DNA of 64,000 bases, from positions 716,311 to 780,310 of the forward strand of contig NZ_JAPNJW010000001.1 of assembly GCF_026626745.1 (NCBI RefSeq), in the 5' to 3' direction. Of this stretch, positions 1-64,000 are shown one piece after another. How positions within the stretch are numbered: position 1 is the first letter of the stretch; the number at the start of each line of letters is the position of its first letter. The stretch comes from Nannocystis sp. RBIL2 (GTDB taxonomy: Bacteria; Myxococcota_A; Polyangia; Nannocystales; Nannocystaceae). Below the pieces are notes generated by a model. It was not told where the DNA came from. It was given only the letters and a program-made list of their open reading frames with translations, and searched no databases. Position numbers and translations under genes: made by a program.

Positions 1-173
1 TCAGTCGCAGGTACATACAAACACGTTACATCGCGCGCGCGTCGGCGCGCCGGCCAGGATCGCTCGCGCGGGTGCGCCCGATTGCGACGATGTAAGGAGC
101 CCCATCGGACATGTCCGAATGAACATGTCCGAACAGTCTTCTCACCCGAAGACCCGGCCGCGGCGGCGCCGCT

Positions 174-3149
174 TCAGCGAGCGACGTGGGCCAGCAGCCA
201 GGCGTCGACCCGCGAGACGTCCTCGTCGGCGTGATCGCCGGCGTAGTCGGCCCGCGCCTCCGACGCCAACGTCAGCGCCCGCGGACGGTCGCGGCCCGCG
301 ACCGCGCGGGCGAGCGCGAACCGCAGTTCGCCCAGGTCGACCGGCTGCACGTCCTTGCGGGTGCGGATCGCCAGCGCCCGCTCGAGCAGCGGCCGGGCCT
401 CCTCGAGGCGCCCGAGCTCGACCAGCGCCACGCCGAGGCCGTGCAGCGGATACGCCACCTCGGGGTCGTCGGGGCCGAACAGCGCCTGGCCCCGAGCCAG
501 CGCCTCCTCGTAGATCGGCACCGCGCGGGCGTAGTCGTGCTGCAGGTGGTAGCTGTTGGCGAGGTTGTACAGGGCATCGACCAGCCGCCCCTCCTGCCCC
601 GACGCCCGCCGCAGCACCCCCGCCGCCGCCTCGAAGTCGCCGCTCGCGCGCGCGTAGTCGCCGGTGAACACCAGCGCGCTGCCGAGGTTCATCCGCGTCG
701 ACGCGATCTCGGGGTGGTCCGGCCCGAGCGTGCGCACGCGGATGTCGAGCGCCCGCTCGAGCGCGGCGATCGCCTGGTCGAAGCGACCGGCCCGCATCTC
801 GAGGACGGCGATGTTGTTGAGCACCGACGCGACGTCGGGGTGGTCGGGTCCGAGGCGATCCTCGGCCAGCGCCAGCGCGTCGCCGAAGTACCGGCGCGCC
901 GCCTCGTCGCGCCCGCGCTTGTCCTCGAGCGAGCCGAGCGCGTTGAAGGCCGCGATCAGCAGCAGCCGCGACGACGCCGGCGCCGCGCGCAGCACCTCGA
1001 CCGCGGCCAGCAGCGTCTGGCGCGCGCCCTCGTGCTCGCCGCGGGCCGTCCGCACGATGCCGAGCGAGATGTCCCTTCGCGCCTGTTCGATGGGCCCTGC
1101 CCCTACGCGCAGGTCGGTGGCCGCCGCCAGCTGCAGCATCCGCTCGCCCTCGGCGTGGCGTTGCTGCAGCCCGCCGAGCACCAGCCCGAGCTCGGCCATC
1201 GCCTGCCCGCGCATCGGGTCGACCGCGCCGGCCTCCGCCGCCGCGATCGCCCGCGTGTGCAGCTCGACCGCCTGCTCGAAGCGGCCCTGGTCGGCCGCGA
1301 TCTGCCCGAGGGTGATCAGCGCCCGCGCCTCGATCGCCCCCGCCCCGGTCGCGCGCCCCTCCTGCAGCGCGCGCTCGGCCAGGCCCTGCGCCGCCGCGTA
1401 CTTGGCCGCGTGCCGCTTGGCCACCGCGTGGGCCAGGATGCCCTCGAGCCGCGCGACCTCCTCGCGGCTGGCGAGCCCGCGCCCGGGGCCCTGCATCAGC
1501 TGCTCGGCGTCGGCGCAGGCCTTCAGGTCGGGCAGCCCCTCGACCGCGACCGCGGCGCGCTGCACCACCTCGCGGTCCGCCTCGGAGAACAGCGCCGCGG
1601 TCGCCTGCAGCTGCTCGAGGTGGCGATCGAGGCAGGCCATGCGGCGGTCGAGCAGCAGCGGCGACTGCTCGTGGTGGACCAGCGACGCCTCGCAGACCTC
1701 GCGGCGCATCGCCACCCACGTCGCCGCGTACTCGTCGAGGGCGGCCGTCGCGGTCTCGGCCGCGCGCGCCGCGTACGGCTGCCCGGTCTCGAGGAACGCC
1801 TGCCGCGCCCGCTCCTTGATGCCCTCGTCCCACACCCCGACGAGGTGGCGGTCCGCGCCCTCGCAGCCCGGCGGCTTGACCTGCGCCCACACGATCCCGC
1901 CGGTCACCGTCGCCGCCACGCCCGCCACCGCCAGCGCGCCGAAGATCGTGCGCCGCCGCCGTTCCGTCGGCGCCAGCGCGGCGAGCATCGCGTCCATCGA
2001 TTCGAACCGCTGGCTCGGCTCGACCGCCAGCGCGCGGAGGATCGCCCGCCGCACGTGCAGCGGCACCGACGTGCGCACCGGCGTGGCGTCGATCTTGCCG
2101 CTGAGCACGCTCGTCGTCAGCTGCACGTAATTCTTGGCGGGGAACGGGTGGGCCTTGAACAGCGCCTCGAACAGCGCCACCGCGAACGCGAACTGGTCCG
2201 CGCGGGCATCGACGCGCTGCCCCATGTGCTGCTCCGGCGCCATGTAGGCCGGCGTGCCGACCAGCGCGCCGGTCCGCGTCAATCGCATCGACGACAGCCC
2301 CGCGATCGCCGAGTCGAGCCCCGTCGCCGGCGCCTGCGAGGCCAGCGCGACCGCCTGCAGCTTGGCCGCCGCCGGGTCGGTGTCGGCCAGCGGCGCCGGG
2401 TGGTTGCCGCGGTCGGTGGTGGCGAACGGCGACAGGCTCGCCGACATCGACGCGCTCGGCGGCGTCGAGATGTTCTCGGACATGTCCCGAGGGACAGCCG
2501 TGAACTCGGGCCCCTCCGCGCCGCGGGCGATGCCGAAGTCGACCACGCGCACCCGGCCGTCGCGGCCGACCAGCACGTTATCGGGCTTGAAGTCGCGGTG
2601 GACGATCCCGGCCTTGTGCGCGGCCGCCAGCCCGCGGCCGGCGGCCACGAAGGTGTCGAGGATCTCCTGGCTGGTCCGCTTGCCGTCCTTGAGCCAGCGC
2701 GACAGGTTGTGCCCGTCGACCAGCTCCATCGTCAGGTACACCAGCTCGCCGATGCGGTTGGCGTCGTAGATGGCGACCACGTTCGGGTGCTGCAGCCTGG
2801 CCAGCGCCTGGGCCTCGCGCAGCAGTCGGCCGACGATCTCGTCGGCGCGGTGGCCGGGGCGGGCGTGCATGATCTTGAGCGCCACCCGGCGGTCGAGCCG
2901 CGGGTCGTAGGCGGTGTAGACCACGCCCATCGCCCCCGCGCCGATGCGGTCGAGCACCGTGTAGCGCTCGATCGCCGCCCCGCGCTCGAACTTGAGCGCC
3001 TGGACCTCGTCGATCGACGGCGACTCGACCAGCGTCTCGACCCCGGTCAGGTGCGACTGATCGAGGTCGGAATGGGCCCCGGCGGTGCTGCGCGCGCTCG
3101 GCGGGCCTTCCGCGAAAGGCCCCTCGCCCGTCCTCGCCGCCTCGCCCAC
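174..3149 (-). CDS. Ser/Thr protein kinase with C-terminal TPR-repeat domain
   Basis: 991-aa ORF. N-terminal Hanks kinase motifs (GAGAMGVVY, VALK, HRDFKPDNVLV, DFGIA, APE) are followed by a long run of TPR-like helical repeats. Confidence 0.85.
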   Translation of the reverse strand: MGEAARTGEGPFAEGPPSARSTAGAHSDLDQSHLTGVETLVESPSIDEVQALKFERGAAIERYTVLDRIGAGAMGVVYTAYDPRLDRRVALKIMHARPGHRADEIVGRLLREAQALARLQHPNVVAIYDANRIGELVYLTMELVDGHNLSRWLKDGKRTSQEILDTFVAAGRGLAAAHKAGIVHRDFKPDNVLVGRDGRVRVVDFGIARGAEGPEFTAVPRDMSENISTPPSASMSASLSPFATTDRGNHPAPLADTDPAAAKLQAVALASQAPATGLDSAIAGLSSMRLTRTGALVGTPAYMAPEQHMGQRVDARADQFAFAVALFEALFKAHPFPAKNYVQLTTSVLSGKIDATPVRTSVPLHVRRAILRALAVEPSQRFESMDAMLAALAPTERRRRTIFGALAVAGVAATVTGGIVWAQVKPPGCEGADRHLVGVWDEGIKERARQAFLETGQPYAARAAETATAALDEYAATWVAMRREVCEASLVHHEQSPLLLDRRMACLDRHLEQLQATAALFSEADREVVQRAAVAVEGLPDLKACADAEQLMQGPGRGLASREEVARLEGILAHAVAKRHAAKYAAAQGLAERALQEGRATGAGAIEARALITLGQIAADQGRFEQAVELHTRAIAAAEAGAVDPMRGQAMAELGLVLGGLQQRHAEGERMLQLAAATDLRVGAGPIEQARRDISLGIVRTARGEHEGARQTLLAAVEVLRAAPASSRLLLIAAFNALGSLEDKRGRDEAARRYFGDALALAEDRLGPDHPDVASVLNNIAVLEMRAGRFDQAIAALERALDIRVRTLGPDHPEIASTRMNLGSALVFTGDYARASGDFEAAAGVLRRASGQEGRLVDALYNLANSYHLQHDYARAVPIYEEALARGQALFGPDDPEVAYPLHGLGVALVELGRLEEARPLLERALAIRTRKDVQPVDLGELRFALARAVAGRDRPRALTLASEARADYAGDHADEDVSRVDAWLLAHVAR

Positions 3150-3359
3150 CGCTGCATGGTATCAAGGGCCGGCGGCGTTGTGGGCCTGGAGGCGTGCGGC
3201 GCCCCTGTTTGCAGGGGAGCGGCTGCAGCGCCGCTGCGGCGGGACGCGAAACGGCATTCGCCGTCCGGGCCTGCGGCGAACTCGGGGCCGCCTCGGGACC
3301 CGGCCGACGCGGCGCGCCGGGCTTGACTCCGCGGCCCTTCGAGCAGGAAAACCTCGGGC

Positions 3360-4619
3360 GTGCACGCCCGCGATCCCGAGCTCTCCGCCGCCGACCCTGA
3401 GATCTTCGCGCTGATCGAGCAGGAGGACGCGCGCCAGCGCGACAGCCTGCGCCTCATCGCCAGCGAGAATTACGTGTCGAAGGCCGTGCTCGCCGCGACC
3501 GGCACCAGCCTCACCAACAAGTACGCCGAGGGCTACCCGGGCAAGCGCTACTACGAGGGCATGGACTTCGTCGACCCGATCGAGTCGCTGGCCATCGCCC
3601 GCGCGCGCGAGCTGTTCGGGGCCGATCACGCCAACGTCCAGCCCTACAGCGGATCGCCGGCCAACCTGGCCGCGCTGCTCGCCCTGTGCCAAACCGGCGA
3701 CACCATCATGGGGCTGGCTCTCCCCGCGGGCGGTCACCTCACCCACGGCTGGAAGGTCAGCGCCACCGGCATCTACTACAAGGCCGTCCAGTACGGCGTC
3801 CGCCCCGACGACCACCGCATCGACCTCGACGAGGTCCGCAGCATCGCGCTCGCCAACCGGCCCAAGCTGATCTGGGTCGGTCACTCGGCCTACCCGCGCC
3901 AGCTCGACTTCGCCGGCTTCGCCGCGATCGCGCGCGAGGTCGGGGCCTACCTCGCGGCCGACATCGCGCACATCGCCGGCCTCGTCGCCGGCGGCGCGCA
4001 CCCGAGCCCCGTGCCGCACGCCGACGTCGTCACCACCACCACGCACAAGACGCTCCGCGGCCCGCGCGGCGGCCTGATCCTCAGCAAGGCCGCGCACGCG
4101 GCCGCGATCGACAAGGCAGTATTCCCCGGCCTGCAGGGCGGCCCGCACTGCCACACCACAGCCGCCAAGGCAGTCGCCTTCCGCGAGGCGCTGCAGCCGA
4201 GCTTCCGCGACTACGCCCACCAGATCGTCGCCAACGCCCAGGCCCTCGCCGAGGCCCTCATCGCCCGCGGCCACGTCCTCGTGTCCGGCGGCACCGACAA
4301 CCACCTGCTGCTCGTCGATCTGACGCCCACCGGCCAGGGCGGCCGCCACGTCGCGCGCGTGCTCAACCGCTGCGGCATCGAGCTCAACGCCAACGCCATC
4401 CCGTTCGACCCGCGCAAGCCGTTCGATCCCTCGGGCCTGCGCATCGGCCTGGCCGCCATCACCTCGCGCGGCATCGAGACCCACCACATGCCCGTCGTCG
4501 CCGACCTGATCGCCGACGGCATCGCCCTCGCCGTCGAGAACGCCGACGACGCCCGCTGCGAGGTCCACCGCGGCCGCGTGCGCGAGTTCCTGCGCGCCTT
4601 CCCGGCCCCCGGCCTCTGA
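3360..4619 (+). CDS. glyA: serine hydroxymethyltransferase
   Basis: 419 aa with the canonical SHMT N-terminus (IASENYVSKAVLAATGTSLTNKYAEGYPGKRYY) and the HLTHG segment. Confidence 0.93.
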   Translation: MHARDPELSAADPEIFALIEQEDARQRDSLRLIASENYVSKAVLAATGTSLTNKYAEGYPGKRYYEGMDFVDPIESLAIARARELFGADHANVQPYSGSPANLAALLALCQTGDTIMGLALPAGGHLTHGWKVSATGIYYKAVQYGVRPDDHRIDLDEVRSIALANRPKLIWVGHSAYPRQLDFAGFAAIAREVGAYLAADIAHIAGLVAGGAHPSPVPHADVVTTTTHKTLRGPRGGLILSKAAHAAAIDKAVFPGLQGGPHCHTTAAKAVAFREALQPSFRDYAHQIVANAQALAEALIARGHVLVSGGTDNHLLLVDLTPTGQGGRHVARVLNRCGIELNANAIPFDPRKPFDPSGLRIGLAAITSRGIETHHMPVVADLIADGIALAVENADDARCEVHRGRVREFLRAFPAPGL

Positions 4620-4643
4620 ACGGCCGCGCCCGCCCTCGCCGTC

Positions 4644-5825
4644 ATGCAGCCGTACCCCATCACTGCCATGGCCCTGTGCAACGGCATGGGCGACAGCACC
4701 GCCGCCGTGCTCGCCGCCTTGCGTGCCGGTCGCTCCGGCCTCGGCCCGTGCCCCGCCGAGTTCGAGCTCGACGCGGTCGTCGGCGCCATCCCGACCCCGC
4801 TGCCGTCGCTGCCCGGCTTCCTCGGCCCGGTCCGCGACACCCGGCAGGCGCGGATCGCCGCGGTCGCCCTGGCCGAGCTGCAGGCCCCGCTGGACCGCGC
4901 GCGCGCCCGCTGGGGTTCGGACCGCGTCGCCATCGTCCTCGGCACCAGCACCGGCGGCATCGAGGCCAGCGAGACCGCCTACGCCCACGCGCAGGCCCAC
5001 GGCGGCGCCCTCCCGGCCGCCTACGACGTCGAGACCTCGCACGCCCTCGACGCCGTCCTGCACGTCGCCCGCGTCCTCGGCGGCGGCCTCGGCGGCCCGG
5101 CCTACGTCGTCTCGACCGCCTGCTCCTCTTCCGCCAAGGTGTTCGCCTCGGCCCAGCGGCTGCTCGCCGCCGGCCTGTGCGACGCGGTCCTGGTCGGCGG
5201 CGTCGACAGCCTGTGCCGCCTCACCGTGCGCGGCTTCGCCGGCCTCGAGGTCCTGTCCTCGCGGCCATGTCGTCCGTTCTCGCGCGAGCGGGCCGGCATC
5301 AACATCGGCGAGGGCGCCGCGCTGCTCCTGGTCGAACGGACAGGTGACGGCCCGGCCCGCCTGCTCGGCGTCGGCGAGAGCTCCGACGCCTACCACATGA
5401 CGAGCCCGCACCCCGAGGGCCTCGGCGCGCGCATGGCGATGGAGCGCGCGCTCCAGCACGCCGGCCTTTCCGCCGCCGACGTCGACCACGTCAACGCCCA
5501 CGGCACCGGCACCAAGCAGAACGACAGCATGGAGAGCGCGGCGATCCGGGCGGTGTTCGCCGGGGCCCCTGCGCCCGCGGTGGTCGCCACCAAGGGCTAC
5601 ACCGGGCACATGCTCGGGGCCGCGGGCGCCACCGAGGTCGCCTTCGTCATCGACGCCATCGCCGGCGGCTACCTGCCCGCCAGCGTCGGCGCCGACCCGC
5701 TCGACGACACCCTCGCGGTCGACGTGGTCACCGCCCGCCGCGACGTCCCCACCCGCGCCGCGCTGAGCAACTCGTTCGCCTTCGGCGGCAGCAACTGCAG
5801 CGTCCTCGTCGGAGGCCCGGCATGA
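4644..5825 (+). CDS. beta-ketoacyl-ACP synthase (KAS I/II-like; ApeO-like ketosynthase)
   Basis: 393 aa with active-site Cys in STACSSS, two His motifs (HMTSP, NAHGTGT) and C-terminal NSFAFGGSN. Its stop originally overlapped the next gene start. Confidence 0.85.
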   Translation: MQPYPITAMALCNGMGDSTAAVLAALRAGRSGLGPCPAEFELDAVVGAIPTPLPSLPGFLGPVRDTRQARIAAVALAELQAPLDRARARWGSDRVAIVLGTSTGGIEASETAYAHAQAHGGALPAAYDVETSHALDAVLHVARVLGGGLGGPAYVVSTACSSSAKVFASAQRLLAAGLCDAVLVGGVDSLCRLTVRGFAGLEVLSSRPCRPFSRERAGINIGEGAALLLVERTGDGPARLLGVGESSDAYHMTSPHPEGLGARMAMERALQHAGLSAADVDHVNAHGTGTKQNDSMESAAIRAVFAGAPAPAVVATKGYTGHMLGAAGATEVAFVIDAIAGGYLPASVGADPLDDTLAVDVVTARRDVPTRAALSNSFAFGGSNCSVLVGGPA

Positions 5826-5832
5826 GCGCCTG

Positions 5833-5896
5833 CGCTTCCAGACATGTTCATCGGGACATGTCCCGATGTTCATCCTGCCCGCTGCCCGCGGCCCGC
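5833..5896. mobile_element. about 64-bp CATG-palindrome element inserted at the KS/CLF gene junction, flanked by 23-bp direct repeats (CGTCGGAGGCCCGGCATGAGCGC)
   Basis: Direct repeat copies lie at about 5810-5832 and 5896-5918. Each copy contains the ATGA stop/start overlap; the insert carries GACATGTTCATCGGGACATGTCCCGATGTTCATC. Confidence 0.6.
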
Positions 5897-5910
5897 GTCG
5901 GAGGCCCGGC

Positions 5911-6714
5911 ATGAGCGCGCTCGCCTTCGCCGTCCGCGGCCTCGGGTTCTGGACCCCCGGCTACCCCGACCTCGCCGCCTGGCGGGCCCGGCCCGACACC
6001 TGGCCCGAAGGACAGGCGCCTCCGACCGAGCCGGCCGCCCCGAAGGCCGAGCTGCTGCCACCGATGATGCGGCGGCGCACCAGCCTGCTCACCCGCATGG
6101 CCGCCGAGGTGGCCGCCCAGGCGCTGCAGGACGGCGGCGTCGACCGGGCCGCGGCCACCCTCGTGTACGGCTCCGTCTACGGCGAGATCCGCACCACCCT
6201 CGACCTCCTCGCCGCCCTGCTCGTCCCCGGCGAGCCGCTGTCGCCGACCAAGTTCCACAACAGCGTCCACAACACGGCGGCCGGCTACGTCTCGATCGCC
6301 ACCGGCAACCGGGCCGGCAACGCCGCCCTGTCAGCCGGCCTCTCGACCCTCGCCATGGGCCTCGTCGAGTGCGCCGCCCTCGTGGCCGCCGGCGAGGGCG
6401 ACGTGGTGCTCGTGCTCGCCGAGGAGCCGCTGCCCGAGCCGCTGGCCGCCGGCCGCCGCTGGGACCCGTTCGCCGCCGCCTTCGCCCTTTCGGCGCCTGT
6501 CCCCGGCGACATGCCCATGAGGACATGTCGCCTCGAACATGGCGCGAATGACATGCTCCCCGCGCCACGTCCGGTCCCGGCCGCCCTGGCCGCCAACCCG
6601 TGCGCCGCCGCGCTCGCGCTGGTCGAGGCGCTGGCCGCCGGCGCCCCGGCGCGGATCGCCCTCGAGCCGCACCTCGCGGTCGGCTGGCAGTGCGCGCTCG
6701 GAGCCGGGGCATGA
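5911..6714 (+). CDS. KS-like chain-length-factor-type protein (Ketoacyl-synt_2 family, lacks active-site Cys)
   Basis: About 267 aa starting MSALAFAVRGLGFWTP; carries a KS N-terminal-domain-like signature (FHNSVHNTAAGYVSIATG). Its TGA overlaps the next ATG. It contains an in-frame CATG-repeat insertion at about 6507-6561. Confidence 0.7.
   Translation: MSALAFAVRGLGFWTPGYPDLAAWRARPDTWPEGQAPPTEPAAPKAELLPPMMRRRTSLLTRMAAEVAAQALQDGGVDRAAATLVYGSVYGEIRTTLDLLAALLVPGEPLSPTKFHNSVHNTAAGYVSIATGNRAGNAALSAGLSTLAMGLVECAALVAAGEGDVVLVLAEEPLPEPLAAGRRWDPFAAAFALSAPVPGDMPMRTCRLEHGANDMLPAPRPVPAALAANPCAAALALVEALAAGAPARIALEPHLAVGWQCALGAGA
6507..6561 (+). repeat. 4 tandem 14-bp CATG-core units (CGACATGCCCATGAG / GACATGTCGCCTCG / AACATGGCGCGAAT / GACATGCTCC) lying in frame inside the CLF-like CDS
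   Basis: Read directly from the sequence; they encode DMPMRTCRLEHGANDMLP within the protein. Confidence 0.8.
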
Positions 6715-7160
6715 CCGCCGACTTCCCGCCGGTGGCCGAGTTGGTCCCGCAGCGCCCGCCGATGCTGCTGCTCGACGAGGTCGTGGCCGCCGGCGACGAC
6801 GGCATCACCTGCGCCGCGCAGGTCCGCCCCGACAACCTGTTCGTCGTCGACGGCCGGGTCCACGCCTCGGCCCTGCTCGAGTACATGGCCCAAACAATCG
6901 CCGCGTTCGCCGGCCTGCGCGCGCGCGCCGACCATCAGCCGCCCGCGCTCGGCCTGATCGCCGCCTGCCGCAACCTCGAGCTGCACGCCGAGCACCTCGC
7001 CGTCGGCGACCCGCTGCAGATCGTCGCCACCCGCGTGTTCGCCGGCGCCATGGCCGAGTACCGCGCCGCAGTCACGCGCCGCGGCCAGCCGCTGGCCGAG
7101 GCCGTGCTCTCCGTCGTCACCACCGCCCCACCCAGCACCTCCGCAGGGAGCCCCGCATGA
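6711..7160 (+). CDS. hotdog-fold 3-hydroxyacyl-ACP dehydratase (FabA/FabZ/ApeP-like)
   Basis: 149 aa (MTADFPPVAELVPQRPPMLLLDEVV...); the size and motifs are typical of APE/FAS dehydratases. ATGA overlaps occur with both neighbours. Confidence 0.7.
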   Translation: MTADFPPVAELVPQRPPMLLLDEVVAAGDDGITCAAQVRPDNLFVVDGRVHASALLEYMAQTIAAFAGLRARADHQPPALGLIAACRNLELHAEHLAVGDPLQIVATRVFAGAMAEYRAAVTRRGQPLAEAVLSVVTTAPPSTSAGSPA

Positions 7161-7879
7161 AGCCACGCGCGCTCGTCACCGGCGCCAGTCGAGGGATCGG
7201 CGCTGCGATCGCCGAGGCCCTCGCGGCCGCCGGCCACCCCATCATCCTCAACTACCGCAGCGACGACGCGGCCGCCGAGGCCGTCGCCGCCCGGATCCGA
7301 GCCGCCGGCGGCGAGGTCGTCCTCAGCCGCTTCGACGTCGGCGACGACGCGGCCGCCGATGCGGCGATGAACGCCATCCTCGCCGACCCGCGGCCGCTCG
7401 GTGTCCTCGTCAACAACGCCGGGATCGCCCGCGACGCCCCGTTCCCCGCGCTCGAGCGGGCCGACTGGGAAGCTGTCCTTCGGACCAGCCTGGGCGGCTT
7501 CTACAACGTCACCCGCCCGGTGATCATGCCGATGGTGCGGCGCAAGTGGGGCCGGATCATCACCATGAGCTCCGTCTCGGCCCAGCTCGGCAACCGCGGC
7601 CAGGTCGCCTACGCCGCGGCCAAGGCCGGCGTCATCGGCGCGACCAAATCGCTGGCGCTGGAGCTCGCCCGCAAGGGCGTCACAGTCAACGCGGTCTCCC
7701 CCGGCCTCGTCGACACCGACATGATCAAGGACGTCCCGCTCGACCACGTGATGCCGCGGATCCCGGCGCAACGGCTCGGCACCGCCCCCGAGGTCGCCGC
7801 GCTGGTCGCGTTCCTCGCCAGCGACGCCGCCGCGTACATCACCGGTCAGGTGATCGGGATCAACGGCGGCATGGTATGA
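7157..7879 (+). CDS. fabG: 3-oxoacyl-ACP reductase (SDR, FabG-like)
   Basis: 240 aa with TGASRGIG cofactor motif, NNAG, and the catalytic S...YAAAKAG triad spacing. Confidence 0.85.
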   Translation: MKPRALVTGASRGIGAAIAEALAAAGHPIILNYRSDDAAAEAVAARIRAAGGEVVLSRFDVGDDAAADAAMNAILADPRPLGVLVNNAGIARDAPFPALERADWEAVLRTSLGGFYNVTRPVIMPMVRRKWGRIITMSSVSAQLGNRGQVAYAAAKAGVIGATKSLALELARKGVTVNAVSPGLVDTDMIKDVPLDHVMPRIPAQRLGTAPEVAALVAFLASDAAAYITGQVIGINGGMV

Positions 7880-7886
7880 CCCGGCC

Positions 7887-9086
7887 ATGCACGACGTCCT
7901 GATCGTCGGGGCCGGCCCGGCCGGATCGACTGCCGCCAACTTGCTCGCGCAGGCGGGCGTCCGGGCCGTCGCGCTCGACAAGGACGTGTTCCCGCGCTTC
8001 CACATCGGCGAGTCGCTGCTGCCGATCGACCTGCCGATCTTCGCCCGCCTCGGCGTCGCCATGGATCGCACGAGCTGGCAGTTCAAGCAGGGCGCCGAGT
8101 TCATCGACGAGCGCACCGGCGAGTTCGCCTTCTTCAGCTTCGCCGACGGCCTCGAGGGCACGCCCCCGCACGCGTGGCAGGTCGACCGCGCCACCTTCGA
8201 CACCATGCTGTGCGACGTCGCCAGGAGCCGCGGCGCCGACATCCGCTTCGGCGAGCGCGTGCGCGACATCGAGTTCATAGGCGATCACGTCCGCGTCGTC
8301 ACCGACCGCGAGGAGCACCGGGCCCGCTTCCTCCTCGACTGCACCGGCCAGGACGCCATGCTCGGCCGCGGCGCCCGCACGATCGCCCCGCTGCACGAGC
8401 TCGGGCGCGCCGCCGTCTTCTGCCACTTCGACGACCTCTCGCCCGAGGTGTGGGCCGAGCTCGGTGAGCAGGGCAACATCAAGGTCCTGATCGTCGAGGA
8501 CGGCTGGCACTGGCTGATCCCCATGCACGGCGGTCGGCTCAGCGTCGGCCTGGTGAAGTGGCGCGGCAAGCTCGACGACGACGCCTTCGAGGCCGCCCTG
8601 GCCGCCTCGCCGCTGTGCCGCCGGCTCACCGCCGGGGCCACCCGCAGCGCCTCGCGGACGATCCGCAACTGGAGCTACAAGAACACTCGCCCCTCCGGCC
8701 CGCGCTGGGCCTGCGTCGGCGACGCCTGCGCATTCCTCGATCCGGTGTTCTCGTCGGGCGTCTCGCTGGCGATGCTGGGCGCCGAACGGACCGTCGACCT
8801 CCTCGTCCCCGCGCTCGCCGAGGGCCGCGAGGCCGCGGCCGATCTCATGGCCCCGGTGCACGCCACCATGCAGGTCGCCTACGACAGCTTCGAGCAGCTG
8901 ATCCGCCGCTTCTACCACACGCGCCTCGTGTCGCACCTGTTCTTCGCCCGCACGCCCGACCCTCAGCTGCGGCGCGGCCTCATCAGCATGCTCGCGGGCG
9001 ACGTCTGGCGCGACGACAACCCGTTCCAGGACATGCTGCGAAGCTCTCGCGTGCAGCCGCAGCGGGTCGCCGCGCCGAGCGAGTGA
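7887..9086 (+). CDS. FAD-dependent oxidoreductase (halogenase / geranylgeranyl-reductase-like flavoprotein)
   Basis: 399 aa with an N-terminal GxGxxG dinucleotide fold (DVLIVGAGPAGSTAAN) and DxxxxGxxS-like segments. It is the last gene of the KS/CLF/DH/KR cassette. Confidence 0.75.
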   Translation: MHDVLIVGAGPAGSTAANLLAQAGVRAVALDKDVFPRFHIGESLLPIDLPIFARLGVAMDRTSWQFKQGAEFIDERTGEFAFFSFADGLEGTPPHAWQVDRATFDTMLCDVARSRGADIRFGERVRDIEFIGDHVRVVTDREEHRARFLLDCTGQDAMLGRGARTIAPLHELGRAAVFCHFDDLSPEVWAELGEQGNIKVLIVEDGWHWLIPMHGGRLSVGLVKWRGKLDDDAFEAALAASPLCRRLTAGATRSASRTIRNWSYKNTRPSGPRWACVGDACAFLDPVFSSGVSLAMLGAERTVDLLVPALAEGREAAADLMAPVHATMQVAYDSFEQLIRRFYHTRLVSHLFFARTPDPQLRRGLISMLAGDVWRDDNPFQDMLRSSRVQPQRVAAPSE

Positions 9087-9237
9087 CTGCAAGCTTTGTA
9101 AGCCAGATCGCAATTTAGTCACTCGCTACCTCCCCCGACTTCCGCGAAAGGCAGAGGTCGGCGCGCGATGGTTGCGTGTGCAACGTTGCAATTTGCCCAA
9201 TCCCATTGTTCCCTCATCGGCGTCGGGAACGAGTCGC

Positions 9238-10482
9238 ATGCACGCACGCATCCCTCTTCGCATCCGGGTCGGCGTCGATTGGCGCGTCGCGGTGGCTCTG
9301 ATGCTGGCGGGCTGTCTCGATCGCAACGGCGGGCAGATCGATCCGACCACGGTCGAGCTGTCGACCGGCAGCGGCACCGACAGCAGCAGCAGCGGCACCA
9401 GCGGCCCCGGCATCATGACCACCACCGTCGATCCGGGCGGCAGCGACGGCGACAGCGGCTCGACCGGCGACCCGACGCCCGCGCCGTGCGGCAACGGCAA
9501 GATCGACGTGCCCGAGCAGTGCGATCAGGGCGACGCCAACGGCGACGACCGCGAGTGCACGTCCTCCTGCCGCTGGAACATCTGCGGCGACGGCCTGCTC
9601 AAGATCGGCGACGAGGTCTGCGACGACGGCAAGGGCAAGAACGGCAGCTACGGCCACTGCGGCAAGTACTGCAAGGACTTCTCCCCACACTGCGGCGACG
9701 GCACGTTGCAGGCGGCCGACGGCGAGGTCTGCGACGACACCAATCCGATGTACGGCTGCCTCCCCGACTGCACGCGGGCGACCTCGTGCCTCGACATCCG
9801 CACCGGCTGGGGCGACGCGGCCCAGACCGGCCTCTACTCGATCCGTCGCGAGGACAGGCAGGTGACCGTGTGGTGCGACATGCAAGCCGACGGCGGCGGC
9901 TACACATTCTTAAAGTACGCATCGGGCACTCTGGTCCCCAACCCGCCCGAGCCGGACAAGTTCATCGGCGAGCCGCTCACCGCGGCGCAAGCCGAGGAGA
10001 AGTGCGCCTCGTGGGGCCTGCGCCTGTTCTCCCCGCGCACGCAGCAGCACCTGCGAGCCGCCGTCACCGCCGCGAGCGCCCCCGAGTTCGCCCCGATCCA
10101 CGTCACCGGCGGCTACCCCTCGGGCGTCGCCGCCGACAGCGACGCCGCCGGCTACCTGTCGATCATGGGCATCTATCCCGTCACTCCGGGCCTCAGCTGC
10201 GCGAGCAAGCCGCTCAACAGCGAGGACTGCCCGCAGTGGGCCGCGAAGCCCGATCCGCAGGACCCCGACGTCGTGAGGCCCTACTGGGTCACCGACAAGA
10301 TCTTCTTGGACGAGCCAGGCACCACCAATTGCGCCGGCTGCTCGCTCTACTACGCCTGGAACCTCGACGTGCAGCCTCCCGTCCTCACGAGCTACGAGGC
10401 GGTCAACCTGAACGGCAAGGGTTGGGTCAGCCCGCACTTCCTGTGCGAAGTCGGCGACAAGCTCGGCCCGCCCGAAGGCTGA
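9238..10482 (+). CDS. secreted lipoprotein with myxococcal cysteine-rich repeats and a fibrinogen-related (FReD-like) C-terminal domain
   Basis: Lipobox signal (VAVALMLAGC). Three CxxCGDGxxxxxExCDDG-type repeats. The C-terminal GLYSIRREDRQVTVWCDMQADGGGYTFLKY matches the fibrinogen C-domain core (VYCDM..GGGWT). Confidence 0.65.
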   Translation: MHARIPLRIRVGVDWRVAVALMLAGCLDRNGGQIDPTTVELSTGSGTDSSSSGTSGPGIMTTTVDPGGSDGDSGSTGDPTPAPCGNGKIDVPEQCDQGDANGDDRECTSSCRWNICGDGLLKIGDEVCDDGKGKNGSYGHCGKYCKDFSPHCGDGTLQAADGEVCDDTNPMYGCLPDCTRATSCLDIRTGWGDAAQTGLYSIRREDRQVTVWCDMQADGGGYTFLKYASGTLVPNPPEPDKFIGEPLTAAQAEEKCASWGLRLFSPRTQQHLRAAVTAASAPEFAPIHVTGGYPSGVAADSDAAGYLSIMGIYPVTPGLSCASKPLNSEDCPQWAAKPDPQDPDVVRPYWVTDKIFLDEPGTTNCAGCSLYYAWNLDVQPPVLTSYEAVNLNGKGWVSPHFLCEVGDKLGPPEG

Positions 10483-10543
10483 CACCTGCTCTCTCGGCCA
10501 TGTCCTGGGACTCCTGTCCTCGAGGCCACCCGGTCCGCCTCGC

Positions 10544-11143
10544 TCAGGCGACCCCGAGCGACTCCAGCAGCTCCACCACCTCCGCGAGCGGCAGCCCGAC
10601 CACGTTCGTGTAGCTGCCCTCGATCTTGCGCACCAGCCCGGCCGCCGCGCCCTGGATCCCGTAGGCCCCGGCCTTGTCGCGCCACTCCTCCGTGTCGAGG
10701 TAGCGATCGATCTGCGCCGGAATCAGCGGCCGGAACCACACCGTCGTCGTCACCGCGAACGGGTGCCAGCGGACCTCGGGCCCGCGGAGGTCCGCGATCG
10801 CCACGGCAGTCGTCGTGAAGTGGGAGCGGCCCGCCAGCCGGGTCAGCATCGCCGCCGCCTCCGCGCGGTCGGCCGCCTTCGCCAGCGGTTCGACCTGTCC
10901 TTCGAGCCAGACCGTCGTGTCGGCCGCCAGCACCACCGAACCTGGCCGCAAGGCCAGGTCGGCCTTGGCCCGCGCCACCCGCTCGACGTACGCCGGCGGC
11001 GGCTCGCCGGGCAACCACGTCTCGTCGGCGTCGACCGGCGCGCGCGTACACGCGATCCCGGCCGAGCGCAGCAGTTCGGCCCGCCGCGGCGACGCCGAGG
11101 CGAGGACGAGGACAGGCGGGGTCTGCGGGGCGGGCTCGGTCAT
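10544..11143 (-). CDS. maf: Maf-like nucleoside triphosphate pyrophosphatase (septum formation protein)
   Basis: About 200 aa with LVLASASPRRAELL and C-terminal AGAYGIQG motifs. Confidence 0.8.
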   Translation of the reverse strand: MTEPAPQTPPVLVLASASPRRAELLRSAGIACTRAPVDADETWLPGEPPPAYVERVARAKADLALRPGSVVLAADTTVWLEGQVEPLAKAADRAEAAAMLTRLAGRSHFTTTAVAIADLRGPEVRWHPFAVTTTVWFRPLIPAQIDRYLDTEEWRDKAGAYGIQGAAAGLVRKIEGSYTNVVGLPLAEVVELLESLGVA

Positions 11144-11376
11144 GGCCGGCTTTTGCCGGAAAGCGACCGTCCGCGCAACCTCGCCGCGGCGCCCGCCCGC
11201 GGGTGCGACGAGGCTCGGCCCGCCACGCCATGTTTTCCGCACGCGCCAGCTTCCGTGCTCCTCGCGCAGGTCGACCGTGCTCGTCCGCGACGCAGCCGCG
11301 GCCGCGACGGACGAGCCCGCAAGCGGCCCTGCGGCGCCCCGGCGGGCCCGGCGGCGGTGCGTGCTACCATCTCGGC

Positions 11377-12366
11377 ATGCGGCGCCCCTTCTGCCTCTCG
11401 AGCGTCTACCTCCTCGCGGTCCTCGCGCTGTCGGCCCCGCTCATCGTCGTCGAGGCGCCCGACCCCGGCGAACCTGTCCCCGAGGACACCTGCGACGCCG
11501 ACGCCGTCGACCCCGAGCTGCTGGGCGTCTGGCACCGCTGGGACGCCCTCGCCGAGGGCGACCGCATGCGCTTCTACTTCTTCCACGAGGGCGGCTTCGG
11601 CCTCTACCGCTACGGCAAGGTCGGCCTCACCAACACCCACAGCTTCGACTACCGCGCCGAGGGCGGCCACCTCGAGCTCACCTTCCGCAAGACCGGCGAG
11701 CGCCGGCGCGTCCCCTACCGCCTCGAGGAGCAGGGCGGACGCACCTGGCTGGTCCTCGACGACGACCCGCGCGAGCCCGGCGGCGCCCGCTACTTCAAGG
11801 CCCCGGCGGCCACCACCGGCGCGCCCTGCTACGACCCCGCGGGCGACCTGCCCCAAAAGCCAGGCACTCCCGCGCCCGGGCCCACCGCCAGCGACCTGCC
11901 CCAAGAGCCAGGCTCCCCCGCGCCCGCGCTGCTCGCCGCGGGCCTGCCCCGAGAGCCAGGCTCCCCCGCGCCCCTCGCCGCCGACGACCTCGCCGCCGCC
12001 GAGCGGATCGGCGGGCGCCTGTGGGGCGAGGAGGTCCGTTACGCCACCGGCGGCATGGGCTTCTCGATCTACCAGCTGCAGCCGCAAGCGATCGACGGCC
12101 GCGGCGTCGGCTGGCACCACCGCGGCGACTACGACGAGTGGACCACTGAGACCCTGACCTACCGCCAGCGCGGCGATCGCCTGGCCCTGTCGTTCCCGCT
12201 GCGCCACGACGGCCTCGACACCGCGATCCTCGTCAGCGGCAGCGGCGACGACCGCACCCTCCAGCTCGCCGAGGATCCGCGCGACTTCTGGCGCGCCCAC
12301 ACCTACCGCGACATGGGCCCCACCTTCGCCGGCGCGGTCGCCCCGAGCGCCTGCCTGCCGCAGTGA
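11377..12366 (+). CDS. hypothetical secreted protein with 3 x 48-bp internal tandem repeats
   Basis: Signal peptide MRRPFCLSSVYLLAVLALSAP; repeats DLPQ(K/E)PG(T/S)PAP; no recognisable domain. Confidence 0.45.
   Translation: MRRPFCLSSVYLLAVLALSAPLIVVEAPDPGEPVPEDTCDADAVDPELLGVWHRWDALAEGDRMRFYFFHEGGFGLYRYGKVGLTNTHSFDYRAEGGHLELTFRKTGERRRVPYRLEEQGGRTWLVLDDDPREPGGARYFKAPAATTGAPCYDPAGDLPQKPGTPAPGPTASDLPQEPGSPAPALLAAGLPREPGSPAPLAADDLAAAERIGGRLWGEEVRYATGGMGFSIYQLQPQAIDGRGVGWHHRGDYDEWTTETLTYRQRGDRLALSFPLRHDGLDTAILVSGSGDDRTLQLAEDPRDFWRAHTYRDMGPTFAGAVAPSACLPQ
11845..11973 (+). repeat. 3 x 48-bp tandem repeat within the hypothetical secreted protein gene
   Basis: GACCTGCCCCAA(A/G)AGCCAGGC(A/T)C(T/C)CCCGCGCCC x 3. 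Confidence 0.8.
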
Positions 12367-12418
12367 CCACCCCGTCGACGCCGACTCTGCCTGTCTCTTC
12401 GCGCAGGCCCTTCAAGAC

Positions 12419-13150
12419 ATGTCCTTGACGCCAGACGACATCGCCGCCAACCTCGCCGCCGTCCGCGCCCGGATCGCCGCCGCCGTCGCCCGACGCGGCC
12501 CCGGTCCCGTGCCCACCCTCATCGGCGTCAGCAAGAAGCAGCCCGCCGAGGCCGTGATCACCGCCTGTCGGGCCGGCCTCGGCGACCTCGGCGAGAACTA
12601 CGCCCAGGAGCTGGTCGCCAAGGCCGAGCTCGTCGCCGCGGCCGTCACCCCGCCGCGCTGGCACTTCATCGGCCCGCTGCAGACCAACAAGGTGCGCAAG
12701 GTCGTCGCCGTCGGCGCCCTCGTCCACACCGTCGATCGCCCGGGGCTCGTCGACGAGCTCGCCCGCGAGGTCGAGCGCCTGCGCGCGGGCCGAGGCGCCA
12801 CCACCCCGCTCGAGCTGCTCGTCGAGGTCAACGTCGGCGACGAGGCGCAGAAGGCTGGCGTCTCCCCGACGGACCTGCCGGCGCTGCTCGACCAGATCGC
12901 CGCCCGTCCCCAGCTGCGCTGCGTCGGCCTCATGGCGATCCCCCCCGAGGGCGAGCCGGAGCAGACTCGCCCGTACTTCGCCCGCCTGCGCGAGCTGCTG
13001 CGCCGTGAAGCCGCGATCGCGCGCCCCGGCGTCGACCTGGTCCACCTCTCCATGGGCATGAGCGCCGACTTCGAGGTCGCGATCGAAGAGGGCGCGACCA
13101 TGGTCCGCGTCGGCACCGCCATCTTCGGCGCCCGTCCGCCGCGCGCCTGA
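12419..13150 (+). CDS. yggS: YggS-family pyridoxal-phosphate-binding protein (PLP homeostasis)
   Basis: 243 aa with the alanine-racemase N-terminal fold signature (LIGVSKKQP...GHLQTNKVR...). Confidence 0.85.
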   Translation: MSLTPDDIAANLAAVRARIAAAVARRGPGPVPTLIGVSKKQPAEAVITACRAGLGDLGENYAQELVAKAELVAAAVTPPRWHFIGPLQTNKVRKVVAVGALVHTVDRPGLVDELAREVERLRAGRGATTPLELLVEVNVGDEAQKAGVSPTDLPALLDQIAARPQLRCVGLMAIPPEGEPEQTRPYFARLRELLRREAAIARPGVDLVHLSMGMSADFEVAIEEGATMVRVGTAIFGARPPRA

Positions 13151-13300
13151 CCGCTGCGCCGCCGCGATCGCACGCGGTGCCGCGACCACCGTCACGGTTC
13201 AGGCCGCCATCGCCTCCCCGGTGATGTTCGGCCGCGTCGGCGAGCTCGCGCTCCCGCCAGGGCTCGTGACCGAGGGCAAGCGGCGCGCCCGCGGGCGCCC

Positions 13301-14638
13301 ATGTCCCCGCGCGGCGCGGCGTGCTATCGCAGGCGCGTGCCCAAGGCACCATTGCTCGCACCGCCCGGGCCCCCGACGATCTCCTTCTACTGGGACGGCG
13401 CCCCGGTCGCCGCTTGCCCCGGCGACACCGTCGCCTCCGCGCTGATCGCCGCCGGCGAGCTCGCCACCAGCCGCAGCGCCAAGTACCGCCGGCTGCGCGG
13501 CCCCGCCTGCCTGCACGGTGGCTGCGGCACCTGCCTCGTGCGCGTCGACGGTCGGCCCAACCAGCGGGCCTGTCTCACGCCTGTCCGCGAGGACATGCGC
13601 GTCGAGCCGCAGAACACCTACGGCGGCCTCGACCCGACCGCCCTCGTCGACCAGGTGTTCCGCCGCGGCATCGACCACCACCACCTCGTCGTCTACCCGC
13701 GGATCGCCAACCAGATGATGCAGGGCGTCGCCCGCGAGCTGGCCGGCTTCGGCGAGCTGCCCGACGCGCCGCCCGAAGACGTCCCCGGCGTCGTTGACCA
13801 CGCCCCCGAGGTCCTGGTCATCGGGGCAGGTCGCTCGGGCCGCGCGCTCGCTACCTCTCTGGCCGCCGCCGGCCACCCGCCGCTGGTCGTCGAGCGCCGC
13901 CCCGCCGCCGCCCTCGCCGGCAGCGATCTCCCGGCCCGGCTCCTCGCCGGCGTCGGCGTGTTCGCCTGCTACCCGCAGGAGCGGCTGTGGGCCGCCGCCT
14001 CCGAGCAGCCGCCGGTGCTCCACCGCCTGCGCCCGCGCCACGTCGTGCTGGCCGTCGGCGCCCACGAGCCGACCATCCCCCTGGCCAACAACGACCTCCC
14101 GGGGGTCGTGTCCGCACGTGGCCTCGCGGACATGCTCGAACAGACAGGTCGCAAGCTCAGCGCGCGCGTCGTCGTCATCGGCGAGGGCGCCCGCGCCGAG
14201 CTGCTCGCGAGCACCCTCGCCGCCGAGCGGGTCCCGCCGGCCCGCGTGCGCAAGCTGATCGGCGCGCGTCGGGTCAAGGGCGTCCAGCTCGAGGACGGCA
14301 AGATCCTCCGCTGCGACCTCGTCGCCCTCGCCCCCGACCCCGCGCCCGCCTTCGAGCTGGCCGCCCAGGCCGGCGCCCCGATCCACTTCACCGGGGCCGG
14401 CTTCGCCCCCGTCGTTGACGCCGACGGCCGGATCGCCGCCGGCCCGGCCGCGCACCCGCTCGAGGCCGAAGGCGCCCAGACGGCCCCGCCTCCGCCGTGG
14501 ACGCTGTGGGCCGTCGGCGAGCTGGCCGGCGCCACCACGCCCGCCGAGATCCGCGGCACCGTCGACCGCTGCGCCGCGGCCCTGGTGCGCGCGCTCGCCG
14601 AGTCACCTGCCCCGAAGGACAGCCATGACCGCGCCTGA
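13301..14638 (+). CDS. opine/sarcosine oxidase alpha-subunit or HcnB-like FAD/NAD oxidoreductase with N-terminal 2Fe-2S domain
   Basis: 445 aa. The N-terminal Cys cluster ([22 protein letters not shown]) is followed by the pyridine-nucleotide-disulfide oxidoreductase fold ([14 protein letters not shown]). Confidence 0.75.
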
Positions 14639-14689
14639 GCCCCGCGTCCGCGATCTGTCCCGTGGGACAGGCCCGAGCACCCGGGCCCA

Positions 14690-14800
14690 CCAGTCGTCCT
14701 CGACTGCCGAGCTCGCCGGGCTTTCGACTGCCGAGCTCACAGCCCCAGCCGCCCCCGCGCACGAGCCGTCACCAGCAACTGCCGAGCTCGCCGAGCCCGC
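14690..14800. repeat. three copies of ACTGCCGAGCTC(G/A)C in the 285-bp spacer between flavoenzyme subunit genes; the GT-centred palindrome CTGTCCC-GT-GGGACAG lies just upstream at about 14655-14670
   Basis: Read directly from the sequence. Confidence 0.75.
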
Positions 14801-14923
14801 GACGGCCGAGCCCGCTCGCCTGTCTCCCGGGCCAGCCGCCGGCGACCTGTCCTTGCGGACATCCTGTCGGCGCTCGCCTCCCCTGTCGCCGCCGACCTCC
14901 CTCCTGCCCCCGCGAGGCCTGCC

Positions 14924-15217
14924 ATGACCGCGCGCACCTTCGTCTGTCGCTGCGAGGACGTCACTCTGACGGAGATCGAGCGGGCCATCGCCGCCGGTCT
15001 GTCCGACGTCGAGGAGATCAAGCGCTACACCGGCCTCGGCACCGGGCCGTGCCAGGGCAAGGAGTGCCTGTCGGCGCTGGGGCGGCTGCTCGTCGCCCGC
15101 AACCTGATCGCGCCCGCCGCCCTGCGCCCGTTCACCGCCCGCCCGCCGGTCGAGCCGGTGACCTTCGGCGCCCTCGCGGCCGGCGCCACCGACCACCCGG
15201 AGGATCCGTCGCCATGA
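14924..15217 (+). CDS. (2Fe-2S)-binding BFD-like small subunit (HcnA / OoxA-small-subunit-like)
   Basis: 97 aa with a CRCE...C...GPCQGKEC cysteine pattern; its TGA overlaps the next ATG. Confidence 0.7.
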   Translation: MTARTFVCRCEDVTLTEIERAIAAGLSDVEEIKRYTGLGTGPCQGKECLSALGRLLVARNLIAPAALRPFTARPPVEPVTFGALAAGATDHPEDPSP

Positions 15218-16425
15218 CCGTCGCGATGGGCCGCGCCGACACTCCGCTGCCGGCCGACGTCGACGTCGCGGTGATCGGCGGCGGCATCATGGGCCTGGGG
15301 CTCGCCTACCACCTGGCCCTGCTGTCCGGCGGCAAGGGCAAGCAGCCGCTGTCGGTCGCGGTCATCGAGCGCAGCTACCTCGTCAGCGGCGCCTCCGGCC
15401 GCAACGGCGGCGGCGTGCGCATGCAGTGGGGCGACGCTGGCAACGTCCGCCTGATGATGGACAGCATCGAGCTGTGCAAGGACCTCGCGCAGCAGCTCGG
15501 CATCAACTTGTGGTTCCGCCAGGGCGGCTACCTGTTCCTCGCCCGCACCGAGGCCGGCGAGCGTCGGCTCGAGCGCAACGTCCAGCTCCACGGCGAGGTC
15601 GGGGCGCCGACCCGCCTGCTCACCGCCGCCGAGGCGCAGGCGATCGTCCCCCAGCTCGACGTCGCCGAGGTCCGGCTCGCCACCTTCAACCCCGAAGACG
15701 GCGTCGTGTTCCCGTGGGCCTTCGTGTGGGGCTACGCCGCCAAGGCGGTCGAGCGCGGCGTCGTCCTGCGCACGCACACCAGCGTCGTCCGCGTCGAGCC
15801 GCTGGCCCAGGGCTTCGCGCTGCACCTGCACACCGGCGAGGTCGTGCGCGCGCGCCGGGTCGTCAACGCCACCGGCGCCTGGTCGGGCGCGCTCAACCAC
15901 CAGCTCGGCATCGACCTGCCCAACCGCCCGCACCGCCACGAGATCCTCTCGAGCGAGCCGCTCAAGCCGTTCCTCGATCCGCTGGTCGTCGACCTCTCGA
16001 GCGGCCTCTACTTCTCCCAGAGCACCCGCGGCGAGCTCGTCACCGGCATCAGCCTGCCCGACGCGCCCGACGGCAGCGACGAGAGCCTCACCCTCCACTC
16101 CAGCCTCCGCTTCCTCACCCACCTCAGCGCCACGCTCACGCGCCTGATGCCGATCACCGCGGCGATGAAGGTCCTGCGGCAGTGGGTCGGTCCCTACGAC
16201 GTCTCGCCCGACGGCGACGCGATCGTCGGCCCCAGCCCCGGCCACCCCGACTTCATCCAGGTGTGCGGCTTCACCGGGCACGGCTTCATGATGGCGCCCG
16301 CGGTGGGTCGGCTGCTGGCGCGCTGGCTCGCCCTCGGCGAGGCCCACCCGATGCTGGCGCGCTGGTCCCCGGGTCGCTTCGCCGCCGGGGGTGTCGCCCG
16401 CCGCGAGGACATGATCATCGGCTGA
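15214..16425 (+). CDS. FAD-dependent oxidoreductase (DAO family; SoxB / HcnC / D-amino-acid-dehydrogenase-like)
   Basis: About 403 aa with VAVIGGGIMGLGLAYHLA GxGxxG fold and a C-terminal GFTGHGFMMAPAVG motif. Confidence 0.8.
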   Translation: MTVAMGRADTPLPADVDVAVIGGGIMGLGLAYHLALLSGGKGKQPLSVAVIERSYLVSGASGRNGGGVRMQWGDAGNVRLMMDSIELCKDLAQQLGINLWFRQGGYLFLARTEAGERRLERNVQLHGEVGAPTRLLTAAEAQAIVPQLDVAEVRLATFNPEDGVVFPWAFVWGYAAKAVERGVVLRTHTSVVRVEPLAQGFALHLHTGEVVRARRVVNATGAWSGALNHQLGIDLPNRPHRHEILSSEPLKPFLDPLVVDLSSGLYFSQSTRGELVTGISLPDAPDGSDESLTLHSSLRFLTHLSATLTRLMPITAAMKVLRQWVGPYDVSPDGDAIVGPSPGHPDFIQVCGFTGHGFMMAPAVGRLLARWLALGEAHPMLARWSPGRFAAGGVARREDMIIG

Positions 16426-16736
16426 CTCGCCGGGATCGGCCCCGCAAATAAACCCGTGCGCCTCGCCATGAACCGGTAGCCACGCGCGAATTCGGCGGCG
16501 CCGCCTCACGCGCCCCGCGCGATGTGGGCCCGAGTCGCCCCCGCCAGGGTCGGCTTCGCGACGGGTCTTATGCCGCTCCGCCGCGGCTTCCGGGCGATTG
16601 GCGGCGGAAAACCCCGGCGTTTCCCGACTCCCCGCCGGCCGTCCAGCGCCCCGCGAACCAGGTTGCGACCGCCCGGTGCGCCTGCCCCTCGGCGGCCGGA
16701 CTGCGATATCATCTCCGTCCGACCTCCGAGGTGCCA

Positions 16737-16752
16737 TGGGCCCGTGCTTGCC
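16737..16752 (+). promoter_or_regulatory. candidate sigma-54 (-24/-12) promoter, TGGGCCCGTGCTTGCC
   Basis: GG and GC elements have the consensus TGGCAC-N5-TTGC spacing, about 60 bp upstream of the MBL hydrolase gene. Confidence 0.25.
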
Positions 16753-16812
16753 AGCCGAATTTGTTCTGCCCTATCATCGGCGAAACATGCAGCCAGCGAA
16801 GGATAGCGCCCC

Positions 16813-17628
16813 ATGGAAGTGACTTTCTGGGGCACCCGGGGCAGCATTCCAGTTTCCGGGCCGCGGTACGCAGAGTTCGGCGGCAACACGCCCTGCCTTC
16901 AGATTTCGCTCGAGAGCACGACGGACACCGTCATCCTCGATTCGGGCTCGGGCATCCGTGAGCTCGGCATCCGCCTCGTGCAGACTCGAGCCGCGCACTC
17001 GCGGGTCATTCACCTGTTTCTGACCCACGCTCACTGGGATCACATCCAGGGCTTCCCGTTCTTCCCGCCGGCCTTCATGCCGGACTTCCGGCTCCACATC
17101 TACTGCACGAAGGACGCGCGAGCGGTCCTCGACCGGCAGATGTCGACGCCGTTCTTCCCGGTCGGCCTCGACGTGATGGGCTCCACCAAGCTCTTCCATC
17201 ACCTGCTGCCGCAGGAGGTCACGACCATCGCCGAGGCGACGCTGCGGCACATCCCGCTGCCGCACCCGCAGGAGAGCACCGCGTTCCGCGTCGACGAGCG
17301 CGGCAAGTCGGTCGTGTTCGCCACCGACACCGAGCACGCGCCCGACCACATCAACGAGACCCTGCGTGACCTGGCCGAAGGGGCAGACGTCCTGATCTAC
17401 GACGCCCAGTACACCTCCGAGGAGTACAGCGCCGGCAAGCAGGGCTGGGGTCACAGCACCTTCGCCGAGGCCGTCAAGCTGGCCCGCGCCGCCCGCGTCG
17501 GCAAGCTCGTCCTCTACAGCCACGACCCGGCCCACGACGACGAGATGCTGCGCAAGATCGAGGCGGCCGCCCAGGAGGCCTACCCCGGCACCGTCGCCGC
17601 CCGCGACGGCATGAAGCTGAAGCTCTGA
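16813..17628 (+). CDS. MBL-fold metallo-hydrolase
   Basis: 271 aa with LTHAHWDHIQG metal-binding motif (HxHxDH). Confidence 0.8.
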   Translation: MEVTFWGTRGSIPVSGPRYAEFGGNTPCLQISLESTTDTVILDSGSGIRELGIRLVQTRAAHSRVIHLFLTHAHWDHIQGFPFFPPAFMPDFRLHIYCTKDARAVLDRQMSTPFFPVGLDVMGSTKLFHHLLPQEVTTIAEATLRHIPLPHPQESTAFRVDERGKSVVFATDTEHAPDHINETLRDLAEGADVLIYDAQYTSEEYSAGKQGWGHSTFAEAVKLARAARVGKLVLYSHDPAHDDEMLRKIEAAAQEAYPGTVAARDGMKLKL

Positions 17629-17695
17629 GCCGACTGGCCGCCAGGACATGTCCTCGCGGCCAGCTCGGCGGTGCCGTCCGTCCGGCTGAGCTCGC

Positions 17696-18320
17696 ATGTC
17701 GCAGCACGAGATCGAAGACACCGTCGCCGACTCGCTGCGCGTGCTCCACGAGCACCACCGCGGCGACGACCACTGCGGGTGCGCGGTGATCGGCAGGCGG
17801 TAGGTGAAGCGCCGCGCGATCAGGATGTCGAAGACCGGCCCACCGTCGGTCACGAGAACGGTTTCCTCCTCGAGGGCGCCCTGTACTGCGACGCCGGCAC
17901 GCCGCTGTGGCACGAGCTCGCCGCCGCCGGGGTGCTGCGAGGCGCCGACGCCGAACCGCCGCGGCCGCTGCCCCTCGGCGCCGTCGCGCTGCAGGTGACG
18001 CGGGCGGCCGAGCCGATCGACGACCGCGACCTGATCGCCAGGTGGATCAACTTCGGCCCGCGAATGCTGTTCCCGAAGACCCGGCACGTGCACAAGGGCG
18101 AGCTGGTGGCCCCGAACCCGTTCACGGGCGACCCGATCGTCGCCCCGAAGACTGCGTCCTCCCGGCCGAACCGACGGTCGCAGAGCTCGCCGCCATCCCC
18201 GACGCAGTCGCGCTGCGCGAGCTGGCCCGCCGCGTCGACGCCATCAACGTCCCGGTCCACTACGACTACCGCCCGCCGCGCGAGCTCTGGTCCGAGGCCG
18301 AAGCCTGGTTCTGGGGCTGA
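17696..18320 (+). pseudogene. disrupted hypothetical gene (in-frame TAG near 17800 plus two apparent frameshifts near 17860 and 18138)
   Basis: Three segments, each with high third-position GC, lie in different frames. They read MSQHEIEDTVADSL... / ...HENGFLLEGALYCDAGTPLWHEL...NPFTGDPIVAP / EDCVLPAEPTVAELAAIP...YDYRPPRELWSEAEAWFWG. Confidence 0.3.
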
Positions 18321-18470
18321 CCTGCCGCTCGCGCGCGTCGGCTCCGGCGCGCCGTTCGTGCTCGCCAGAGTAGTGACCGACGCGCCGACCATGCTCGCGG
18401 CGCATCACCTGTCCCGAAGTTCCGAACGGGATCGTCCGCGCCTGGGCCCGCAGCGGCTCGCGCCGCGCGC

Positions 18471-19778
18471 TCACGCGACCAGTCGACCGACCGCGAGCGG
18501 CCCGTCGGCGTTCTCGACCTCGATTTGCGTCGCCCGGCCGAGCAGCGCGTCGTCTCCGGCCGCCAGCACCGTCAAGCCGTTGCCGGCCCGACCGACCAGC
18601 AGCCCCGTCCGCCGGTGTCGCGTCCGGTGCACGACCACCGGCAGGGTGCGCCCGACCTGCGCCGCCGCGAACGCCCGCTGCTTCGCCGCCGACAGCGCCC
18701 GCAACGCCGCCCCGCGCTGCTGCTTGACCGCCGCATCGACCTGTCCCGAGAGACAGGCAGCATCGGTGCCCGCGCGCGGTGAGTAGGCGAACACGTGCAG
18801 GTACGCCAGCGGCAGCGCGGCCAGCAGCGCGTGCGTGGCCGCGAACGCCTCGTCCGACTCCCCGGGGAAGCCGACGATCACGTCGGTGCCGACGCCGATC
18901 CCCGGCACCGCCCCGGCCAGGCGAGGCACCAGCGCCTGCAGGTCGGCGGCGGTGTGCGCCCGACGCATGCGCCGCAGCGTGTCGTCGTCGCCGCTCTGCA
19001 CCGGCAAGTGGAGGTACGGACACAGCCGCGGATCCGTCGCCAGCAGCGTCACCAGGTGATCGTCGACTTCGTGCGGATCGACCGAGCCGAGGCGCAGCCG
19101 CGCCGGCCCGAGCTGCGGCAGCAGCTCCGCGACCAGCGACGACAACGTGCTGCGCGGCCGCAGGTCGCGGCCATAGATCCCGAGGTGGACCCCGGTGAGC
19201 ACCACCTCCGGCACCCCCGCCGCGACCAGCTCGTCCAGCTGCGCCCGCACCTCCGCCGGCGGCACGCTCACGCTGCGCCCGCGCACCTGCGGCACGATGC
19301 AGAAGCTGCAGCGGTAGTCGCAGCCGTCCTGGATCTTCAGGTACGCCCGGCTGCGCCGCGGGTCGGCGGCCGGGCGCAACCGGGCCGCGCGGACGCGCCG
19401 CAGCAGGTCGACCGGGGCCACGTGGATCTCCGGGACATGTTCCTCCGAACATGTCTCTCCGAGCACCTCGAACAGCCGCTCCTTCTCGCGGTTGCCGACC
19501 ACCAGCGTCACCCCGGGCAGCGCGGCCGCCTCCGCGGGGGCGGCCGTCGCCCAGCAGCCGGTGACGACCACCTTCGCCCCGGCGCGCGCGGCCCGGCGCA
19601 CGTGCTGGCGCGCGTCGGCGTCGGCCTCGTGGGTGATCGTGCAGGTGTTGACGATCACGACCTCGGGCGCGGCCTCGGCGTCGACCACGGTGTGGCCGGC
19701 CGCGCGGGCCATCTGCTCGAGGGCGTCGGACTCGAACTGGTTGAGGCGACAGCCGAGCGTGCTGAACGCGACGCGCAT
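18471..19778 (-). CDS. mtaB: radical SAM methylthiotransferase, MtaB (YqeV)-like
   Basis: N-terminal MTTase domain (MRVAFSTLGCRLNQFESD), CxxxCxxC radical SAM motif (DGCDYRCSFCIVP) and a C-terminal TRAM-like region. Its ATG overlaps the kinase stop (ATGA). Confidence 0.85.
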   Translation of the reverse strand: MRVAFSTLGCRLNQFESDALEQMARAAGHTVVDAEAAPEVVIVNTCTITHEADADARQHVRRAARAGAKVVVTGCWATAAPAEAAALPGVTLVVGNREKERLFEVLGETCSEEHVPEIHVAPVDLLRRVRAARLRPAADPRRSRAYLKIQDGCDYRCSFCIVPQVRGRSVSVPPAEVRAQLDELVAAGVPEVVLTGVHLGIYGRDLRPRSTLSSLVAELLPQLGPARLRLGSVDPHEVDDHLVTLLATDPRLCPYLHLPVQSGDDDTLRRMRRAHTAADLQALVPRLAGAVPGIGVGTDVIVGFPGESDEAFAATHALLAALPLAYLHVFAYSPRAGTDAACLSGQVDAAVKQQRGAALRALSAAKQRAFAAAQVGRTLPVVVHRTRHRRTGLLVGRAGNGLTVLAAGDDALLGRATQIEVENADGPLAVGRLVA

Positions 19779-21841
19779 CAGAGCGGCACGACGATCGTGA
19801 ACTCTTGCGGCGTCTTGCGGGTGTTGACGAACCGGACCTTGGTCTTGAAGGCCCGCGCCAGGCACTTCGCCTCCGCGCTCGTGTCGTCGGAGGTCGCCTC
19901 GGTCACGCGCCCCTTGGGGCCGTCGACCTTGAGCCGCAGCTTGTAGGTCTTGCCCTTCGGCGTGCTGATCGTCCGGCAGGTCTCGAACTCGGCGCGGTAG
20001 CTCTTCAGCGCCTGCGAGCGCTCCATCGGCCCCAGCACCTCGGGCCAGTTGGCCGACACTTCCTCGCCCTTCGGCGCGGCCGGCTCGCTCTTCTTGACCG
20101 TGGTCGTCTTCTTGGGCTCGGTGGCCTTCTTGCCCGGGTCCTTCTTCGCGTCGTCGTCGACCACGATCGGCGCGTCGTCGGCCTTCTTCGGCTCCGGCGT
20201 CGGCTCGACCTTCGTCTCCGGCGGCGCCTCGATCTTCGCCTCCGGCGGCGTCTCGACCGGCTTCGGCGCCTCGGGCGAGCCCGCCGTGACCGCCGCGACC
20301 TCGCTCGGCTTGTCGACCGGCTGCGGCTTCGGATCGTCGCCGCGGCTGAGCGCGCACACCAGGCCGACCACCAGCACCAGCACCGCCGCGCCGAGGCCGA
20401 TCACCAGGCGCGACAACATCTGCGCGTCCATCGTGCCGCCGCGCCACGGCAGCGACAGCGACGTCGGCCGCAGCCCCGACGCGCTGCTGTTGAGTCCTTG
20501 CGTCAGCAACGAATCGTCCGGCGTCACCGGGTTGGGCACGGCCACGCCCGCCGGCATGCTGACCCCGACGGCCAGGCGCGCCGCGTGGGCCGCCGCCTCG
20601 AGGTTGGTCGTGGTCCGCCCGGCGTCCGGCCCGGCGGCCCCGCGCGGCGTCGCTACGATGGCTTCGATCAGCTCGCCCATCGTCTGGTAACGCTGCGTCT
20701 TGTCCTTCTCCATCGCCCTCAGGATGACCGCCTCGACCTCGACCGGAATGTCGGCCTCGGGCGCCAGCTGCCGCGGAGGCACCGGCTTGGCGTTCACCTG
20801 CTGCGACAGCACCCCGTACATCGTCTTGTCGGTGAACGGGAGGTTGCCGGTGAGCAGCTGATAGAGGATGCAGCCGACCGCATAGATGTCCATGCGCTGG
20901 TCGGCCGGGTCGCCGTGGATCTGCTCGGGCGCCATGTACTCGGGCGTGCCGATCAGCGCGCCGACCTGCGTCAGCGGGTTCGTGCCGCCGTCGCGGTTCT
21001 CCTCGAGGAACTTGGCGATCCCGAAGTCGAGCACCTTGACGAAGTCGCGGATGCCGTTGCGCTGGATCAGGAAGACGTTCTCCGGCTTCATGTCCCGGTG
21101 GATGATCCCGTGCGCGTGGGCGGCCTGCAGCGCGCGGCAGATCTGCAGCAGCACCCGGCGGGCCCGCGCCCACGACATCGGCCCCTTCTTGAGGACTTTG
21201 CCGAGGTCCTCGCCCTGCAGGTGCTCCATGGCGAAGAACACCTGGCCGTTGGGCATCGCCCCGAAGTCGGTGATGTCGATGACGTTCTCGTGGCCGATCG
21301 TCGACGCCGCCCGGGCCTCGCGGAGGAACCGCTTCACCTGGTCGGGGCGGTTGGTGTAGGCCGGGTTCAGGACCTTCACGGCCACCTTCTTGCCGAGCGC
21401 CACGTGCTCGGCGAGGTAGACCTTGCCCATCCCGCCCTTGCCGATGAGATCGAGGATCCGGTAGCGGTCGGCCAGCACCTGGCCGAACAGCGCGTCGCGC
21501 TTGGCCGCCGTCGCCTTGGCCTTCAGGCTCTTGGCCGCGGTGCGCTCGACGGTGTCCTCGTCTTCGGCCTGGGGCTCGCCGTCCACGCTGGTCGGCTGCC
21601 CGTCGAGCTCGACCTCGCCGGACGCCCGTCCGAGCTCGATCGAGAAGTGGGCCGCCGAGACCTGGTTCTCGAGCGCTGCCTCATACTCCTCTGCGAGGTC
21701 GTCGTCGCCGCCCATCTCGTGCGAGACCACGGGCGTCGGCGGGAGCGAGTCCGGAGGATCCACGATGACCGCGGTCAACCGCGGCCCCGATCGATCCTCG
21801 CCAGCCTGGCCGGAGTCGCGGCTCCCTTCGTTCGTCGCCAT
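19778..21841 (-). CDS. Ser/Thr protein kinase, membrane-anchored, with Pro/Lys-rich repeats and a C-terminal extracytoplasmic domain
   Basis: 687 aa with Hanks motifs (GKGGMGKVY, VAVK, HRDMKPENVF, DFGIA, APE) and one TM segment (LVIGLGAAVLVLVVGLV). Confidence 0.85.
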   Translation of the reverse strand: MATNEGSRDSGQAGEDRSGPRLTAVIVDPPDSLPPTPVVSHEMGGDDDLAEEYEAALENQVSAAHFSIELGRASGEVELDGQPTSVDGEPQAEDEDTVERTAAKSLKAKATAAKRDALFGQVLADRYRILDLIGKGGMGKVYLAEHVALGKKVAVKVLNPAYTNRPDQVKRFLREARAASTIGHENVIDITDFGAMPNGQVFFAMEHLQGEDLGKVLKKGPMSWARARRVLLQICRALQAAHAHGIIHRDMKPENVFLIQRNGIRDFVKVLDFGIAKFLEENRDGGTNPLTQVGALIGTPEYMAPEQIHGDPADQRMDIYAVGCILYQLLTGNLPFTDKTMYGVLSQQVNAKPVPPRQLAPEADIPVEVEAVILRAMEKDKTQRYQTMGELIEAIVATPRGAAGPDAGRTTTNLEAAAHAARLAVGVSMPAGVAVPNPVTPDDSLLTQGLNSSASGLRPTSLSLPWRGGTMDAQMLSRLVIGLGAAVLVLVVGLVCALSRGDDPKPQPVDKPSEVAAVTAGSPEAPKPVETPPEAKIEAPPETKVEPTPEPKKADDAPIVVDDDAKKDPGKKATEPKKTTTVKKSEPAAPKGEEVSANWPEVLGPMERSQALKSYRAEFETCRTISTPKGKTYKLRLKVDGPKGRVTEATSDDTSAEAKCLARAFKTKVRFVNTRKTPQEFTIVVPL

Positions 21842-21856
21842 CGCGCTCGTCGGACG

Positions 21857-22507
21857 CTAGCACGGCCGCCGCGGGCGGAAAAGCTGGCGCTGACCCCGGG
21901 GCCGCGCTTCGTCGGCCGACAGCGCCCGCCATTGCCCGGGCGCGAGGCCCTCGAGGGTCCAGGGTCCGATCGCCCAGCGGACCAGACGCAGCGTCGGCAA
22001 CCCGACCGCCGCGGTCATGCGCCGTACCTGGCGGTTTCGGCCCTCGCGCAGGACGAGCTCCAACCAGCAGGTCGGGATCGACAGGCGCGTGCGAATCGGC
22101 GGCGTTCGCTCCCACAGCGGCGGTGGGTCGACGAGCCTCACCTCGGCGGGGGCGGTCGGGCCGTCACGGAGGACCAAACCGGCCCGCAGGCGCTCCAGCG
22201 CCGCTTCCTGGGCCGTCCCCTCGACCTGCACCCAATACGTCTTCGCCAGCTTGTGGCGCGGATCGCTGAGTTGGTGCTGCAGGGCCCCATCGTCGGTCAG
22301 CACCACCAGGCCCTCGCTGTCGAAGTCGAGGCGACCGGCGGCGTACACGCCGGGGACGTCGATGAAGTTCGCCAGCGTCGGCCGGCCTTCCCGGTCGGTG
22401 AATTGCGTCAACACCCCGTAGGGCTTGTTGAACAGGAGCACCTGCGCCACGCCGGCCAAGTGTGGGCCGCCTCGTCGCTCGCGGGGGTGCGTCGCCGACG
22501 ATTGCAT
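21857..22507 (-). CDS. rluE: rRNA pseudouridine synthase (RluE / RsuA family)
   Basis: Motifs [15 protein letters not shown] and [17 protein letters not shown] contain the catalytic Asp. The start is chosen at MQSSATHP; the ORF extends to 22672. Confidence 0.75.
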
Positions 22508-22661
22508 CCTCACGAACAGCGCAGACGCGACGGCGACGCCCGCTGGGGGCGCGATCCCCCGGACTTCGGCGCGAGCCCGTGCCTGTGGCCTGGACGCCCT
22601 CGGTTCGAGGAAGTACCACAGTGCGACGGCGCCTGCGCGCCGCGGCCCAAAGCGAGGAATC

Positions 22662-24470
22662 GTGAGCACCACCAGCTTCTCCGTCGACCTCCGCGATCTC
22701 CACTTCGTCCTCTTCGACCAACTCGCCGCGCACGAGCAGCTCGCCGCGATCCCGCGCTTCGCCGAGCTCGACCGCGAGGTCTACGAGGCCACGCTCGCGG
22801 AGGGCGAGCGCCTGGCGCGGGAGGTCCTGGCCCCGATCAATGCGCCCGGCGATCTCGCGGGCTGCAGCTTCGACGGCCAGGGCAACGTCACGACCCCGAA
22901 GGGCTATCGCGAGGCCTGGGAGGTCCTGCGCGAGGGTGGCTGGCTCGCGCCCTCGGCGCCGAGCGAGCTCGGCGGCAGCGGCCTGCCCTTCACGATCCAC
23001 GTCAGTTTGAGCGAGATGCTGTGCGGCGCATGCATGGCCTTCATGATGTACGCCGGCCTGACCGTCGGCGCCGCGCGCGTGATCCTGGGCCACGGCCCGG
23101 AGGGCACGCGGGAGATGATCGCCCGCAAGATGTTCACCGGCGAGTGGGGCGGGACGATGTGCCTCACCGAGGCCGGCGCCGGCAGCTCGGTCGGCGACAA
23201 CCGCTGCCGCGCCACCCCCACGGATGAGCCTGGCGTCTATCTGCTCGAGGGCGAGAAGATCTTCATCAGCGGCGGCGACCAGGACCTGACCGACAACATC
23301 GTCCACCTGGTGCTCGCCCGCACCCCGAACGCCGGCAAGGGCACCAAGGGGCTGTCGCTGTTCATGGTCCCGAAGTACGAGTTCGACGCCGGCGGCGCGC
23401 TCGGGGCCCGCAACGGCGCCAAGGTGCTGCGCATCGAGGAGAAGATGGGCATCCACGGCTCCTCGACCTGCGTCCTCGGCCTCGGCGGCGACCTCCCGTG
23501 TCGCGGCGTTCTGCTCGGCCAGGAGAACCAGGGCATCGAGCTGATGTTCCTGATGATGAACGAGGCGCGGATCGGCGTCGCCGTGCAGGGCCACGCGATG
23601 GCGGCCGCGGCCTACAACTACGCCCGCGGCTACGCGCAGGAGCGGATCCAGGGCCAGTCGATCCGCGAGGCCCGCAGCCAGGACGCGCCCAGCGTGGCGA
23701 TCGTCCAGCACCCCGACGTGCGCCGCATGCTGATGACCCAGAAGGTCTACGCCGAGGCGATGCGGTCGCTGCTGCTGCGCATGGCGCTGGTCGTCGACCG
23801 CGAGCACGCCACCGAGGACCCGGCCGAGCGCGAGCGCCTGCGCGGCCGCATCGACCTGCTCACGCCGATCCTCAAGGCCACCTGCACCGACCTCGGCTTC
23901 GAGGTCGCCGTCGGCGCGGTCCAGGTCTACGGCGGCTACGGCTACATCGGCGAGTACCCCGTCGAGCAGCTCGTCCGCGACGTCAAGATCTGCTCGATCT
24001 ACGAGGGCACTAACGGCATCCAGGCCATGGACCTGGTCGGCCGCAAGCTGCGGATCGGCGGCGGCGCGCTGTTCATCGAGTGGATGCAGGAGGCCCAGAG
24101 CCGGCTCGCCGCCGCCGCGGAGGCCGGCCTCGGCGGCCCCGCCGAGGCGATCGGCAAGGCAGTGCAGCTGCTCGCCGCCAGCGCGATGCACCTCGCGGGC
24201 CTCGGCAAGGCGCGCAAGGTCGAGGCGGCGATGATCCAGGCCGTCCCCTTCACGCGCATGTTCGGCCTGGTCCTGCTCGCCATCGAGTGCGTCGAGCAGG
24301 CGCTGGTCGCCGCCCGCCTCCGCCAGACCCGCGGCGACGAGCCGCTGCTGATCGGCAAGCAGCGCAACCTCGAGTTCTTCGTCGCCGCGATCCTCCCGCA
24401 GGCGATCGCCCTCGGCAAGAGCATCCAGTCGAACGACGAGAGCGCCCTCGACCCCTCGCTGTTCGTCTGA
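22662..24470 (+). CDS. long-chain acyl-CoA dehydrogenase (FadE-like, about 600 aa)
   Basis: GTG start ([10 protein letters not shown]). ACAD N-terminal, middle ([17 protein letters not shown]) and C-terminal domains, plus the extra C-terminal region typical of large FadE proteins. Confidence 0.85.
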
Positions 24471-24477
24471 ACTTTAC

Positions 24478-24564
24478 GGCATGTCCGTGTGGACATGCCC
24501 TTTCATGCAGGGCCGTTCGGACATGTCCGAACGGCCCTGTCGCTTGCTCCGTCGACAAGCGACA
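24478..24564. terminator. cluster of three GC-rich palindromes (22, 32 and 25 nt) downstream of the acyl-CoA dehydrogenase
   Basis: GGCATGTCC-GTGT-GGACATGCC; a perfect 32-nt palindrome CAGGGCCGTTCGGACATGTCCGAACGGCCCTG; and GTCGCTTG-N9-CAAGCGAC. Confidence 0.6.
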
Positions 24565-24649
24565 CGAGCAGCCTGACGACCGCAATTCTCGAGCGCTCAT
24601 GGGCTCCCCACGCTGGGTCGCCTGCGCCAGGTCGGGCCCGAAAGCAGCA

Positions 24650-24677
24650 TGACCGCCAGGACATGTCCTGGCGGTCA
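24650..24677. terminator. perfect 28-nt palindrome TGACCGCCAGGACATGTCCTGGCGGTCA next to the convergent binding-protein gene end
   Basis: Read directly from the sequence; a candidate bidirectional terminator hairpin with a CATG core. Confidence 0.6.
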
Positions 24678-24702
24678 CGCCTCTCGCGCGGGTGAGCGCG
24701 GC

Positions 24703-26271
24703 TCAGGGCGCGGGCGCCCAGGTGCCGGTGGCGCTGGGGCAGGCCGGCGCGTACACGGCGGTCTTCGTCCACCCGCCCTTGTCGTCGAGCGTGTAGGCGG
24801 CGATCGGGCTGCACACCTCGCCGCTGGCGTCGAAGTCGAGCGGGCCGGTGATGCCGACGAGGTCGACGGTCTTGCTCGACTGGAAGGCGGTGAGCGCCGC
24901 GGGCACGAACATCTTGGGGCCGACGCCGAAGTCGACCGGCGTGCCGGCCTTGTCGGACAGCTTCTTGAACGCGTCGGCGACGCGCAGGCCGACCACGATG
25001 TCGCCCGACTTCACGGCGGCCATGCCGAACAGCGACGCCATCGTCGCGTCGTAGGCGAGCGCGCCCTCGGGCGCGAGGTTCGCCTCACCGAGGCGCGTGC
25101 GCAGCTTGGCCAGCTGCGGCGTCTCGAGGTCGGGCGTGACTGCGACGACGATGCCCGCGAGGTCGGGGTCCTCGAGCGCCGCGACCGCCGGCATCGCCCG
25201 CTTGGTCACGTAGATCTTCTGCGGCAGCGGAGCGCCGGTGGTCTTGTAGTGCTTGATGATCTCGGCGACCTCGGACCGCCCGAGCAGGATCAGCATCGGC
25301 GGCTCGGCGAAGGTCTTGAGCGCCGTGTCGAGCTTGGCCTTGGCGCCCTTGGTGGCGTCGTCGAGCCCGCGGTACGAGGCGATGAACTGGCTGCCCGGGA
25401 CCTGCGGGATCTGGCTCGGCCCGCTCGTCTCCTCGGTCGCCACCGCGTTGTAAAGGCTGAGCCCGTACGCGTCCTCCGACAGCAGCAGGATCGCGTTGGC
25501 CGTCGGGTCGCCGGCGAAGTCGGCCCCGATGCGCTCGCCCAGCGCCGGGCCCTGGAACTTCGCGCCGGCCATCGCCTGGAACACCAGGCCGCTGCCGGTC
25601 GAGGTGTCGAGCTCGCTCATGTCGGCCGTGATCATCGGCCCCATCGTGAACGCGTTGACGCCCTGGGCGAACGTCACTTGATCGACCACCGCAGTGAACT
25701 CGACGTCGTCGGCCGGGCCGATGAGCACCGGGATCGTCAGCGTGTCGCCGAGGTGGCGCGCGGCCGACGTCGCCGCCGCGACCTCGCTCTGGGTGTCGCA
25801 CACCACCAGCGCGATCTTGTCGCCGTTCGGCAGCTCGCCGCTGGCGTTGAACTCCTCGACCGCCGCCAGCACGCCCTTCTCCATCTCGAGCCCGAGGTCG
25901 GCGTCGGCGCCGGTCTTCGGCAGCATCACGCCGATGAACGCGACGTCGTCGCTGATCTCGCCGCCGGGGTAGATGGGTGCGCCGCACTCGTCGGACTCGG
26001 TCGAGGCGCACTCGCGCGGCGCACTCGAGGTCGCGCAGATGTACGACTCGCCGAGGCCCGCGCACTGCGAGTTGGCGTCACAGCCCTTCTCGCGGATCTT
26101 GCAGACGTTGGCCGCGCAGTACATCGGCTTGTTGTCGTCGAAGAACGCCGCGCAGTCGGCGTCCTCGTAGCACTCGGTGAAGTCGAGGGTCGCCGAGCAC
26201 GCGCCCGCGATCACCCCGAGAGCGCCGCACACAGAGAACCGGACAAGCAGATGCGAGAAGACTGACGACAT
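24703..26271 (-). CDS. periplasmic substrate-binding lipoprotein (Peripla_BP_6 / LivK-like) with N-terminal Cys-rich segment
   Basis: 522 aa with signal plus lipobox (LGVIAGACS), a Cys-rich stretch, then a type I periplasmic binding-protein fold. Confidence 0.7.
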   Translation of the reverse strand: MSSVFSHLLVRFSVCGALGVIAGACSATLDFTECYEDADCAAFFDDNKPMYCAANVCKIREKGCDANSQCAGLGESYICATSSAPRECASTESDECGAPIYPGGEISDDVAFIGVMLPKTGADADLGLEMEKGVLAAVEEFNASGELPNGDKIALVVCDTQSEVAAATSAARHLGDTLTIPVLIGPADDVEFTAVVDQVTFAQGVNAFTMGPMITADMSELDTSTGSGLVFQAMAGAKFQGPALGERIGADFAGDPTANAILLLSEDAYGLSLYNAVATEETSGPSQIPQVPGSQFIASYRGLDDATKGAKAKLDTALKTFAEPPMLILLGRSEVAEIIKHYKTTGAPLPQKIYVTKRAMPAVAALEDPDLAGIVVAVTPDLETPQLAKLRTRLGEANLAPEGALAYDATMASLFGMAAVKSGDIVVGLRVADAFKKLSDKAGTPVDFGVGPKMFVPAALTAFQSSKTVDLVGITGPLDFDASGEVCSPIAAYTLDDKGGWTKTAVYAPACPSATGTWAPAP

Positions 26272-26297
26272 GGTCGCAAAGCTCCAGCGTTCGCGGC

Positions 26298-27161
26298 TCA
26301 GAAGCGGTAGACGTAACCGAGGCCGAGCTGGCTCGGCGAGACCTTGGGCTGCATCGCCTGCACGGCCTTCGACTTGCGGGCCTTCGGCACCAGCAAGAGC
26401 ACCATGCCGACCACCGCGAGCACGCCGCCGGCGATGAACAGCCCGTCGGCGGTGGCCGCCAGCGACTTGCCCTTCTGACCGGCCTCGCGCTGGTCGTCGA
26501 GCGTCTCCGCGGCCTCGAACTTGTTCTCCTGGCCCTTGGCCAGCCCGCCCGCGACCCCGCCGCCAATCAGCAGCGCCGCGCCGACGCCGAACATCGTGTA
26601 GCCGATCGGCTTCAGGATCTTGGCCTTGCTCTGCCCCGCCTTGTCGGCGCCGGGCGGCGGCTGCGGCCCCGGCTGCGGCCCGACCTGCTGGCCCGCCTCG
26701 GGCTGCTTCGGCTCGGGCTGCTTCGGCTTCGACTTGGCCTCTTCCTTCTCGCGGATCTCGACGATCTTCTCGAGCGTGGCGAGCCGCTGCAGCGCCGTGT
26801 CGCGCAGGCCGATGTCGACCGACTCGTCGGCGATGAACTTCTGGTAGTAGGCGATCGCCGCGTCGACGTTGTTGGCCTGCTCTTGGATGCGGCCGATGTT
26901 GAACAAGATCGCCGGGTCGGGCTGCAGCGCGTAGGCCCGCTCGAACAGCGCCACCGCGCCCGCGTAGTCCTTCTCGCGGTACTTGGCGCGCGCCTGCTCG
27001 GCCAAGCTCTCGAAGGTCTCGCCGTTCGCGTCGGTGGGCGGCGGCTGGGCCAGCGCCGCGCGCACGGCGATCGGGACGTACACCGCAGCCGCCGCCGAGC
27101 GGGCGGGCATGCTCGAGGCGAGAAACGCAGCGGCCACGAGAGTGACGATCGGCTTCTTCAT
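26298..27161 (-). CDS. TPR-repeat protein with signal peptide and C-terminal membrane anchor
   Basis: 287 aa. Signal MKKPIVTLVAAAFLASS, TPR-like helices, Pro/Gln-rich linker and a C-terminal hydrophobic segment. Confidence 0.6.
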   Translation of the reverse strand: MKKPIVTLVAAAFLASSMPARSAAAAVYVPIAVRAALAQPPPTDANGETFESLAEQARAKYREKDYAGAVALFERAYALQPDPAILFNIGRIQEQANNVDAAIAYYQKFIADESVDIGLRDTALQRLATLEKIVEIREKEEAKSKPKQPEPKQPEAGQQVGPQPGPQPPPGADKAGQSKAKILKPIGYTMFGVGAALLIGGGVAGGLAKGQENKFEAAETLDDQREAGQKGKSLAATADGLFIAGGVLAVVGMVLLLVPKARKSKAVQAMQPKVSPSQLGLGYVYRF

Positions 27162-27218
27162 GGGGGGCCTTCAGGGCGGGGTCGTCACGCGCGACCCGCA
27201 CGAACCGAGAGCTAGAGA

Positions 27219-29294
27219 CTAACGCTTTTTGCTCGGACCGACCGGCAACAAATCGTCTTCCGGCGCGGGGTTGGGCTTCTGCTTGACCTGCCCGTCGGGC
27301 GGTTTTTTGGTCCCGCCCCCGGGAGGCCGCTTGCTGCCCCCGCCCGTCGGCGTCTTCGGCTGCTCGACCGGCGGCTGCGGGTTCGCCGGCGCCCCCGTCC
27401 GGGTCAGCAGATAGTCGTAGGGCTGATCCTTGGCCGCGCTGACGCTCAGCGCGGTCTGCATCGGCCCGTAGCCGGGCGCGGTCAGCGAGATGTTGTATTT
27501 GCCGGCGTGCAGCGGCACGTCGATCGGGGTCGAGCCGAGCGGTCCGCCGTCCAGCGTGACCTCCGCGGTCACCGGGGCCGAGCGGATCGTGATGATCGCA
27601 AACCCCATGTCCGGGTTGAGGTTGGGGTAAAGCCCCTTGATGCGCTGCTTGGCCTCCTCGTTGCCGGCGTCGAGCGCCAGCACGTCGCGGTAGCCCTTGA
27701 CCGCGCTGATGCGGTCGCCGTCGCGCTCGTGCTTGCGCGCGCTGGCCAGCGCCTTCATGACCTCGAGGCGGGACCGCAGCTCGTCGGCGCGGTCGGACAG
27801 CTCCGGGTCGCGGGCGAACTCCTCCTCGGCGCTCTCGAGCTTGCGCTCCGCCTGCGGCAGCTTGCCCTCGTCGATGAGCTGCGCGATCTTGTCGAGGTTG
27901 CCCTCGAGCTGCTCGCGCCCGCCCTCCTCGCGGGTCGCCACCTCGGGCCGCTCGGTCTCCGCCTCGGCCGGACCGCTGCCGCTCAGCGCGTAGAACAGCA
28001 GCGCGATCACCGTCAGCGCCGCGACCCCGCCGTAGACCAGGTTCAGCGTGCGCTGCCGGGCGGCGGCCTCCTGGGCCTGCGGGCCGACGACGAGCAGCGT
28101 GCGCCCGTCCTGGCTCTGCACCAGGCTCCCACCCTCCAGCGGGATGCCCTGAGCCTTGAGTTGGTCGAGGGTCGCCTGCGGGAACTGAGCCGTGATGGGC
28201 ATCACCGACGACGGCATCGTCTGCGGCCCGCCCGGCGCGCCCGGCATCCCCTGCGCAAGCGGCGCGGCGGCAACGGCCGGTGCCGACCGCGGCCGGCCGA
28301 ACGTGCCGACCACGATGTTCTCCGGCGACGGGATCGGCTTGCTGTGCTCGGTGGTGCTCTGCGGCTCCTCCGGCTCCAGCGGCTCGGTCCGCGGCTGCGC
28401 CCGCGGCAAGCGGAACATCGAGAACGGCACCTGATCGATGAGCCCCTCGACGACCTCGTTGGCGTCGCGTGGGCGCCGCTCCCGGCTCTTTTCGAGGCAC
28501 CGGCTGATGAGCTCCAGCACCCCCTCCGGGGCCCCGCTGTCGGCCGGCAGCAGCTCCTGGATCGGCTGCGGCTTCTCGTGGACGTGCTTGTACAGGACCG
28601 ACGCGTCGTTGTCGGCCTGGAACGGCATCACCCCGGTCAGCATGAAGTAGAACAGGATGCCGACCGCGTAAACATCGACCCGCTGGTCGATCTTCTCGCC
28701 CAGGATCTGCTCGGGAGACAGGCAGGTGGGCGTGCCGAGGACGTTCTGCTTGGTGATGTCGGACGAGCCGGAGACCAGCTTGGCGAGCCCGAAATCGAGG
28801 ATCTTGACGTAGTTGGCCCGCCCCTGCCGCTCGCACAGCATGATGTTGGCGGGCTTGATGTCGCGGTGGATGATCCCGCGCGAATGGGCCTCGCCGAGGC
28901 CTTTGAGCACCTGCGCCGCGATCGGCACGAAGTCGGCGAGCGTGAGGTGGTTGCGGCGGCGGACGAAGCGGTCGAGCGTCTCGCCCTGGACGTACTCCAT
29001 GACGATGAACGCGCGGCCGTCCACCTTGCCGAAGTCGTGGATGGTCACGATGTTCGGGTGCTGCAGGCTGGACAGCCCGCGGGCCTCGCGTTCGAAGCGG
29101 GCCAGGGCCTCCGAGTCGCCGACCCAATCGGGGGCCAGCACCTTGAGGACCACCGGGCGATTCAAGTCGATCTGCGTCGCCTGGTACACGACGCCCATCC
29201 CACCGCGGCCGAGCCGGCGCTCGATCAAGTAGCGCCGAGCGAAAGTCGTCCCCAGCAGGGGGTCTGCTTGTGCTTGGTCTTCCGGTTTGCTCAT
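27219..29294 (-). CDS. Ser/Thr protein kinase with TM segment and C-terminal PEGA domain
   Basis: 691 aa with Hanks motifs (GRGGMGVVY, HRDIKPANIM, DFGLA, SPE), TM (VAALTVIALLFYAL), a TPR-like region, and a PEGA-like segment (FAIITIRSAPVTAEVTLDGGPLGSTPIDVPLHAGKYNISLTAPGY). Confidence 0.85.
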   Translation of the reverse strand: MSKPEDQAQADPLLGTTFARRYLIERRLGRGGMGVVYQATQIDLNRPVVLKVLAPDWVGDSEALARFEREARGLSSLQHPNIVTIHDFGKVDGRAFIVMEYVQGETLDRFVRRRNHLTLADFVPIAAQVLKGLGEAHSRGIIHRDIKPANIMLCERQGRANYVKILDFGLAKLVSGSSDITKQNVLGTPTCLSPEQILGEKIDQRVDVYAVGILFYFMLTGVMPFQADNDASVLYKHVHEKPQPIQELLPADSGAPEGVLELISRCLEKSRERRPRDANEVVEGLIDQVPFSMFRLPRAQPRTEPLEPEEPQSTTEHSKPIPSPENIVVGTFGRPRSAPAVAAAPLAQGMPGAPGGPQTMPSSVMPITAQFPQATLDQLKAQGIPLEGGSLVQSQDGRTLLVVGPQAQEAAARQRTLNLVYGGVAALTVIALLFYALSGSGPAEAETERPEVATREEGGREQLEGNLDKIAQLIDEGKLPQAERKLESAEEEFARDPELSDRADELRSRLEVMKALASARKHERDGDRISAVKGYRDVLALDAGNEEAKQRIKGLYPNLNPDMGFAIITIRSAPVTAEVTLDGGPLGSTPIDVPLHAGKYNISLTAPGYGPMQTALSVSAAKDQPYDYLLTRTGAPANPQPPVEQPKTPTGGGSKRPPGGGTKKPPDGQVKQKPNPAPEDDLLPVGPSKKR

Positions 29295-29425
29295 GGCTTC
29301 TCGGGGGACCCTGTGACGTTAACACACCTTCCCCCGGTGTTGCGCGTCTTCGGCAAAACCCGGCGGCAGTCGCCGCAATGGCGCGCGCGTAGAGGCGCAG
29401 GACGACGCAGTCGACGGCTTGTGGC

Positions 29426-30898
<1,473 letters not shown>

Positions 30899-30909
30899 GG
30901 AGGTGCTGC

Positions 30910-31596
30910 ATGTACGGCTACGGCAACTGGACCCTGCCCGGCAGCTGGCACGCGGCGCTGGCCGAAGAGATGGCCAAGCCATACTTCAAGGACCTCGTCG
31001 ACTTCGTCAGCTATGAGCGCGAAAATAATACGGTTTATCCGCCCGAAGAGGACGTGTTTCGCGCCTTCGAGGCGACCCCCTTCGAGCAGGTCAAGGTCGT
31101 GATCCTCGGCCAGGACCCGTACCACGACGAGGGTCAGGCCCACGGTCTGTGCTTCTCGGTGCTGCCCGGGGTCAAGCCGCCCGCCTCTCTGGCCAACATC
31201 TTCAAGGAGCTCGCGGCCGACCTCGGGTCCGGCATCCCTCCGCACGGCAACCTGCAGCCGTGGGCCGAGCAGGGGGTCCTGCTGCTCAACACGGTCCTCA
31301 CCGTCCGCGCCCACACCCCCGGCTCGCACAAGAACAAGGGCTGGGAGAAGTTCACCGACGCCGTCATCCGCGCCCTGAGCAGCCGCGGTGAGCCGGTGGT
31401 GTTCGCGCTGTGGGGTGACTTCGCCAGGAAGAAAGCCGCCCTCATCGACGAGCGCCGCCACCGCATCCTGGTCGCCCCCCACCCCTCGCCGATCCTCGGC
31501 AAGGGCCCGAAGTTCCTCGGCAGCCGGCCGTTCTCGGCCATCAACGCCGCCCTCGAGGACCTCGGCTACCCGGCGATCGACTGGCAAATCTTCTGA
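30910..31596 (+). CDS. ung: uracil-DNA glycosylase (family 1)
   Basis: 228 aa with family-1 UDG motifs (ILGQDPYH, HGLCFSV, LLLNTVLTV, HPSP). Confidence 0.9.
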   Translation: MYGYGNWTLPGSWHAALAEEMAKPYFKDLVDFVSYERENNTVYPPEEDVFRAFEATPFEQVKVVILGQDPYHDEGQAHGLCFSVLPGVKPPASLANIFKELAADLGSGIPPHGNLQPWAEQGVLLLNTVLTVRAHTPGSHKNKGWEKFTDAVIRALSSRGEPVVFALWGDFARKKAALIDERRHRILVAPHPSPILGKGPKFLGSRPFSAINAALEDLGYPAIDWQIF

Positions 31597-31619
31597 CAGA
31601 AGCCGCCGCCACAGCCCCG

Positions 31620-31905
31620 GCCGTTGCCGGTGATGGCAAAGCGCCACCACCTCGACCCGCCGCCGCTTGCGGTACACGAAGAAGTACGGCAGCCCGGCGA
31701 GGAAACACCGCCGGGTGCCGAACAGATACGGCGGCCAGGCTCCGGGGAAACGCAGCATTGCCCCGAGTGCTCGCTGGAACTCGGCTTCCAATCGGTGAAC
31801 GTGGACGGGCCCGAGTCGCGCGGCGAAGGCGCTGGCCTCTCGCATCTCCCGTTCGGCCTCCGGATGGAACCCGAGTTTTTTCCCCTGCTCTCTTTCGCTC
31901 GTCAT
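31620..31905 (-). CDS. RelE/ParE-family toxin-like ORF (orphan; no in-frame stop until it runs antisense through ung)
   Basis: ParE-like pattern ...EAEREMREASAFAARLG...GTRRCFLAGLPYFFVYRKRRRVEVVALCHHRQRP, compared with ParE RRCxxGxHxxFYRxxxxxVEIxRVLH. The 3' boundary is undefined and the end coordinate is an estimate. Confidence 0.35.
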
Positions 31906-32195
31906 GCTACGGAATCGGCATGACGACCCCTCCTTTTGCACGACGGCCTCCGCGGATCCTCACGGACGCGGATGGGGTGACCCTCCCGAAGGAGCTCAAG
32001 CATCGGCTGGCGGAGCTGGACCGCAGCGAGGTGGAGCTCCGGTCGGTAGAGGAGGTCTGGCAGAGCGTGTTCGGCCACGAGGCTCCGCCCGGGCTGAAGT
32101 CCCGCTCCCGCTGAGCACCCCGGCGATTCGCCGAAATTTTGTCCCCGTCGAAGTCGGCGGTTATCCTACATCACCCACACCGGAGTTTTTGTCGG

Positions 32196-32579
32196 ATGAC
32201 GCACGAACGACGCCAAGATCGCAGCGAAAACCCCTGGACCGCCGGGGATCTCTACCTTCGGGCCGTTGCCCAGCGGACCGGCCTGGAGCACCTCACGCTC
32301 GCCACCCGCGAGGGTCTGTTCCTCTCGGGCACCGGTGACAAGGACCTCGGCAGCCGCGTCGCCGCGGTCGCCCCCCTCTTCGTCGAGGAGCCCGCGACCC
32401 TGCGTGCCGGTATGATCGACGAACTGACCGACGGCCAGCCGATGCAGGTCTGGCGCGTCACCGTCCGCGACCGTCCCTTCTACCTCATCGGCTTCGGCGC
32501 CCTCACCGACATGTCCGAGGAGGTCCAGCACGCCTTCGACCGGATCTTCGCTCGTCCGGCCGCGCGCATCTCGAACTGA
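32196..32579 (+). CDS. Roadblock/LC7-like (MglB-type) small protein
   Basis: About 127 aa (MTHERRQDRSENPWTAGDLYLRAVAQRTGLEHLTLATREGLFLSG...) with size and alternating pattern typical of the Robl_LC7 fold; a weak call. Confidence 0.4.
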   Translation: MTHERRQDRSENPWTAGDLYLRAVAQRTGLEHLTLATREGLFLSGTGDKDLGSRVAAVAPLFVEEPATLRAGMIDELTDGQPMQVWRVTVRDRPFYLIGFGALTDMSEEVQHAFDRIFARPAARISN

Positions 32580-32814
32580 GATCGTCATCGCGTCACGACG
32601 CGCGCTCCGAGAGCCGCGACGATCTTCGTCGCGGCTCTTTGCGTTGGTCGCCTTCCGCCAGGGCCCCCCGCTCGACCTCGCGATCTCGCTGGCCGACCTC
32701 GCGGGACTTGAGCGATCGACCGCGACCTCTCGCGTCCCGCTCGCTCGACCTCGCATCGCCTCGCGCGAGCCGCGAGCAACTCTCGCGGCTCCTCGAGTGT
32801 GCGACCTCTCGACC

Positions 32815-33741
32815 TCAGGCCGGGATCACGCACACGCCGACATCGTCGGTGCCCGGCGGTGGGTCGGCGAAGAACGGCACGCAGTCTTCCGTCGGGGCGC
32901 AGTCGGCGTCGCCGCCGGACACCGAGCAGAAGGGCGTGCAGCAGCCCATCGCGCCCATGCAGCCTTCGACCGTCTCGGCGGCCTGGCAGCTGAAGCCGGC
33001 CAGGCACGCGTTGGTGTACTCGCACGGCGAGTTGTCGTCGCCGATGTTCTGGCCGGGGTCGGGGGTGAAGCAGATGAAGCCGCCGAACGACGAGTCGCCG
33101 TAGCAGCCCTGCATGTCTTCGCAGTCTTGCAGCAGTGGGTCGCACGACTGCAGGCACACCGGCAGCACGCCCTCGTTCGCCGACTCGAGGCAGAGCTCGC
33201 CCTCGCCGCACGTGTTGCCTTCGCCGCAGTACGCCGTGCAGGTCCCGCCCTGCCCGGTGGCGAAGTCGAAGTTCAGGCAGATCGTCCCCTTCGAGCAGTT
33301 GTCGAGCCCCGAGAACACCGACTCGCCCATGTCGATGTTGCACGGGTCTCCGACCGCGCCCGCGTTCATCGGCTCGTCGACGCACTTGTTGGCGTCCCAG
33401 TAGTTCGTCGCCATCGAGTCGTAGGCCACGCACTTCTGGCCTTCGGGACAGTCCTGGATCTTCGGGTTGCACATGCTCTCGCCGCCCTCGGTCGTGGTCG
33501 GCGATTCGGTCGTCGGCGAGACGGTGCTCGCCTCGCTGTCGGTCCCCGTGGCGGTCTCGGTGGTGGTCTCGGTGGCGGTCCCGGTGCTCGTCTCGCTGTC
33601 GGTCCCGGTGCTGGTCGTCGGCTCCGTGGTCGGAGTGGTCTCGGTCTCTTTCCCCATCCCGTCGTCGCCGCAGCCTGCGATCAGCAGCGCGCCGACGAGC
33701 GCAGTCCTCCCCAGCACCTTCGCGCGTCCCGACTTCATCAT
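32815..33741 (-). CDS. Cys-rich lipoprotein with Thr/Glu/Ser-rich linker
   Basis: Lipobox (LLIAGCGDD), a low-complexity TTEPTTSTGTDSETST linker, then a C-terminal domain with more than 30 Cys. Confidence 0.6.
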   Translation of the reverse strand: MMKSGRAKVLGRTALVGALLIAGCGDDGMGKETETTPTTEPTTSTGTDSETSTGTATETTTETATGTDSEASTVSPTTESPTTTEGGESMCNPKIQDCPEGQKCVAYDSMATNYWDANKCVDEPMNAGAVGDPCNIDMGESVFSGLDNCSKGTICLNFDFATGQGGTCTAYCGEGNTCGEGELCLESANEGVLPVCLQSCDPLLQDCEDMQGCYGDSSFGGFICFTPDPGQNIGDDNSPCEYTNACLAGFSCQAAETVEGCMGAMGCCTPFCSVSGGDADCAPTEDCVPFFADPPPGTDDVGVCVIPA

Positions 33742-33898
33742 GGCGATTTTATCGCGAACGGCTCGCGCGGGCGTCAACGCCTGCATCCGCGCCGAGCCGC
33801 TCCGTCGCCCACGCGCGCGGCTCCAGCGCTGTCTTCACTGCAGCGCGGGAACGCACGCCTCGGTTTGAGCCACCGTCTCATTCTGATACACTGGTCGA

Positions 33899-35449
33899 AT
33901 GGAGCCAGCAGCGCGCAAGAGACCGGCGAAGCCGAGCACCGGAGAGACACCGCCGCGGCGCACGCGGGTCGATCGCGACAGCGTGCTGTTCGCGCTCGGC
34001 GAGCTCGTGCGCCGCGAGGTCGACCTCGACGCCTTGCTGGCGCAGGTCATCGACACCGTCACCCGGGCCATGGACGCCGACCGCGGCACCTTTTACCTGG
34101 TCGATCGGGCCCGCGGTGAGCTGTTCAGCAAGGCCGCGCACTTGCCGGAGCTGCGCGAGATCCGTCTCAAGGTCGGCCAGGGCATCGCCGGCCACGTCGC
34201 ACGCACCGGCGAGGCCATCAACCTCTCGCACACCGAGGGCGACCCGCGGTTTTACGGCGCCATCGATCGCGCCACCAACTACGCCACGCGCTCGATGCTG
34301 TGCGTCCCGGTGCTCGATCGCGCCGGCGAGATCCTCGGCGTCCTCCAGCTTCTCAACAAGAAGGGCGCCGCCTTCGACGACGACGACGAGGCCCTGCTGC
34401 GCGCGCTCGCCAGCCAGGTCGCCATGCTGGTCGAGAGCACCAGTCTTTACGGCCAGCTGCGGGCCCCCACCGGCGGACCGCTGCGCTACCGCTTCAACGG
34501 CGTGGTCGGCGGCGGCGCGCGGATGAGACGCGTCTACGATCTCGTGACACGGGCGGCGGGCACCGACGCCACCGTCCTCATCACCGGCGAGACCGGCACC
34601 GGCAAGGGTCTGATCGCGCGGGCGATCCACTACAACAGCCCGCGCGCCGGGCGGCCCTTCGTCGCCGTCGACTGCGCCTCGCTGCCGGCCACCTTGATCG
34701 AAAACGAGCTCTTCGGTCATGAGCGCGGCGCGTACACCGGGGCCGACCAGCGCAGCGTCGGCAAGTTCGAGGCCGCCGACGGCGGAACCGTCTTCCTCGA
34801 CGAGCTCGGCGAGGTCCCGCTCACGCTCCAGAGCAAGCTGCTGCGCGTCCTGCAGGACCGCGAGTTCGAGCGGGTCGGCGGGCGCAAGACCCTCAAGGTC
34901 GACGTCCGGATCCTCGCTGCCACCAACCGCAACCTCGAGGACATGGTCGCCCGCCAGCGCTTCCGCGAGGACCTCTACTACCGCCTGCGCGTGCTCTCGC
35001 TGGCCATGCCGCCGCTGCGCGAGCGCGGCCCCGAGGACCTCGAGCAGCTCGCCTATCACTTCCTGGCCGGCTTCGCCCAGCGCCACAACAAGCAGGTCGT
35101 GCGCTTCTCCCCGCCCGCGCTCGCGCGGCTGCATGGGCACAGCTGGCCCGGCAACATCCGTGAGCTCGAGAACTGCATCGAGGGCGCGGTCGTCCTCAGC
35201 GTCGGCGACGCCATCGAGGTCGCCGATCTGCCGCTGCCCGCCGACCCGCGCGAGCTCCCGGCCGCGGGCCGCAAGGCCGGTCGCGGCGGGACCGACCTCG
35301 CCCGGCTGTCGTGGAACGAGATGGAGAAGCTCTACATCGAGGCCGTGCTGGCCGCCCACGACGGCAACCGCAGCGGCGCTGCCCGGGCCATGGGCATCGG
35401 TCGCGCCACCCTCCTGCGCAAGATCAAGACCCTCAAGATCCGCGCCTGA
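33899..35449 (+). CDS. sigma-54-dependent transcriptional activator with N-terminal GAF domain
   Basis: GAF region, then AAA+ sigma-54 activation domain ([29 protein letters not shown]-like [14 protein letters not shown]), then a C-terminal Fis-type HTH. Confidence 0.85.
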
Positions 35450-35633
35450 CCTCGGGCCCGCACGGTCCGTTCGCCGCAGGTGCATCGTAACGATCCACCT
35501 GCCTCGCTTTGATACACCCCCGCTCCCATCGCTACCGCGACGTCCGCCGTTCACCCGCGCCACGACTCCGCAGCGGGCCCGTCACAGCGCCTGGCACGCC
35601 GGCTGCTAAGGGGTCTCGCGCAGGAGTCGAACG

Positions 35634-37202
<1,569 letters not shown>

Positions 37203-37277
37203 GCGACGACCCCGCCGCGGCCCGCGAGGGGCGTCGCTCGCGGCGACGCCCCTCGCGCCGTTCCCCGTAGTCGTCTT

Positions 37278-37499
37278 CGACCTGTCTCTCCGGACATCTC
37301 GCGCGCGCTCGGGCCGCGGCTGTGTTCAACCTGTCCCTTTGAACATATCGCGCTCCGACCGCGCCATACTCGACCTGTCTCTCCGGACATCTCGACCGCG
37401 CAGATCCACCCGTCATCGTTCAGGTGGATCACCTGCCCCTTCGGACATCCTCGAGGCGCGGCGCTCACCGGCTCGCCGCCTGTCCCTTCGGACATCCCA
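37278..37499. repeat. array of 5 spaced copies of a 24-bp unit CGACCTGTCyCTyCGGACATCyCG (units 1 and 3 identical), periodicity 44-59 bp
   Basis: Read directly from the sequence. Degenerate further copies occur at about 37570 and 37695, the latter overlapping the start of the downstream lipoprotein gene. Confidence 0.85.
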
Positions 37500-37657
37500 T
37501 CTCCGCTCCCCGCGGGCGGCGCCTGCGCCTGCGTTCGCGGCTCGCCCGGTCCCTTCCTCACCAGACCTGCGACTGTCCCCTCGCCTCGGTCTGCGCGACG
37601 CGCCTCGATTGCCGGGCGCGGTCCGGGGTCCACGTTTGCCTGAACTCTGGATCACCG

Positions 37658-38287
37658 ATGACCACGCCAGCTCCGACCTCGGCCGCCGCGCGCTCGACCT
37701 GTCTCTTGCGACATGTCGCCATCCTCTCCGCGCTCGCCGCCTGCGACCTCGTGCCGCGAGACGGCGACGACCCCGGCACCACCACCGCCGCCTCGACCAC
37801 CGGCGCTGCTGCCTGCCCGCTCAACGACGCCTGGGAGCCCAACGACGAACCCGACGATCCGACCGACGTCGCCTGGAGCGGCGTCAGCGAGTGGTCCGCC
37901 TACCACGAGGTCACCGACGCCTACCTCTGCCCCGGCGAGGACGACTGGTACCGCTTCGACGTCGCCAGCCTCGGTTACGGCGTCCACTACCTCTACGTGC
38001 GCGCTCTGGTGAGGGACGCCGGCCTGTGCGGGGCCGCGTGCGGGGAGCCCGTGCTCGCGCCCGGCCCCGACAACGCCATGACCATCGAGGTCTACCGCGC
38101 CGATACGCACGAGCCCTTGACCGCGCAGACGGCCGACGGTGGCGTGCTCGCGCTCGGTGGTTACGGCGACGACTACGCCGGCACTCTGCTGGTCCGCGTC
38201 CACAGCGACACCGCGACCGCCGAGTACCCCTATCGCCTGAGCGTCGAGCTCCGCAACTACGAAGGCGAGGACGAGTGTGAGTGCTGA
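37658..38287 (+). CDS. hypothetical lipoprotein
   Basis: Signal peptide and lipobox (LLRHVAILSALAACDL); Asp/Glu-rich, ending CEC. Confidence 0.5.
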   Translation: MTTPAPTSAAARSTCLLRHVAILSALAACDLVPRDGDDPGTTTAASTTGAAACPLNDAWEPNDEPDDPTDVAWSGVSEWSAYHEVTDAYLCPGEDDWYRFDVASLGYGVHYLYVRALVRDAGLCGAACGEPVLAPGPDNAMTIEVYRADTHEPLTAQTADGGVLALGGYGDDYAGTLLVRVHSDTATAEYPYRLSVELRNYEGEDECEC

Positions 38288-39296
38288 AGCCTCGGCGGGG
38301 CGCGTCGCGGTCGCGCTTCTCGCCGGCCTGGCGATCGCCTGCGGCGTCCCGACGCCGACCGGGACCACCGGCATCGACGACGAGCCCGCCGCGCGCGACC
38401 GCGTCGACGTCCACGTCCACCTCGTCGGCGGTGCAGTCGACGAGCTGCTCGCCGCGCTCGATCGCAACGCCATCGCCGCCGCCGTCGTGATCGCCTCGCC
38501 GCACCTCGATCCCGCGCTCGGCCTCGCTCCTGGCCCCGACGCGCGCATGCACGGCTGGCGCGAGGCCAACGACGCCCTGCTCGCCGCCACCGCGGCCCAC
38601 CGCGCGCGCCTGTTCCCGTTCGTCGCAGTCGAGCCGGCCGAGGTCGACATCCCCGCGCTCGAGCGGTGGTTTCAGGGCGGTGCTCGCGGCGTCAAGCTGT
38701 ACTTCGGCCACCAGAAGCTGCACGCCCGCCCGCTCGACGATCCGGCCCACGCCTCGCTGTTCGAGTGGCTCGAGCAGCGCTCCGTGCCCGTGCTCGTCCA
38801 CGTCAACACCGTGCGCTACCGCGACGAGCTCGCCCGCGTGCTGCGGGCCCACCCGCGCCTCGAGCTGGTCTGCGCGCACCTGTGCGGCAGCCGCACCGAC
38901 CTCGATCGCCTCGCCGGACTCCTGCGCGAGTTCCCGCGGCTGCGCGTCGACACTAGCCACGGCGCCGGCCTGCCCGGCGTCGACGGCTTCACCGCCATCG
39001 AGGAGGATCGGGATCGGCTGCGCGCTCTCATCGAGATCCAGCCCGAGCGGTTCCTGTACGGCTCCGACCTCGTCACCGCCCCCGGCGACCTCGACGCCGC
39101 GCGCGCCTGGGACCTGCAGCTCGCCGCCAACCTCGGCCTGCTCGAGCGCGAGCGGTTCGAGTTCTGGCGCCACGCCGCCCGGATCGGCGCGCTCACGCCC
39201 GGCGTCTACCACGGCCTCGCGCTCCCCGAGCCCGCCGTCTCCCGCGTGCTCGCCGGCAACGCCCGCGCCTGGCTCGGCGCCTACCGATCCCCGTAA
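38277..39296 (+). CDS. amidohydrolase-2 family metal-dependent hydrolase (TIM barrel) with lipoprotein signal
   Basis: Lipobox (LAGLAIACG); metal-ligand pattern VDVHVHLV ... HLCG ... D. Confidence 0.65.
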   Translation: MSAEASAGRVAVALLAGLAIACGVPTPTGTTGIDDEPAARDRVDVHVHLVGGAVDELLAALDRNAIAAAVVIASPHLDPALGLAPGPDARMHGWREANDALLAATAAHRARLFPFVAVEPAEVDIPALERWFQGGARGVKLYFGHQKLHARPLDDPAHASLFEWLEQRSVPVLVHVNTVRYRDELARVLRAHPRLELVCAHLCGSRTDLDRLAGLLREFPRLRVDTSHGAGLPGVDGFTAIEEDRDRLRALIEIQPERFLYGSDLVTAPGDLDAARAWDLQLAANLGLLERERFEFWRHAARIGALTPGVYHGLALPEPAVSRVLAGNARAWLGAYRSP

Positions 39297-39378
39297 TTTC
39301 AGAGCATGTCTCGAAGCACATGCCCCATCGAACATGCCCTGAAAGACATGCCCCATCGGGCATGCCCGTGAGCGCCGC
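39297..39378. repeat. 5 tandem 13-16-bp CATG-core units (AGAGCATGTCTCGA / AGCACATGCCCCATCG / AACATGCCCTGAA / AGACATGCCCCATCG / GGCATGCCCGTGAG) filling a convergent intergenic region
   Basis: Read directly from the sequence; the array occupies the entire space between two convergent stop codons. Confidence 0.85.
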
Positions 39379-40653
39379 TCACTCGTCGGTCTCTTCGCCC
39401 GGGTCCGGCGCTTCGGTCCCGAGCTCGAGGTCGACGAGGATCGGGTTGTGGTCGGACACCAGCTTGCCCTCGGCGACCGGACGCTCGATCACCTGCGGCT
39501 CGCGCGGGCGCAGGCCCTTGCCGGCGAACCAGTCGACGCGCAACGGCACCCGCCCGCCCCACGGCGCCAGGCGGCGCTCGAGGTACGTCCACATCACCCG
39601 GCGCATCGCCTTGGGCATGTAGTCGAGCGCCTTGCGGAAGATCTCGGGGTCGTAGATGTCGTAGTAGATGGTCCCGCGGGTGAAGTCGTTGAAGCCGTCG
39701 ATCTCGAACCCACCGTCGCGCATCGCCGCGAACACCGCCCGCTCGAAGTGCTCCTCCGGCTTCATGTACTGGGCCGCCATGCCCTCGATGCCGAAGCGCG
39801 TCAGCTTGTAGAAGAAGTTGTAGGCCAGACCGCGGCCGCTGCTGAGGTCGTAGGTGTTGGTGTTGAGGTCGCCGCCGAGGAGCATGCGTTCGCCGCCGAA
39901 CTCGCGCAGGCGGGTGACGATCTCGCGGATGTCGCGGGCGCGGTCGCGGGGCCCGGCGAACGGATCGAGGTGGACCAGCGCGACCGTCAGCGGCCCGTCG
40001 GGCAGCAGCAGCTCGCACAGCAGCGCGCGCTTGTTGCCGATCCGCTTCTCCGTCGCGTGGAACTTGTCGCGTCGCTCCTGCAGCTCCACCGCCTCGAAGC
40101 GGAGCACCGGGAAGCGGGTCAACAGGGCGCAGCCGTGCATCGCCTTGGTGTTGGGCACGCCGTGACCACGCTCGCCGCGGTCGCCCTCGACCAGCACGAG
40201 GTGATAGTTGGCGAACACGTAGCCCATGCCGAGCGCGTGGGCGAGCTCCTTTGGCACGTTGCGGTTGCCCGAGCGGCCCATGCCGATGTCGACCTCGGTC
40301 AGCAGCAGCAGGTCGGCCGCCGACAGCTCGGGGTCGGAGGTCAACAGCGTGTGGAGGCCTTCGAAGCGCTTGCCGCGCTCGACGTTCCAGGCGACCGCGC
40401 GGACGATCCCCGGACGTCGCGGCGCCAGCGAGTGGCCGAGCGTCGGCTCGAGGTCCCACTCGAAGCCGCGGAGGACCCGCTCCAGCTGCGGGCGGATCGT
40501 GCGGAACACCGGGTCTCGCTCCAGGCGGCGGCGGGTGCGGATCCGGGCGATGTGGGCCAGCGCTTCGGTGAAGTCGTGGTCGAGCTGCGAGCGGAGCGGG
40601 AGCGGACCTGGCTCCGAGACCAGGTTAGGATAGGCGAAGGTATTCGTCGGCAC
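39379..40653 (-). CDS. endonuclease/exonuclease/phosphatase (EEP) family protein
   Basis: 424 aa with EEP motifs (AWNVERG, LLLTEVD, GDLNT, SDHNPILVDL). Confidence 0.75.
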   Translation of the reverse strand: MPTNTFAYPNLVSEPGPLPLRSQLDHDFTEALAHIARIRTRRRLERDPVFRTIRPQLERVLRGFEWDLEPTLGHSLAPRRPGIVRAVAWNVERGKRFEGLHTLLTSDPELSAADLLLLTEVDIGMGRSGNRNVPKELAHALGMGYVFANYHLVLVEGDRGERGHGVPNTKAMHGCALLTRFPVLRFEAVELQERRDKFHATEKRIGNKRALLCELLLPDGPLTVALVHLDPFAGPRDRARDIREIVTRLREFGGERMLLGGDLNTNTYDLSSGRGLAYNFFYKLTRFGIEGMAAQYMKPEEHFERAVFAAMRDGGFEIDGFNDFTRGTIYYDIYDPEIFRKALDYMPKAMRRVMWTYLERRLAPWGGRVPLRVDWFAGKGLRPREPQVIERPVAEGKLVSDHNPILVDLELGTEAPDPGEETDE

Positions 40654-40814
40654 GCGCCTCCCCGGATCGGACCTACGCGATCGGTACCAGATCGCAACGG
40701 CGCTGTCCCGGGGTCTGCGCCCGCGCGCCCGGGCAATTTCGATCCGCGACCCGTGTGCGCAGTACGCGGGTCGGATCGCCGTGGATCCCCGGCGATCGGG
40801 GTTATTCTAGTCGC

Positions 40815-41732
40815 ATGTCGCAGCTCGGCCTCGTCGCCCTCCTCGCCTCGCCGCTCCCGTGGACCGCGCCCGCGCCCGCGCCCGCGCCGATCTACGGCGG
40901 CGAGTTGGTCGAGCCGGGCGCGTGGCCGACCGCCGTGGCGATCCTCATGGGCGACACCATGTGCACCGGCACGCTCGTCAGCCCGACGGTCGTGTTGACT
41001 GCCGCGCACTGCCTCGACAACAACCCCTCGCCCGCGCTCATGCACGTCGTCGTCGGCGACGACGTGTGGACGAACTACGAGACCTTCGTCTCCGTCGCCT
41101 CGCACGGCTCGCACCCCGACTTTTGCGGCACCGACACCGAGGTGTGCAAGGTCGACATCTGGGACTACGGCTACGTCGTGCTCGAGGAGCCGCTCGTCGG
41201 CGTCGCGCCGACGCGGCCGCTCAGCGATCAGGCCGAGTGGGACGACGCCATGTACATCGGCGCCCCGATCACCGTGGTCGGCTTCGGCGACGACGAGAAG
41301 AGCCTCAACGGCTTCAAGCGTCAGGTCGACGTCGAGATCGTCCGCTTCAGCCCGAGCGGCCTCGAGTTCCAGGCCGGCGGCGAGGGCCACGACTCGTGCC
41401 AGGGCGACTCCGGCGGCCCTGCGTTCGTCACCCTCGCCTCCGGCGAGGTCGTGCTCGCCGGCGTCACCTCGCGCGGCTACACGTGCGGCAAGGGAGGCTT
41501 CTACGCCATCCCCTACGCCGCGCTGTGCTGGCTGAACCAAGAGACAGGTGTCGACCTGCGCACCGACGCGTGCGAGGCGTGCGACTGCCTGGTGACCGAG
41601 CCGAACCGCGACGACGGCTGCGGCTGCGACGCCGGCGGCGACGCCGGCGGTTCGCTCGGCCTGATCGTGCTGACGGCGCTGGCCGGGTTCAGAAGATCTG
41701 GGCGCCGACCCGCACGTACGTCTCGGCGCTGA
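40815..41732 (+). CDS. trypsin-like (S1) serine protease with MYXO-CTERM-like C-terminal sorting tail
   Basis: Catalytic triad context (TAAHC, D, GDSGGP). C-terminal Cys-rich GCGCDAGGDAGGS is followed by a hydrophobic stretch and an Arg-rich end. Confidence 0.7.
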   Translation: MSQLGLVALLASPLPWTAPAPAPAPIYGGELVEPGAWPTAVAILMGDTMCTGTLVSPTVVLTAAHCLDNNPSPALMHVVVGDDVWTNYETFVSVASHGSHPDFCGTDTEVCKVDIWDYGYVVLEEPLVGVAPTRPLSDQAEWDDAMYIGAPITVVGFGDDEKSLNGFKRQVDVEIVRFSPSGLEFQAGGEGHDSCQGDSGGPAFVTLASGEVVLAGVTSRGYTCGKGGFYAIPYAALCWLNQETGVDLRTDACEACDCLVTEPNRDDGCGCDAGGDAGGSLGLIVLTALAGFRRSGRRPARTSRR

Positions 41733-42462
41733 GGACCTCGAGCAGGCGGTCGTTGATCGCCTCGGCGTCGAAGTTCGCGAAGTCGACGCCGCGGAAGAAC
41801 GCGTCGTAGGTCTTGGCGACCGTCAGCGCCTTGCCGCCCGGCTCCTTGCCGGTGATCGTGAGCGGGCGTCCGTCCTCGGCCGTGCTGAGGTCGAGCTCGA
41901 CGATGCTGGTCTGATTGGTCTGGAACTTCCAGTTGGCGCCCTCGTGGGCGCCGGACGGGTCGACCGCCGTGCCGGCGAGGTAGACCGTCAGCCCCTCGAC
42001 CGACGCGTGGCCGTGGACCTGGTACGGCGTGTCGAACGCCTGCTCGGCCAGCGACGACTGGTAGCGGCCGTACTCGACGCGCAGCTTGCAATATGTCCCT
42101 TCGGGCAGATCGACCGAGGCGAAGTCGACGAGGTCCTGATCCTGCGCCAGCTGGTACTCGGGGAACGGGCCGTACGGCAGTTCGAAGTCGAAGCTCTCGC
42201 CGGCGCACGACTCGACCTGCGCCGCGGTCATCACGATCACGCCCTCGGCCAGGTTGACCTGCCAGCCCTTGTCGTTGACGAACACGCGGGCGGCTTCGGC
42301 CTCCCCGAAGTTGGGCAGGACCCCCTTCTCGTTGCGCGTACCGTGGTGCGAGATGGCCAGCGAGAGCGTCGTCTTCGGCTCGAGCAGCGCCTCACAGCCC
42401 GCCAGGCTCGACATCACAGTGACAGCCGCCAACACTCGCGTCGCGCTCCGCATCATCGTCAT
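41689..42462 (-). CDS. hypothetical lipoprotein
   Basis: Lipobox (VMSSLAGC); no recognisable domain; convergent with, and overlapping, the protease 3' end. Confidence 0.5.
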   Translation of the reverse strand: MTMMRSATRVLAAVTVMSSLAGCEALLEPKTTLSLAISHHGTRNEKGVLPNFGEAEAARVFVNDKGWQVNLAEGVIVMTAAQVESCAGESFDFELPYGPFPEYQLAQDQDLVDFASVDLPEGTYCKLRVEYGRYQSSLAEQAFDTPYQVHGHASVEGLTVYLAGTAVDPSGAHEGANWKFQTNQTSIVELDLSTAEDGRPLTITGKEPGGKALTVAKTYDAFFRGVDFANFDAEAINDRLLEVLSAETYVRVGAQIF

Positions 42463-42612
42463 AAAGCTGGGGCATCTTATCCATAGATGGCTGTGACGCG
42501 GAACCACCGTCCGCGCCTGTGCTCGTGCGCTAGGGTGGTGGCGGGGCGAACCTGCACCGGCGACGCGAGCGCGGCTGTCGGCGCGGCTGTCGGCCCTACC
42601 GGGACGACCGGT

Positions 42613-44556
42613 TCATGGCCCGGCGGCCCCGAGCCCGCGCCGCGCCCGCCTGGCGCCCGGGACAGGCGACGCTCCATGTGTGCGCGTCGCTCCTCCTCCC
42701 TCCGGCGGTACCAGACACGACGGCCCGTGACCGATCAGCGCAGCGCGCCCGGCTCGGCGCAGCGCCTCGCGAGCGAGGTGGTGCTGCGCCGGATCCCAGT
42801 AAAGGAGTAGCGACTTCTGCAGCTTCTTCTCGCGCAGCTCTTTCGCCGTGTAGACCGGCTGGCGCGTGAACGGATCGCGACCCGTGTAGTACATGCAGGT
42901 CGCCATGCTCATCGGCGTGGGGATGAAGTCCTGCACCTGTCTGGGTCGCACGCCTCGCGCCTTCAGCCATAGCGCGAGATCGACCATGTCGTCGAGCGTG
43001 CTGCCCGGGTGCCCGGAAATGAAGTAGGGCACCAGATGCTGATCTTTGCCCGCGGCTTCGCTCGCGCACGTGAACTGCTCGGCGAAGCGCTCGTAGCTGG
43101 CGACCCCGGGCTTCTTCATCTTGGCGAGCACGTCGTCCTTCACGTGCTCGGGAGCCACGGACAATTGTCCGCCGGTGTGGTGCGTCGCGAGCTCGCGGAT
43201 GAACGCCGGAGATCGTTCTGCCAGGTCGTAGCGGACGCCCGAGGCGATGAACACGCGCCGCACGCCCTCGGATTTGCGCACCTTCTTCAAGAGGTCGACG
43301 AGCGGCCCGTGGTCCGTGTCGAGGTTCTCGCACACGCCCGGATGGACGCACGACAGCTTGCGGCACGCGCTCTCGATCTGCTCGCTCTTGCAGCGCATCC
43401 GGTACATGTTGGCCGTCGGCCCGCCGACGTCCGAGATCACGCCGCGGAAGTCGTCCATGCGGCGCAGCGCCCGGATCTCCCGCAGCACGCTCTCGGCCGA
43501 GCGCGACTGGATGATGCGGCCCTCGTGCTCGGTGATCGAGCAGAACGTGCAGCCGCCGAAGCAGCCGCGCATCGTCACGATCGAGTGCTTGACCGTCTCG
43601 AACGCCGGGATCTTGCTGCCCGCGTACGTCCAGTGCGGCCGGCGCACGAACGGCAGGTCGTACAGCGCGTCCATGTCGCGCATGTCGAGCGGGTGCGCCG
43701 GCGGGTTGCAGTAGAGCGCCCGGTCGCCGTGCGGCTGGACCAGCGGCCGCCCGTTGCCCGGGTTCGTCTCGTGCTGGAACGCCCGCGACATCTCGAGGAA
43801 CGCGTCCTTGTCGGCGCTCGCCTCCTCGTAGCTGGGCAGGTGCAGCGGCAGTCCGTCGCGCACGTAGCGGCTCTTCGGCAGGTGCTCCCACTGGCCCTTC
43901 GGCAGCATCACCGCGGTGCCGCGGACGTCGCGGATCGTGCTGATGTCTTCGCCGGCCTTGAGCCGCCGCGCGACCTCCCACACCGGCCGCTCGCCCATGC
44001 CGAAGATCAGCAGGTCCGCCTTGCTGTCGACCAGCATGCTGCGGCGCACCTGGTCGCTCCAGTAGTCGTAGTGGGCGATCCGCCGCAGGCTCGCCTCGAT
44101 GCCGCCGAGCACCACCGGCAGCCCCGGGAACGCCTGCCGGGCCAGGTTCGAATAGACGATGCTGGCGCGGTTCGGCCGCTGCTCGAGCGCGCCGTCGGGC
44201 GAGTATTGATCCTCGCCGCGGATCTTCTTCTGCGCCGTCAGCTTGTTGAGCATCGAGTCGAGGTTGCCGGCGGTGATGCCGACGAACAGCCGCGGCCGGC
44301 CCAGCCGCGAGATGTCCTTCGGGTCATCCCAGCGCGGCTGCGCGATCATCCCGACCCGCAGCCCGCGGCCCTCGAGGAACCGGCCGATCAGCGCCCCGCC
44401 GAACGCCGGGTGGTCGACGTACGCGTCGCCGTTGATGATGAGCACGTCGAGCTCGTCCCACCCGCGCGCGTCCATCTCCTCCCGAGTCATCGGCAGGAAC
44501 GCCCGCAGGTCCCGCGGCGGCGCCGTCTTGCTGGCCCTGAGCTGGACGAGCGACAT
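42613..44556 (-). CDS. ygiQ: YgiQ-family radical SAM protein (UPF0313)
   Basis: FLPMTREEMDARGWDELDVLIINGDAYVDHPAFG N-terminus is diagnostic of YgiQ; radical SAM core GCFGGCTFCS. Confidence 0.8.
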   Translation of the reverse strand: MSLVQLRASKTAPPRDLRAFLPMTREEMDARGWDELDVLIINGDAYVDHPAFGGALIGRFLEGRGLRVGMIAQPRWDDPKDISRLGRPRLFVGITAGNLDSMLNKLTAQKKIRGEDQYSPDGALEQRPNRASIVYSNLARQAFPGLPVVLGGIEASLRRIAHYDYWSDQVRRSMLVDSKADLLIFGMGERPVWEVARRLKAGEDISTIRDVRGTAVMLPKGQWEHLPKSRYVRDGLPLHLPSYEEASADKDAFLEMSRAFQHETNPGNGRPLVQPHGDRALYCNPPAHPLDMRDMDALYDLPFVRRPHWTYAGSKIPAFETVKHSIVTMRGCFGGCTFCSITEHEGRIIQSRSAESVLREIRALRRMDDFRGVISDVGGPTANMYRMRCKSEQIESACRKLSCVHPGVCENLDTDHGPLVDLLKKVRKSEGVRRVFIASGVRYDLAERSPAFIRELATHHTGGQLSVAPEHVKDDVLAKMKKPGVASYERFAEQFTCASEAAGKDQHLVPYFISGHPGSTLDDMVDLALWLKARGVRPRQVQDFIPTPMSMATCMYYTGRDPFTRQPVYTAKELREKKLQKSLLLYWDPAQHHLAREALRRAGRAALIGHGPSCLVPPEGGGATRTHGASPVPGARRARRGLGAAGP

Positions 44557-44656
44557 GCGGCGAACACTAGTCGATCCCGCGCCGGCGCGCCCGTGCCTGC
44601 GCGTGCGCCACCTCTTGCCCGCGGGCTTGCGGGGCCCCCCCGCCTCTCTCCTATTA

Positions 44657-45439
44657 ATGCCGGGCATGACCGAGGCGCCCGCCCTCGCCGCTCGCGGCCT
44701 GACCTGTCGGCTCCCCGAGCGGGTCCTCTACGAGGCCCTCGACCTCGACCTCCGGCGCGGACGGATCTGCGTCGTCGCCGGCCCCAACGGCGCCGGCAAG
44801 TCGACCCTCCTGCGCACCCTCGCCGGGCTCGACCGTCCGCAAGCCGGCCACATCGAGCTGCTCGGCGACCGCCTCGCCGCCCTCTCGCCCGCCGCGCGCG
44901 CCCGCCGGCTGGCCTATTTGCCGCAGCACTGCCCCGTCGAGCCCGACCTCCACGTGCGGGAGGTCGTCCTCCTCGGCCGGCTGCCCAACCTCCCCCGCTT
45001 CGGTCCGCCGCGCGCCGCCGACGCCGAAGCCACTGACCTCGCCCTCGCGCGCCTCGGCCTCGCCGCCTTCGCCGAGCGCCCGATCGGCCGGCTCAGCGGC
45101 GGCGAGCGCCAGCGCGTCATGCTCGCGCGCATGCTCGCGGCCGAGGCCGCCGTCGTCATCCTCGACGAGCCGGCCGCCGGCCTCGACATCGGCCACGCCC
45201 TCGGCCTCTACCGCCACCTGCGGGCCCTCGCGCGCGAGGGTGTGGCGGTCCTCGTCGCCGAGCACGACCTCGACCTCGCCCGCCGCCACGCCGACGACGC
45301 GGTCCTGCTCGCCGCCGGCCGCGCCCGCGTCGGCGCCTGCCCCGACGTGTTCAGCCCGCAGCACCTCGGCGCGGCCTTCGGCGTGGTCGCCCACGAGCGA
45401 GACGGCCGCCTGTTCTTCGAGGCGCTGCCCGCCAGCTGA
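44657..45439 (+). CDS. ABC transporter ATP-binding protein (FecE/BtuD-like), orphan
   Basis: Walker A (GPNGAGKST), signature (LSGGERQRV), Walker B (ILDEPAAGLD). No permease or binding-protein gene is adjacent. An AT-rich TATTAAT box lies immediately upstream. Confidence 0.8.
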   Translation: MPGMTEAPALAARGLTCRLPERVLYEALDLDLRRGRICVVAGPNGAGKSTLLRTLAGLDRPQAGHIELLGDRLAALSPAARARRLAYLPQHCPVEPDLHVREVVLLGRLPNLPRFGPPRAADAEATDLALARLGLAAFAERPIGRLSGGERQRVMLARMLAAEAAVVILDEPAAGLDIGHALGLYRHLRALAREGVAVLVAEHDLDLARRHADDAVLLAAGRARVGACPDVFSPQHLGAAFGVVAHERDGRLFFEALPAS

Positions 45440-45449
45440 CGCCGCCGGC

Positions 45450-45524
45450 TGTCTTCACGGACAGGCGCTCGAGAGCATGTTCTCACGGACATGTCTGGAC
45501 GATCATGTCCCCGCGGACATGTCC
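45450..45524. repeat. TGTC-N6-GACA element plus 4 tandem CATG-core units (GAGAGCATGTTCTCACG / GACATGTCTGGAC / GATCATGTCCCCGCG / GACATGTCCTCAG) in a convergent intergenic region
   Basis: Read directly from the sequence between the ABC ATPase stop and the mqnD stop. Confidence 0.85.
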
Positions 45525-46343
45525 TCAGCGCGGCAACAGCCCCGCCGCCTGCCCGCGCGCGCGCAGCTCGGCCAGCGCCGCCGCCCCTTCGGCTCCCATG
45601 TCGCGCGAGAACTCGTTGACGTACAGCGCGATGTGCTGCCGGCAAACCTCGTCGCTCAGCTCCTGCGAGTGCGCCTTCACGAACGGCCACGCCGCGGCCG
45701 GGTCGGCCTCCGCCGCCGCGATCGACCGGGCGATCCCCTCCTCCACCGCCCGCACCTGCCCGGCGGGCAGCGAGCGGTGGGCCGCGATCACCCCGAGCGG
45801 CAGCGGCAGCCCCGTCGCCGCCTCCCACACCTCGCCGAGGTCCGCCACCTGCTGCAGCCCGTGATCGCGGAACACGAACCGCGCCTCGTGGATCACCAGC
45901 CCCGCGTCGACCTCCCCCGCGGCCACCGCCGGCATGATGCGATCGAAGCGCATCGGCACCACGGTCACCGACGCCGGCGCGAAGCAGCGCAGCAGCAGGT
46001 GCGCCGTCGTGTACGCGCCCGGGATGGCGATCTTCCGCCCCGCCAGCGCCACCAGCTCCGTCGCCTCGCGCGCGACCACCAGCGGCCCGCAGCCGCGGCC
46101 CAGCGCCGCGCCTGTCCGCAAGACCAGGTAATCGCGCTCGACCCAGAACAGCCCGTGCGCGCTCAGCTTCGTTACCGGCAGCGGCGCCTCGCCGGCCAGC
46201 GCGCGCTCGTTGAGCGCCTCGATGTCGGCCAGCCACGGCAGCGGCCGCAGCCCCGGCACGAACTCCGGCACGCGCACCAGCGCGTCGAACATCCACGTGT
46301 CGTTCGGACACGGCGAGAACCCGAGAGGCAGCGGCTCGCTCAT
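45525..46343 (-). CDS. mqnD: 1,4-dihydroxy-6-naphthoate synthase (futalosine pathway)
   Basis: 272 aa with N-terminal LGFSPCPNDTWMFDAL, characteristic of the MqnA/MqnD fold. Its ATG overlaps the upstream gene stop. Confidence 0.7.
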   Translation of the reverse strand: MSEPLPLGFSPCPNDTWMFDALVRVPEFVPGLRPLPWLADIEALNERALAGEAPLPVTKLSAHGLFWVERDYLVLRTGAALGRGCGPLVVAREATELVALAGRKIAIPGAYTTAHLLLRCFAPASVTVVPMRFDRIMPAVAAGEVDAGLVIHEARFVFRDHGLQQVADLGEVWEAATGLPLPLGVIAAHRSLPAGQVRAVEEGIARSIAAAEADPAAAWPFVKAHSQELSDEVCRQHIALYVNEFSRDMGAEGAAALAELRARGQAAGLLPR

Positions 46344-46987
46344 TCGTTCCCCCAGTTCGCGGCCTGCAGTCGCAGCAGCGCCGCCTGCACCCCGGCCACC
46401 GCGCGCGGCAGGTCCCACCCGCCCGCGGCGCGTCGGCCGGTTCGATTGCTCACGCAGCGCAGCTGCACCCACGGCACCCCGAGCGCGCGGCAGGCCCACG
46501 CCACCGCCGCCCCCTCCATCGTCTCGACCGTGGCCCCCGTGCCGCTGGCCAGCGCACGCGAGCGCGCGTCCGTCCCGCTGCAGGTGCTGACCGTCGCCCC
46601 GCGCACCACCGGCGCCGCGAGCAGCCGCGCCGCCGCGGCCGTACGCCCCGCGTCGGCTTCGAACGGCCCGACCGACCCGAGCCCCAGCTGCGCCAGCGGC
46701 AGGAAGCCGTCGTCGACCGCGACCCCCTCGTCGCCCAGCCAGTCCTCGCCGACCAGGCACACGTCGCCGACGTCGAGCCTGCCTCCCGGGCCATGTCCTT
46801 CGGGATAGGCGCCGCAGACCCCGAACAGCAGCACCCACGCCGGCCGCCGCAGGGCCAGCGCCTGCGTCATGCTCACCGCCGACGCCACCTTGCCGACGCC
46901 GAGTCGCAGCGCCGAGGGCAGCCCGCGGCCCTCGACCTCGGCGGCGCAGACGAGCAGCGGCGCGGTCACGGCCACACGATAGCGCAC
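46340..46987 (-). CDS. mqnB: futalosine hydrolase (MTA/SAH-nucleosidase family)
   Basis: Nucleosidase-fold motifs (LLFGVCGAYPEG, TVETMEGAAVAWAC, SNRTG). GTG start assumed at VRYRVAV; the ORF extends to 47071. Confidence 0.65.
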   Translation of the reverse strand: MRYRVAVTAPLLVCAAEVEGRGLPSALRLGVGKVASAVSMTQALALRRPAWVLLFGVCGAYPEGHGPGGRLDVGDVCLVGEDWLGDEGVAVDDGFLPLAQLGLGSVGPFEADAGRTAAAARLLAAPVVRGATVSTCSGTDARSRALASGTGATVETMEGAAVAWACRALGVPWVQLRCVSNRTGRRAAGGWDLPRAVAGVQAALLRLQAANWGNE

Positions 46988-47284
46988 CTCGCCGCGCGTC
47001 CCACCGGTGACCCCCCGACCGGTCTCACGCCGAAGGAATTTCTTAAACGCACGATCAATCGTCCGCGCCAACTACTTACTCACGCGAGTAAACATCTCGC
47101 CCGCTCGCGACTGACGCCACCAAAGCCCCGTGGACCGGCGCCAGGCCCCCTCTGCGCCCGATCCTGCGAAGCCCCCTGCACGCGTAAAACGGCGTGCGCA
47201 GCGGCCTTCGCAGGCATTCGAGACCGGTCGCGAATGCTTGTAACGCCGGCCTCGGGTGCGCTAACTAGGCCGCGAGCCTGGTCG

Positions 47285-47962
47285 ATGACACAAACCAACA
47301 CGGCAGCATTCGTCCGCGTCGAAGGCATCCTGCTCGCCCGCGGCGTGCTCAGCGCGGCGGCCTATCTGGCCGCCAACGCCAAGAAGTTCGGTGAGCGGGC
47401 CGTCCGCCTCGGCCTCGTCGGCCTCGCCGCCCCGGTCCACCGCCTGCTCGGGCAGACCGACCGCGCGCTGGCCCACCGCCTCGCCCACCTCGCCATCCGC
47501 GGCATGAGCCAGGACCGCGTCGAGGTCCTCTGCGAGGAGTACGCCGAGGATGTCCTGAAGGACACGATTTTGGATCAGGGCCTCGAGCTGCTCAAGCGGC
47601 TGCAGGCCGAGGGGCGGCGGGTCGTGCTGCTGTCGGACAGCATCGAGCCGATCATGAAGCCGCTCGCGCGCCACCTCAAGCACTACGACGAGCTCGTCTA
47701 CAACAAGATCGAGTTCGAGGACGGCGAGGCCACCGGCAAGCTGCTCGACCCGGTCATCGGCTCGAACGTCGGCGGCCGCTGGCTCGACGACTACGCCGCC
47801 GCGCACGACTTCGAGCTCTCGCGTTGCGCCGCCTACGGCGCCCACGGCCCGGACATGCTGCTGCTCTCGCGCGTCGGCAAGCCGTGCGCAGTCAACCCCG
47901 ACTTCGTCCTGCGCCGCAGCGCCAAGGACGCTGACTGGCCGATCATCGATTATCGCGACTGA
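47285..47962 (+). CDS. HAD-IB family hydrolase (phosphoserine-phosphatase-like)
   Basis: 225 aa with HAD-IB architecture; first gene of the lipid operon. Confidence 0.65.
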   Translation: MTQTNTAAFVRVEGILLARGVLSAAAYLAANAKKFGERAVRLGLVGLAAPVHRLLGQTDRALAHRLAHLAIRGMSQDRVEVLCEEYAEDVLKDTILDQGLELLKRLQAEGRRVVLLSDSIEPIMKPLARHLKHYDELVYNKIEFEDGEATGKLLDPVIGSNVGGRWLDDYAAAHDFELSRCAAYGAHGPDMLLLSRVGKPCAVNPDFVLRRSAKDADWPIIDYRD

Positions 47963-47990
47963 CCTTGGGGACAGGAACCGGAGGACACCC

Positions 47991-49676
47991 GTGAACACGC
48001 CGATCTCGATCAAGCACAGCTACGCCGGCCGCCATGTCCTGCTCACCGGGGTCACCGGCTTCCTCGGCAAGGTCTGGCTGGCGATGGTCCTGCAGTACGT
48101 GCCGGACGTCGGCAAGATCTACGTGCTCACGCGCAAGAAGGCGCTGCGCCCCGCCGCCGACCGGTTCGAGCGCCAGGTCCAGACCTCGCCGTGCTTCCGC
48201 CCGCTGCACGAGAAGTACGGCGCCGACATGAGCCGCTTCATCAGCGAGCGGATCGAGGTCGTCTCCGGCGACGTCTCGCAGCCCGACATGGGCGTCGAGG
48301 ACCCGGCGGTGCTGGCTCGCCTGCGCCGCGACATCGACCTCGTGATCAACTGCGCCGGCCTCGTCGACTTCGACCCCGACCTGCGCGAGGCCATGACGAC
48401 CAACGTCGAGGGCGCCCGCAACGCCGCCAACTTCGTCGCCGCCTGCGACAAGGCGGTGCTGCTGCACATCTCGACCTGCTACGTCACCGGCAAGAAGAAC
48501 GGCCTCATCCCCGAGGTCATCCGCCCCGACCTCTCGCCCGACGGCCAGCCGTTCGACGTCGAGGTCGAGTGCGCCGAGGTCCAGGTCAGCATCGACGCCA
48601 TCCTCGCCGAGCACGAGTCGCCGGAGATGGACAAGCGCGCCCACGACGACGCGGTCAAGCAGATCCGCGACAAGGGCGGCGACGAGAACAACGCGATGCT
48701 GGTGCGCAACACCGCCCGCCGGATCAAGCGCAACCTCTTGAAGGACGCGATGGTCGCCGAGGGCCAGCGCCGCGCCGGCCGCTGGGGCTTCACCAACATC
48801 TACACGTACACCAAGAACATGGCCGAGGCGTGGATCGCCCGCCGCCTCGATCCCGGCCGGTGGAGCATGTTCCGCCCCGCGATCGTCGAGAGCTCCATGA
48901 GCTACCCGTTCCCCGGGTGGAACCAGGGCTTCAACACCTGCGGCCCGCTGAGCTACGCGCTCGGCAGCTGGTTCCGCCACCTGCCGTGCAAGCAGGGCAA
49001 CCCCTTCGACATCATCCCCGTCGACTACGTCTGCCGCGGCATGACCGTCGCCGGCGCCGCGCTGATGCGGGGCGAGCACGCGCCGGTCTACCAGTGCGGC
49101 AGCTCGGACCTGAACCTCCTCACCATCGACCGCGCCGTCGAGCTGGTCGCGCTGGCCCACCGCAAGCACCTGCGCACCCGCGGCGACACCACCCTCGACC
49201 GCGTCGTCAAGTCGCGCTGGGACGCGATCGCCGTCACGCCCGACCACCCGATGCGGATCGAGAACATCCGCAAGATGACCGAGTCGGTCGACGAGTGGCT
49301 GCGCGACCCGCCGAAGGGCTGGCCGGAGTTCCTCCGCCGCCGCCTCGGCGACCTCGTCGAGCACACCGAGGACGCGCTCGAGTCGATCGACAAGATCGAG
49401 CGCATGTGCGAGCTCTACCTGCCGTTCATCCACGACAATTACTTCGCGTTCGTCACCCGCAACCTGCTGCGGCACCCCGTCGTCGAGCCCGAGTGGGACT
49501 GCGACCCGCGCAGCATCGACTGGCGCCACTACTGGATCGACGTCCACATCCCCGGGCTTCGCAAGTGGTGCTTCCCGCTGTTCGAGAACAAGACCCCCGA
49601 GAGCTACGCCCCGCGCCACCCCTTCCGCTTGCGCTCGCCCGAGGCCGCGCCCGCGCCCCACGCCGAGGTCGTCTGA
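47991..49676 (+). CDS. fatty acyl-CoA/ACP reductase (NAD_binding_4 plus FAR C-terminal domain)
   Basis: 561 aa with Rossmann motif [12 protein letters not shown], catalytic YTYTK, and a C-terminal 'sterile' FAR_C-like region. Confidence 0.8.
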
Positions 49677-49680
49677 CACC

Positions 49681-50826
<1,146 letters not shown>

Positions 50827-50836
50827 CCCTTCGAAC

Positions 50837-52318
50837 ATGTCCAAGAGCGCACCCGTCAAGAAGACCACCAGCAAGATCTGGGACAAGGTCAAGGACGTCG
50901 TCGACCCCGACCGCGCCCTCCAGGCCACCGTCGCCGCCGCCATCGAGGGCGTCGCCGTCCGCAACGTCCTCGGCATGGCGCCCGAGACGTGGAAGCCGGG
51001 CAAGCCGCTCAAGCTGCTGCTGGCCGGCTACGTCGGCACGCGCAACACCGGCGCCGACGTCCGCGTCGAGGAGATGATCCGCCAGCTGCGCCACGTCGTC
51101 GGCGACGACCAGCTCGAGCTGACGATCATGACCGTCGATCCCAAGTTGACGCGCGGCTACTTCCGCGCCGTCCACCAGATCGAGCTGCCGGCGGTGTTCC
51201 CCAAGTTCATCGCCACCGAGTGCCCGAAGCACCACGGCGTCATCGCTTGCGAGGGCTCGATGTTCAAGTCGAAGTTCTCGAGCGCGCTGACCTGCTTCAT
51301 GGCCGGCGCCCTCGGGCTCGCCAACGCCGAGAACAAGGTCAGCGTCGGCTACGGCGCCGAGGCCGGCAACATGACCCCGGCGCTCCGCGACTTCGTGCGC
51401 GACGCCTGCAAGAAGTCGCTCGTCATCTGCCGCAACGAGCCCTCGCGCAAGGTCCTCGGCGAGCTCGGCATCCGCACCACCTCTGGGGCCGACACCGCCT
51501 GGACCTTCGACCCCGCTCCGCTGTCCAGGGGCGCCCAGCTGCTGCGCGACGCCGGCTGGGACGGCCGCCAGAAGGTCCTCGTCGTCTGCCCGATCAACCC
51601 GTTCTGGTGGCCGGTCAAGCCCGACCTGCTCAAGTACGCCGCCTACAAGCTCGGCGGGCAGTACAAGCACGAGCACTACAGCGCCTTCTACTTCCACCAC
51701 CACAGCGAAGCGTCCGACAAGAAGTACAACGCGTACATCCAGGCCCTGGCCGACGGTGTCAACGCGTTCGCCGCGGAGCGCGAGTTCTTCACCATCCTCG
51801 TCGGCATGGAGCAGCTCGACCGCCACGCCTGCGAGGACCTGCAGCCGCGCCTCGATCGCGGCGGCGCGCTGTTCGTCAGCGACGAGCACGACATGTACGA
51901 CCTCGTCAGCGTGCTGCGTAACTGCAGCATGATGATTAGTTCGCGCTTCCACGCGATCGTCACCTCGATGCCCGGCCTCGTGCCCTCCGCCGGCGTCACC
52001 ATGGACGAGCGGATCCGCAACCTCATGAACGATCGCGGCCACCCGGACATGTTCTTCGAGGTCGACGAGGAGGGCCTCGGCGACAAGCTGCTGCACACCC
52101 TGCGCCGCCTGTGGCGCGACGCCGAGGGCATCAGCGCCGACATCGCCCGCGCCGTCCCGGCCCAGCTGAAGCTCATGGGTCAGATGGGCATCGACTTCAT
52201 GGACGAGGTCGTCCGCGTCTACCCCGAGTTCCCGCGCCGCGACCTCCCGCGCACCTGGGAAGCCCACCTGCCGCCGCTGCCCGCCAACGTGCAGCGCCTG
52301 CTGGAGCGCCACGCATGA
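50837..52318 (+). CDS. polysaccharide pyruvyl transferase family protein
   Basis: 493 aa with PS_pyruv_trans-type motifs (GYVGTRNTGAD ... ISSRFHAIV). Confidence 0.7.
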   Translation: MSKSAPVKKTTSKIWDKVKDVVDPDRALQATVAAAIEGVAVRNVLGMAPETWKPGKPLKLLLAGYVGTRNTGADVRVEEMIRQLRHVVGDDQLELTIMTVDPKLTRGYFRAVHQIELPAVFPKFIATECPKHHGVIACEGSMFKSKFSSALTCFMAGALGLANAENKVSVGYGAEAGNMTPALRDFVRDACKKSLVICRNEPSRKVLGELGIRTTSGADTAWTFDPAPLSRGAQLLRDAGWDGRQKVLVVCPINPFWWPVKPDLLKYAAYKLGGQYKHEHYSAFYFHHHSEASDKKYNAYIQALADGVNAFAAEREFFTILVGMEQLDRHACEDLQPRLDRGGALFVSDEHDMYDLVSVLRNCSMMISSRFHAIVTSMPGLVPSAGVTMDERIRNLMNDRGHPDMFFEVDEEGLGDKLLHTLRRLWRDAEGISADIARAVPAQLKLMGQMGIDFMDEVVRVYPEFPRRDLPRTWEAHLPPLPANVQRLLERHA

Positions 52319-53949
52319 GCGACAACTTCCTCGAAGTCATCCACGCGGCGGTCCAGAAGACCCGCGAGGATCAGCTCCTCATCGAGCTCCACGGCAAGGA
52401 GCGCCGGCCGACCTCGGCCGCGCAGCTGCTGCACCTCGTGGCCCACGCGCGCGGCTTCCTGCGCAGCCGCGGCGTCAAGCCGGGCGACCGCGTCGCCCTG
52501 CTCGCGCCCAACTCGGCCCGCTGGGTCGCCGCCGACCTCGCCATCCTGTTCGAGGGCGCGATCGTCGTCCCGCTCTACAGCCGCCAGGATCCGAAGGAGC
52601 TGGCGGTCATGGTCCGCGACTGCGGCCCGGTGCTCGTCATCGCCGACGGCCCCGAGCTCGCCGCCGGCCTGCGCAATGCGTGGCCCGAGCACTGCCCGAT
52701 CGAGGACATGCTCGACGTCCTCGCCGGCGAGCCCGTGCACGAGCCGCCGCGCCCGGTCGCGCCGACCGACCCGGTCACCATCATCTACACCTCCGGCACC
52801 AGCGGCGAGCCCAAGGGCGTCGTCCTCACCCGCGCCAACGTCGACTACATGCTGCCGCAGACCCGCGGCAGCGTCGACCGCATCACCGGCGGCAAGCGGG
52901 CCGACAAGGTGTTCCACTTCCTGCCGTTCTGCTTCGCCGGCTCGCGCGTCATGCTGTGGACGCAGCTGTACCGCGGCAACCCGCTGCTGCTGTCGACCGA
53001 CCTGCAGAACCTCGTCGCCGAGATGGGCGCCGCCGACCCGCACTACTACCTCAACGTGCCGGCGGTGCTCGAGCGGATCAAGAACGGCGTCGGCAAGAAG
53101 ATCGGCGAGCGCGGCGGCATCGCCCTCGCCCTCTACCACCGCGGCCAGGCCGCCTTCCGCGCCGTGCGCGAGGGCAAGGCTGGCCTTTTGGACAGGCTCA
53201 CTCTGGCCGCCGCCAAGAAGCTGGTCTTCAGCAAGATCAAGCAGCAGATCGGCCCCAGCCTCGAGTTCCTGATCTGCGGCTCGGCGGCGCTGGCCGAGGA
53301 GACGCAGTGGTGGTTCGAGCTGGTCGGCGTGCAGGTCTACCAGGTCTACGGCCTGACCGAGACCACCGCGATCGTCACCATGGACATCCCCGGCGGCGTG
53401 CGCCCCGGCTACGTCGGCCACGCGATCCAGGGCTGCGAGATCAAGATCTCCGACGAGGGTGAGCTGCTGGTGCGCGGCCCGGGCATCTTCGCCGGCTACT
53501 GGGGCCGCGAGCAGGCCACCGCCGAGGCGATCAAGGACGGCTGGTTCCACACCGGCGACCAGGGCGACCTCGACGCCACCGGCAACGTCCGCATCATCGG
53601 CCGCGTCAAGAACATCCTCGTCCCCGAGTCGGGCCACAACATCGCCCCTGAGCCGATCGAGGAGAAGTTCTTGGCCGCCTGCCCCAAGGCCGAGCAGTGC
53701 ATGCTGGTCGGCCACGCGCGGCCGTTCCTCGGCATCATCGTCCCCGGCGACGTGCCCAAGGACGCCATCGACGCCGCGCTCGAGATCGTCAACGCCAGCG
53801 TCCCGCACTACAAGAAGGTCCGCGCCTTCATCCGCGTCGCCGAGCCGTTCACGATCGAGAACGGCCTCCTCACCGCCAACCAGAAGCTGCGCCGCCGCGC
53901 CGTCGAGCAGCGCTACCGCGCCGAGATCGACAAGGCCTACGCGTCATGA
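52315..53949 (+). CDS. AMP-dependent synthetase/ligase (long-chain fatty-acid-CoA ligase-like)
   Basis: AMP-binding motifs (IIYTSGTSGEPKGV, YGLTET, GWFHTGDQG, RVKNIL). Both its start and its end form ATGA overlaps with the neighbouring genes. Confidence 0.8.
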   Translation: MSDNFLEVIHAAVQKTREDQLLIELHGKERRPTSAAQLLHLVAHARGFLRSRGVKPGDRVALLAPNSARWVAADLAILFEGAIVVPLYSRQDPKELAVMVRDCGPVLVIADGPELAAGLRNAWPEHCPIEDMLDVLAGEPVHEPPRPVAPTDPVTIIYTSGTSGEPKGVVLTRANVDYMLPQTRGSVDRITGGKRADKVFHFLPFCFAGSRVMLWTQLYRGNPLLLSTDLQNLVAEMGAADPHYYLNVPAVLERIKNGVGKKIGERGGIALALYHRGQAAFRAVREGKAGLLDRLTLAAAKKLVFSKIKQQIGPSLEFLICGSAALAEETQWWFELVGVQVYQVYGLTETTAIVTMDIPGGVRPGYVGHAIQGCEIKISDEGELLVRGPGIFAGYWGREQATAEAIKDGWFHTGDQGDLDATGNVRIIGRVKNILVPESGHNIAPEPIEEKFLAACPKAEQCMLVGHARPFLGIIVPGDVPKDAIDAALEIVNASVPHYKKVRAFIRVAEPFTIENGLLTANQKLRRRAVEQRYRAEIDKAYAS

Positions 53950-54719
53950 TCGACTGGACCTACAGCGAAGGCGTGTACGAGCTGACCCTCGCCACGCCGC
54001 CGTGCAACGAGATCGGCACGGCCATGCTCGCCGATCTGCGCCGCTTCCTCGACCAGATCGATCGTGACGCGCACACCCTGATCCTGCGCAGCGGCCTGCG
54101 CCAGGGCTTCTGCGCCGGCGCCGACCTGCGCGAGCTCTACCGCGGCCTGAGCGACGCGCCGAAGGATCAGCACGGGCCGCAGATCCGCCAGTTCATCGAC
54201 GCCATCCACGGCGTCATGGACGACCTCGACATGCTGCCGCTGACCACCGTCGGCGTCGTCCACGGCGTCTGCTTCGGCGGCGGCTTCGAGCTCGCCCTCA
54301 CCTGCGACGTCCTGATCGCCGAGAAGACCGCGCGCTTCTGCTTCCCCGAGCTGCGCCTCGGCATCATCCCCGGCTTCGGCGGCATCCCGCGGCTGCGCCG
54401 CGACGTCGGCAACGGCCTCATCCGCGACCTCCTGCTCAGCGGCCGCAGCATCAACGCCAAGAAGGCGCTGGCGGCCGGCCTCGTCAGCCAGGTCCTCGCC
54501 AGCGGCGAAGGCATCACCGCCGCGCGCGCGCTCGCGGCCCAGACCGCCAAGTTCGACAAGACCGCGCGCGAGGCCGCCAAGGCCTTCATCAAGAAGCTCC
54601 CGAAGGACGAGCTGCTCGCCGAGCGCGAGCTGTTCGTCCGCCTCGCCGAGGGCCCGGCGCTGCTGGCCGCCCTCAAGCGCTTCGTCGAGTCCACCGACCT
54701 GAGACCGTACCTGCCATGA
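53946..54719 (+). CDS. enoyl-CoA hydratase/isomerase (crotonase fold)
   Basis: 257 aa with oxyanion-hole segments (GFCAGADL, VHGVCFGGGFELAL). Confidence 0.8.
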   Translation: MIDWTYSEGVYELTLATPPCNEIGTAMLADLRRFLDQIDRDAHTLILRSGLRQGFCAGADLRELYRGLSDAPKDQHGPQIRQFIDAIHGVMDDLDMLPLTTVGVVHGVCFGGGFELALTCDVLIAEKTARFCFPELRLGIIPGFGGIPRLRRDVGNGLIRDLLLSGRSINAKKALAAGLVSQVLASGEGITAARALAAQTAKFDKTAREAAKAFIKKLPKDELLAERELFVRLAEGPALLAALKRFVESTDLRPYLP

Positions 54720-54949
54720 GCACCTCCCTCGACACCCTCATCCGTCTCGCCGCCAAGCGCTTCGGCGCCGACCCGGCCCAGCTCCGCGCCGAGGACGACC
54801 TGTTCGAGCGCCTCGGCATCGACAGCTTCCAGGCCGTCGAGCTCATCTCGGACGTCGAGGACGAGTTCGACGTCGAGCTGCCCGACTACGAGCTCCAGGG
54901 GATCAAGACCTTCGCCGCCCTGGCGCAGAAGATCGACGCGAGGCGCTAG
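54716..54949 (+). CDS. acyl carrier protein
   Basis: 77 aa with the phosphopantetheine-attachment Ser in LGIDSFQAVEL. Confidence 0.8.
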   Translation: MSTSLDTLIRLAAKRFGADPAQLRAEDDLFERLGIDSFQAVELISDVEDEFDVELPDYELQGIKTFAALAQKIDARR

Positions 54950-56665
54950 ATGCTCGACCTGGGAAAGCTGTCCTGCCTCGGCGAGGCGCTGCGTGACGCC
55001 ACCATCACGTACAAGAGCCGGACCGCGCTGATCGAGGCCGATCGCCACCGCGAGAACTCGCGGCACACCTTCGCCGAGCTGCGGGCCGCGGCCGAGCGGT
55101 TCGCCGGCGCCGTCCAGGCCCACGGCTTCGGCCCCGGCGATCGCTGCGCGATCGTCATGCAGAACCAGTCGAAGTGGTTGATCGGCGCCACCGGGGCGCT
55201 GTGGGCCGGCGCCGTGCTGGTCCCGATCGACTACAAGCTGACCGCGCCCGAGCAGCACGCCCTGCTCGCCCACTGCCGCCCGCGCGTCGTCCTCGCCGAA
55301 TGGCCGGCGTGGGACAAGCTGCAGCGCGAAGATCCCTCGATCTTCGAGCGCACCCTCGTCATCGTCACCGAGGCCCCCGAGGGCGCCGGCATCGGCCGCG
55401 CCGTGCGCTGGGAGGACCTGCCCCAAGGAGCAGGTTTCACCTACCACGCCCGCGCCCGCGAGGACGTCGCCTGCATCGTCTACTCCTCGGGCACCGGCGG
55501 CGCCGCCAAAGGCTGCCAGCTCACCCACGCCAACTACCTCGCCCAGGCCGAGACCCTCGGCAACCTCTACCCGCTGAGCGAGGGCGATCGTTACTTCTCG
55601 ATCCTCCCGACCAACCACGCCATCGACTTCATGTGCGGCTTCTTGCTCGCGCTGATGATGGGCGGCGCGGTCGTCCACCAGCGCACCCTGCGGCCGGCCT
55701 ACCTGGCCAGCACCATGAAGCGCTACGGCATCACCCACATGGCGCTGGTGCCCACGATCCTCAAGACCCTCGAGAAGAAGATCAAAGAGAAGATCGCCGA
55801 GCTACCGAAGTGGCAGCGGCTCGTGCTAGGCGGCCTGATGGACCTCAACGAGTACGCCACCCGCCAGGCGCCCGACCACCGGCTCAGCAAGACCCTGCTC
55901 GCCCCGATCCACGAGTACTTCGGCGGCAAGCTGCGGCTCATGTTCTGCGGCGGCGCCTTCGTCGACCGCACGAGCGCCGAGTACTTCAACCGCCTCGGCC
56001 TGCCGGTCGCCATCGGCTACGGCCTCACCGAGGCCGGCACCGTCCTCACCGTCAACGACCTCAAGCCGTTCCGCGGCGACAGCGTCGGCAAGGCGGTCGA
56101 GGGCACCGAGCTCGAGCTGCGCGACGTCAACGACGCCGGCGTCGGCGAGGTGTGGGTGCGCGGGCCCACCGTCATGCTCGGCTACCTCGACGCGCCCGAG
56201 CTGACCCGCGAGGCGATCGTCGACGGCTGGCTGCGCACCGGCGACCTCGGCAGCATCGACGCCGCCGGGCACCTCAAGCTGTTCGGTCGCACCAAGAACA
56301 TGATCGTCACCGAGGGCGGCAAGAACGTCTACCCCGAGGACATCGAGGCCGCCTTCGGCGACATCGACGACTGCGAGGAGTTCTGCGTGTTCGCGGCCAA
56401 CTTCATCTGGCCGACCGGCAAGATGACCGACGAGCAGCTCATCGTCGTCGTGCGGCCCAAGTCGGGCCTCGACGAGGCCGGCCGCGCCGCCCTCATCGAC
56501 GCCTTCCGCAGGCGCAACCTCCGGCTCGCCGACTACAAGCGGATCTCCGCCTACGTGCTGTGGGACCGCGAATTCCCGCGCACCGCCTCGCAGAAGATCA
56601 AGCGCGACCCGCTCGCCCGCGAGCTCAAGCCGCTCGGCCGCGACGGCGCCCTGCGGGAGCTGTGA
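54950..56665 (+). CDS. AMP-dependent synthetase/ligase (acyl-CoA or acyl-ACP synthetase-like)
   Basis: 571 aa with AMP-binding motifs (IVYSSGTGGAAKG, YGLTEAG, GWLRTGDLG, RTKNMI). Confidence 0.8.
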   Translation: MLDLGKLSCLGEALRDATITYKSRTALIEADRHRENSRHTFAELRAAAERFAGAVQAHGFGPGDRCAIVMQNQSKWLIGATGALWAGAVLVPIDYKLTAPEQHALLAHCRPRVVLAEWPAWDKLQREDPSIFERTLVIVTEAPEGAGIGRAVRWEDLPQGAGFTYHARAREDVACIVYSSGTGGAAKGCQLTHANYLAQAETLGNLYPLSEGDRYFSILPTNHAIDFMCGFLLALMMGGAVVHQRTLRPAYLASTMKRYGITHMALVPTILKTLEKKIKEKIAELPKWQRLVLGGLMDLNEYATRQAPDHRLSKTLLAPIHEYFGGKLRLMFCGGAFVDRTSAEYFNRLGLPVAIGYGLTEAGTVLTVNDLKPFRGDSVGKAVEGTELELRDVNDAGVGEVWVRGPTVMLGYLDAPELTREAIVDGWLRTGDLGSIDAAGHLKLFGRTKNMIVTEGGKNVYPEDIEAAFGDIDDCEEFCVFAANFIWPTGKMTDEQLIVVVRPKSGLDEAGRAALIDAFRRRNLRLADYKRISAYVLWDREFPRTASQKIKRDPLARELKPLGRDGALREL

Positions 56666-56742
56666 ACCGCCGCGGCCCCACCGCCCCCGCTCCGCGGCCA
56701 TCCGCCCCTCCACGGCCCTTCGGGGCCTGATAGCATGCCCGC

Positions 56743-57651
56743 ATGCAAGATCCGGCCACCCTCCTCGCAGTCGTCAACCCAGCCGCCGGCGGCGGCGTGT
56801 GCGGCAAGCGGGCGCCCGCGGTCGTCGACCGGCTGCGGCAGTCGGGCATCAAAGTCGACGTCGTCGAGACGCGCGCCGCCGGTCAGGCCACCGAGCTCGC
56901 GCGCGAGGCCGTCGCGGCCGGCCGGCGCCACTTCATCGCCGTCGGCGGCGACGGCACCAGCTACGAGCTGATCAACGGCATCTTCTCCGGCGCGCTGCCG
57001 GAGGGCGAGCGCCCGTCGCTCGGCATGCTGCCCCTCGGGACAGGTAACTCCTTCCTGCGCGACTTCACCGATCAGGGGGCCGAGTACGCGATCGAGGCGA
57101 TCATCGCCGGCAAGACCCGGCCGTGCGACCTCGTCCGTTGCACGCACACCCGCGGCGTCCTGCACTTCATCAACATCTTCAGCATCGGCTTTGTCGCCGA
57201 CGTCGGCGCCACCCGCAACCGCAACTTCTCGGCGCTGGGCGAGTTCGGCTACACGCTGAGCACCGTGCTGCGGGTGGCCGCGCTGCGGCCCTACACCTTC
57301 CCGATGCAGATCGACGGTCACCCCGAGGACCGCGAGCCGCTGACCTTCCTCTCGTTCAACAACAGCCGCTTCACCGGCGGCAAGATGATGATGGCGCCCG
57401 ACGCCAACACGCGCGACGGCCTGCTCGACATCATCCGGGTCGGTCGCCTCGGCCGCGTCGGCCTGCTGCGCACCTTCCCCAAGATCTTCAGCGGCACGCA
57501 CGTGCAGCACCCGGCCGTGCGCTGCTACCAGGCCCCCGGCCTCGACCTCCGCCTCGCCGAGGACATCGACGTCATGGTCGACGGCGAGATGATCAAGATA
57601 AACCCGCGCCGGCTGGAGGTCGTCCCCGGCGCGCTCGACGTCCGGACGTGA
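56743..57651 (+). CDS. diacylglycerol-kinase-catalytic-domain lipid kinase (YegS/BmrU-like)
   Basis: 302 aa with the DAGK_cat signature (VGGDGTSYELINGI ... LPLGTGNSF). Confidence 0.75.
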   Translation: MQDPATLLAVVNPAAGGGVCGKRAPAVVDRLRQSGIKVDVVETRAAGQATELAREAVAAGRRHFIAVGGDGTSYELINGIFSGALPEGERPSLGMLPLGTGNSFLRDFTDQGAEYAIEAIIAGKTRPCDLVRCTHTRGVLHFINIFSIGFVADVGATRNRNFSALGEFGYTLSTVLRVAALRPYTFPMQIDGHPEDREPLTFLSFNNSRFTGGKMMMAPDANTRDGLLDIIRVGRLGRVGLLRTFPKIFSGTHVQHPAVRCYQAPGLDLRLAEDIDVMVDGEMIKINPRRLEVVPGALDVRT

Positions 57652-57655
57652 TGTA

Positions 57656-58450
57656 ATGGTGTTCAAGATCCTCAAGAAGGCAGCTCAGGTCGTCTACTCG
57701 GCCGCGGTGTGGACCGTCTCGTTCGCGTGGATGGGCGCCGTCGCCGTCACGTGGGCCGCGGTGTCGACGGTGGTCCCGTCGCGCAAGACCCACAACTACA
57801 TCGGCGGGCCCGGCATGGGCGCGGTCCTCAAGATCACCCTGTCGCAGGTCGAGGTCATCTACGACCCCGACTTCGACCCCGAGCGGCGCGGCGTGTTCAT
57901 GATGAATCACGTCAACCTGCTCGACGCGCACGCCGCCTGCGCCTCGATCCCGCACGCCTTCTGCGGCCTGATGAACGCCTGGCAGTTCAAGATCCCGATG
58001 TACGGCTGGATCATGAAGCTGGCCGACGGCATCCCGGTGCCGGACGGCAAGAACCGCTACCGCGCCATCGCCGAGGCCGCGCGCGACCGGGCCAAGAAGG
58101 GCATCTCGATCCTCGCCTTCCCGGAGGCCCACCGCACGCTCGACGGCAAGGTCGCCGAGTTCAAGCGCGGCGTGTTCTGGATGGCCCGCATCGCCGGCCT
58201 CCCGGTCATTCCGCTGGCCACGCACGGCATGTACGATCTGATGCACAAGGGCTCGTACCTGCTCACCCCGACCAAGATCACGATCTATGTCGGCGCCCCG
58301 ATCGAGACGAAGGGCCTGTCCGACGCCGAGCTGGCGGAGGTCATGGAGCGCGCCCACAAGATCATCGCCGACTTCGCGGAGCGCGGCATCGTGCCCGGCC
58401 GCGCCGCGCCGATCCCCTCCGACGCCACGCCGATCGCCTCCGGCGCCTGA
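57656..58450 (+). CDS. 1-acyl-sn-glycerol-3-phosphate acyltransferase (PlsC/AGPAT family)
   Basis: N-terminal TM segment; HX4D motif (NHVNLLD) and FPEAHRT motif. Confidence 0.8.
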   Translation: MVFKILKKAAQVVYSAAVWTVSFAWMGAVAVTWAAVSTVVPSRKTHNYIGGPGMGAVLKITLSQVEVIYDPDFDPERRGVFMMNHVNLLDAHAACASIPHAFCGLMNAWQFKIPMYGWIMKLADGIPVPDGKNRYRAIAEAARDRAKKGISILAFPEAHRTLDGKVAEFKRGVFWMARIAGLPVIPLATHGMYDLMHKGSYLLTPTKITIYVGAPIETKGLSDAELAEVMERAHKIIADFAERGIVPGRAAPIPSDATPIASGA

Positions 58451-58526
58451 TCGCCCGGGTCGGCGATCGGTGTCGGGTGAATCCTCCGTCTGCAAGTCGC
58501 GGCGGCGGAGATGTGGGACCCGGGTC

Positions 58527-58571
58527 ATCGCGGCAGTGTGACGGCCATCGCCCGCGTCACACTGCCGCGAT
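58527..58571 (+). terminator. strong hairpin with 17-nt perfect stems (ATCGCGGCAGTGTGACG - loop 11 - CGTCACACTGCCGCGAT) followed by a T-rich tract, downstream of the lipid operon
   Basis: Read directly from the sequence. Confidence 0.55.
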
Positions 58572-58779
58572 TTCCTTTCGAGTTCCGGCCACGCGCGCGA
58601 TGCCGCCGCGTGGCATTGCTCGTTCCCGTCCCGGGTGTGTGTGACGGACGTACGAACCGTGGAGCCATCGAACGGGCCGCACACGGAGACGGCTGGGTTC
58701 GCCCGTCCGCAAGGATTTCGGTCACCTTGCGCGTCCGAAGGACCTCGATCATGCCGAGAGGTCAGGAGAAGATGGGACC

Positions 58780-59799
58780 ATGACTCGAGGGATTTGGCTG
58801 GCACTGGTCGGTTCGGTTGTGGCCTGTGATGTCGTCGATAACGACGTTCAAACGGCGGTTACGCTGCGAAGCGACGTCGGTAACGGACTCGAGTTGAACT
58901 CCGCCGTGATGAACGGTCAGCAGTTCAACGGCATGCGCATGAACGGGATCAACCTCAACGGCATGCGCATGAACGGTTGGACCATCAACGGGATCAACCT
59001 CAACGGTATCAACCTCAACGGCAGCAGCTTCTCCGCCACCATGGTGGTCGACGGCACTCCGGTTCAGGTGAGCGGCGACGACCTCATCGGCTCGCTGCTC
59101 AGCCTCGAGGCCGGCACCGACACCTACGTCCTGCGCTTCGACGACATCTTCCTCGACCCGGCCGACCCGACCGGCGACGTGTGGTTCTACGACATCGCGG
59201 TGCAGGACGTGGGGGCCGGCACCTGGTCCAGCCTCTGCTACGACCACAACGGCCAGCCGACCCAGGCGATCGCCATCGGCAACTGGTGGGACGGCGTCAC
59301 CGGCGACCGCAACGACGACGCCAGCGTCGTCACCTTCGCCTGCCGCGACGCCGTGCTGGCCAAGTGCGTCGAGTGGGGTTATCGCCCGTGGGCCACCGTC
59401 GGCGGCGTCTCGCTCGCCGATCACCACCAGGCGTGCACCCGGCTGGCCCGCGCCGACTACTGCGGCGACGGCACCCCCCACACCTTCAACGGCACGCCGA
59501 TCGACGTGTTCGACGGGCTCAGCCCGGCGATCCAGGGCCCGGCCACGCTGACCATGCAGAACTGGGGCATCGAGGCCGAGTGGGGCCCGGACGGCGCCGT
59601 CTGTGTCGGCGACCAGCGGCGCCTCAAGATGCTCGACGACGCCGGCGTCCCCTACGAGTTCCCGACCTGCCTCGACGCCATCGACGACATCAGCACCTGC
59701 GGCGACTTCGACAGCGGCCGCGGCGGCCTTTTGGCCGATCGCTACTGCGACAAGTGGCAGTCCGACCCGGGCTCCTGCGACGGCTCCCAGCCCGAGTGA
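58780..59799 (+). CDS. ADYC-domain lipoprotein with N-terminal NG(I/M)(N/R)(L/M)NG repeats
   Basis: Lipobox (LALVGSVVACD), tandem NGMRMNGINLNG repeats, and the eponymous ADYCGDG motif. Confidence 0.6.
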   Translation: MTRGIWLALVGSVVACDVVDNDVQTAVTLRSDVGNGLELNSAVMNGQQFNGMRMNGINLNGMRMNGWTINGINLNGINLNGSSFSATMVVDGTPVQVSGDDLIGSLLSLEAGTDTYVLRFDDIFLDPADPTGDVWFYDIAVQDVGAGTWSSLCYDHNGQPTQAIAIGNWWDGVTGDRNDDASVVTFACRDAVLAKCVEWGYRPWATVGGVSLADHHQACTRLARADYCGDGTPHTFNGTPIDVFDGLSPAIQGPATLTMQNWGIEAEWGPDGAVCVGDQRRLKMLDDAGVPYEFPTCLDAIDDISTCGDFDSGRGGLLADRYCDKWQSDPGSCDGSQPE

Positions 59800-59871
59800 G
59801 ACGCACGCCTCCGGGAACCTGGCCATTCGGCCAGGTTCCCCGCCTGACCGCCTCCCGTGGTATGGAGGCGC

Positions 59872-60312
59872 ATGAGCTGGATCCGGATCGGTGACACCAC
59901 CTGGACCTTTCGCAACGCCTCGCTCGAGCTCTACCATTGCGAGGGCCCCGAGGCCGACTGGAACCTCGCGCTGGACCACGCCGGCGCGACGCTGTGGCTG
60001 GCCGGCACCGTCGTCCCCGGGCCGCGCTCGCCCGAGGCGCTGATCGGCGCCGAGGTCTCGGTCGACCTGCGCTCGCTCGACGAGGTCGCCGGCGCCCTGC
60101 TCGGCCGCGCCGTCACCCTCTTCCCGCACGGCCAGGACGTGAATGCGCTCGGCTTTCGCCTGGCCGCCTCGCCCGGCGGAGTGCGCCTGGCCGCCTCTGC
60201 CCGCTGCGACTGGGACCGCTACCTCGGCACCTTCGACCACGGCCAGCCGGTCGACCTCGAGCTCGACATCGACGCCGCCGTCGTCGCGCTGCACCCCGGA
60301 AACATGCCCTGA
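59872..60312 (+). CDS. hypothetical protein
   Basis: 146-aa ORF with good third-position GC; no recognisable domain. Confidence 0.3.
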   Translation: MSWIRIGDTTWTFRNASLELYHCEGPEADWNLALDHAGATLWLAGTVVPGPRSPEALIGAEVSVDLRSLDEVAGALLGRAVTLFPHGQDVNALGFRLAASPGGVRLAASARCDWDRYLGTFDHGQPVDLELDIDAAVVALHPGNMP

Positions 60313-60375
60313 GGGGCATGCTCGATCGCGCAGGTCTTGTTCGACATGTCCTCTCGGACATGTGCTTTGCGACAG
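60301..60375. repeat. CATG-core units and palindromes (CATGCCC-TGAG-GGGCATG; TTCGACATGTCCTCTCGGACATGTGC)
   Basis: Read directly from the sequence. Confidence 0.8.
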
Positions 60376-60489
60376 CGCTGCGGTGAGGCCGCCCGGGGTC
60401 TGCCGGCGGCACGGGCGGGCACGCGCTGCCCGGCTGCGGGTTGACGCCCCGCCCCGCCCCGTCGAAGATGCCGCGTGGAGGGCGGGCCG

Positions 60490-61488
60490 ATGCGGAGCTT
60501 CCGGTGGTGCACGAGCGTGGCGCTGGTGACGGCTTGCGGAGGCGCGCCCGCGCCGGCAGAGACCGAGGGAGCGACGGCGGCCACGAGCAGCACGACCGAC
60601 GACGCCACCACGGCGACCGCGGACGGCCCGACCTCGACCGCCACCACCACCGGGGACGGCACCACGACCACGACCTCCGGGACCACCGCGGCGCCCACCA
60701 CCGGCGAGCCCACCACGGCCGATACCGCCGACCCCACGAGCACGAGCACCGGCGAGCCGCTGGGCCCGTGCGACGGCCCCCGCCCCGGCCCCGACAACAC
60801 GGGGGTGCCCCAAGGTGTGCGCCTCGTGCCGAGCGGCTCCATCACCGTCGACGAGGACGGCGCAGTGGTCGAGGGCCTCGACATCGACGGCACGATCACC
60901 GTGCTGGCCGACGACGTCACGATCCGCCACGTACGGATCCGCACCGACGACTACTACCCGATCCGCTACTTCGACGAGGACAACGTCGGCCTCGTGGTCG
61001 AGGACAGCGAGATCGAGGGCCTGTCCGGCAACGCGACCGCGGCGATCTCGTTCGCCAACTACACCGCGCGCCGGCTGAACATCCACGGCACTGCCGACGG
61101 CTTCAAGGCCGACAGCGACGTCCTGATCGAGGACTGCTGGGTCCACGACCTGTCCAACGGGCCAGACGAGCACAACGACGGTGTGCAGTCGACCGGCGGC
61201 GCCGGCGTCACCCTGCGCCACAACGACATCTCCGGGGCCAGCAACGCCGCAGTGCAGACCGGCGACCTCAATGGCGCCACCATCGACCTCACTCTGGAGT
61301 GCAACTGGTTCGACGGCGGCGGCTGGACCCTCAACATCCGCGGCACCGGCGAGACCGTGCCGATGGGCACCAAGATCCTGCACAACCGCTTCGGCCGCGG
61401 CCACGGCTACGGCCCGTGGACCCTCGACGACCCGGACCCGATCATCGAGGGCAACGTCTACGACGACGACGACTCGCCGATCCCGTGA
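60490..61488 (+). CDS. secreted lipoprotein with right-handed beta-helix-like repeat domain
   Basis: Lipobox (VALVTACGG), Thr-rich linker, and repeated (V/I)xDxxIxG beta-helix rungs. Confidence 0.5.
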   Translation: MRSFRWCTSVALVTACGGAPAPAETEGATAATSSTTDDATTATADGPTSTATTTGDGTTTTTSGTTAAPTTGEPTTADTADPTSTSTGEPLGPCDGPRPGPDNTGVPQGVRLVPSGSITVDEDGAVVEGLDIDGTITVLADDVTIRHVRIRTDDYYPIRYFDEDNVGLVVEDSEIEGLSGNATAAISFANYTARRLNIHGTADGFKADSDVLIEDCWVHDLSNGPDEHNDGVQSTGGAGVTLRHNDISGASNAAVQTGDLNGATIDLTLECNWFDGGGWTLNIRGTGETVPMGTKILHNRFGRGHGYGPWTLDDPDPIIEGNVYDDDDSPIP

Positions 61489-61714
61489 ATCGCCGGCTGT
61501 GCATAGTTCGGCGCTGCATCCATGCAGCATGTCTGCCGCCGACTGTGAACATTCGATGGAACATACCCGGCGAGCACGGACGACGTGGCCGGCCTCGCGG
61601 CTCAGGCCCCCGGCCGCCCGGCCGCCCGGCCGCCCGCCGGAATGCGCCTTGCGCCAGCCTTGCGCCGCCTCTACCCTGGCAGAGGTAGCGGTAATATCGC
61701 TGAGAGCGTCGATC

Positions 61715-63916
61715 ATGGCGACATTTCTTCCGTTGATGCGTCCCCGTCCTGCTCCGGCCCGTGCTGCGAATCGTGACCGCGGCGGCGAACGACCGCGGCC
61801 GCAGCGAGGCTCGCCCGCCCCGCTGTTCGCCCCCGGCGTACGTTCGCCCCTCGAAGCCGAAGCGGATCGAATCGCCGCTCGCGTCGCCGCGGAGCCCGCA
61901 CCGCTCGCGCGAGCGAACACCGATGCATCTTTCGCGGCACCCGCGAGAGCGTCGGTCGCGGCCGCTGCGCCCGCCGCCGACCTCGCGCCGCGACTGTCCC
62001 CCCTGGCCGCGTCGCCGGCACGCGCCGCGCACCGGCCGACGGCGCTGCCCGATCCGCCGTCCGGGTTCACCGCTCAGCTCCGTCAGGTCCCGGGGCGCCC
62101 GCTGGAGCCGGCGCTCCTCCGCCGGATGGAGGCGCAGTTCTCCGCCGATTTCTCGGGCGTTCGAATCCACGACGGATCACGCGCTCACCATCTGGCCGAC
62201 CAGCTCGGCGCACGGGCGTTCACGCGCGGCGCGGACATCTTTTTCAACCGCGGTCAGTTTCGGCCCGCCGATCCGTCAGGCACGCGATTGATCGCGCACG
62301 AACTGACGCACACCATTCAGCAAGGCCGCTCGCCGGCCGCGATCGCCCCCCGCCCCGACGCGCCGCTCCCACGATTCGGGCCCCCCGCTCCCGTGCGGCC
62401 TTTCATTCAGCGCGACCCACTCGCGCTTTCGGGCAGCCTCTCCGACGAGCTCAAGCGCGCCAGCAACCTCACCCCGCCGATCGTCGCCGGTGACTTCGTC
62501 AGCTTCGCCGTGCCGGTCGCGGGGAATCAGAAGATCGCGCTCCAGTTCGCCGAGAAGGGCACCCTCCTGCGCTTCAAGTCGACGCGAGATCCGGCGCCGC
62601 CGCTCGAGACGCCGATCCCGCTGGTACCGGACTTTCAGCCGGCCGTCGTCCGCCGCGACGACGGGCTCCTCGTCATTCGCTTGAACCCGGCCGGCGCCGA
62701 GGTCCAGGTGCAATACGCAGCAGGGTCCACGATCGTCAGCACCGACGCGATCGACCCCGAGCGGCCGTTCGGAGCGGTGCAAATGGGCCGTGAATTCTCC
62801 CGACCGTACCTCGGAGCGAAGATCACGCATCCCGGCGGGACGGAGAATTATTTCTTCGAGGACACGAGCCTGCCGGCCGAGGCGATCGCCAAGCCCACCT
62901 GGCAGCCCTTCATCCGCCAGGGGAAGATCGCCTATCGCGCCGCCTCCGGCCCCTACGCAGGCCGCGTCGTCGAGGTCGATGAATCGGATCGCAGCGCGGC
63001 AAAAAGCTTCGCGGGCGGCGCAGAGTCGGCCGCCAAATTCTCCGCCGAGCTGGCGCTCGGGGCCATCCCCTACGTCGGCCCGTTGCTGCTCGTGGGCCAG
63101 GCCGCGGCGGGCCGGACGCTCTGGGGCGAGCGCCTGTCCCCCGCGGGACGCGTCGTGCTCGGCCTGTTCGCTCTCCTGGGTCCGGCGTTGCGGCTGGCCA
63201 AGGCGACGCCCGAGGCCGAGCTGCAGCTGGCACGGCAGGAGGCGGCTGCCCGTGGGATCTCCGAACGCGAGGCGCTGCGGCTGCTCCGCGGGATGCGGGC
63301 GCTATCCGAGGAGCAGAGGGCCTTCATCCGCGAGGCCGAGGCCCGGATCCGGGGCGGTCAGGCGCTCACGGCCGCCGAGGCGTCCCAGCTCGCGCGACTC
63401 ATGAATCAGATGGGCGCAAAGACCGACCTCATCTTCAGCGCGGCGAACGACATCGAGCTCATCTGGCAGTCCCGACGGTATTGGGGCAAGACGGAGGGCT
63501 CGGCCTACGGCGCGCGCATCCCGGTGACGACCGCGCTCGAGCGCTTCAAGGCGATGATCGACGAGAAGCAGGGCATGCTGGTGTTTCAGGGCGACGCCGC
63601 CAAGCTGTTCCACGCCCACGAGGTCGAGGGCGGCTACAGCGCCATGAAGCGCCTCCTCGGCCAGCACAAGGCGGGCTTCGGCGACCTCATCCTCGACGAC
63701 GTCGTCAAGGAGGGCAACACTCTCATCGTCACCCGCGCACACCTGGCCACGGCCGCCGAGAAGCTGCACGCGGGCCAGACCACCTCGTGGGCGGCGACGA
63801 AGCTGTGGGGCCGCCGCTTGGTCCTCGACCCCCTGTTCGCCGCGGCCGGTGTCGGCGGCGCCTCCGTCGCCGTCTATTTCTTGTACTCTTTCCTCCGCGA
63901 GGCGAACGAAGAATGA
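61715..63916 (+). CDS. DUF4157 (zincin-like HExxH) domain protein with about 550-aa C-terminal extension
   Basis: DUF4157 hallmark ...DFSGVRIHDGSRAHHLADQLGARAFTRGADIFF...LIAHELTHTIQQ; large C-terminal region of unknown function with a hydrophobic C-terminal end. Confidence 0.65.
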   Translation: MATFLPLMRPRPAPARAANRDRGGERPRPQRGSPAPLFAPGVRSPLEAEADRIAARVAAEPAPLARANTDASFAAPARASVAAAAPAADLAPRLSPLAASPARAAHRPTALPDPPSGFTAQLRQVPGRPLEPALLRRMEAQFSADFSGVRIHDGSRAHHLADQLGARAFTRGADIFFNRGQFRPADPSGTRLIAHELTHTIQQGRSPAAIAPRPDAPLPRFGPPAPVRPFIQRDPLALSGSLSDELKRASNLTPPIVAGDFVSFAVPVAGNQKIALQFAEKGTLLRFKSTRDPAPPLETPIPLVPDFQPAVVRRDDGLLVIRLNPAGAEVQVQYAAGSTIVSTDAIDPERPFGAVQMGREFSRPYLGAKITHPGGTENYFFEDTSLPAEAIAKPTWQPFIRQGKIAYRAASGPYAGRVVEVDESDRSAAKSFAGGAESAAKFSAELALGAIPYVGPLLLVGQAAAGRTLWGERLSPAGRVVLGLFALLGPALRLAKATPEAELQLARQEAAARGISEREALRLLRGMRALSEEQRAFIREAEARIRGGQALTAAEASQLARLMNQMGAKTDLIFSAANDIELIWQSRRYWGKTEGSAYGARIPVTTALERFKAMIDEKQGMLVFQGDAAKLFHAHEVEGGYSAMKRLLGQHKAGFGDLILDDVVKEGNTLIVTRAHLATAAEKLHAGQTTSWAATKLWGRRLVLDPLFAAAGVGGASVAVYFLYSFLREANEE

Positions 63917-64000
63917 CGGCAGATAACGACCGCTGGATCGACGCGCTCGACTACCACGTCCTGTTCCTCTTCTTCATACTCGTCCCGATCGCCTTTTGGG
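63913..64000 (+). CDS. partial gene (5' end only) for a hydrophobic protein
   Basis: Its ATG overlaps the preceding stop (ATGA). It reads MTADNDRWIDALDYHVLFLFFILVPIAFW and is truncated by the window end. Confidence 0.3.
   Translation, partial: MTADNDRWIDALDYHVLFLFFILVPIAFW

Follow-up and report, generated by a model that had tools for sequence, protein, structure and literature searches.

A single old insertion with junction duplication between ketosynthase and chain-length-factor-like genes of Nannocystis, and a candidate translational relay

Organization of the KS/CLF junction

The window, a 64,000-nucleotide stretch of the Nannocystis sp. RBIL2 genome, carries two adjacent plus-strand genes of the aryl-polyene-type kind; the host is a myxobacterium. 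The upstream gene (4644..5825) encodes a ketosynthase (KS) of 393 aa, identified from the ORF list and Pfam families PF00109 and PF02801, and its orthologues likewise measure 393 aa. The downstream gene (5911..6714) encodes a chain-length-factor-like protein (CLF) of 267 aa (PF13723), identical to WP_267701908.1 from Nannocystis sp. ILAH1. KS and CLF presumably form one enzyme as its two subunits. Both reading frames are intact (KS ORF 4644-5825; CLF ORF 5911-6714), as originally predicted.

The two genes are separated by a spacer bounded by direct repeats. The 23-mer CGTCGGAGGCCCGGCATGAGCGC occurs as two exact copies in the 64-kb window (5807-5829 and 5896-5918), with zero additional matches when up to three mismatches are allowed and a shuffle expectation of 0 (n=100). 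The original prediction had recognized this repeat correctly, but its distances of 86 bp between the copies and roughly 64 bp of intervening sequence require correction to 89 bp from start to start and 66 bp (5830-5895), respectively. The repeat lengthens to 26 nt with one mismatch (5804-5829 / 5893-5918), and both copies hold a GGAGG ribosome-binding site 6 nt 5' of each ATG. Copy 1 (5804..5829, plus strand; 26-mer CCTCGTCGGAGGCCCGGCATGAGCGC, with the exact 23-mer from 5807) comprises the KS tail VGGPA and stop, a ribosome-binding site at 5811-5815 and the first ATGA (5822-5825), within which the KS stop TGA (5823-5825) lies as had been proposed. Its sequence is that of the native single-copy junction of genomes lacking the spacer, in which the KS and CLF genes overlap directly. 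Copy 2 (5893..5918, plus strand; CCGCGTCGGAGGCCCGGCATGAGCGC) comprises the CLF ribosome-binding site (5900-5904) and the CLF start ATG at 5911, a start that had also been anticipated and is consistent with the N-termini of 25 homologues. The second ATGA, in copy 2, additionally supplies a TGA (5912-5914) that closes a predicted mini-ORF, described below.

The inserted segment proper (5830..5895, plus strand) measures 66 bp and is missing from six related lineages in the junction alignment. Within it, a core of ~52 nt (5830..5881, plus strand) can be aligned across all occupied alleles, by alignment and nhmmer profile, with the approximate consensus CTGCGCTTYCAGACAKGnnCnnnnGSCATGTCCCGAAGTTCATCCTC. 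This core is more conserved than the remaining KS/CLF spacer, and in ~230 kb of Nannocystis DNA searched the full 52-nt core was matched at this junction only. It contains two 14-nt units, CAGACATGTTCATC and GGGACATGTCCCGA (5839..5866, plus strand), which belong to window-wide 14-nt-phased CATG arrays and share 25/28 identity with a minus-strand array at 107-134. The CATG palindrome expected between the copies is present and longer than claimed, forming the perfect 20-nt, unstranded CATCGGGACATGTCCCGATG at 5849..5868. It is perfect in the window and in allele L095 only; the units of N. exedens, N. punicea and L083/L094 hold at most a short GGGACATGTCCC version, and in most alleles the first unit reads GACAGG instead of GACATG.

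Several searches for further signals in the spacer were negative. The insert ends (CTGCGC... / ...GGCCCG) form no inverted repeat and lack TGT...ACA termini, Rfam returned no match, and the promoter/terminator scan found no such site. The RNA fold of the region was not more stable than shuffles (z = -0.43), and the consensus hairpin is accompanied by a compensatory change at one base pair only. An origin of the insert as a tandem duplicate of adjoining coding DNA was rejected, the window alignments to the KS 3' and CLF 5' regions matching shuffles (p = 0.26-0.80); the corresponding alignments of other alleles were marginal and inconsistent. Likewise, the L083 spacer is not a clean 2 x 89 tandem repeat, as its array cores alone match and the remainder is unrelated.

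Empty and occupied junctions among relatives

Orthologous junctions were gathered by exact-protein look-ups and from Logan contigs. In six related lineages (N. radixulma, N. pusilla GCA_020073745, N. bainbridge and three metagenomic lineages), the site is empty and consists of one 23-mer with an ATGA overlap, in one case GTGA, which is the state that the original prediction had foreseen for related strains. The most distant of these lineages show 72-78% CLF identity. Besides the window, occupied alleles were found in N. exedens, N. punicea, two N. pusilla-labelled genomes and three Logan contigs. Metagenome scans yielded 0 matches with a 34-nt KS-tail pattern and 120 unrelated loci, none of them KS- or CLF-like, with a 19-nt junction pattern. 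The repeat boundaries are common to the occupied sites and clearest in L083 and L094. The KS/CLF spacer is thus an insertion accompanied by junction duplication, and the proposal that the genes were once ATGA-coupled and then received an inserted segment is supported by the empty sites.

The carriers, comprising N. exedens, N. punicea, the two N. pusilla-labelled genomes and the window strain, are monophyletic, with the empty N. bainbridge as sister (85.5% bootstrap; 5.3 kb of flanking genes). Because their flanking coding DNA differs by up to ~7%, the insertion must be old. The number of core units varies between alleles: the window, L095 and N. exedens carry a single unit, while N. punicea, L083 and L094 each carry a pair. 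The two core units of N. punicea lie 120 nt apart and are accompanied by a decayed middle copy of the junction (GGCCGACCGCGAGCGC vs GGCCCGGCATGAGCGC). Within copy 2, the GGAGGCCCGGCATGAGCGC part is almost constant across all occupied alleles, some of which carry single substitutions in the ribosome-binding site or its spacer. The left 4-7 nt have decayed in N. exedens, N. punicea and L095, and despite this decay the section from the ribosome-binding site to the ATG and first codons is little changed in these three alleles.

A conserved length class and a predicted relay ORF

Across the six alleles, the spacer periods are 89, 92, 122, 149, 179 and 209 bp, the 92-bp value coming from the L095 assembly, which has single-base gaps in coding regions. 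All six periods equal 2 mod 3; therefore, an ORF opened in the first ATGA always closes in the second. In the window, this predicted mini-ORF (5822..5914, plus strand) spans 30 codons and translates to MSACASRHVHRDMSRCSSCPLPAARVGGPA followed by a stop. As in all six alleles, it shares bases with the KS stop through its ATG and with the CLF start through its TGA; the equivalent open ORFs of the other five occupied alleles span 31, 41, 50, 60 and 70 codons. At least five length changes are required, every one a multiple of 3, giving a chance probability of ~(1/3)^5 = 0.004, a figure that uses the minimum event count for six alleles sharing ancestry. Two further same-strand spacers of the block served as a control (24, 11, 35, 24, 27 and 78; and 85, 141, 149, 151, 223, 161 and 192), and their lengths span all three residue classes.

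The differences between the relay peptides of the alleles are mostly non-synonymous; judging from these sequences, the reading frame, not the peptide, is what stays conserved. One of the two non-relay frames is likewise stop-free in all alleles, so that an open relay frame is uninformative by itself. No relay ORFs were evident at other arrays of the window (60299-60368, 39301-39370 and 24476-24677). ATGA overlaps are described as coupling translation via termination-reinitiation, which needs an overlap or a very short distance, and as often joining genes for subunits of heteromeric complexes (PMC6728339; PMC10666635). From the length conservation and the predicted translation, it looks as if the relay ORF keeps KS and CLF translationally coupled.

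Proposed origin and maintenance of the spacer

Altogether, these observations are best explained by a single old insertion into the ATGA overlap, after which the spacer was kept as a coupling relay between KS and CLF, a reading to which a probability of about 0.6 is assigned. The event would have taken place in the common ancestor of N. exedens, N. punicea, the N. pusilla-labelled genomes and the window strain, after the N. bainbridge split. It introduced ~60-100 bp of non-coding DNA that included a CATG array of two units, and left 26 bp or more of the junction in duplicate. Copy 1 would be needed for the last KS codons and stop, and copy 2 for the CLF ribosome-binding site and start. The likeness of the two copies is accordingly attributed to purifying selection rather than to recency, since the left edge of copy 2 decays while the part from ribosome-binding site to start is conserved. 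Even the 23/23 identity in the window strain is no sign of recency, because the insert is shared by the clade and strongly diverged.

The duplication would also set the spacer period at 2 mod 3 and thereby link the first ATGA to the second. A ribosome ending KS may reinitiate immediately, translate across the spacer, stop at the CLF start and reinitiate there, so that the relay would preserve the original termination-reinitiation coupling, as the length conservation suggests. Unequal recombination between the repeats could then have generated the one- and two-unit alleles and their lengths of 89 to 209 bp. As for the founding event, a replication or repair error seems somewhat more likely than a transposase with a long staggered cut; such an error might have been a template switch, in which an array located elsewhere was copied and synthesis then picked up again ~26 nt upstream.

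Two further observations concern CLF expression and the core. Copy 2 has its own ribosome-binding site, which would make CLF translation possible without the relay and in this respect counts against it. In addition, the conservation of the core may point to a role for its sequence as such, for example as a protein-binding site or hairpin, which the relay model leaves unexplained.

Alternative explanations

One unlikely alternative is that a non-autonomous CATG-palindrome element was inserted by a trans-acting transposase, whose staggered cut left a target-site duplication of 23-26 bp. Direct repeats around an insert, combined with genuine empty sites, form the typical picture for such an element, the insert core resembles other arrays of the window (as in the 25/28 match to 107-134), and the site holds either one or two units, depending on the allele. 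Furthermore, IS1202-group elements make target duplications of comparable length, 16-28 bp (PMC10132070). Against this, terminal inverted repeats are missing from the insert, which shares no defined ends with the other arrays; its likeness to them is confined to the 14-nt units, and its 52-nt core is restricted to the KS/CLF junction in the ~230 kb searched. The other arrays recur at orthologous positions in eight other genomes, and the tree shows one gain only, which explains the six empty lineages and the six occupied alleles. Moreover, the search for other copies flanked by direct repeats found none above chance in the window (0/10 other arrays; repeats of at most 8-11 nt), and no transposase, RAYT or integrase gene was detected by Pfam scan among its ~40 genes. 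The IS200/IS605 TnpA that had been suggested as acting in trans is therefore absent from the window, and mobilization of the IS200/IS605 type makes no target duplication, which counts against that route. With one old shared gain and no other repeat-flanked arrays, the junction does not provide the direct evidence for mobility of the CATG-palindrome family, or the transposition signature, that had originally been claimed. Off-target Cas1-Cas2 integration was also considered and rejected; the duplication length fits, but the insert of at least 66 bp exceeds the spacer size of ~30-40 bp, is related to a host repeat family and lies in a window without cas genes.

Further alternatives start from the arrays themselves. 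Within the window, a CATG-CATG distance of 14 was counted 17 times, where the background level is 1-2, and GGACATGTCC has 7 occurrences compared with an expectation of 0.08. Many arrays lie directly 3' of stop codons, as is the case with REP elements, and 14-nt-phased units are also found in frame within the CLF coding sequence (6506-6561), where they are conserved across the genus. In the 3' spacer of a kinase gene, GACATG-N8-ACATG is invariant in four species amid diverged flanks. Literature searches yielded no report of a repeat family in Nannocystis or of the GACATGTC motif in myxobacteria. It is conceivable, if doubtful, that these arrays form a genus-specific class of cis-elements (the near-palindromic 10-mer RRRCATGYYY, every 14 nt, placed at stops, starts, ATGA junctions and in frame), and that the KS/CLF spacer is a new copy seeded duplicatively, with the stop/start overlap rebuilt on both sides. 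Such a class would be MIRU-like, with a mobilizing activity and possibly a binding protein.

That the spacer is kept mainly as a cis-acting site of the 14-nt-phased CATG family (a protein-binding array or RNA hairpin), with an incidental mod-3 pattern, appears improbable. This site would modulate CLF expression, mRNA stability or termination within the operon. The strong enrichment of the arrays, their frequent position right behind stop codons, the invariant kinase-spacer array and the fact that the core is the best-conserved section of the KS/CLF spacer all argue in its favour. However, the perfect palindrome is not kept between alleles, most of which have GACAGG as the first unit, and the spacer combines ordinary fold stability with the lack of an Rfam match or a promoter- or terminator-like site. 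In addition, this explanation leaves the single length class across six alleles unexplained.

The two remaining alternatives fare considerably worse. That the occupied state is ancestral, with empty sites arising via repeated precise deletion between the direct repeats, is very improbable: recombination of the 23-26 nt repeats would restore a perfect ATGA junction, and the variation in unit number indicates that the repeats recombine, but every inspected lineage outside one clade is empty, out to 72-78% CLF identity, and at least four independent precise losses would be needed vs one gain. An assembly artefact in the window genome, suggested by nothing more than the general risk with short tandem structures, can be practically discounted, as the same architecture with diverged sequence recurs in independent assemblies, including the complete N. 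punicea genome and two N. pusilla-labelled genomes, with an identical 122-bp allele shared by the N. exedens genome and a Logan assembly and the 179-bp allele present in three Logan assemblies.

Comparison with known systems

[quoted passage not shown] According to that source, which summarizes Supply et al. (1997), MIRUs are short intercistronic elements within operons, oriented with the genes, whose small ORF overlaps the flanking stop and start at -4 nt and which little disturb downstream expression. Here too, KS and CLF lie on the same strand, a small ORF overlaps both flanking signals, and the unit number varies between strains (one or two; 89-209 bp). The systems differ in that the present one belongs to the phylum Myxococcota and has no known sequence relationship to MIRUs, in that its overlap signals are derived from the host junction, duplicated over 23-26 bp, and not from the element, and in that MIRUs reside at dozens of loci, whereas the full element was found here at one locus in ~230 kb. 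Homology to the mycobacterial MIRU consensus is unlikely because phylum and composition differ. An insertion of this kind, with a relay that would preserve coupling, is neat yet precedented.

REP/BIME elements are likewise short palindromic units enriched in extragenic DNA, single or in small clusters, often just past stop codons or between operon genes. REP palindromes are imperfect and 20-40 nt long. A conserved GTAG/CGTC tag at the head is a REP feature (tag named in PMC3733652), whereas CATCGGGACATGTCCCGATG contains neither GTAG nor CGTC and its palindrome is not conserved in other alleles. The units described here are instead phased at exactly 14 nt and form arrays inside coding sequence as well. 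The 23-26 bp duplication and the absence of a RAYT gene from the window further separate this case from the REP/RAYT system. The flanking duplication falls within the 16-28 bp range of the IS1202 group, whose members are 1.5 kb long with terminal inverted repeats of 24-26 bp and a large DDE transposase (PMC10132070), whereas the present insert is 66 bp, without inverted ends and with no transposase nearby.

With respect to termination-reinitiation, the KS/CLF junction was in its ancestral state a textbook ATGA overlap, and both new junctions are again ATGA with a ribosome-binding site ahead. The difference is that coupling would here proceed in two steps, via an ORF of 30-70 codons whose sequence is not conserved; natural relays of this two-step kind are rarely documented. 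Finally, Rickettsia palindromic elements are in-frame insertions in coding genes, and the in-frame units inside CLF (6506-6561) resemble them in this respect. There is, however, no sequence relationship, and the CLF-internal array is conserved across the genus and need not be an insertion.

Implications

As a natural experiment, the KS/CLF junction bears on the ability of tightly coupled subunit genes to accommodate an insertion. Here the junction was duplicated, and the spacer was then long held in the sole length class that permits a ribosome relay from KS to CLF. The locus also carries a warning, namely that exact flanking repeats are no proof of recent transposition, as selection on two functional copies here explains their identity best. 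The genus-wide 14-nt-phased CATG arrays merit a separate study. If the relay is true, the junction would represent a second, independent case of the MIRU principle, outside mycobacteria, and would offer a useful design rule for placing sequences into operons.

The KS/CLF junction and its homologues in Nannocystis

The ketosynthase (KS) gene occupies an ORF at 4644-5825 (393 aa; PF00109 and PF02801 matches), and the chain-length-factor-like (CLF) gene begins at ATG 5911 (267 aa; PF13723 match), a start borne out by the N-termini of homologues; its protein is identical to WP_267701908.1 of Nannocystis sp. ILAH1. In this myxobacterium (G+C 71%), both are part of a short, conserved gene block encoding SHMT, KS, CLF, an ApeP-like dehydratase, a ketoreductase and a FAD halogenase-like enzyme. 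The repeat reported at their junction is real: the 23-mer CGTCGGAGGCCCGGCATGAGCGC occurs at 5807-5829, where it holds the last KS codons and stop TGA (5823-5825), and at 5896-5918, where it holds the CLF start, with a GGAGG ribosome-binding site 6 nt upstream of the ATG in each copy. Their starts are 89 bp apart and 66 bp separate them; if one mismatch is allowed, the copies reach 26 nt (5804-5829 and 5893-5918). No third copy was found in the whole window with up to three mismatches, 0 being expected by chance. The insert contains a perfect 20-nt palindrome, CATCGGGACATGTCCCGATG (5849-5868), and shows no derivation from the flanking KS or CLF coding DNA.

Exact-protein look-ups gave access to the same locus in further Nannocystis genomes and contigs. 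A single 23-mer with the KS-CLF ATGA overlap (GTGA in one case) was found in six lineages, namely N. radixulma, N. pusilla GCA_020073745, N. bainbridge and three metagenomic lineages (CLF identity 72-78%), and these true empty sites bear out the proposed insertion with junction duplication. Six occupied alleles were recovered, with start-to-start periods of 89 bp (window), 92 bp (N. pusilla GCA_049060185), 122 bp (two N. exedens assemblies), 149 bp (N. pusilla GCA_026626665), 179 bp (three Logan assemblies) and 209 bp (N. punicea); the repeat boundaries match those of the window wherever the left edge of copy 2 survives. Recurrence of this architecture in independent assemblies rules out an assembly artefact for practical purposes. 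A tree built from 5.3 kb of flanking genes groups the carriers in a single clade (bootstrap 85.5%) whose sister is the empty-site N. bainbridge, and one gain therefore accounts for the distribution.

The N. pusilla-labelled genomes (loci L082, L094 and L095) fall into two clearly distinct lineages, with CLF 82% (empty junction) or 96% (occupied junction) identical to that of the window; the species label is therefore a poor guide to relatedness. Compared with the window, L095 (GCA_049060185) has several single-base gaps in coding regions, fragmented kinase calls and absent SHMT and KS calls, and in L094 (GCA_026626665) the kinase call is split, SHMT is not called and there is one 2-nt gap. Insertion/deletion errors of the assemblies are the probable cause, so small differences in length there, above all in L095, call for caution.

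Probable selection on the repeat and a putative translational relay

Flanking coding DNA diverges by up to ~7% among carriers, and their spacers are alignable over a ~52-nt core only; the insertion is therefore old. As the sequence encoding the KS tail, copy 1 is near-invariant in all genomes. Decay has reached the left 4-7 nt of copy 2 in N. exedens, N. punicea and GCA_049060185, while its part GGAGGCCCGGCATGAGCGC, which spans the ribosome-binding site, spacer, start and first codons, carries single substitutions at most. Given this pattern, the 23/23 identity in the window strain is best explained by selection acting on two functional copies rather than by a recent target duplication.

Within ATGA, the ATG precedes the TGA by one base, so that at a period of 2 mod 3 an ORF opened in the first ATGA ends in the second (5822-5914 in the window). 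All six occupied alleles have such periods, the 92-bp allele coming from an assembly in which genes show single-base gaps, and their putative relay ORFs are open over 30, 31, 41, 50, 60 and 70 codons. The six lengths imply at least five length changes, every one a multiple of three (chance ~0.004); as a control, two other same-strand spacers of the block occupy all three residue classes. Openness by itself is uninformative, since one further frame of the spacer is also stop-free. The relay peptides vary freely between alleles, so it is the frame that is kept, not the peptide. ATGA overlaps couple translation by termination-reinitiation, which requires an overlap or very short distance, and the coupled genes typically encode partners in a single complex (PMC6728339; PMC10666635). 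On the best reading, the spacer is maintained in a translatable state so that ribosomes would relay through it from KS to CLF, with the caveat that copy 2 brings its own ribosome-binding site.

The CATG arrays and the question of mobility

The insert core is made up of two 14-nt units belonging to a CATG array family found across the window. CATG-CATG distances show sharp peaks at 14, 28 and 42 nt (17, 9 and 11 pairs; background 1-2), and GGACATGTCC occurs seven times (expected 0.08). Arrays comprise 2-5 units of the near-palindromic 10-mer RRRCATGYYY, phased every 14 nt, and lie at 106-133, 5839-5866, 19432-19459, 24476-24503, 24644-24671, 39301-39370, 45472-45527, 60299-60326 and 60341-60368. 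Most are directly 3' of stop codons, and that at 39301-39370 fills a convergent spacer. No such arrays were found in ten non-Nannocystis Myxococcales loci (L001-L010). The array 3' of the kinase-TPR gene, before the next gene, keeps its position in the different species (window 106-133; homologous loci L081 4313-4354, L082 4325-4352, L087 124-151), with GACATG-N8-ACATG invariant, 2-4 units and diverged flanks.

Several further occurrences were observed. Four in-frame, 14-nt-phased units within CLF (6506-6561, encoding DMPMRTCRLEHGANDML) are present in every Nannocystis CLF examined, adjoin an insertion/deletion hotspot in the protein alignment and may represent an ancient in-frame array insertion. 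In relatives, the stop/start overlap of a minus-strand trpG/trpD-like pair (anthranilate synthase component II/phosphoribosyltransferase) lies within a conserved three-unit array (L081 1049-1090; L082 1037-1078; L090 869-910; L092 798-839; L093 1005-1046; L094 856-897), so that arrays turn up repeatedly where genes are translationally coupled. GGACATGTCC also forms the apex of long palindromes with unrelated arms, at 24508-24539 (32 nt) and 24650-24677 (28 nt), both perfect, and at about 17630-17668 (~38 nt, imperfect); they are located between a few tens and ~200 nt 3' of stop codons and look like terminator or REP-like hairpins whose loop is conserved. Start codons fall within units at a YggS-like gene (start 12419; unit 12415-12424, AGACATGTCC), with a weak match at the orthologous position in several relatives, and at the gene at 50837 (unit 50833-50842, GAACATGTCC); CCCTTC precedes both units.

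One duplicative insertion took place at the KS/CLF junction. For this founding event, transposition is no more plausible than a template switch during replication or repair. The IS1202 group, with target duplications of 16-28 bp, offers the only match for the 23-26 bp duplication length, itself far above the usual, but its elements are 1.5 kb long with inverted repeats (PMC10132070), whereas the insert is 66 bp and lacks inverted termini. The original prediction went further, taking the junction as a transposition signature and direct evidence of a mobile CATG-palindrome family, and this is unsupported: the arrays share no common ends or inverted termini, their likeness being confined to the units; none of the other arrays is flanked by repeats beyond chance level; the 52-nt core is confined to this junction in ~230 kb of Nannocystis DNA; and in eight other genomes the remaining arrays are found at the orthologous positions. 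Also against it, a Pfam scan of the ~40 window genes revealed no transposase, RAYT or integrase. Mobilisation by an IS200/IS605 enzyme, suggested as the route, is not known to leave a duplication, and one of 23-26 bp is present here.

Resemblance to mycobacterial MIRUs

Mycobacterial MIRUs are located at start codons, and the ORF inside them is coupled at -4 nt (PMC12548453). The putative relay at the KS/CLF junction follows the same principle, and unit number varies here as it does in MIRUs: in N. punicea two cores lie 120 nt apart, the middle copy of the junction having decayed, and two cores each are also present in the homologous loci L083 and L094. The comparison among relatives thereby adds to the insertion itself an old, selectively maintained architecture that, in its putative relay, resembles a MIRU.

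Follow-up and report, generated by a model that had tools for sequence, protein, structure and literature searches.

A glyA-linked gene cassette of Nannocystis sp. RBIL2 as the probable chain-extension module of a two-locus aryl-polyene pathway

The aryl-polyene (APE) systems of Xenorhabdus doucetiae, Escherichia coli CFT073 and Acinetobacter baumannii (ApeA-R) provide the reference for the locus described here. ApeO-ApeC alone was found to yield the fully elongated polyene in vitro (PMC8358021). An E. coli strain lacking apeR still made the APE lipid, and data from E. coli suggest that AcpP can partially replace the APE acyl carrier protein (ACP) (PMC8253772). APE clusters have also been reported, at the antiSMASH level, in E. 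salina and P. pacifica (PMC6226438). Inspection of a 64-kb stretch of DNA from Nannocystis sp. RBIL2 (the window), with genes called from GC3-based coding potential and translations, showed a five-gene cassette on the + strand (4644-9086) coding for a ketosynthase (KS), a chain-length factor (CLF), a dehydratase (DH), a ketoreductase (KR) and an FAD protein. It is probable, at about 80%, that this cassette is the chain-extension module, also in charge of head-group halogenation, of a two-locus APE pigment pathway in RBIL2. The proteins of the window correspond exactly to the RBIL2 entries MCY1063683-88. The features are:

3360-4619, + strand: glyA, serine hydroxymethyltransferase (PF00464, 500 bits; NF000586, 564 bits)
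4644-5825, + strand: KS, ApeO-type elongating ketosynthase, 393 aa (PF00109 and PF02801)
5826-5910, + strand: spacer at the KS/CLF junction (89-nt insertion at a former ATGA overlap)
5911-6714, + strand: CLF, ApeC-type chain-length factor, 267 aa (PF13723, 138 bits)
6711-7160, + strand: DH, ApeP-family hotdog dehydratase subunit, 149 aa (PF22817, 39 bits; cut-off 27)
7157-7879, + strand: KR, ApeQ-like 3-oxoacyl-ACP reductase, FabG-type SDR, 240 aa (adh_short; adh_short_C2, 201 bits)
7887-9086, + strand: FAD protein, flavin-dependent halogenase-like, 399 aa (Trp_halogenase PF04820, 100 bits; FAD_binding_3)

The preliminary description of this DNA had read the five genes as an APE-like type II cassette, and both the family assignments and the matches to solved structures agree with it. 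The KS contains the triad Cys160/His286/His322 plus Lys317 (read from HMMER alignments), and its top matches were the solved ApeO chains (7f28_B, 253 bits; 6qsp_A, 249 bits), compared with 146-170 bits for FabF structures and 107-110 bits for FabB/ApeR structures. It scored below the cut-offs of every FabB/FabF equivalog model, including fabF TIGR03150 (224 versus 494 bits), but above that of NF006618 (440 versus 407 bits); it therefore does not group with housekeeping FabF, a grouping that had been named as part of what would refute the APE reading. The top matches of the CLF were the ApeC chains 7f28_A and 6qsp_B. This protein, named ‘beta-ketoacyl synthase chain length factor’ by NCBI, consists of the N-terminal thiolase half only, the whole C-terminal half being missing (267 versus 393 aa); it lacks the nucleophilic Cys, and in a local alignment Leu144 sits opposite Cys160 of the KS. 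The KR exceeded the NF004200 cut-off (326 versus 273 bits) and stayed below that of fabG_rel TIGR01831 (292 bits). The FAD protein contains the motifs GAGPAG (residues 8-13; GxGxxG), Lys67 (FKQGAEF) and W207-H-W-L-I-P212 (WxWxIP). Its best structural match was the flavoprotein 3nix, which we take to be a Cytophaga hutchinsonii protein, followed by the halogenases 8zop, CndH (3e1t), Bmp2 (5buk), PltA (5dbj) and CmlS (3i3l). CndH, PltA and Bmp2 work on substrates tethered to carrier proteins. In two outgroup genomes (L002 and L004) only the other four genes of the cassette are kept, so the halogenase is not obligatory.

The DH best matched ApeP (6qsr_B) and keeps the E-x-M-A-Q motif (LEYMAQ). 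In the alignment of the ApeP family E-x-x-A-Q is kept while no catalytic His is conserved; an N-terminal P-H that is conserved in the family reads P-Q in Nannocystis. An ApeI partner domain is encoded at a second, distal locus (see below); it matches ApeI (6qsr_A) and keeps F-R-G-H-F-x-x-x-P-x-L-P-G without the Glu. The two may form a heteromeric dehydratase in which the DH would provide the Glu and ApeI the His.

Four ATGA stop/start overlaps had been proposed within the cassette. The CLF/DH (6711-6714) and DH/KR (7157-7160) junctions are true overlaps, and the KS/CLF junction was once a third, but KR and the FAD protein are separated by a 7-nt spacer (KR stop at 7879, start at 7887). The KS stop lies in an ATGA (5822-5825), and the real CLF start is now at 5911; the ATG within this ATGA was the ancestral CLF start, now separated from the real one by the 89-nt insertion. 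The junction is directly duplicated over 26 nt (5804-5829 and 5893-5918), and the spacer contains a 30-nt palindrome (5844-5873, centre GGACATGTCC), although its predicted folding was not significant (z = -1.4). Alignments showed the insertion to be shared by N. exedens, where the spacer is 118 nt, and the 4-nt overlap to be intact in N. bainbridge and N. radixulma. As the insertion duplicated the junction, the KS stop, a Shine-Dalgarno-like GGAGG and the CLF ATG all survive in the two species, and both reading frames are preserved.

Intact copies of all five ORFs occur in at least eight Nannocystis strains or species, and their dN/dS values (0.06-0.55) indicate purifying selection: 0.14-0.23 for KS, 0.27-0.35 for CLF, 0.33-0.55 for DH, 0.06-0.15 for KR and 0.17-0.27 for the halogenase, with KS, KR and halogenase about as constrained as glyA. 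The neighbouring gene for a fibrinogen-like lipoprotein is nearly neutral (0.58-0.89). The cassette adjoins this gene and glyA at a fixed chromosomal position in several genera, which might point to some further or different role. In the window glyA lies upstream of KS in the same orientation, 24 nt from its start, and no terminator-like site was found on the + strand of this gap. In three outgroup genomes (L002, L004 and L008), glyA is instead found downstream of the cassette and on the other strand; the linkage thus reflects synteny rather than a conserved operon; glyA is context and not a pathway member.

The companions expected of an APE cassette had been noted as absent locally. Indeed, tblastn searches of the 64-kb window found no orthologue of the ACP, AMP-ligase::ApeI fusion, GT2, acyltransferase, ammonia-lyase, thioesterase, LolA, MMPL, DUF3261 or ApeR proteins; the sole match to the ApeR query was the cassette's own KS (31%). 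Scanning all six translated frames with an ACP profile recovered only the ACP at 54716-54949, already recognized as the single one in the window, to which the E. coli AcpP query also matched. A link between this ACP or its operon and the cassette is not supported: the ACP is not an orthologue of the APE ACP, and the operon specifies an unrelated lipid pathway.

The missing components, for which a genome-wide search had been suggested, were found elsewhere. Five Nannocystis species (N. bainbridge, N. pusilla, N. punicea, N. exedens and N. radixulma) all have both the glyA-linked cassette and a distal locus with the order ACP, a 196-aa protein, AMP-ligase::ApeI, GT2, acyltransferase, lyase, 4HBT thioesterase, LolA, MMPL and DUF3261. 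No KS, CLF, DH or cassette-type KR was found within 10 kb of MMPL in any of the five; four have an unrelated SDR match (38-39%) on the minus strand upstream of the ACP. Both loci lie on one contig in N. radixulma, about 380 kb apart, and in N. exedens, at 0.1 and 9.97 Mb. In RBIL2 the distal locus is known from two neighbouring proteins, the ammonia-lyase (MCY1069144.1) and the thioesterase (MCY1069143.1), encoded on a 6.14-Mb contig other than the one that holds the cassette. Two metagenome-assembled genomes (MAGs), L002 and L004, combine a stand-alone cassette with a loading half located on a separate contig of that assembly (L050 and L021). All genomes seen with a stand-alone cassette also have a KS-less loading/export locus.

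In Enhygromyxa (L007/L026 and L018), Nannocystaceae ST9 (L024) and five MAG loci (L025, L028, L029, L082 and L083) the two halves are contiguous, in the order ACP, AMP-ligase::ApeI, GT2, acyltransferase, lyase, LolA, MMPL, DUF3261, KS, CLF, DH, KR, ApeR and halogenase. Acyltransferase matches are missing in L018, L025 and L029, and those of lyase and LolA in L018; L082 and L083 start at the acyltransferase or lyase, and L029 ends before the halogenase. Identities to the window proteins are 49-61% for KS (57-61% in L018, L024 and L026, and 52-59% in the remaining contiguous loci), 39-53% for CLF (42-50% in the Enhygromyxa/ST9 loci), 59-65% for KR in contiguous Nannocystaceae and related clusters (63-64% in Enhygromyxa/ST9), 43-44% for DH in Enhygromyxa/ST9, and 52-54% for the terminal halogenase in L007, L018, L024, L025, L026, L028 and L082 (49% in L083). 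The ApeR of L007 is only 31% identical to the window KS.

From homology with the reconstituted Xenorhabdus and Acinetobacter systems, we infer the starter unit, dehydratase heterodimer, halogenation target and product as follows. The distal aromatic ammonia-lyase would produce a cinnamate or coumarate-type acid, which the adenylating half of the AMP-ligase::ApeI fusion would put on the 95-aa ACP. The KS:CLF heterodimer of the window (ApeO:ApeC type) would repeatedly condense malonyl units, each β-keto group would be reduced by the window KR, and water would be removed by a heteromeric hotdog dehydratase combining the ApeP-like Glu motif with the distal ApeI His motif. Because there is no enoyl reductase, a conjugated polyene would grow. 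The window halogenase, kin of CndH, PltA and Bmp2, would act on the aryl head; lipid anchoring would then involve the distal thioesterase, GT2 and acyltransferase, and LolA/MMPL/DUF3261 would export the product to the outer membrane. The presence of the lyase makes a cinnamate-type acid, not 4-hydroxybenzoate, the probable starter, although its non-canonical selectivity residues (F-H) leave the starter uncertain. ApeR was found in neither Nannocystis locus, an absence that is compatible with function since ApeO-ApeC suffices in vitro and the apeR deletion mutant retains the APE lipid.

The cassette might instead be autonomous, independent of the distal APE locus and possibly tied to the lipoprotein; it would then draw on housekeeping AcpP and the malonyl-ACP pool for some other product, for example a short polyene or a fatty acid that is unsaturated or halogenated. 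The fixed position in several genera, the loss of the halogenase in some lineages and the partial replacement of the APE ACP by AcpP suggested for E. coli (PMC8253772) are in its favour. We nevertheless consider this unlikely: the DH family has no conserved catalytic His and the domain that would complement it is found only in the distal locus, which accompanies every stand-alone cassette seen; the orthologues lie within single APE clusters in sister genera; and the dN/dS of the lipoprotein is unlike that of a tightly coupled partner. Very improbable is a decaying remnant of a broken-up ancestral APE cluster, readable but non-functional; the broken KS/CLF translational coupling, the missing ApeR and the P-Q change would suit it, but the intact ORFs, the purifying selection, the junction signals surviving the insertion and the intact KS triad argue against it. 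Least probable, by a little, is a paralogous FabF/FabZ/FabG copy for bulk fatty-acid synthesis, since despite a KR that passes a generic FabG model (NF004200) and the lack of a nearby dedicated ACP, the KS fails the FabB/FabF cut-offs and resembles ApeO more than any FabF or FabB structure, it is paired with a half-size CLF that lacks the Cys, and the cassette includes an ApeP-family DH and a halogenase.

Read as one half of a two-locus pathway, the cassette shares with the ApeA-R systems an ApeO:ApeC-type KS:CLF, an ApeP-family DH, an ApeQ-type KR and the lack of an enoyl reductase, while the distal locus shares the ACP, 4HBT thioesterase, GT2, acyltransferase and LolA/MMPL/DUF3261 export genes; its AasS-like ligase::ApeI fusion resembles A. 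baumannii ApeH. Unlike in those systems, the Nannocystis genes are divided between two loci that lie hundreds of kb to Mb from each other, without ApeR or any methyltransferase seen; the CLF directly follows the KS instead of lying near the cluster start, there is one ACP instead of two, and a flavin halogenase and an aromatic ammonia-lyase are added. In a xanthomonadin-type cluster (L006) a halogenase likewise comes after KS and a PF13723 CLF, and MMPL, AMP-ligase and ACPs are also present, but the cluster contains an FkbO/XanB2-type chorismatase in place of the ammonia-lyase, and its KS, CLF and 524-aa halogenase are only 39%, 36% and 24% identical to those of the window. Bacteroidota flexirubin clusters share the ammonia-lyase-derived aryl starter, type II KS/CLF/KR/DH and optional halogenation, and the KR reached 273 bits on the FlxB model, yet this is under the cut-off of 340, and the lipid-anchor and export genes of Nannocystis are APE-type. 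The contiguous clusters of Enhygromyxa, Plesiocystis and Nannocystaceae ST9 are orthologous throughout, and their terminal KS-CLF-DH-KR-(ApeR)-halogenase block matches the order in the window. In these clusters the block comes straight after DUF3261, with ApeR included, whereas the Nannocystis block has been detached and moved next to glyA and lacks ApeR, and the Nannocystis loading half has an extra 196-aa membrane protein and the 4HBT thioesterase. The cassette belongs to the known APE family, as a member that is split, carries a halogenase and lacks ApeR.

The genes of the window (G+C content 70-75%) were called from third-position G+C coding potential and ORF translations. From glyA through a lipoprotein gene they form one co-oriented run:

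3360-4619, + strand: glyA
4644-5825, + strand: ketosynthase (KS), PF00109 and PF02801
5911-6714, + strand: chain-length-factor-like protein (CLF), PF13723, 138 bits
6711-7160, + strand: dehydratase (DH), PF22817 'ApeP dehydratase', 39 bits (cut-off 27)
7157-7879, + strand: reductase (KR), NF004200, 326 bits (cut-off 273)
7887-9086, + strand: FAD protein, PF04820 Trp_halogenase, 100 bits
9301-10482, + strand: lipoprotein

ATGA overlaps were found at the CLF/DH and DH/KR junctions. The preliminary description had reported two more; that at the KR/FAD junction was a small error, as a 7-nt spacer is present there. At the KS/CLF junction the KS stop codon does lie within an ATGA, but the present CLF start is located 85 nt beyond it. 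The separation stems from an insertion of 89 nt, which doubled 26 nt of junction sequence (5804-5829 and 5893-5918) and includes a 30-nt palindrome. A longer form of the insertion occurs in N. exedens; it is absent from N. bainbridge and N. radixulma, which keep a 4-nt KS/CLF overlap. The KS stop, the CLF GGAGG and the ATG were all retained after the duplication, and the insertion uncouples the translation of KS and CLF while leaving both genes intact. The predicted RNA fold of the KS-CLF spacer was no better than that of shuffled sequences (z = -1.4), and a scan of positions 3100-9400 identified no promoter-like sites and no + strand terminators.

The KS/CLF insertion (5804-5918) also includes one copy of a 10-mer palindrome, GGACATGTCC, present seven times in the window (positions 107, 2478, 5854, 17644, 24519, 24659 and 45515; 0.03 copies expected). 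Every copy forms the core of a larger palindrome, perfect or nearly so, that is specific to its locus, and most lie between convergent genes or shortly after the end of a gene. Many more copies were found in other Nannocystis loci (L010, L013 and the N. pusilla locus L011 among them), some within coding DNA; translated, these give 'RDMS'-type inserts of low complexity in the linker of an AMP-ligase::ApeI fusion. The element looks like a genus-wide family of REP-like sequences or regulator sites.

HMMER alignments to solved ketosynthases placed the KS active-site residues at Cys160, His286, Lys317 and His322. The KS passed the cut-off of model NF006618 (440 bits; cut-off 407) and did not reach the scores of the housekeeping type II FAS equivalogs, either fabF (TIGR03150, 224 bits; cut-off 494) or FabB (NF005935, 127 bits; cut-off 630). 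When compared with all solved structures, the ApeO chains came first (7f28_B, 253 bits; 6qsp_A, 249 bits), followed at a distance by FabF (146-170 bits), ApeR (7f27, 110 bits; 4ewg, 108 bits) and FabB (about 107 bits). Structures 7f28 and 7f27 correspond to the ApeO-ApeC complex and the ApeR of A. baumannii, respectively (PMC8358021). The CLF strongly matched two ApeC chains only. It has a Leu at the position of the KS Cys160 and, being just 267 aa long, lacks the C-terminal half bearing the two His residues. The pairing of a KS with a truncated, Cys-less PF13723 partner (ApeO:ApeC), a hallmark of aryl-polyene (APE) systems, is therefore present. Since the ApeO scores far exceed those for FabF, FabB and ApeR and the fabF cut-off was failed, the KS does not group with housekeeping FabF, a grouping that would have counted against the reading in the preliminary description.

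The best solved match of the DH was ApeP (6qsr_B). An alignment of 19 ApeP-family sequences revealed an invariant E-x-x-A-Q (LEYMAQ in the window DH) and no conserved His at the position of the FabZ catalytic His. The second hotdog protein typical of APE systems is encoded elsewhere: at distal loci of N. bainbridge and N. pusilla, an AMP-ligase is fused to a C-terminal domain matching ApeI (6qsr_A; PF22818), which carries the His motif F-R-G-H-F-x-x-x-P-V-L-P-G-V-A-Q-L and no Glu. The ApeP-type DH and its predicted ApeI-type partner have complementary Glu and His motifs. In hotdog dimers of the FabZ/FabA type, the active site combines a His of one subunit with an acidic residue of the other. 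Since the motifs are complementary and hotdog sites are formed across subunits, the window DH most likely supplies one half of a composite site, the other half being encoded at the distal locus. Such a site is consistent with the heterocomplexes (ApeI:ApeP, ApeH-ApeP) that PMC8358021 cites. The N-terminal motif P-H-x-x-P-M, found family-wide in ApeP-like DHs, reads P-Q-R-P-P-M in the window (6711-6760), in N. radixulma and in the outgroup locus L008, a His-to-Gln change specific to this clade.

For the KR, the fabG_rel and FlxB models were close seconds to NF004200, each under its cut-off. It was 63-65% identical to the KRs of the Enhygromyxa, Nannocystaceae ST9 and L028 (a MAG) clusters, in which cassette and loading/export genes are contiguous, and 59-63% identical to those of the remaining contiguous clusters. 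No ER-like gene was seen at the cassette or at the distal locus; a FabG-like KR (ApeQ) without an enoyl reductase is a further APE hallmark. The flavoprotein contains GAGPAG at residues 8-13, a Lys67 that aligns with the corresponding Lys of 3nix and of halogenase 8zop, and W207-H-W-L-I-P212. These correspond to the set GxGxxG, Lys and WxWxIP, which we take to be diagnostic of flavin-dependent halogenases; halogenating activity is predicted. Searches of the PDB returned halogenases at 1e-45 to 1e-30; the nearest solved relatives beyond 3nix were CndH, Bmp2, PltA, ChlB4 and CmlS, most of which use substrates tethered to carrier proteins. The score with the NCBIfam CmlS model was 144, far under its cut-off of 900, and identity to the halogenase of an Enhygromyxa MAG cluster was 53%.

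The local absence of APE companions noted in the preliminary description was confirmed. Searches of the 64-kb window by tblastn found no orthologue of the ACP, ligase::ApeI, GT2, acyltransferase, ammonia-lyase, thioesterase, LolA, MMPL, DUF3261 or ApeR proteins. The only matches were that of the ApeR query to the cassette KS (31%) and that of E. coli AcpP to an ACP at 54716-54949, which was also the sole hit of an ACP profile in the six-frame translation of the window. This ACP belongs to a ten-gene lipid operon (47345-58450) that encodes a HAD protein, two thioester-reductase/FAR-like proteins, a CsaB-like pyruvyl-transferase, an acyl ligase, an enoyl-CoA hydratase, the ACP, a second acyl ligase, a YegS-type lipid kinase and an AGPAT acyltransferase. 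The operon was considered as a supplier of the cassette and rejected, as it contains no APE-type family matches and no orthologue of an APE-locus gene. It represents a different pathway, unrelated to APE, and may resemble myxobacterial ether-lipid genes.

Strains and homologues were assigned by exact-sequence and cluster look-ups. Six window proteins correspond to MCY1063683-88 of Nannocystis sp. RBIL2, on a 6.34-Mb contig, and KS, CLF, DH and KR are identical in strain ILAH1. Clusters at at least 90% identity include N. exedens, N. pusilla, N. punicea and N. bainbridge; for the halogenase they extend to strain SCPEA4 and N. radixulma, both of which have a CLF with 85% identity. The neighbourhoods of CLF homologues were of three kinds. 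In the first, seen in N. radixulma, a metagenome contig and two MAGs, the cassette is free-standing, with glyA and either one or two genes for fibrinogen-like lipoproteins as neighbours. The second, seen in an Enhygromyxa MAG, is a full cluster with GT2, lipid-A-type acyltransferase, aromatic lyase, LolA, MMPL and DUF3261 genes that closes with KS-CLF-DH-KR, a second, ApeR-like KS and a halogenase. The third, L006, resembles xanthomonadin clusters and has a chorismatase of the FkbO type.

The lipoprotein encoded at 9301-10482 has a LAGC lipobox, a fibrinogen-like GGGWT domain and DUF4215/myxo-disulfide repeats rich in cysteine. All relatives examined have one or two such genes after the cassette, including those with an inverted glyA. 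In the outgroup loci L002 (7674-8792) and L004 (7617-8786), both from MAGs, and L008 (7308-8441), a conserved protein of 372-389 aa is encoded directly 5' of KS; it has no Pfam match, and its N-terminus carries a zinc-ribbon-like CxxC...CxxC motif. Neither the window nor the Nannocystis species have a counterpart, glyA being found there in its place.

The Enhygromyxa MMPL protein, used as a query, led to an orthologue in N. bainbridge. Its locus contains, in order, an ACP, a 196-aa membrane protein, the AMP-ligase::ApeI-like DH, GT2, acyltransferase, ammonia-lyase, 4HBT thioesterase, LolA, MMPL and DUF3261, where it ends; no KS, CLF, DH or KR was present in this neighbourhood. That the MMPL search had named N. 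bainbridge alone was an artefact of covering cluster representatives only. When species-representative genomes were scanned with the N. bainbridge MMPL and the loci mapped by tblastn, the KS-less locus appeared in N. bainbridge, N. pusilla, N. punicea, N. exedens and N. radixulma, and also in a dozen MAGs related to them; an absence of the export half from Nannocystis was accordingly rejected. The components missing from the window were therefore located at genome level: at their second locus, these five species have the dedicated ACP and AasS-like loader characteristic of APE systems, with the thioesterase, GT2 and acyltransferase for lipid anchoring and LolA, MMPL and DUF3261 for export. The two loci lie about 380 kb apart on one contig in N. 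radixulma and on two contigs in N. bainbridge; in N. exedens they share a contig of 11.3 Mb, with positions of 0.1 and 9.97 Mb. The stand-alone cassettes L002 and L004 pair with L050 and L021, respectively, each pair coming from one MAG assembly. In RBIL2, two proteins of the distal locus were seen, the lyase MCY1069144.1 and, next to it, the thioesterase MCY1069143.1; their contig, of 6.14 Mb, is not that of the window. Both halves are contiguous in Enhygromyxa salina, Nannocystaceae ST9 and several MAGs. The position of the KS-CLF-DH-KR(-ApeR-halogenase) block varied among MAGs of Myxococcota and Planctomycetota: it was found downstream of the loading/export block, upstream of it or inverted. 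It behaves as a movable sub-cluster, and in the Nannocystis lineage it has moved right away.

The distal ammonia-lyase (7292-8821 in L011; orthologue MCY1069144.1) belongs to the HAL/PAL/TAL family and has the MIO motif ASG at residues 148-150. Its selectivity residues are F-H (NLMRFHGCG), which fits none of the patterns H-L of TAL, F-L of PAL and S-H of HAL. A cinnamate or coumarate starter derived from this enzyme would already include the first C2 extension. The second, FabB-like KS of APE systems (ApeR) was not found within 10 kb of either half of any Nannocystis locus; it is present in the contiguous relatives. Its absence should be tolerable, since ApeO-ApeC alone made the fully elongated polyene in vitro, ApeR merely raising throughput (PMC8358021), and an E. 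coli apeR deletion still produced the mature APE lipid (PMC8253772).

Pairwise dN/dS values between the window and N. exedens, N. bainbridge and N. radixulma were 0.14-0.23 for KS, 0.27-0.35 for CLF, 0.33-0.55 for DH, 0.06-0.15 for KR and 0.17-0.27 for the halogenase, which indicates purifying selection on each of the five. The value for glyA was 0.15-0.18, and the neighbouring lipoprotein gene evolves almost neutrally (0.58-0.89). The cassette is probably (a probability of roughly 0.8) one half of an APE pathway divided over two loci, namely the half for elongation and halogenation. Three other explanations share the weight that remains. The cassette might be autonomous, working with AcpP. 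It might also be a paralogue of primary metabolism, against which stand the KS scores under the FabF/FabB equivalog cut-offs and the FabF and FabB structures ranking far below ApeO. A decaying relic is unlikely given the purifying selection on the five genes. As a decidedly speculative extension, the cassette might act in trans as an elongation module for further carrier-protein pathways or for housekeeping AcpP, generating a second, non-APE polyene or halogenated lipid, with the split composite DH site as a regulatory device coupling both loci.

Reading the cassette as half of a two-locus APE pathway would resolve an apparent orphan, as genome mining based on single loci would score either half as incomplete. 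To obtain a Nannocystis pigment both loci would have to be cloned together, one concrete reason being that the cassette DH appears to form just half of an active site. The system would also represent a natural ApeR-less APE, in agreement with the published in vitro and knockout data, and gives soil myxobacteria a further predicted APE chemotype, halogenated and primed through an ammonia-lyase. In other respects it is an ordinary representative of its gene-cluster family, the most widespread one in Gram-negative bacteria.

Judged by the orthology of every component, the cassette system is a member of the APE family. APE clusters identified by antiSMASH in Enhygromyxa and Plesiocystis had already been noted (PMC6226438), and NCBI annotation already carries the CLF name and, for some entries, that of 'ApeP family dehydratase'; within the paper library searched, nothing was found on a Nannocystis APE or on a split APE cluster. 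The family is therefore known, and what is unusual here is the genomic arrangement. Xanthomonadin clusters differ in their XanB2/FkbO-type chorismatase, present as FkbO_Hyg5-like in L006; this family is not among the precomputed Pfam matches for the loading locus of N. bainbridge, where Lyase_aromatic is found in its place. With respect to flexirubin clusters, the window KR scored 273 bits on the FlxB equivalog, below the cut-off of 340. Compared with gammaproteobacterial APE clusters, no ApeR and no methyltransferase were seen in Nannocystis, there is a single ACP, the CLF lies immediately behind the KS, a halogenase and an ammonia-lyase are added, and the set is divided between two loci.

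Follow-up and report, generated by a model that had tools for sequence, protein, structure and literature searches.

The in-frame occurrence of short palindromic repeats in genes for unrelated proteins raises the question of whether these repeats are insertions that the proteins have survived or a DNA signal superimposed on coding sequence. In the stretch of Nannocystis DNA analyzed here (64,000 nucleotides; hereafter, the window), a preliminary description had placed repeats with a CATG core in three coding sequences, those of a CLF-like protein, MtaB and a TPR kinase, and proposed that they were insertions surviving only in inter-domain linkers. The three copies are present, all without a frame break. 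They are copies of a hyper-abundant palindrome, TGTCC-N4-GGACA, that is probably read as nucleic acid and kept by selection or by a drive favoring its copies.

A hyper-abundant interrupted palindrome

The unit of the family is an interrupted palindrome of 14 bp, TGTCC-N4-GGACA, which is hyper-abundant in this DNA. The window contains 11 exact copies compared with 0.07 expected, and there are no exact copies in which TGTCC and GGACA are separated by any other spacer of 0 to 12 nucleotides. With up to one mismatch, the number of copies reaches 39, compared with 1.67 expected (23-fold), a value attained in none of the 100 shuffles. The over-representation in the window thus exceeds the roughly 15-fold excess over a composition-aware expectation that characterizes the HIP-type palindromes discussed below. 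All counts refer to the 64-kb window and to related contigs totaling about 170 kb, and not to complete genomes. The flanks prolong the palindrome, yielding the extended form AC[C/A]TGTCC-N4-GGACA[G/T]GT; position 0 is A in 15 of the 39 copies (the A-variant, cATGTCC-N4-GGACATg), and most of the copies belong to the C-variant (CCTGTCC). Past 20 bp, isolated units share neither flanks nor a consensus. Variants with two mismatches that compensate each other are somewhat enriched in the window (5 compared with 1.4 expected), and the long perfect palindromes include the N4 spacer. A simple dimer-site model predicts neither feature, and together they point to base pairing or an origin by template switching.

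The CATG core of the preliminary description captures a genuine signal, in that GACATGT occurs far above chance (34 matches in the window compared with 3.5 expected). The same holds for GGACATGTCC, with 7 exact matches in the window compared with 0.13 expected, and 21 compared with 1.7 when at least 9 of the 10 positions match. CATG itself, however, is a by-product that catches only a subset of the TGTCC-N4-GGACA family, being present because two units abut (GGACA followed by TGTCC). The strict period has the same explanation: successive CATG are 14 bp apart 17 times in the window, compared with one or two times for each of the adjacent distances, and abutting neighbors arise at the 14-bp offset only. 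Other candidates (a p53-like RRRCATGYYY site, a CRISPR-like array, and LexA, MrpC and ParB sites) were dropped because of their poor fit.

The motif is amplified in Nannocystis, with 0.6–1.3 copies per kb, and occurs at a lower density in contigs from other Nannocystaceae (0.09–0.37 per kb); most unrelated genomes have at most 0.05 per kb. By the measure of ACATGT and of CATG pairs spaced by 14 bp, five related loci (L085–L088 and L090) appeared to lack the family, a possibility ruled out by the count of the 14-mer, which is present at low density. A genome scan based on Maf was dominated by Maf genes of distant origin, with just two loci from Nannocystis.

A DNA-level signal in coding sequences

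More genes are affected than the three described initially: 19 of the 39 copies with up to one mismatch lie in coding sequences, in every codon phase, with coding and non-coding regions assigned by heuristic GC3/ORF gene calls. When the synonymous codons of 27 genes were resampled with the proteins fixed, 2.2±1.4 copies were expected, with a maximum of 7 in 300 draws, compared with the 18 observed (for exact copies, 0.06 compared with 4), so that the signal resides in the DNA rather than the protein. Whatever the phase, the motif is superimposed on codons already present and makes use of rare synonymous ones; different species share its bases, whereas the N4 spacer and the flanks drift. Codons that are rare in the window (ACA, 2%; GCA, 2%; TGT, 11%; CAT, 4.5%; GGA, 2.7%) are retained at motif sites in orthologues with identities as low as 78%. 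Between the window and N. radixulma, 8 of 16 sites are unchanged at the ten specified bases, which is only modestly above the 34% found for random positions.

The recurrence of peptides that had been noted earlier (RTCP and DMS) is real, the main peptide being PVPxD[M/T/S]. Exact units encode PVPEDT in a lipoprotein-like gene (11475..11488), PVPADS in the coding sequence 35634-37202, 30 nt before its stop codon (37172..37185), and DVLKDT in a HAD-hydrolase gene (47551..47564). The gene for a Fer2_4 oxidoreductase contains three copies, each aligning with orthologues without a gap at the motif: an exact unit encoding PVREDM (13582..13595), a one-mismatch unit encoding RGLADM with conserved rare codons and a degenerate unit abutting it (14119..14132), and, near the C-terminus, a one-mismatch unit encoding PAPKDS that is conserved in L084 and L085 (14608..14621).

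Substitution and insertion at individual genes

The in-gene copies could, alternatively, be survivors of a small mobile palindromic element, resembling a MITE or a Rickettsia palindromic element, that inserts genome-wide and is retained in genes only where it is in frame and in a linker. This is an unlikely account of the family as a whole, given the comparison of individual sites with their orthologues. At 13582, the motif is lost or gained through five substitutions, L085 being without the motif and without an indel. In the ketosynthase (KS) gene, a copy at 5254..5267 lies over the conserved segment LSSRPCRPF, which aligns without a gap at the motif and in which the rare codons CCA TGT CGT persist as far as L090; this location within a conserved motif of the protein is not what the survival of insertions in linkers would predict.

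In the TPR kinase gene (174-3149, minus strand), GGACA abuts an exact unit, TGTCCCGAGGGACA, at 2478..2496, encoding AVPRDM on the minus strand. The peptide PRDMSENIS is encoded in frame as reported, at 2492-2466; the range 2475-2497 originally assigned to it spans the DNA repeat, not the peptide. This copy does not follow the kinase domain, as had been thought: it is part of an insert in the activation loop, flanked by the DFG and APE motifs, and this insert divides the Pkinase match in two beyond profile position 152 of 263. An orthologue with GAC CTG GTC at the junction, in which the 14-mer is kept with one mismatch, aligns to this copy with no codon gained or lost; the kinase orthologues come from syntenic loci, as the homologue search gave generic kinases only. 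A second copy in the MtaB gene, in the part encoding the C-terminal region ('CLSGQ'; 18742..18755; one mismatch), is likewise free of gaps relative to orthologues.

The proposed survival of insertions only in linkers thus fails at six in-gene sites (the kinase site, 5254, 13582, 14119, 14608 and 18742), all of which align gap-free at the motif. With copies in all phases and a unit of 14 bp, which is not a multiple of three, the general rule is substitution under a DNA-level constraint. A mobile element is also at odds with the lack of common flanks beyond 20 bp around isolated units, and no transposase or methyltransferase was detected by a Pfam scan among the ~43 ORFs of the window up to about 57.7 kb.

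The linker of MtaB is the in-gene site that comes closest to an insertion. The gene (18471-19778, minus strand; 96% identical to that of N. pusilla) encodes LGETCSEEHVPE at 19463-19428, and the repeat at 19433..19456 comprises a half-site, a full unit, TGTTCCTCCGAACA, that is a compensated variant, and another half-site, encoding ETCSEEHVP on the minus strand. As described before, it is located between two domains, UPF0004 (residues 2-95) and Radical_SAM (148-318) in the Pfam annotation. The linker is 3–4 codons longer in exactly those orthologues that bear the motif, and all distant relatives have the shorter state, which is apparently ancestral. Alignment of orthologues, which was expected to reveal an insertion of the predicted length, therefore gives a mixed outcome: the linker is indeed longer, but the gain of 9–12 nt is short of the 24–36 nt of the element. 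In all seven motif-bearing orthologues (78–85% identical), 4–7 of the 11 linker codons end in A or T, compared with 2–6% in the rest of the gene and with 0–2 of 11 in the two orthologues without the motif. The residue changes among the orthologues stay within the degeneracy of the motif, threonine being replaced by alanine as ACA to GCA and valine by alanine as GTC to GCC.

The CLF-like gene (PF13723; true start about 5911, stop at 6714) carries an array of four abutting units at 6498..6553 (starting at 6498, 6512, 6526 and 6540, the first two with one mismatch each), the junctions of which give four CATG, at 6510, 6524, 6538 and 6552. The peptide DMPMRTCRLEHGANDMLP is encoded in frame as reported, although from 6508, not 6507, to 6561. 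The array is not in an inter-domain linker but inside the domain, with the match to PF13723 breaking off at this point (profile position 168 of 223). There is no gap at the motif relative to homologues with 40% identity, and a degenerate form of the array is visible in an orthologue with 47–48% identity. An intact array is found in the window, L001, L002 and L089; the DNA of L087, L088 and L090 contains a degenerate version (ACC TGT, CCC TGT), with some residues persisting. The L089 orthologue contains a 20-amino acid insert with A/T-ending codons adjoining the motif, an observation in line with the activity of a mobile element.

Further evidence of the same kind comes from the gap between the KS and CLF-like genes. 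Here, the window and L001 share an insertion of 85 bp (5830..5914, plus strand), absent from L002 and L087–L090, that consists of 62 nt with two units, forming the 20-bp palindrome CATCGGGACATGTCCCGATG, and a 23-nt duplicate of the RBS/ATGA junction. The other loci keep a 4-bp overlap of the two genes, the ancestral arrangement. This one clear insertion shows that the family can arrive in this manner; a target-site duplication (23 bp) is seen at this intergenic junction only and at none of the in-gene copies. At the kinase, KS, Fer2_4, MtaB and CLF sites, orthologues without the element lack the element-length gap that is expected for in-frame insertion. Substitutions account for the difference between most of the in-gene copies and the orthologues without the motif. 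Small, unit-sized gains occur as well, of 3–4 codons (MtaB linker) and of 85 bp (KS-CLF junction). The location of several in-gene copies in linkers, loops or C-terminal tails is compatible with mobility; under maintenance of the palindrome as nucleic acid, many copies would be found there because the proteins merely tolerate the motif.

Arrays at the 3' ends of genes

Outside coding sequences, units cluster in four gaps between convergent genes (10496-10528, 24477-24677, 39302-39367 and 45450-45524). The units at 10496..10528 separate the ORF 9172-10482 from Maf. The second gap contains a two-unit array and a 32-bp perfect palindrome centered on GGACATGTCC (24477..24539; z-score of the fold, -8.2), followed at 24650..24677 by two abutting units forming a 28-bp palindrome, of which 26 bp are perfect. 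The other two gaps are filled by the repeats: five units between the amidohydrolase and Exo_endo_phos genes (39302..39367) and, in the gap bounded by the ABC ATPase and VitK2_biosynth genes, a single unit together with three abutting ones and a half-site (45450..45524). Additional arrays of two units are located 3' of the kinase gene (107..130), just past the stop codon of an MBL-fold gene (17635..17662, where the abutting units make up a 28-bp near-perfect palindrome identical in L001 and L002) and between co-directional genes (60300..60365, two such arrays). In the non-coding stretch 37279..37713 (plus strand), six units (CCTGTCyCTyyCGGACATC) are dispersed, the last one overlapping the ATG of the next ORF.

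This arrangement could reflect a role in RNA, whereby hairpins formed by single or abutting units and by the long palindromes terminate or stabilize transcripts and the in-gene copies act as attenuators or pause sites. In accord with such a role, the predicted hairpins are more stable than those of shuffled sequences (z from -2.1 to -8.2), clusters lie directly past stop codons and in convergent gaps, and the compensated variants are enriched. In two MtaB orthologues, ACATGT/ACATGT is replaced by GCATGT/ACATGC; this single compensatory pair, however, does not amount to significant covariation, as 149 of 500 shuffles do equally well. The stem of an isolated unit is only 5–8 bp, U-tracts are absent, and no Rfam family matches the repeats at threshold. 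G·U pairs are not favored on the sense strand, with about one sense case compared with five antisense in a manual tally of the one-mismatch in-gene sites. In the predicted folds, CATG is in the loop of some copies and in the stem of others, which indicates that the copies have a sequence, and not one structure, in common. A function of the units in RNA is improbable.

A neutral bias of mutation or repair would leave functionless copies; near-matches could, for instance, be converted into the motif by repair of the very-short-patch type coupled to a methyltransferase. The origin of copies by substitution in any phase, including conserved protein segments, and the difference in density between lineages fit this scenario, and such a mechanism is discussed for HIP1 by Xu et al. 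(PMC5861425), who nevertheless favor selection over biased repair. A ten-base bipartite specificity with a strict N4 spacing is long for such a bias, which also does not predict that arrays cluster where convergent genes end; this scenario is quite improbable. Finally, that the residues themselves (TC, HVP, DM) matter, with the nucleotide similarity incidental, is hardly credible: some residues do outlast the decayed DNA motif (T-C as ACC TGT in L088 and L090), but the synonymous resampling, the rare codons retained in seven MtaB orthologues and the restriction of residue changes to the degeneracy of the motif all contradict it.

Maintenance of TGTCC-N4-GGACA as nucleic acid would most likely involve a palindromic double-stranded site, or else a small hairpin or cruciform. 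By analogy, a sequence-specific factor acting genome-wide would recognize the palindrome, selection or a copy-favoring drive would maintain it, as argued for cyanobacterial HIP1, and the 3'-end arrays and long palindromes of convergent genes would act as REP/BIME-like structures.

Relationship to known palindromic repeats

The closest analogue is HIP1, although the arrays at the ends of convergent genes resemble REPs. [quoted passage not shown] As described there, HIP1 is, like the Nannocystis motif, a short over-represented palindrome present in and between ORFs and overwriting coding sequence without element-like insertions (PMC5861425, PMC4390886); in the window, too, the motif occurs within and between ORFs with no longer mobile element around it. 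HIP1 is also conserved between genomes; for the Nannocystis motif, rare codons are retained among the MtaB orthologues and out to L090 in KS, but whole sites are unchanged in N. radixulma only modestly more often than background. The differences are that the sequence and the phylum are not the same, that the Nannocystis motif is interrupted (5-4-5) with a free spacer, and that, 3' of genes, its units abut in tandem arrays and make up long palindromes. HIP1 proper is defined by GCGATCGC together with cognate GATC and CGATCG orphan methyltransferases, and TGTCC-N4-GGACA has a different sequence. The searchable literature yielded nothing relevant on palindromes or REPs of Nannocystis or other myxobacteria, and the motif is not described there; the HIP survey of Elhai (2015) mentions neither CATG motifs nor myxobacteria.

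It can be tentatively suggested that Nannocystaceae have a HIP1-like system of their own, in which a dedicated DNA-binding or DNA-modifying factor recognizes TGTCC-N4-GGACA, selection or drive on the sites overrides codon bias and imposes peptides (PVPxD, xTC, HVP, DM) on hundreds of proteins, and abutting arrays play a structural or topological role at convergent ends. If so, Nannocystaceae would provide a second, independent instance of a palindrome maintained across the genome, one open to experiment. What highly iterated palindromes are for has been an open question since the description of HIP1, and a culturable myxobacterial genus offers a second system in which to address it, with the additional handles of a bipartite motif, a gradient of abundance across related lineages and arrays at defined positions. 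In Nannocystis genes, among them those of biosynthetic clusters of interest for natural products, the motif skews both the choice of codons and the local protein sequence, and it could mislead the annotation of repeats, terminators and insertions.

Other families share only some of these features. REP, BIME and REPIN elements are hairpin palindromes that are arrayed in the intergenic DNA 3' of genes, convergent gaps among them, and are capable of new insertions (REPINs: PMC3116915, PMC3337134), and hairpin-forming imperfect palindromes likewise cluster 3' of genes in the window, judging from predicted folds and the four convergent gaps. REPs, however, are extragenic, 20–40 nt long and have a conserved stem and flank, whereas about half of the Nannocystis copies are intragenic and the unit is 14–20 bp; no RAYT (Y1 transposase) was found by the Pfam scan among the ~43 ORFs of the window up to about 57.7 kb. 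Rickettsia palindromic elements and other in-frame MITEs are likewise palindromic repeats lying in frame within housekeeping genes that are unrelated to one another, where they add peptide segments or alter existing ones (PMC10969869). The Rickettsia elements, however, are about 150 bp long, insert whole and encode a conserved peptide. In Nannocystis, 6 of the 8 examined sites have no indel, and the 14-bp unit encodes several different peptides in all phases.

The uptake sequences of Pasteurellaceae and Neisseriaceae (USS/DUS) are 9–12-mers with thousands of copies in coding and non-coding DNA, which accumulate by substitution and favor tolerant protein positions, and inverted pairs of which act as terminators. 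The Nannocystis motif resembles them in its spread over coding and non-coding DNA and in its accumulation by substitution, although USS/DUS are non-palindromic and driven by biased uptake; we know of no link of the motif to competence in Nannocystis. The consensus of PadR operators, ATGT-N8-ACAT (PMC4517056), is matched by the A-variant, cATGTCC-N4-GGACATg, and provides a lead on fold or geometry only. PadR has few sites per genome, in promoters, a context that does not apply to most of the Nannocystis copies, which number about 0.6 per kb, half of them in genes, and of which the A-variant accounts for 15 of the 39.

The repeat unit

CATG-containing words are in marked excess in the window: GACATGT occurs 34 times (3.5 expected), ACATGT 22 times (3.6 expected) and GGACATGTCC 7 times exactly (0.13 expected) and 21 times at no fewer than 9 of 10 positions (1.7 expected). 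The distance from one CATG to another is exactly 14 bp in 17 cases, compared with 1–2 cases for 13 and 15 bp. Because a second family of direct repeats, CCTGTCyCTyyCGGACATC, contains no CATG but has half-sites in common with the CATG repeats, arrangements of half-sites were tested. TGTCC-Nn-GGACA is found in 11 copies at n=4 and in none at every other n from 0 to 12; TGTC-N6-GACA is found in 17 copies, with 0–1 at other spacings. At no more than one mismatch (the threshold used throughout unless a copy is called exact), the 14-bp interrupted palindrome TGTCC-N4-GGACA is present in 39 copies, compared with 1.67 expected, and none of 100 shuffles comes close. The enrichment is 157-fold for exact copies and 20-fold at one mismatch. 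Copies with two mismatches are ∼1.3-fold enriched when the mismatches are uncompensated; when they compensate each other, the excess is mild (5 versus 1.4 expected).

The palindrome continues into the flanks, AC[C/A]TGTCC-N4-GGACA[G/T]GT, where the C/G variant is the commoner one and the A/T variant is the source of CATG. GGACATGTCC is the junction between two abutting units, and the arrays of 14-bp period are runs of such units, with neighbours at the 14-bp offset only. Two ‘long palindromes’ (17635–17662 and 24650–24677) each consist of two abutting units with mutually complementary outer half-sites and spacers. When the copies inside genes are re-read in this way, the one in the chain-length-factor-like gene (CLF, PF13723) consists of four abutting units, the first at 6498, that in the linker of MtaB, a UPF0004 and Radical_SAM protein, of a half-site, a unit and a half-site, and that in the TPR Ser/Thr kinase gene of a half-site and one exact unit.

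Copies inside genes

GC3/ORF heuristic gene calls place 19 of the 39 copies within coding sequence, where all three codon phases are represented, and PVPxD[M/T/S] is a recurrent encoded peptide. These copies are a feature of the DNA: when 27 protein sequences were held fixed and codons re-drawn from the window's own usage, 300 draws gave 2.2±1.4 copies (maximum 7) versus 18 observed, and 0.06 exact copies versus 4. The codons required by the motif are rare in this window of ∼71% G+C (ACA 2%, GCA 2%, TGT 11%, CAT 4.5%, GAA 7%, GGA 2.7%). In the MtaB linker, [A/G]CA TGT is kept in all seven motif-bearing orthologues (96–78% protein identity) and CAT G[T/C]C in six, the exception being the related locus L083 (CAG GCG). 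A/T-ending codons make up 4–7 of the 11 linker codons in these orthologues, compared with 2–6% in the remainder of the gene, and the replacements keep the R/Y degeneracy of the motif (T to A via ACA to GCA, V to A via GTC to GCC).

The preliminary description reported repeat-encoded peptides in CLF, MtaB and the kinase with the frame unbroken. All three are encoded and no frame is broken, with slightly different coordinates: the CLF copy spans 6508–6561, its start having been placed one base early at 6507, and the kinase peptide spans 2492–2466 on the minus strand, not the span first given. The MtaB copy (gene 18471–19778, minus strand) does lie between domains, UPF0004 covering residues 2–95 and Radical_SAM 148–318. 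The kinase copy (gene 174–3149, minus strand) had been placed after the kinase domain; it lies between DFG and APE, in an activation-loop insert, ∼100 residues long, at which the Pkinase match is split. The CLF copy sits where the PF13723 match ends (profile position 168 of 223). The repeat observation is real, but the repeat was under-described and the kinase copy mislocated.

Insertion or substitution

The in-gene copies had been read as insertions tolerated in linkers, and orthologue alignment bears this out in part at one site. With the motif, the MtaB linker is 3–4 codons longer than in the close motif-free loci L085 and L086 and in all distant relatives, and the longer state is therefore derived; the gain of 9–12 nt is smaller than the 24-nt element, the remainder of which aligns with pre-existing linker codons. 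The kinase, CLF and five further sites are gap-free at the motif. The kinase orthologue in L087, a related contig, aligns codon for codon (GCT GTC CCG AAG GAC CTG GTC) and retains the 14-mer at one mismatch, the difference being confined to the abutting half-site. In the window, N. pusilla Na p29, N. radixulma and L089, the M-x3-TC-x3-H pattern of CLF (three CATG at 14 bp) is intact; in L087, L088 and L090 it is degenerate in DNA (ACC TGT, CCC TGT). L090 (47–48% identity) still retains recognisable 14-bp phasing, and the alignment across the motif is gap-free in homologues at ∼40% identity. Among the further sites, the ketosynthase (KS) copy at 5254 overlies a conserved LSSRPCRPF segment, with CCA TGT CGT retained as far as L090; the copy at 13582 in the Fer2_4 gene is absent from L085 via five substitutions; two more lie in the Fer2_4 gene (14119 and 14608) and one in MtaB (18742).

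The sole clean insertion found has an intergenic position, between KS and CLF. In five related loci (N. radixulma and L087–L090) the two genes share an ATGA overlap, whereas the window has 85 bp between them (5830–5914): 62 nt with two units and 23 nt that duplicate the RBS/start junction, which leaves both genes intact. In N. pusilla Na p29, this insertion is longer, with one extra unit pair. On these alignments, insertion is a minority route and substitution the common one. The earlier interpretation is right in part, with regard to MtaB and to the capacity of the family to insert, and wrong as a general rule.

The CLF orthologue in L089 carries a 20-residue insert, PVVPSVQPVPSIQSIQAVPW (∼10580–10660), directly 5′ of the conserved motif and with A/T-ending codons atypical for the genome, which suggests that this site may be an indel hotspot.

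Distribution and non-coding clusters

The density of the unit is 0.61 copies per kb in the window (chance level 0.026), 0.68 in the N. pusilla and N. radixulma loci, 1.34 in the related locus L084 and 0.09–0.37 in other Nannocystaceae-type contigs. Unrelated genomes have at most 0.05 per kb, except for one locus (L021) with 0.15, where control spacings score similarly. Versus N. radixulma, conservation of whole sites exceeds background by a modest margin only.

Non-coding clusters are located directly after stop codons and fill four convergent gaps (10496–10528, 24477–24677, 39302–39367 and 45450–45524). At three genes, a unit overlaps the start codon (12415–12424, 37709–37718 and 50833–50842; …ACATGTCC…, Met-Ser), and the copy at 12415 is kept in N. 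radixulma despite diverged upstream sequence. Of the non-abutting clusters, the densest (37279–37713) has CCTGTCyCTyyCGGACATC six times, at dispersed positions within ∼500 bp of non-coding DNA that precede an ORF without a Pfam match, and the last copy contains the ATG of that ORF; the arrangement resembles an operator or promoter region. Downstream of the Fer2_4 gene, the intergenic stretch (14638–14885), with two exact units (14656 and 14848), aligns poorly between the window, N. pusilla and N. radixulma; the 14656 unit has identical half-sites in N. radixulma, with three of the four spacer bases different.

Possible mode of action and known systems

A purely structural role in RNA would fit the hairpins predicted at arrays and long palindromes, which are more stable than those of shuffles (z −2.1 to −8.2). 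However, CATG forms the loop in some copies but belongs to the stem in others, MtaB shows no significant covariation, a manual tally of one-mismatch copies in coding sequences gives no preference for G·U on the sense strand, and enrichment falls steeply with mismatches, to near background for uncompensated two-mismatch copies. Since this evidence runs against a purely structural RNA role, the shared trait is a sequence with dyad symmetry. The mechanism we infer is that a sequence-specific factor would act on the DNA genome-wide, reading the duplex palindrome or an extruded hairpin; arrays at convergent gene ends could have a REP/BIME-like role, and the unit may be maintained by selection, or by repair or conversion drive. 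The window ORFs scanned with Pfam include no candidate for such a factor.

The closest system in behaviour is HIP1 of cyanobacteria, which, according to PMC5861425, is in many-fold excess, in and between ORFs, and conserved, with function unknown. The excess and the placement are shared with the Nannocystis unit, and conservation may be, but HIP1 has another sequence, is uninterrupted and forms no abutting arrays. REP/REPINs have hairpins, 3′ clusters and mobility in common with the unit (PMC3116915, PMC3337134) but are extragenic. RPEs are a precedent for palindromic elements in frame, but each inserts as a complete element of ∼150 bp (PMC10969869), unlike the in-gene sites tested here. PadR operators, ATGT-N8-ACAT, match the A-variant of the unit and provide only a lead (PMC4517056). 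The literature search found no description of the motif in Nannocystis or other myxobacteria, and an interrupted, HIP-like palindrome by which codon bias is overridden in a lineage of myxobacteria appears to be undescribed.

Other features of the window

Genes around the repeats also include SHMT, Maf, a YggS-like gene, the Fer2_4/DAO oxidase set and an MBL-fold gene; an Rfam search of the whole window returned zero families at threshold. The window MtaB has 96% identity to its Nannocystis pusilla counterpart, the next matches being other Nannocystis species. KS and CLF belong to an aryl-polyene-type biosynthetic set (4644–9086) with an ApeP-like dehydratase, a ketoreductase and an adjoining FAD-dependent halogenase, and synteny of the set is kept across the Nannocystaceae contigs L087–L090. 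The kinase orthologue of N. pusilla Na p29 has an early stop (…HPFPAKTTCS*) where the window reads …HPFPAKNYVQLTTSV…, which is a frameshift or assembly error in that genome. A 60-bp stretch (17772–17831) is 100% identical to N. pusilla in inverted orientation and adjoins a block of >130 bp found in N. pusilla only, which marks a local rearrangement in the region downstream of the MBL-fold gene. Three coding tandem repeats are unrelated to the palindrome: 48 bp ×3 in a Pro-rich lipoprotein-like gene (11837–11980), 66 bp ×3 (36476–36673) in an ORF without a Pfam match (35634–37202) and an Asn/Gly-rich pentapeptide-like repeat of 15-bp period (58909–59038).

What the first reader, a model, noticed from the sequence alone, without database searches (positions are those of the whole stretch)
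24478..24677. Dispersed family of GACA-half-site palindromic repeats (GGACATGTCC / CATG-core), at least 14 loci in 64 kb
In a roughly 70% GC sequence the AT-containing core ACATGT is conspicuous, and it recurs in a structured way. Loci: 105-134 (TCGGACATGTCCGAATGAACATGTCCGAAC), 2475-2497, about 5838-5877, 6507-6561, 12392-12428, 17635-17660, 19428-19463, 24478-24564 (including a perfect 32-nt palindrome), 24650-24677 (perfect 28-nt palindrome), 39297-39378, 45450-45524 and 60301-60375. A 24-bp CTGTC...GGACAT variant occurs at 14846-14870 and 37278-37718. The units are 13-16 bp, often in tandem runs of 2-5, and usually form longer palindromes with their flanks. They concentrate at convergent gene ends and between operon partners, but also occur inside CDSs. 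The common building block is an inverted pair of GACA half-sites: zero spacer in GGACA|TGTCC and a 6-8 nt spacer in CTGTC-N-GGACA. This looks like a REP/MITE-like element family, or a regulon-scale protein-binding motif, or both. I cannot name an element family it matches.
Basis: seen in the sequence. Interest (0 to 1): 0.75.

Follow-up and report, generated by a model that had tools for sequence, protein, structure and literature searches.

The report
Tiled 14-bp palindromes at gene ends
Nannocystis genomes carry what extrapolates to thousands of copies of a 14-base palindrome (TGTCC-N4-GGACA), laid end to end in short arrays just after stop codons; this genus-specific, conserved signal sits where REP elements or terminators sit in other bacteria, but it is built unlike any described family.

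Summary
GGACATGTCC occurs 7 times (0.03 expected), and CATG-to-CATG spacing peaks sharply at 14, 28 and 42 bp. The repeat is a gap-free tiling of a 14-bp palindrome, TGTCC-N4-GGACA. Arrays of 2-6 units run at about 5 per kb in convergent spacers, 1.2 in same-direction spacers, 0.1 in divergent (promoter) spacers and 0.04 in coding sequence. They start about 15 nt after stop codons. Across Nannocystis species the CATG seam is 93% conserved, more than coding DNA, while the 4-nt spacers are only 55% conserved. The family is present in all Nannocystis genomes sampled and absent from Enhygromyxa, Paraliomyxa, other bacteria and viral contigs. It is not a promoter operator set, not a MITE (no inverted ends or target duplications) and not a canonical REP (no GTAG/CGTC tag, only half-sites conserved). 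My best reading is a protein-recognised palindrome/hairpin element marking transcript ends, a functional analogue of REP/BIME. A DNA-uptake-sequence-like role is a live rival, because tiles are about 46-fold enriched inside genes. I rate it a new variant of a known kind.

The parts
105..132 (.). 2-unit array (CATG at 110, 124), 40-70 nt downstream of the stop of the kinase gene 174-3149(-)
   Evidence: 12-bp stem, z -5.0. Cores are conserved in N. pusilla and N. exedens while the spacers differ.
2474..2496 (.). Single core GGACATGTCC plus an overlapping tile TGTCCCGAGGGACA, inside the kinase CDS
   Evidence: Identical in four Nannocystis species.
5838..5867 (.). 2-unit array in an 85-bp spacer between two operon genes. 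The spacer is bracketed by a duplicated 23-nt RBS/ATGA junction (5808-5830 and 5896-5918).
   Evidence: The empty site (genes overlapping by ATGA) is seen in N. radixulma L123.
6505..6560 (.). 4-unit array inside the annotated Ketoacyl-synt_2 gene (5911-6714)
   Evidence: The 14-bp register of the RACATG cores is conserved in four species and the spacers are scrambled.
10496..10505 (.). Single core GGCCATGTCC, 14 nt after the stop of 9301-10482(+), in a convergent spacer
12415..12424 (.). Single core AGACATGTCC overlapping the ATG at 12419, a candidate start codon of the downstream gene
14656..14669 (.). Tile TGTCCCGTGGGACA, 18 nt after the stop of 13352-14638(+), within an operon-junction insert
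14848..14861 (.).
17634..17663 (.). Single core within a 30-nt near-perfect palindrome, starting 6 nt after the stop of 16813-17628(+) (core 16 nt after the stop)
   Evidence: (z -4.2). Duplicated in N. punicea.
19431..19458 (.). 2-unit array inside the radical-SAM gene 18471-19778(-), in the linker between the UPF0004 and Radical_SAM domains
   Evidence: It lies on a 12-nt in-frame insertion relative to L002 and L005. N. punicea has 3 units here.
24475..24539 (.). Array starting 5 nt after the acyl-CoA dehydrogenase stop: units at CATG 24480, 24494, (degenerate 24508), 24522. It includes the tile 24482-24495 and the perfect 32-nt palindrome 24508-24539.
   Evidence: (z -8.5). The long palindrome is conserved in N. 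punicea but the leading units are not.
24643..24677 (.). 2-unit array with the perfect 28-nt palindrome 24650-24677, ending 25 nt beyond the stop of the convergent gene 24703-26214(-)
   Evidence: (z -5.5). Conserved in N. punicea.
37283..37494 (+). Cluster of same-orientation tiles (37283-37296, 37376-37389, 37481-37494, plus degenerate copies at about 37331 and 37432) in a 548-bp spacer. This is a sub-family of about 25-bp direct repeats.
   Evidence: Its relation to the main family rests on the shared tile only.
37709..37718 (.). Single core CGACATGTCG preceded by CCTGTC, overlapping a candidate start codon (ATG 37713)
39300..39369 (.). 5-unit array filling the 82-bp convergent spacer between 38277-39296(+) and 39379-40653(-)
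   Evidence: z -3.9 on the + strand, -5.2 on the - strand
45450..45526 (.). Tile 45450-45463 (starting 11 nt after the stop) followed by a 4-unit array (CATG 45476-45518) that abuts the stop of the convergent gene 45525-46343(-)
   Evidence: (z -3.3)
60298..60367 (.). 4- to 5-unit array overlapping the stop codon of 59872-60312(+)
   Evidence: (z -2.4)
50833..50842 (.). Single core GAACATGTCC overlapping the start codon of 50837-52318(+). Membership is uncertain (Met-Ser start).

Best explanation
This is a Nannocystis-specific family of short interspersed palindromes. Its module is the 14-bp palindrome TGTCC-N4-GGACA, with GGACA half-sites and a free, A/T-rich 4-nt centre. Modules are laid end to end without gaps, so each seam reads GGACA|TGTCC = GGRCATGYCC. 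Arrays of 2-6 tiles sit directly after stop codons, one per gene end.

I propose that the module is read by a sequence-specific, probably dimeric, protein, and that the arrays act in either direction as transcript-end elements. In the transcript or in unwound DNA, neighbouring units pair into 9-12-bp stems whose tetraloop is the spacer. Together with the bound protein, these stems would stop or insulate transcription and protect the 3' end of the upstream message. That is the job attributed to REP/BIME elements in E. coli, and here it would replace conventional hairpin-plus-U terminators.

Shown: the motif, its exact geometry, its location bias, its folding potential, its cross-species conservation and its taxonomic range. 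Inferred: that a protein reads it, and that the effect is on transcription or mRNA ends.
For: Geometry: the two half-site spacings are exact. TGTCC-N4-GGACA occurs 71 times and GGACA-N0-TGTCC 44 times, against 0-2 at nearly all other spacings. CATG pairs at 14 bp number 143, against 3 and 4 at 13 and 15 bp.

Location: there are 44 arrays in 50 convergent spacers (8.6 kb), 34 in 161 same-direction spacers (29 kb), 2 in 49 divergent spacers (19 kb) and 11 in 296 kb of CDS. Tiles show the same ranking. Arrays hug the upstream stop, at a median relative position of 0.12 (P = 3e-8), and in convergent spacers they hug the nearest stop (P = 0.006). Long convergent spacers carry one array at each end.

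Structure: RNA folds pair adjacent units, with z from -2.4 to -8.6. Neighbour units compensate each other's asymmetries in 22% of cases against a null of 12.6 +/- 1.7%. Fully complementary neighbour pairs number 15 against 3.2 expected.

Selection: with arrays defined in one species and scored in others, CATG is 0.93 identical, core flanks 0.72, spacers 0.55, other intergenic DNA 0.61 and CDS 0.89. Only 2.5% of array columns are gapped, against 22% of other intergenic columns. Codon positions 1/2/3 score 0.95/0.96/0.88. The register is kept in four species even inside a gene.

Sequence-specific reading: the half-sites are invariant while the spacers are free. There is no G.U-over-A.C bias on the sense strand (55 against 52). 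Tiles are about 46-fold enriched in CDS over synonymous shuffles (24 against 0.5).

Terminator niche: conventional hairpin+T sites are at chance level in 60 kb of the window (20 against about 16). The orthologous spacer in relatives that lack the motif holds an A-tract/hairpin/T-tract terminator.

REP precedent: REPs act as partial terminators and mRNA stabilisers in 3'UTRs (bioRxiv 10.64898/2026.03.23.713779).
Against: There are no expression, 3'-end or binding data, and no candidate protein was identified. Covariation beyond the 5-bp half-site is weak (pair 1: 50 of 87 Watson-Crick against 38 expected, P = 0.04; other pairs not significant), so the hairpin may be incidental to a duplex binding site. 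About 29% of tiles lie in CDS, and some arrays sit inside genes or within operons, where an efficient terminator would be harmful. Proximity to stop codons could partly reflect avoidance of the downstream promoter. Only one orthologous spacer shows the replacement of a canonical terminator, and the terminator scans in the outgroup were not significantly above shuffles either.
Confidence: 0.42

Rival explanations
1. A DNA-uptake or other self-recognition sequence, like DUS/USS. The 14-bp palindrome would be favoured genome-wide by a biased process such as uptake by a pilus receptor followed by recombination, or a repair or recombination signal. It would accumulate wherever it is tolerated, mostly in terminator-like positions and in permissive parts of genes. 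Its hairpins would be a by-product, or co-opted as terminators.
For: The motif is genus-specific and dense: about 2.5 tiles and 3.7 strong cores per 10 kb in Nannocystis genomes, and none in sister genera. There is strong enrichment inside CDS beyond codon usage (tiles 24 against 0.5; cores at >=14.5 bits 20 against 5.8). Intragenic copies lie in variable linkers. The motif is conserved across species while its surroundings diverge. DUS/USS show the same pattern: about half lie in terminators, inverted pairs form stem-loops, and the rest sit in permissive gene regions (bioRxiv 10.1101/2025.10.24.684340).
Against: To my knowledge, known uptake sequences are not palindromic and are not tiled in strict arrays of 4-6. 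Density in CDS is about 40 times lower than in convergent spacers, a much stronger skew than I recall for DUS/USS. Avoidance of divergent spacers and anchoring to stop codons are not predicted by uptake alone. Competence of Nannocystis is not documented in anything I found.
Confidence: 0.2
2. A selfish REP-type mobile element spread by a transposase such as a RAYT-like Y1 enzyme that recognises the hairpin, with arrays as BIME-like products of repeated insertion.
For: There is presence/absence and copy-number polymorphism between close species. One array lies in a spacer bracketed by a 23-nt duplicated junction, with an empty site in N. radixulma. The niche and the regular spacing resemble BIMEs (PMC2817692). 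REPs inside genes are known (PMC3733652).
Against: No whole-unit consensus exists; only the half-sites are conserved. Units in one array are no more alike than random units (0.467 against 0.484), and spacer identity is at background. There is no GTAG or CGTC tag. Flanking direct repeats are not a general feature. Arrays are held in register by purifying selection across species, which is unlike decaying insertions. The junction duplications contain variable inserts in which CATG units differ between species, so the arrays were probably not what inserted. No transposase was sought or found.
Confidence: 0.13
3. Purely structural, protein-independent bidirectional intrinsic terminators that happen to share sequence through common descent or mutational bias.
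For: The folds are stable on both strands. The arrays sit at stop codons, canonical terminators are lacking, and an outgroup has a terminator at the same site.
Against: A structural role does not need one specific sequence, yet CATG and the GGACA half-sites are conserved better than coding DNA, and loop length is fixed at exactly 4. There is no U-tract and no G.U tolerance signal on the sense strand. Isolated tiles are only 5-bp stems, and 24 of them lie in CDS.
Confidence: 0.15
4. Operator sites of a transcription factor controlling a large regulon.
For: The 14-bp site is palindromic with 5-bp half-sites about one helical turn apart and a free A/T-rich centre, which is typical operator geometry. 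A few cores overlap start codons (12415, 37709, 50833). The 37.3-kb cluster lies upstream of a gene.
Against: Only 2 of 96 arrays and 2 of 87 tiles lie in the divergent spacers, which total about 19 kb. Arrays sit next to the upstream stop, not the downstream start (median about 15 nt against about 170 nt). The neighbouring genes are functionally unrelated. One site per 3-4 kb is far too many for a regulon.
Confidence: 0.05

Closest known systems
REP / BIME elements of Enterobacteria, Pseudomonas, Xanthomonas and Stenotrophomonas (PMC2817692, PMC3733652, PMC3333891)
   Same: Both are high-copy, lineage-specific short palindromes. Both lie between convergent genes or between operon genes and avoid promoters. 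Both form regularly spaced clusters, vary in copy number between relatives and occasionally occur inside genes. REPs are proposed or shown to act in termination and mRNA stabilisation.
   Different: The unit here is 14 bp, against 20-40 bp for REPs. Only the 5-bp half-sites and two exact spacings are conserved, with no family-wide consensus and no GTAG or CGTC end tag. The units are symmetric, so 'alternating orientation' has no meaning. The tiling is gap-free. About 29% of tiles are intragenic. No RAYT link has been tested.
DNA uptake sequences, DUS of Neisseriaceae and USS of Pasteurellaceae (bioRxiv 10.1101/2025.10.24.684340)
   Same: Both are genus- or family-specific 9-14-mers at a fraction of a copy to one copy per kb. 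A large share lies in terminator positions as inverted, hairpin-forming arrangements. The remainder is enriched inside genes in permissive regions. The motif is conserved while its context diverges.
   Different: The motif here is itself a palindrome and is tiled in strict 14-bp arrays of up to 6-8 units. It shows a much stronger extragenic skew. No competence system or receptor is known for Nannocystis.
MetJ 'metbox' operators (own knowledge: tandem 8-bp palindromes AGACGTCT, 2-5 copies, bound cooperatively by ribbon-helix-helix dimers)
   Same: Both are gap-free tandem tilings of a short palindrome with a strict period and a variable copy number of 2-5. That is the architecture expected for cooperative binding of dimers.
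   Different: Metboxes are promoter operators of a small regulon. The Nannocystis arrays lie at gene 3' ends, extrapolate to thousands of copies and have a 14-bp period.
HIP1, the highly iterated palindrome GCGATCGC of cyanobacteria (own knowledge)
   Same: Both are short palindromes vastly over-represented in one lineage, in both coding and non-coding DNA, with unknown function.
   Different: HIP1 is not arrayed at a fixed period and is not concentrated at gene 3' ends.
Bidirectional intrinsic terminators
   Same: Both are palindromic hairpins between convergent genes and usable from both strands. An outgroup has such a terminator at the orthologous position.
   Different: There are no flanking A and T tracts, the stem sequence is specific and conserved, and the elements occur in arrays.

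Membership tests
REP/BIME | Palindromic unit of about 20-40 bp with a family-wide consensus (PMC3733652, PMC2817692) | tested here: not met
   The unit is 14 bp. Only GGR-CATG-YCC is conserved and the spacer positions are near random. Units in one array are no more similar than random units.
REP/BIME | GTAG (or CGTC) tetranucleotide tag at one end | tested here: not met
   The logo of 236 units and 32 printed arrays show no such tag, and the units are symmetric.
REP/BIME | High copy number (more than 100 per genome) | tested here: inconclusive
   307 units in 97 runs were counted in about 358 kb from six genomes. Density of 2.3-2.8 tiles per 10 kb extrapolates to thousands per 11-13-Mb genome.
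REP/BIME | Extragenic, at 3' ends of transcription units or between operon genes | tested here: met
   Arrays per kb: convergent 5.1, same-direction 1.2, divergent 0.1, CDS 0.04. They are anchored to stop codons. Caveat: 25 of 87 tiles are in CDS.
REP/BIME | Clusters of regularly spaced units in alternating orientation | tested here: inconclusive
   Regular spacing is met (strict 14 bp). Orientation cannot be defined for a symmetric unit. Neighbouring units do behave as inverted repeats of each other more often than chance.
REP/BIME | Association with a RAYT (Y1/HUH) transposase gene | not tested
   No whole-genome annotation was accessible. None of the 10 flanking genes scanned is a transposase.
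MITE | Terminal inverted repeats around a conserved body, flanked by target-site duplications | tested here: not met
   There is no conserved body. The longest flanking direct repeat averages 7.4 nt against 6.9 in controls, and the single 23-nt case is a duplicated gene junction.
DUS/USS uptake sequences | Lineage-specific short motif at high genome-wide density, including inside genes | tested here: met
   The motif is present in all Nannocystis genomes sampled and absent in sister genera. Tiles in CDS number 24 against 0.5 expected.
DUS/USS uptake sequences | Frequent inverted-pair arrangement in terminators | tested here: inconclusive
   The analogous arrangement is present, but the arrays are longer than pairs and the terminator function is unproven.
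DUS/USS uptake sequences | Sequence-biased DNA uptake through a dedicated receptor in a competent organism | not testable with these tools
   This needs transformation or uptake assays.
Intrinsic (Rho-independent) terminator | GC-rich hairpin followed by a U-tract | tested here: not met
   Hairpins are present, but no T-run follows the arrays. None of the array loci is reported by the hairpin+T scan.
Transcription-factor operator regulon | Sites located in promoter or 5' regions of the regulated genes | tested here: not met
   2 arrays and 2 tiles lie in 49 divergent spacers totalling about 19 kb. Arrays lie next to the upstream stop, not the downstream start.
Rfam RNA families | Match to a curated covariance model | tested here: not met
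   No hit at gathering score in the window. Permissive searches of two array regions gave only noise.

The most novel reading that the evidence does not exclude
The 14-bp palindrome is the recognition code of a dedicated, still unidentified Nannocystis protein. The tiled arrays then form a genus-wide, protein-dependent system. This could be a bidirectional transcription-end or insulator system that has displaced intrinsic terminators. Alternatively it could be the first uptake or self-recognition sequence outside the Neisseriaceae and Pasteurellaceae, in a predatory myxobacterium that needs to tell its own DNA from prey DNA. Either would be a new genome-wide signalling system rather than another REP family.
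Probability: 0.25. Interest if true: 0.85.

Novelty: new variant of a known kind. Interest (0 to 1): 0.62.

Why it matters
How high-GC bacteria that lack obvious hairpin-plus-U terminators end their transcripts is still poorly understood, and the function of REP-like repeats is still debated even in E. coli. This family is unusually tractable. The module is tiny (two 5-bp half-sites at two exact spacings). It extrapolates to thousands of copies, is clearly under purifying selection, is confined to one culturable genus and is absent from sister genera. That makes the reader protein findable, either by pull-down or by phylogenetic profiling. Its effect on termination, mRNA stability or DNA uptake can be tested with simple reporter constructs. 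For annotation, the arrays are a reliable marker of gene 3' ends in Nannocystis genomes. They also explain odd 'insertions' in some proteins and some spurious small ORFs.

Tried and rejected
(1) Exact-protein look-ups of two window genes found nothing, so the organism was identified through homologues instead.

(2) Rfam gave nothing at gathering score and only noise at a permissive threshold.

(3) Literature searches for the 10-mer returned only eukaryotic p53 response elements, a coincidence of sequence (RRRCATGYYY). Nothing was found on Nannocystis or myxobacterial REPs.

(4) I rejected recent slippage or minisatellite origin. Direct-repeat similarity of units within arrays is at background, and all non-Nannocystis hits to the 4xCATG pattern are ordinary perfect microsatellites (0 of 77 genome loci and 0 of 79 viral loci pass the family criteria, against 27 of 34 Nannocystis loci).

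(5) I tested for transposon-style target duplication and found it is not general.

(6) I tested for RNA-specific selection through a G.U against A.C asymmetry on the sense strand and found none.

(7) I tested the pairing phase inside arrays. The outer pairs are best matched only in 5-unit arrays, and there is no clear phase in 4-unit arrays.

(8) Covariation of stem extensions beyond the half-site is weak.

(9) Comparing canonical-terminator counts between Nannocystis and the outgroup gave no significant excess over shuffles in either, so only individual examples are informative.

Full report
OBSERVATION. GGACATGTCC occurs 7 times in the 64-kb window, where 0.03 is expected, and ACATGT occurs 22 times against 3.6. 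CATG-to-CATG distances of 14, 28 and 42 bp occur 17, 9 and 11 times against a background of about 1.2. The focal spacer (24471-24702) lies between two convergent genes, an acyl-CoA dehydrogenase and a periplasmic binding protein. It holds one array at each end, including a perfect 32-nt palindrome at 24508-24539 and a perfect 28-nt palindrome at 24650-24677.

ORGANISM AND RANGE. The flanking proteins are 96-98% identical to those of Nannocystis punicea and N. pusilla. I scanned one genome per species (185,579 species) for four CATG at 14-bp spacing. Every other hit is an ordinary perfect 7- or 14-bp microsatellite. Using family criteria (GGRCATGYCC cores and non-identical units), 27 of 34 Nannocystis loci pass, against 0 of 77 other genome loci and 0 of 79 viral contigs. 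In loci chosen through genes rather than through the motif, all five Nannocystis genomes carry about 3.7 strong cores per 10 kb, and four of the five carry 2.3-2.8 tiles per 10 kb (the N. punicea locus has 0.5). A relative at 80% protein identity has traces. Enhygromyxa salina, Paraliomyxa miuraensis and a relative at 74% identity have none.

ANATOMY. The logo from 236 units is nnGGRCATGYCCnn. It is symmetric, the 4-nt spacer is A/T-rich but otherwise free, and there is no orientation relative to transcription. Counting half-sites directly is more revealing. TGTCC-Nk-GGACA occurs 71 times at k=4 and 0-2 times at nearly every other k. GGACA-Nk-TGTCC occurs 44 times at k=0 and 29 times at k=14. 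So the arrays are a gap-free tiling of the 14-bp palindrome TGTCC-N4-GGACA, and CATG is the seam between tiles. Most dispersed copies in other loci are half-decayed unit pairs. In the pooled sample, arrays have 2-6 units and rarely 8. The long perfect palindromes of the focal region are atypical. Apart from their two orthologues in N. punicea, only two other long ones (20 and 22 nt) were found in about 358 kb.

LOCATION. I called genes with a codon-usage model and pooled the window, one N. punicea locus (L001) and the 34 scan loci. Arrays fall 44 in 50 convergent spacers (8.6 kb), 34 in 161 same-direction spacers (29 kb), 2 in 49 divergent spacers (19 kb) and 11 in 296 kb of coding sequence. 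The bias holds when the 4-unit arrays that brought the loci in are left out. Tiles rank the same way, at 3.7, 0.9, 0.1 and 0.09 per kb. Arrays begin a median of about 15 nt after the upstream stop but about 170 nt before the next start. This anchoring is significant (P = 3e-8; P = 0.006 for the nearest stop in convergent spacers). Long convergent spacers carry one array per gene end, as in the focal region. This rules out a promoter-operator regulon.

STRUCTURE. Folded as RNA, the arrays pair adjacent units into 9-12-bp stems with the spacer as a tetraloop, on both strands, with z from -2.4 to -8.6. Where a unit is not self-symmetric, its neighbour carries the fully compensating change in 22% of cases, against 12.6 +/- 1.7% for random unit pairs. 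Fully complementary neighbour pairs number 15 against 3.2 expected. Other signals are weak or absent. There is no excess of G.U over A.C on the sense strand (55 against 52). Covariation beyond the 5-bp half-site is weak. No U-tract follows the arrays. Units within an array are no more alike as direct repeats than random units (0.467 against 0.484), so the arrays are not recent slippage products.

EVOLUTION. I defined arrays in one species and scored the others in alignments of the window, N. pusilla, N. exedens, N. radixulma and N. punicea. The CATG seam is 0.93 identical, core flanks 0.72, spacers 0.55, other intergenic DNA 0.61 (0.78 where ungapped) and CDS 0.89. Array columns are gapped in 2.5% of comparisons, against 22% for other intergenic DNA. 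Codon positions 1, 2 and 3 are 0.95, 0.96 and 0.88 identical. So the seam and the register are under purifying selection as strong as on protein-coding positions, while the spacers change faster than any other class.

Two intragenic arrays show this clearly. A 4-unit array inside an annotated Ketoacyl-synt_2 gene keeps its RACATG cores in register in four species while the spacers are scrambled. A 2- to 3-unit array in a radical-SAM gene sits on a 12-nt in-frame insertion found only in Nannocystis. Turnover also occurs. The focal spacer has 3-4 leading units in the window but 1-2 in N. punicea. A relative at 80% identity has different units there. Relatives at 74% identity have a classical A-tract/hairpin/T-tract terminator instead. 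Conventional hairpin+T terminators are at chance level in 60 kb of the window. The same scan was not significant in the outgroup either, so this comparison rests on individual examples.

MOBILITY. One array (5843) lies in a spacer bracketed by a duplicated 23-nt junction containing the RBS and an ATGA stop/start overlap. N. radixulma has the empty, overlapping site, and the insert is 85, 118 and 175 bp in three species with different CATG content. A second operon junction (14639-14923) behaves the same way. However, flanking direct repeats are not a general property of arrays. There is also no conserved element body and no GTAG or CGTC tag. The family therefore fails the definitions of MITEs and of canonical REPs.

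CODING SEQUENCE. Strong cores are 2.3-3.4-fold enriched in CDS over synonymous-codon shuffles, while CATG itself is about 10% depleted. Tiles are about 46-fold enriched (24 against 0.5 +/- 0.8), and 25 of 87 tiles lie in CDS. So the palindrome is favoured genome-wide, not merely tolerated between genes. This is the pattern known for DNA uptake sequences.

INTERPRETATION. The invariant half-sites, the two exact spacings, the free A/T-rich centre, the symmetry and the enrichment in coding sequence together point to a sequence-specific reader, probably a dimeric protein. The anchoring to stop codons, the one-array-per-gene-end rule, the avoidance of promoters, the folding potential with neighbour compensation, and the replacement of a canonical terminator in the orthologous spacer together point to a role at transcript ends.

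My best explanation (confidence about 0.42) is a REP/BIME-like transcript-end element in which a protein-recognised palindrome or hairpin array terminates or insulates transcription in both directions and protects the upstream 3' end. REPs have just been shown to do both in E. coli. Rivals are a DUS/USS-like uptake or self-recognition sequence parked in terminators (0.20), protein-independent structural terminators (0.15), a selfish RAYT-type mobile repeat (0.13) and a transcription-factor regulon (0.05). None of the functional steps is shown; they are inferences from sequence statistics.

NOVELTY. No paper, Rfam model or described repeat family matches. The family occupies the REP/BIME niche, but a defining-feature test fails on unit size, consensus and end tag. 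It resembles uptake sequences in density and in intragenic enrichment, but it is palindromic and tiled. I rate it a new variant of a known kind (lineage-specific interspersed extragenic palindromes), with an unusual and very clean architecture.

Noticed in passing
window 5808-5830 and 5896-5918; L123 11179-11182 (empty site); L121 and L119 11183-11357: An ancestral ATGA stop/start overlap between two aryl-polyene-type synthase genes has been pulled apart by an insert of 85-175 bp. The insert is bracketed by two copies of the 23-nt RBS/ATGA junction, so both the upstream stop and the downstream RBS and start are preserved. Insert content differs between species.
   Followed up: yes
window 14639-14923 (junction copies at about 14624-14636 and 14920-14932); L001 2043-2046 and L002 3053-3060 (empty); L119 20385-20882: A second operon junction shows the same pattern: a duplicated GCCATGACCGCGC junction around a 168-498-bp insert. 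In N. pusilla the insert contains tandem repeats of about 63 bp, and N. exedens has an annotated 88-aa ORF there that is probably spurious.
   Followed up: partly
window 37203-37750: A 548-bp spacer carries 4-7 same-orientation copies of a roughly 25-bp repeat (CGACCTGTCTCTCCGGACATCTCG). It is built on the tile but with non-CATG outer halves. Unlike the main family, it behaves as a direct repeat and lies upstream of a gene. Its function is unknown.
   Followed up: partly
pooled Nannocystis CDS (272 genes, 291 kb): The tetranucleotide CATG is about 10% depleted in coding sequence relative to synonymous-codon shuffles (811 against 900 +/- 14), even though full cores and tiles are enriched. This might reflect avoidance of stray half-signals, or a CATG-specific enzyme.
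   Followed up: no
arrays in alignments of the window with L119, L121, L123 and L001: The 4-nt spacers inside arrays are only 55% identical between species, which is far more divergent than third codon positions (88%) or other ungapped intergenic DNA (78%). They may be hypermutable hairpin loops, or units may be turning over within a fixed register.
   Followed up: partly
window 24539-24563: An unrelated hairpin, GTCGCTTG-N9-CAAGCGAC, lies directly after the 32-nt palindrome. It is not conserved in N. punicea.
   Followed up: no
L001 4750-4860, compared with window 17634-17663: In N. punicea the 30-nt palindrome after the lactamase-fold gene, together with about 30 nt of its flank, is tandemly duplicated with a period of about 65 bp.
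   Followed up: partly
window 4644-9086: The gene cluster has aryl-polyene-type content (KS, Ketoacyl-synt_2, ApeP-like dehydratase, KR, flavin halogenase-like), judging from Pfam hits on the orthologous annotated loci.
   Followed up: no
window 36476-36655 and 58909-59024: There are in-gene tandem repeats: a 66-bp period inside 35634-37202, and a 15/30/45-bp period at the start of 58894-59799. They are unrelated to the palindrome family.
   Followed up: no
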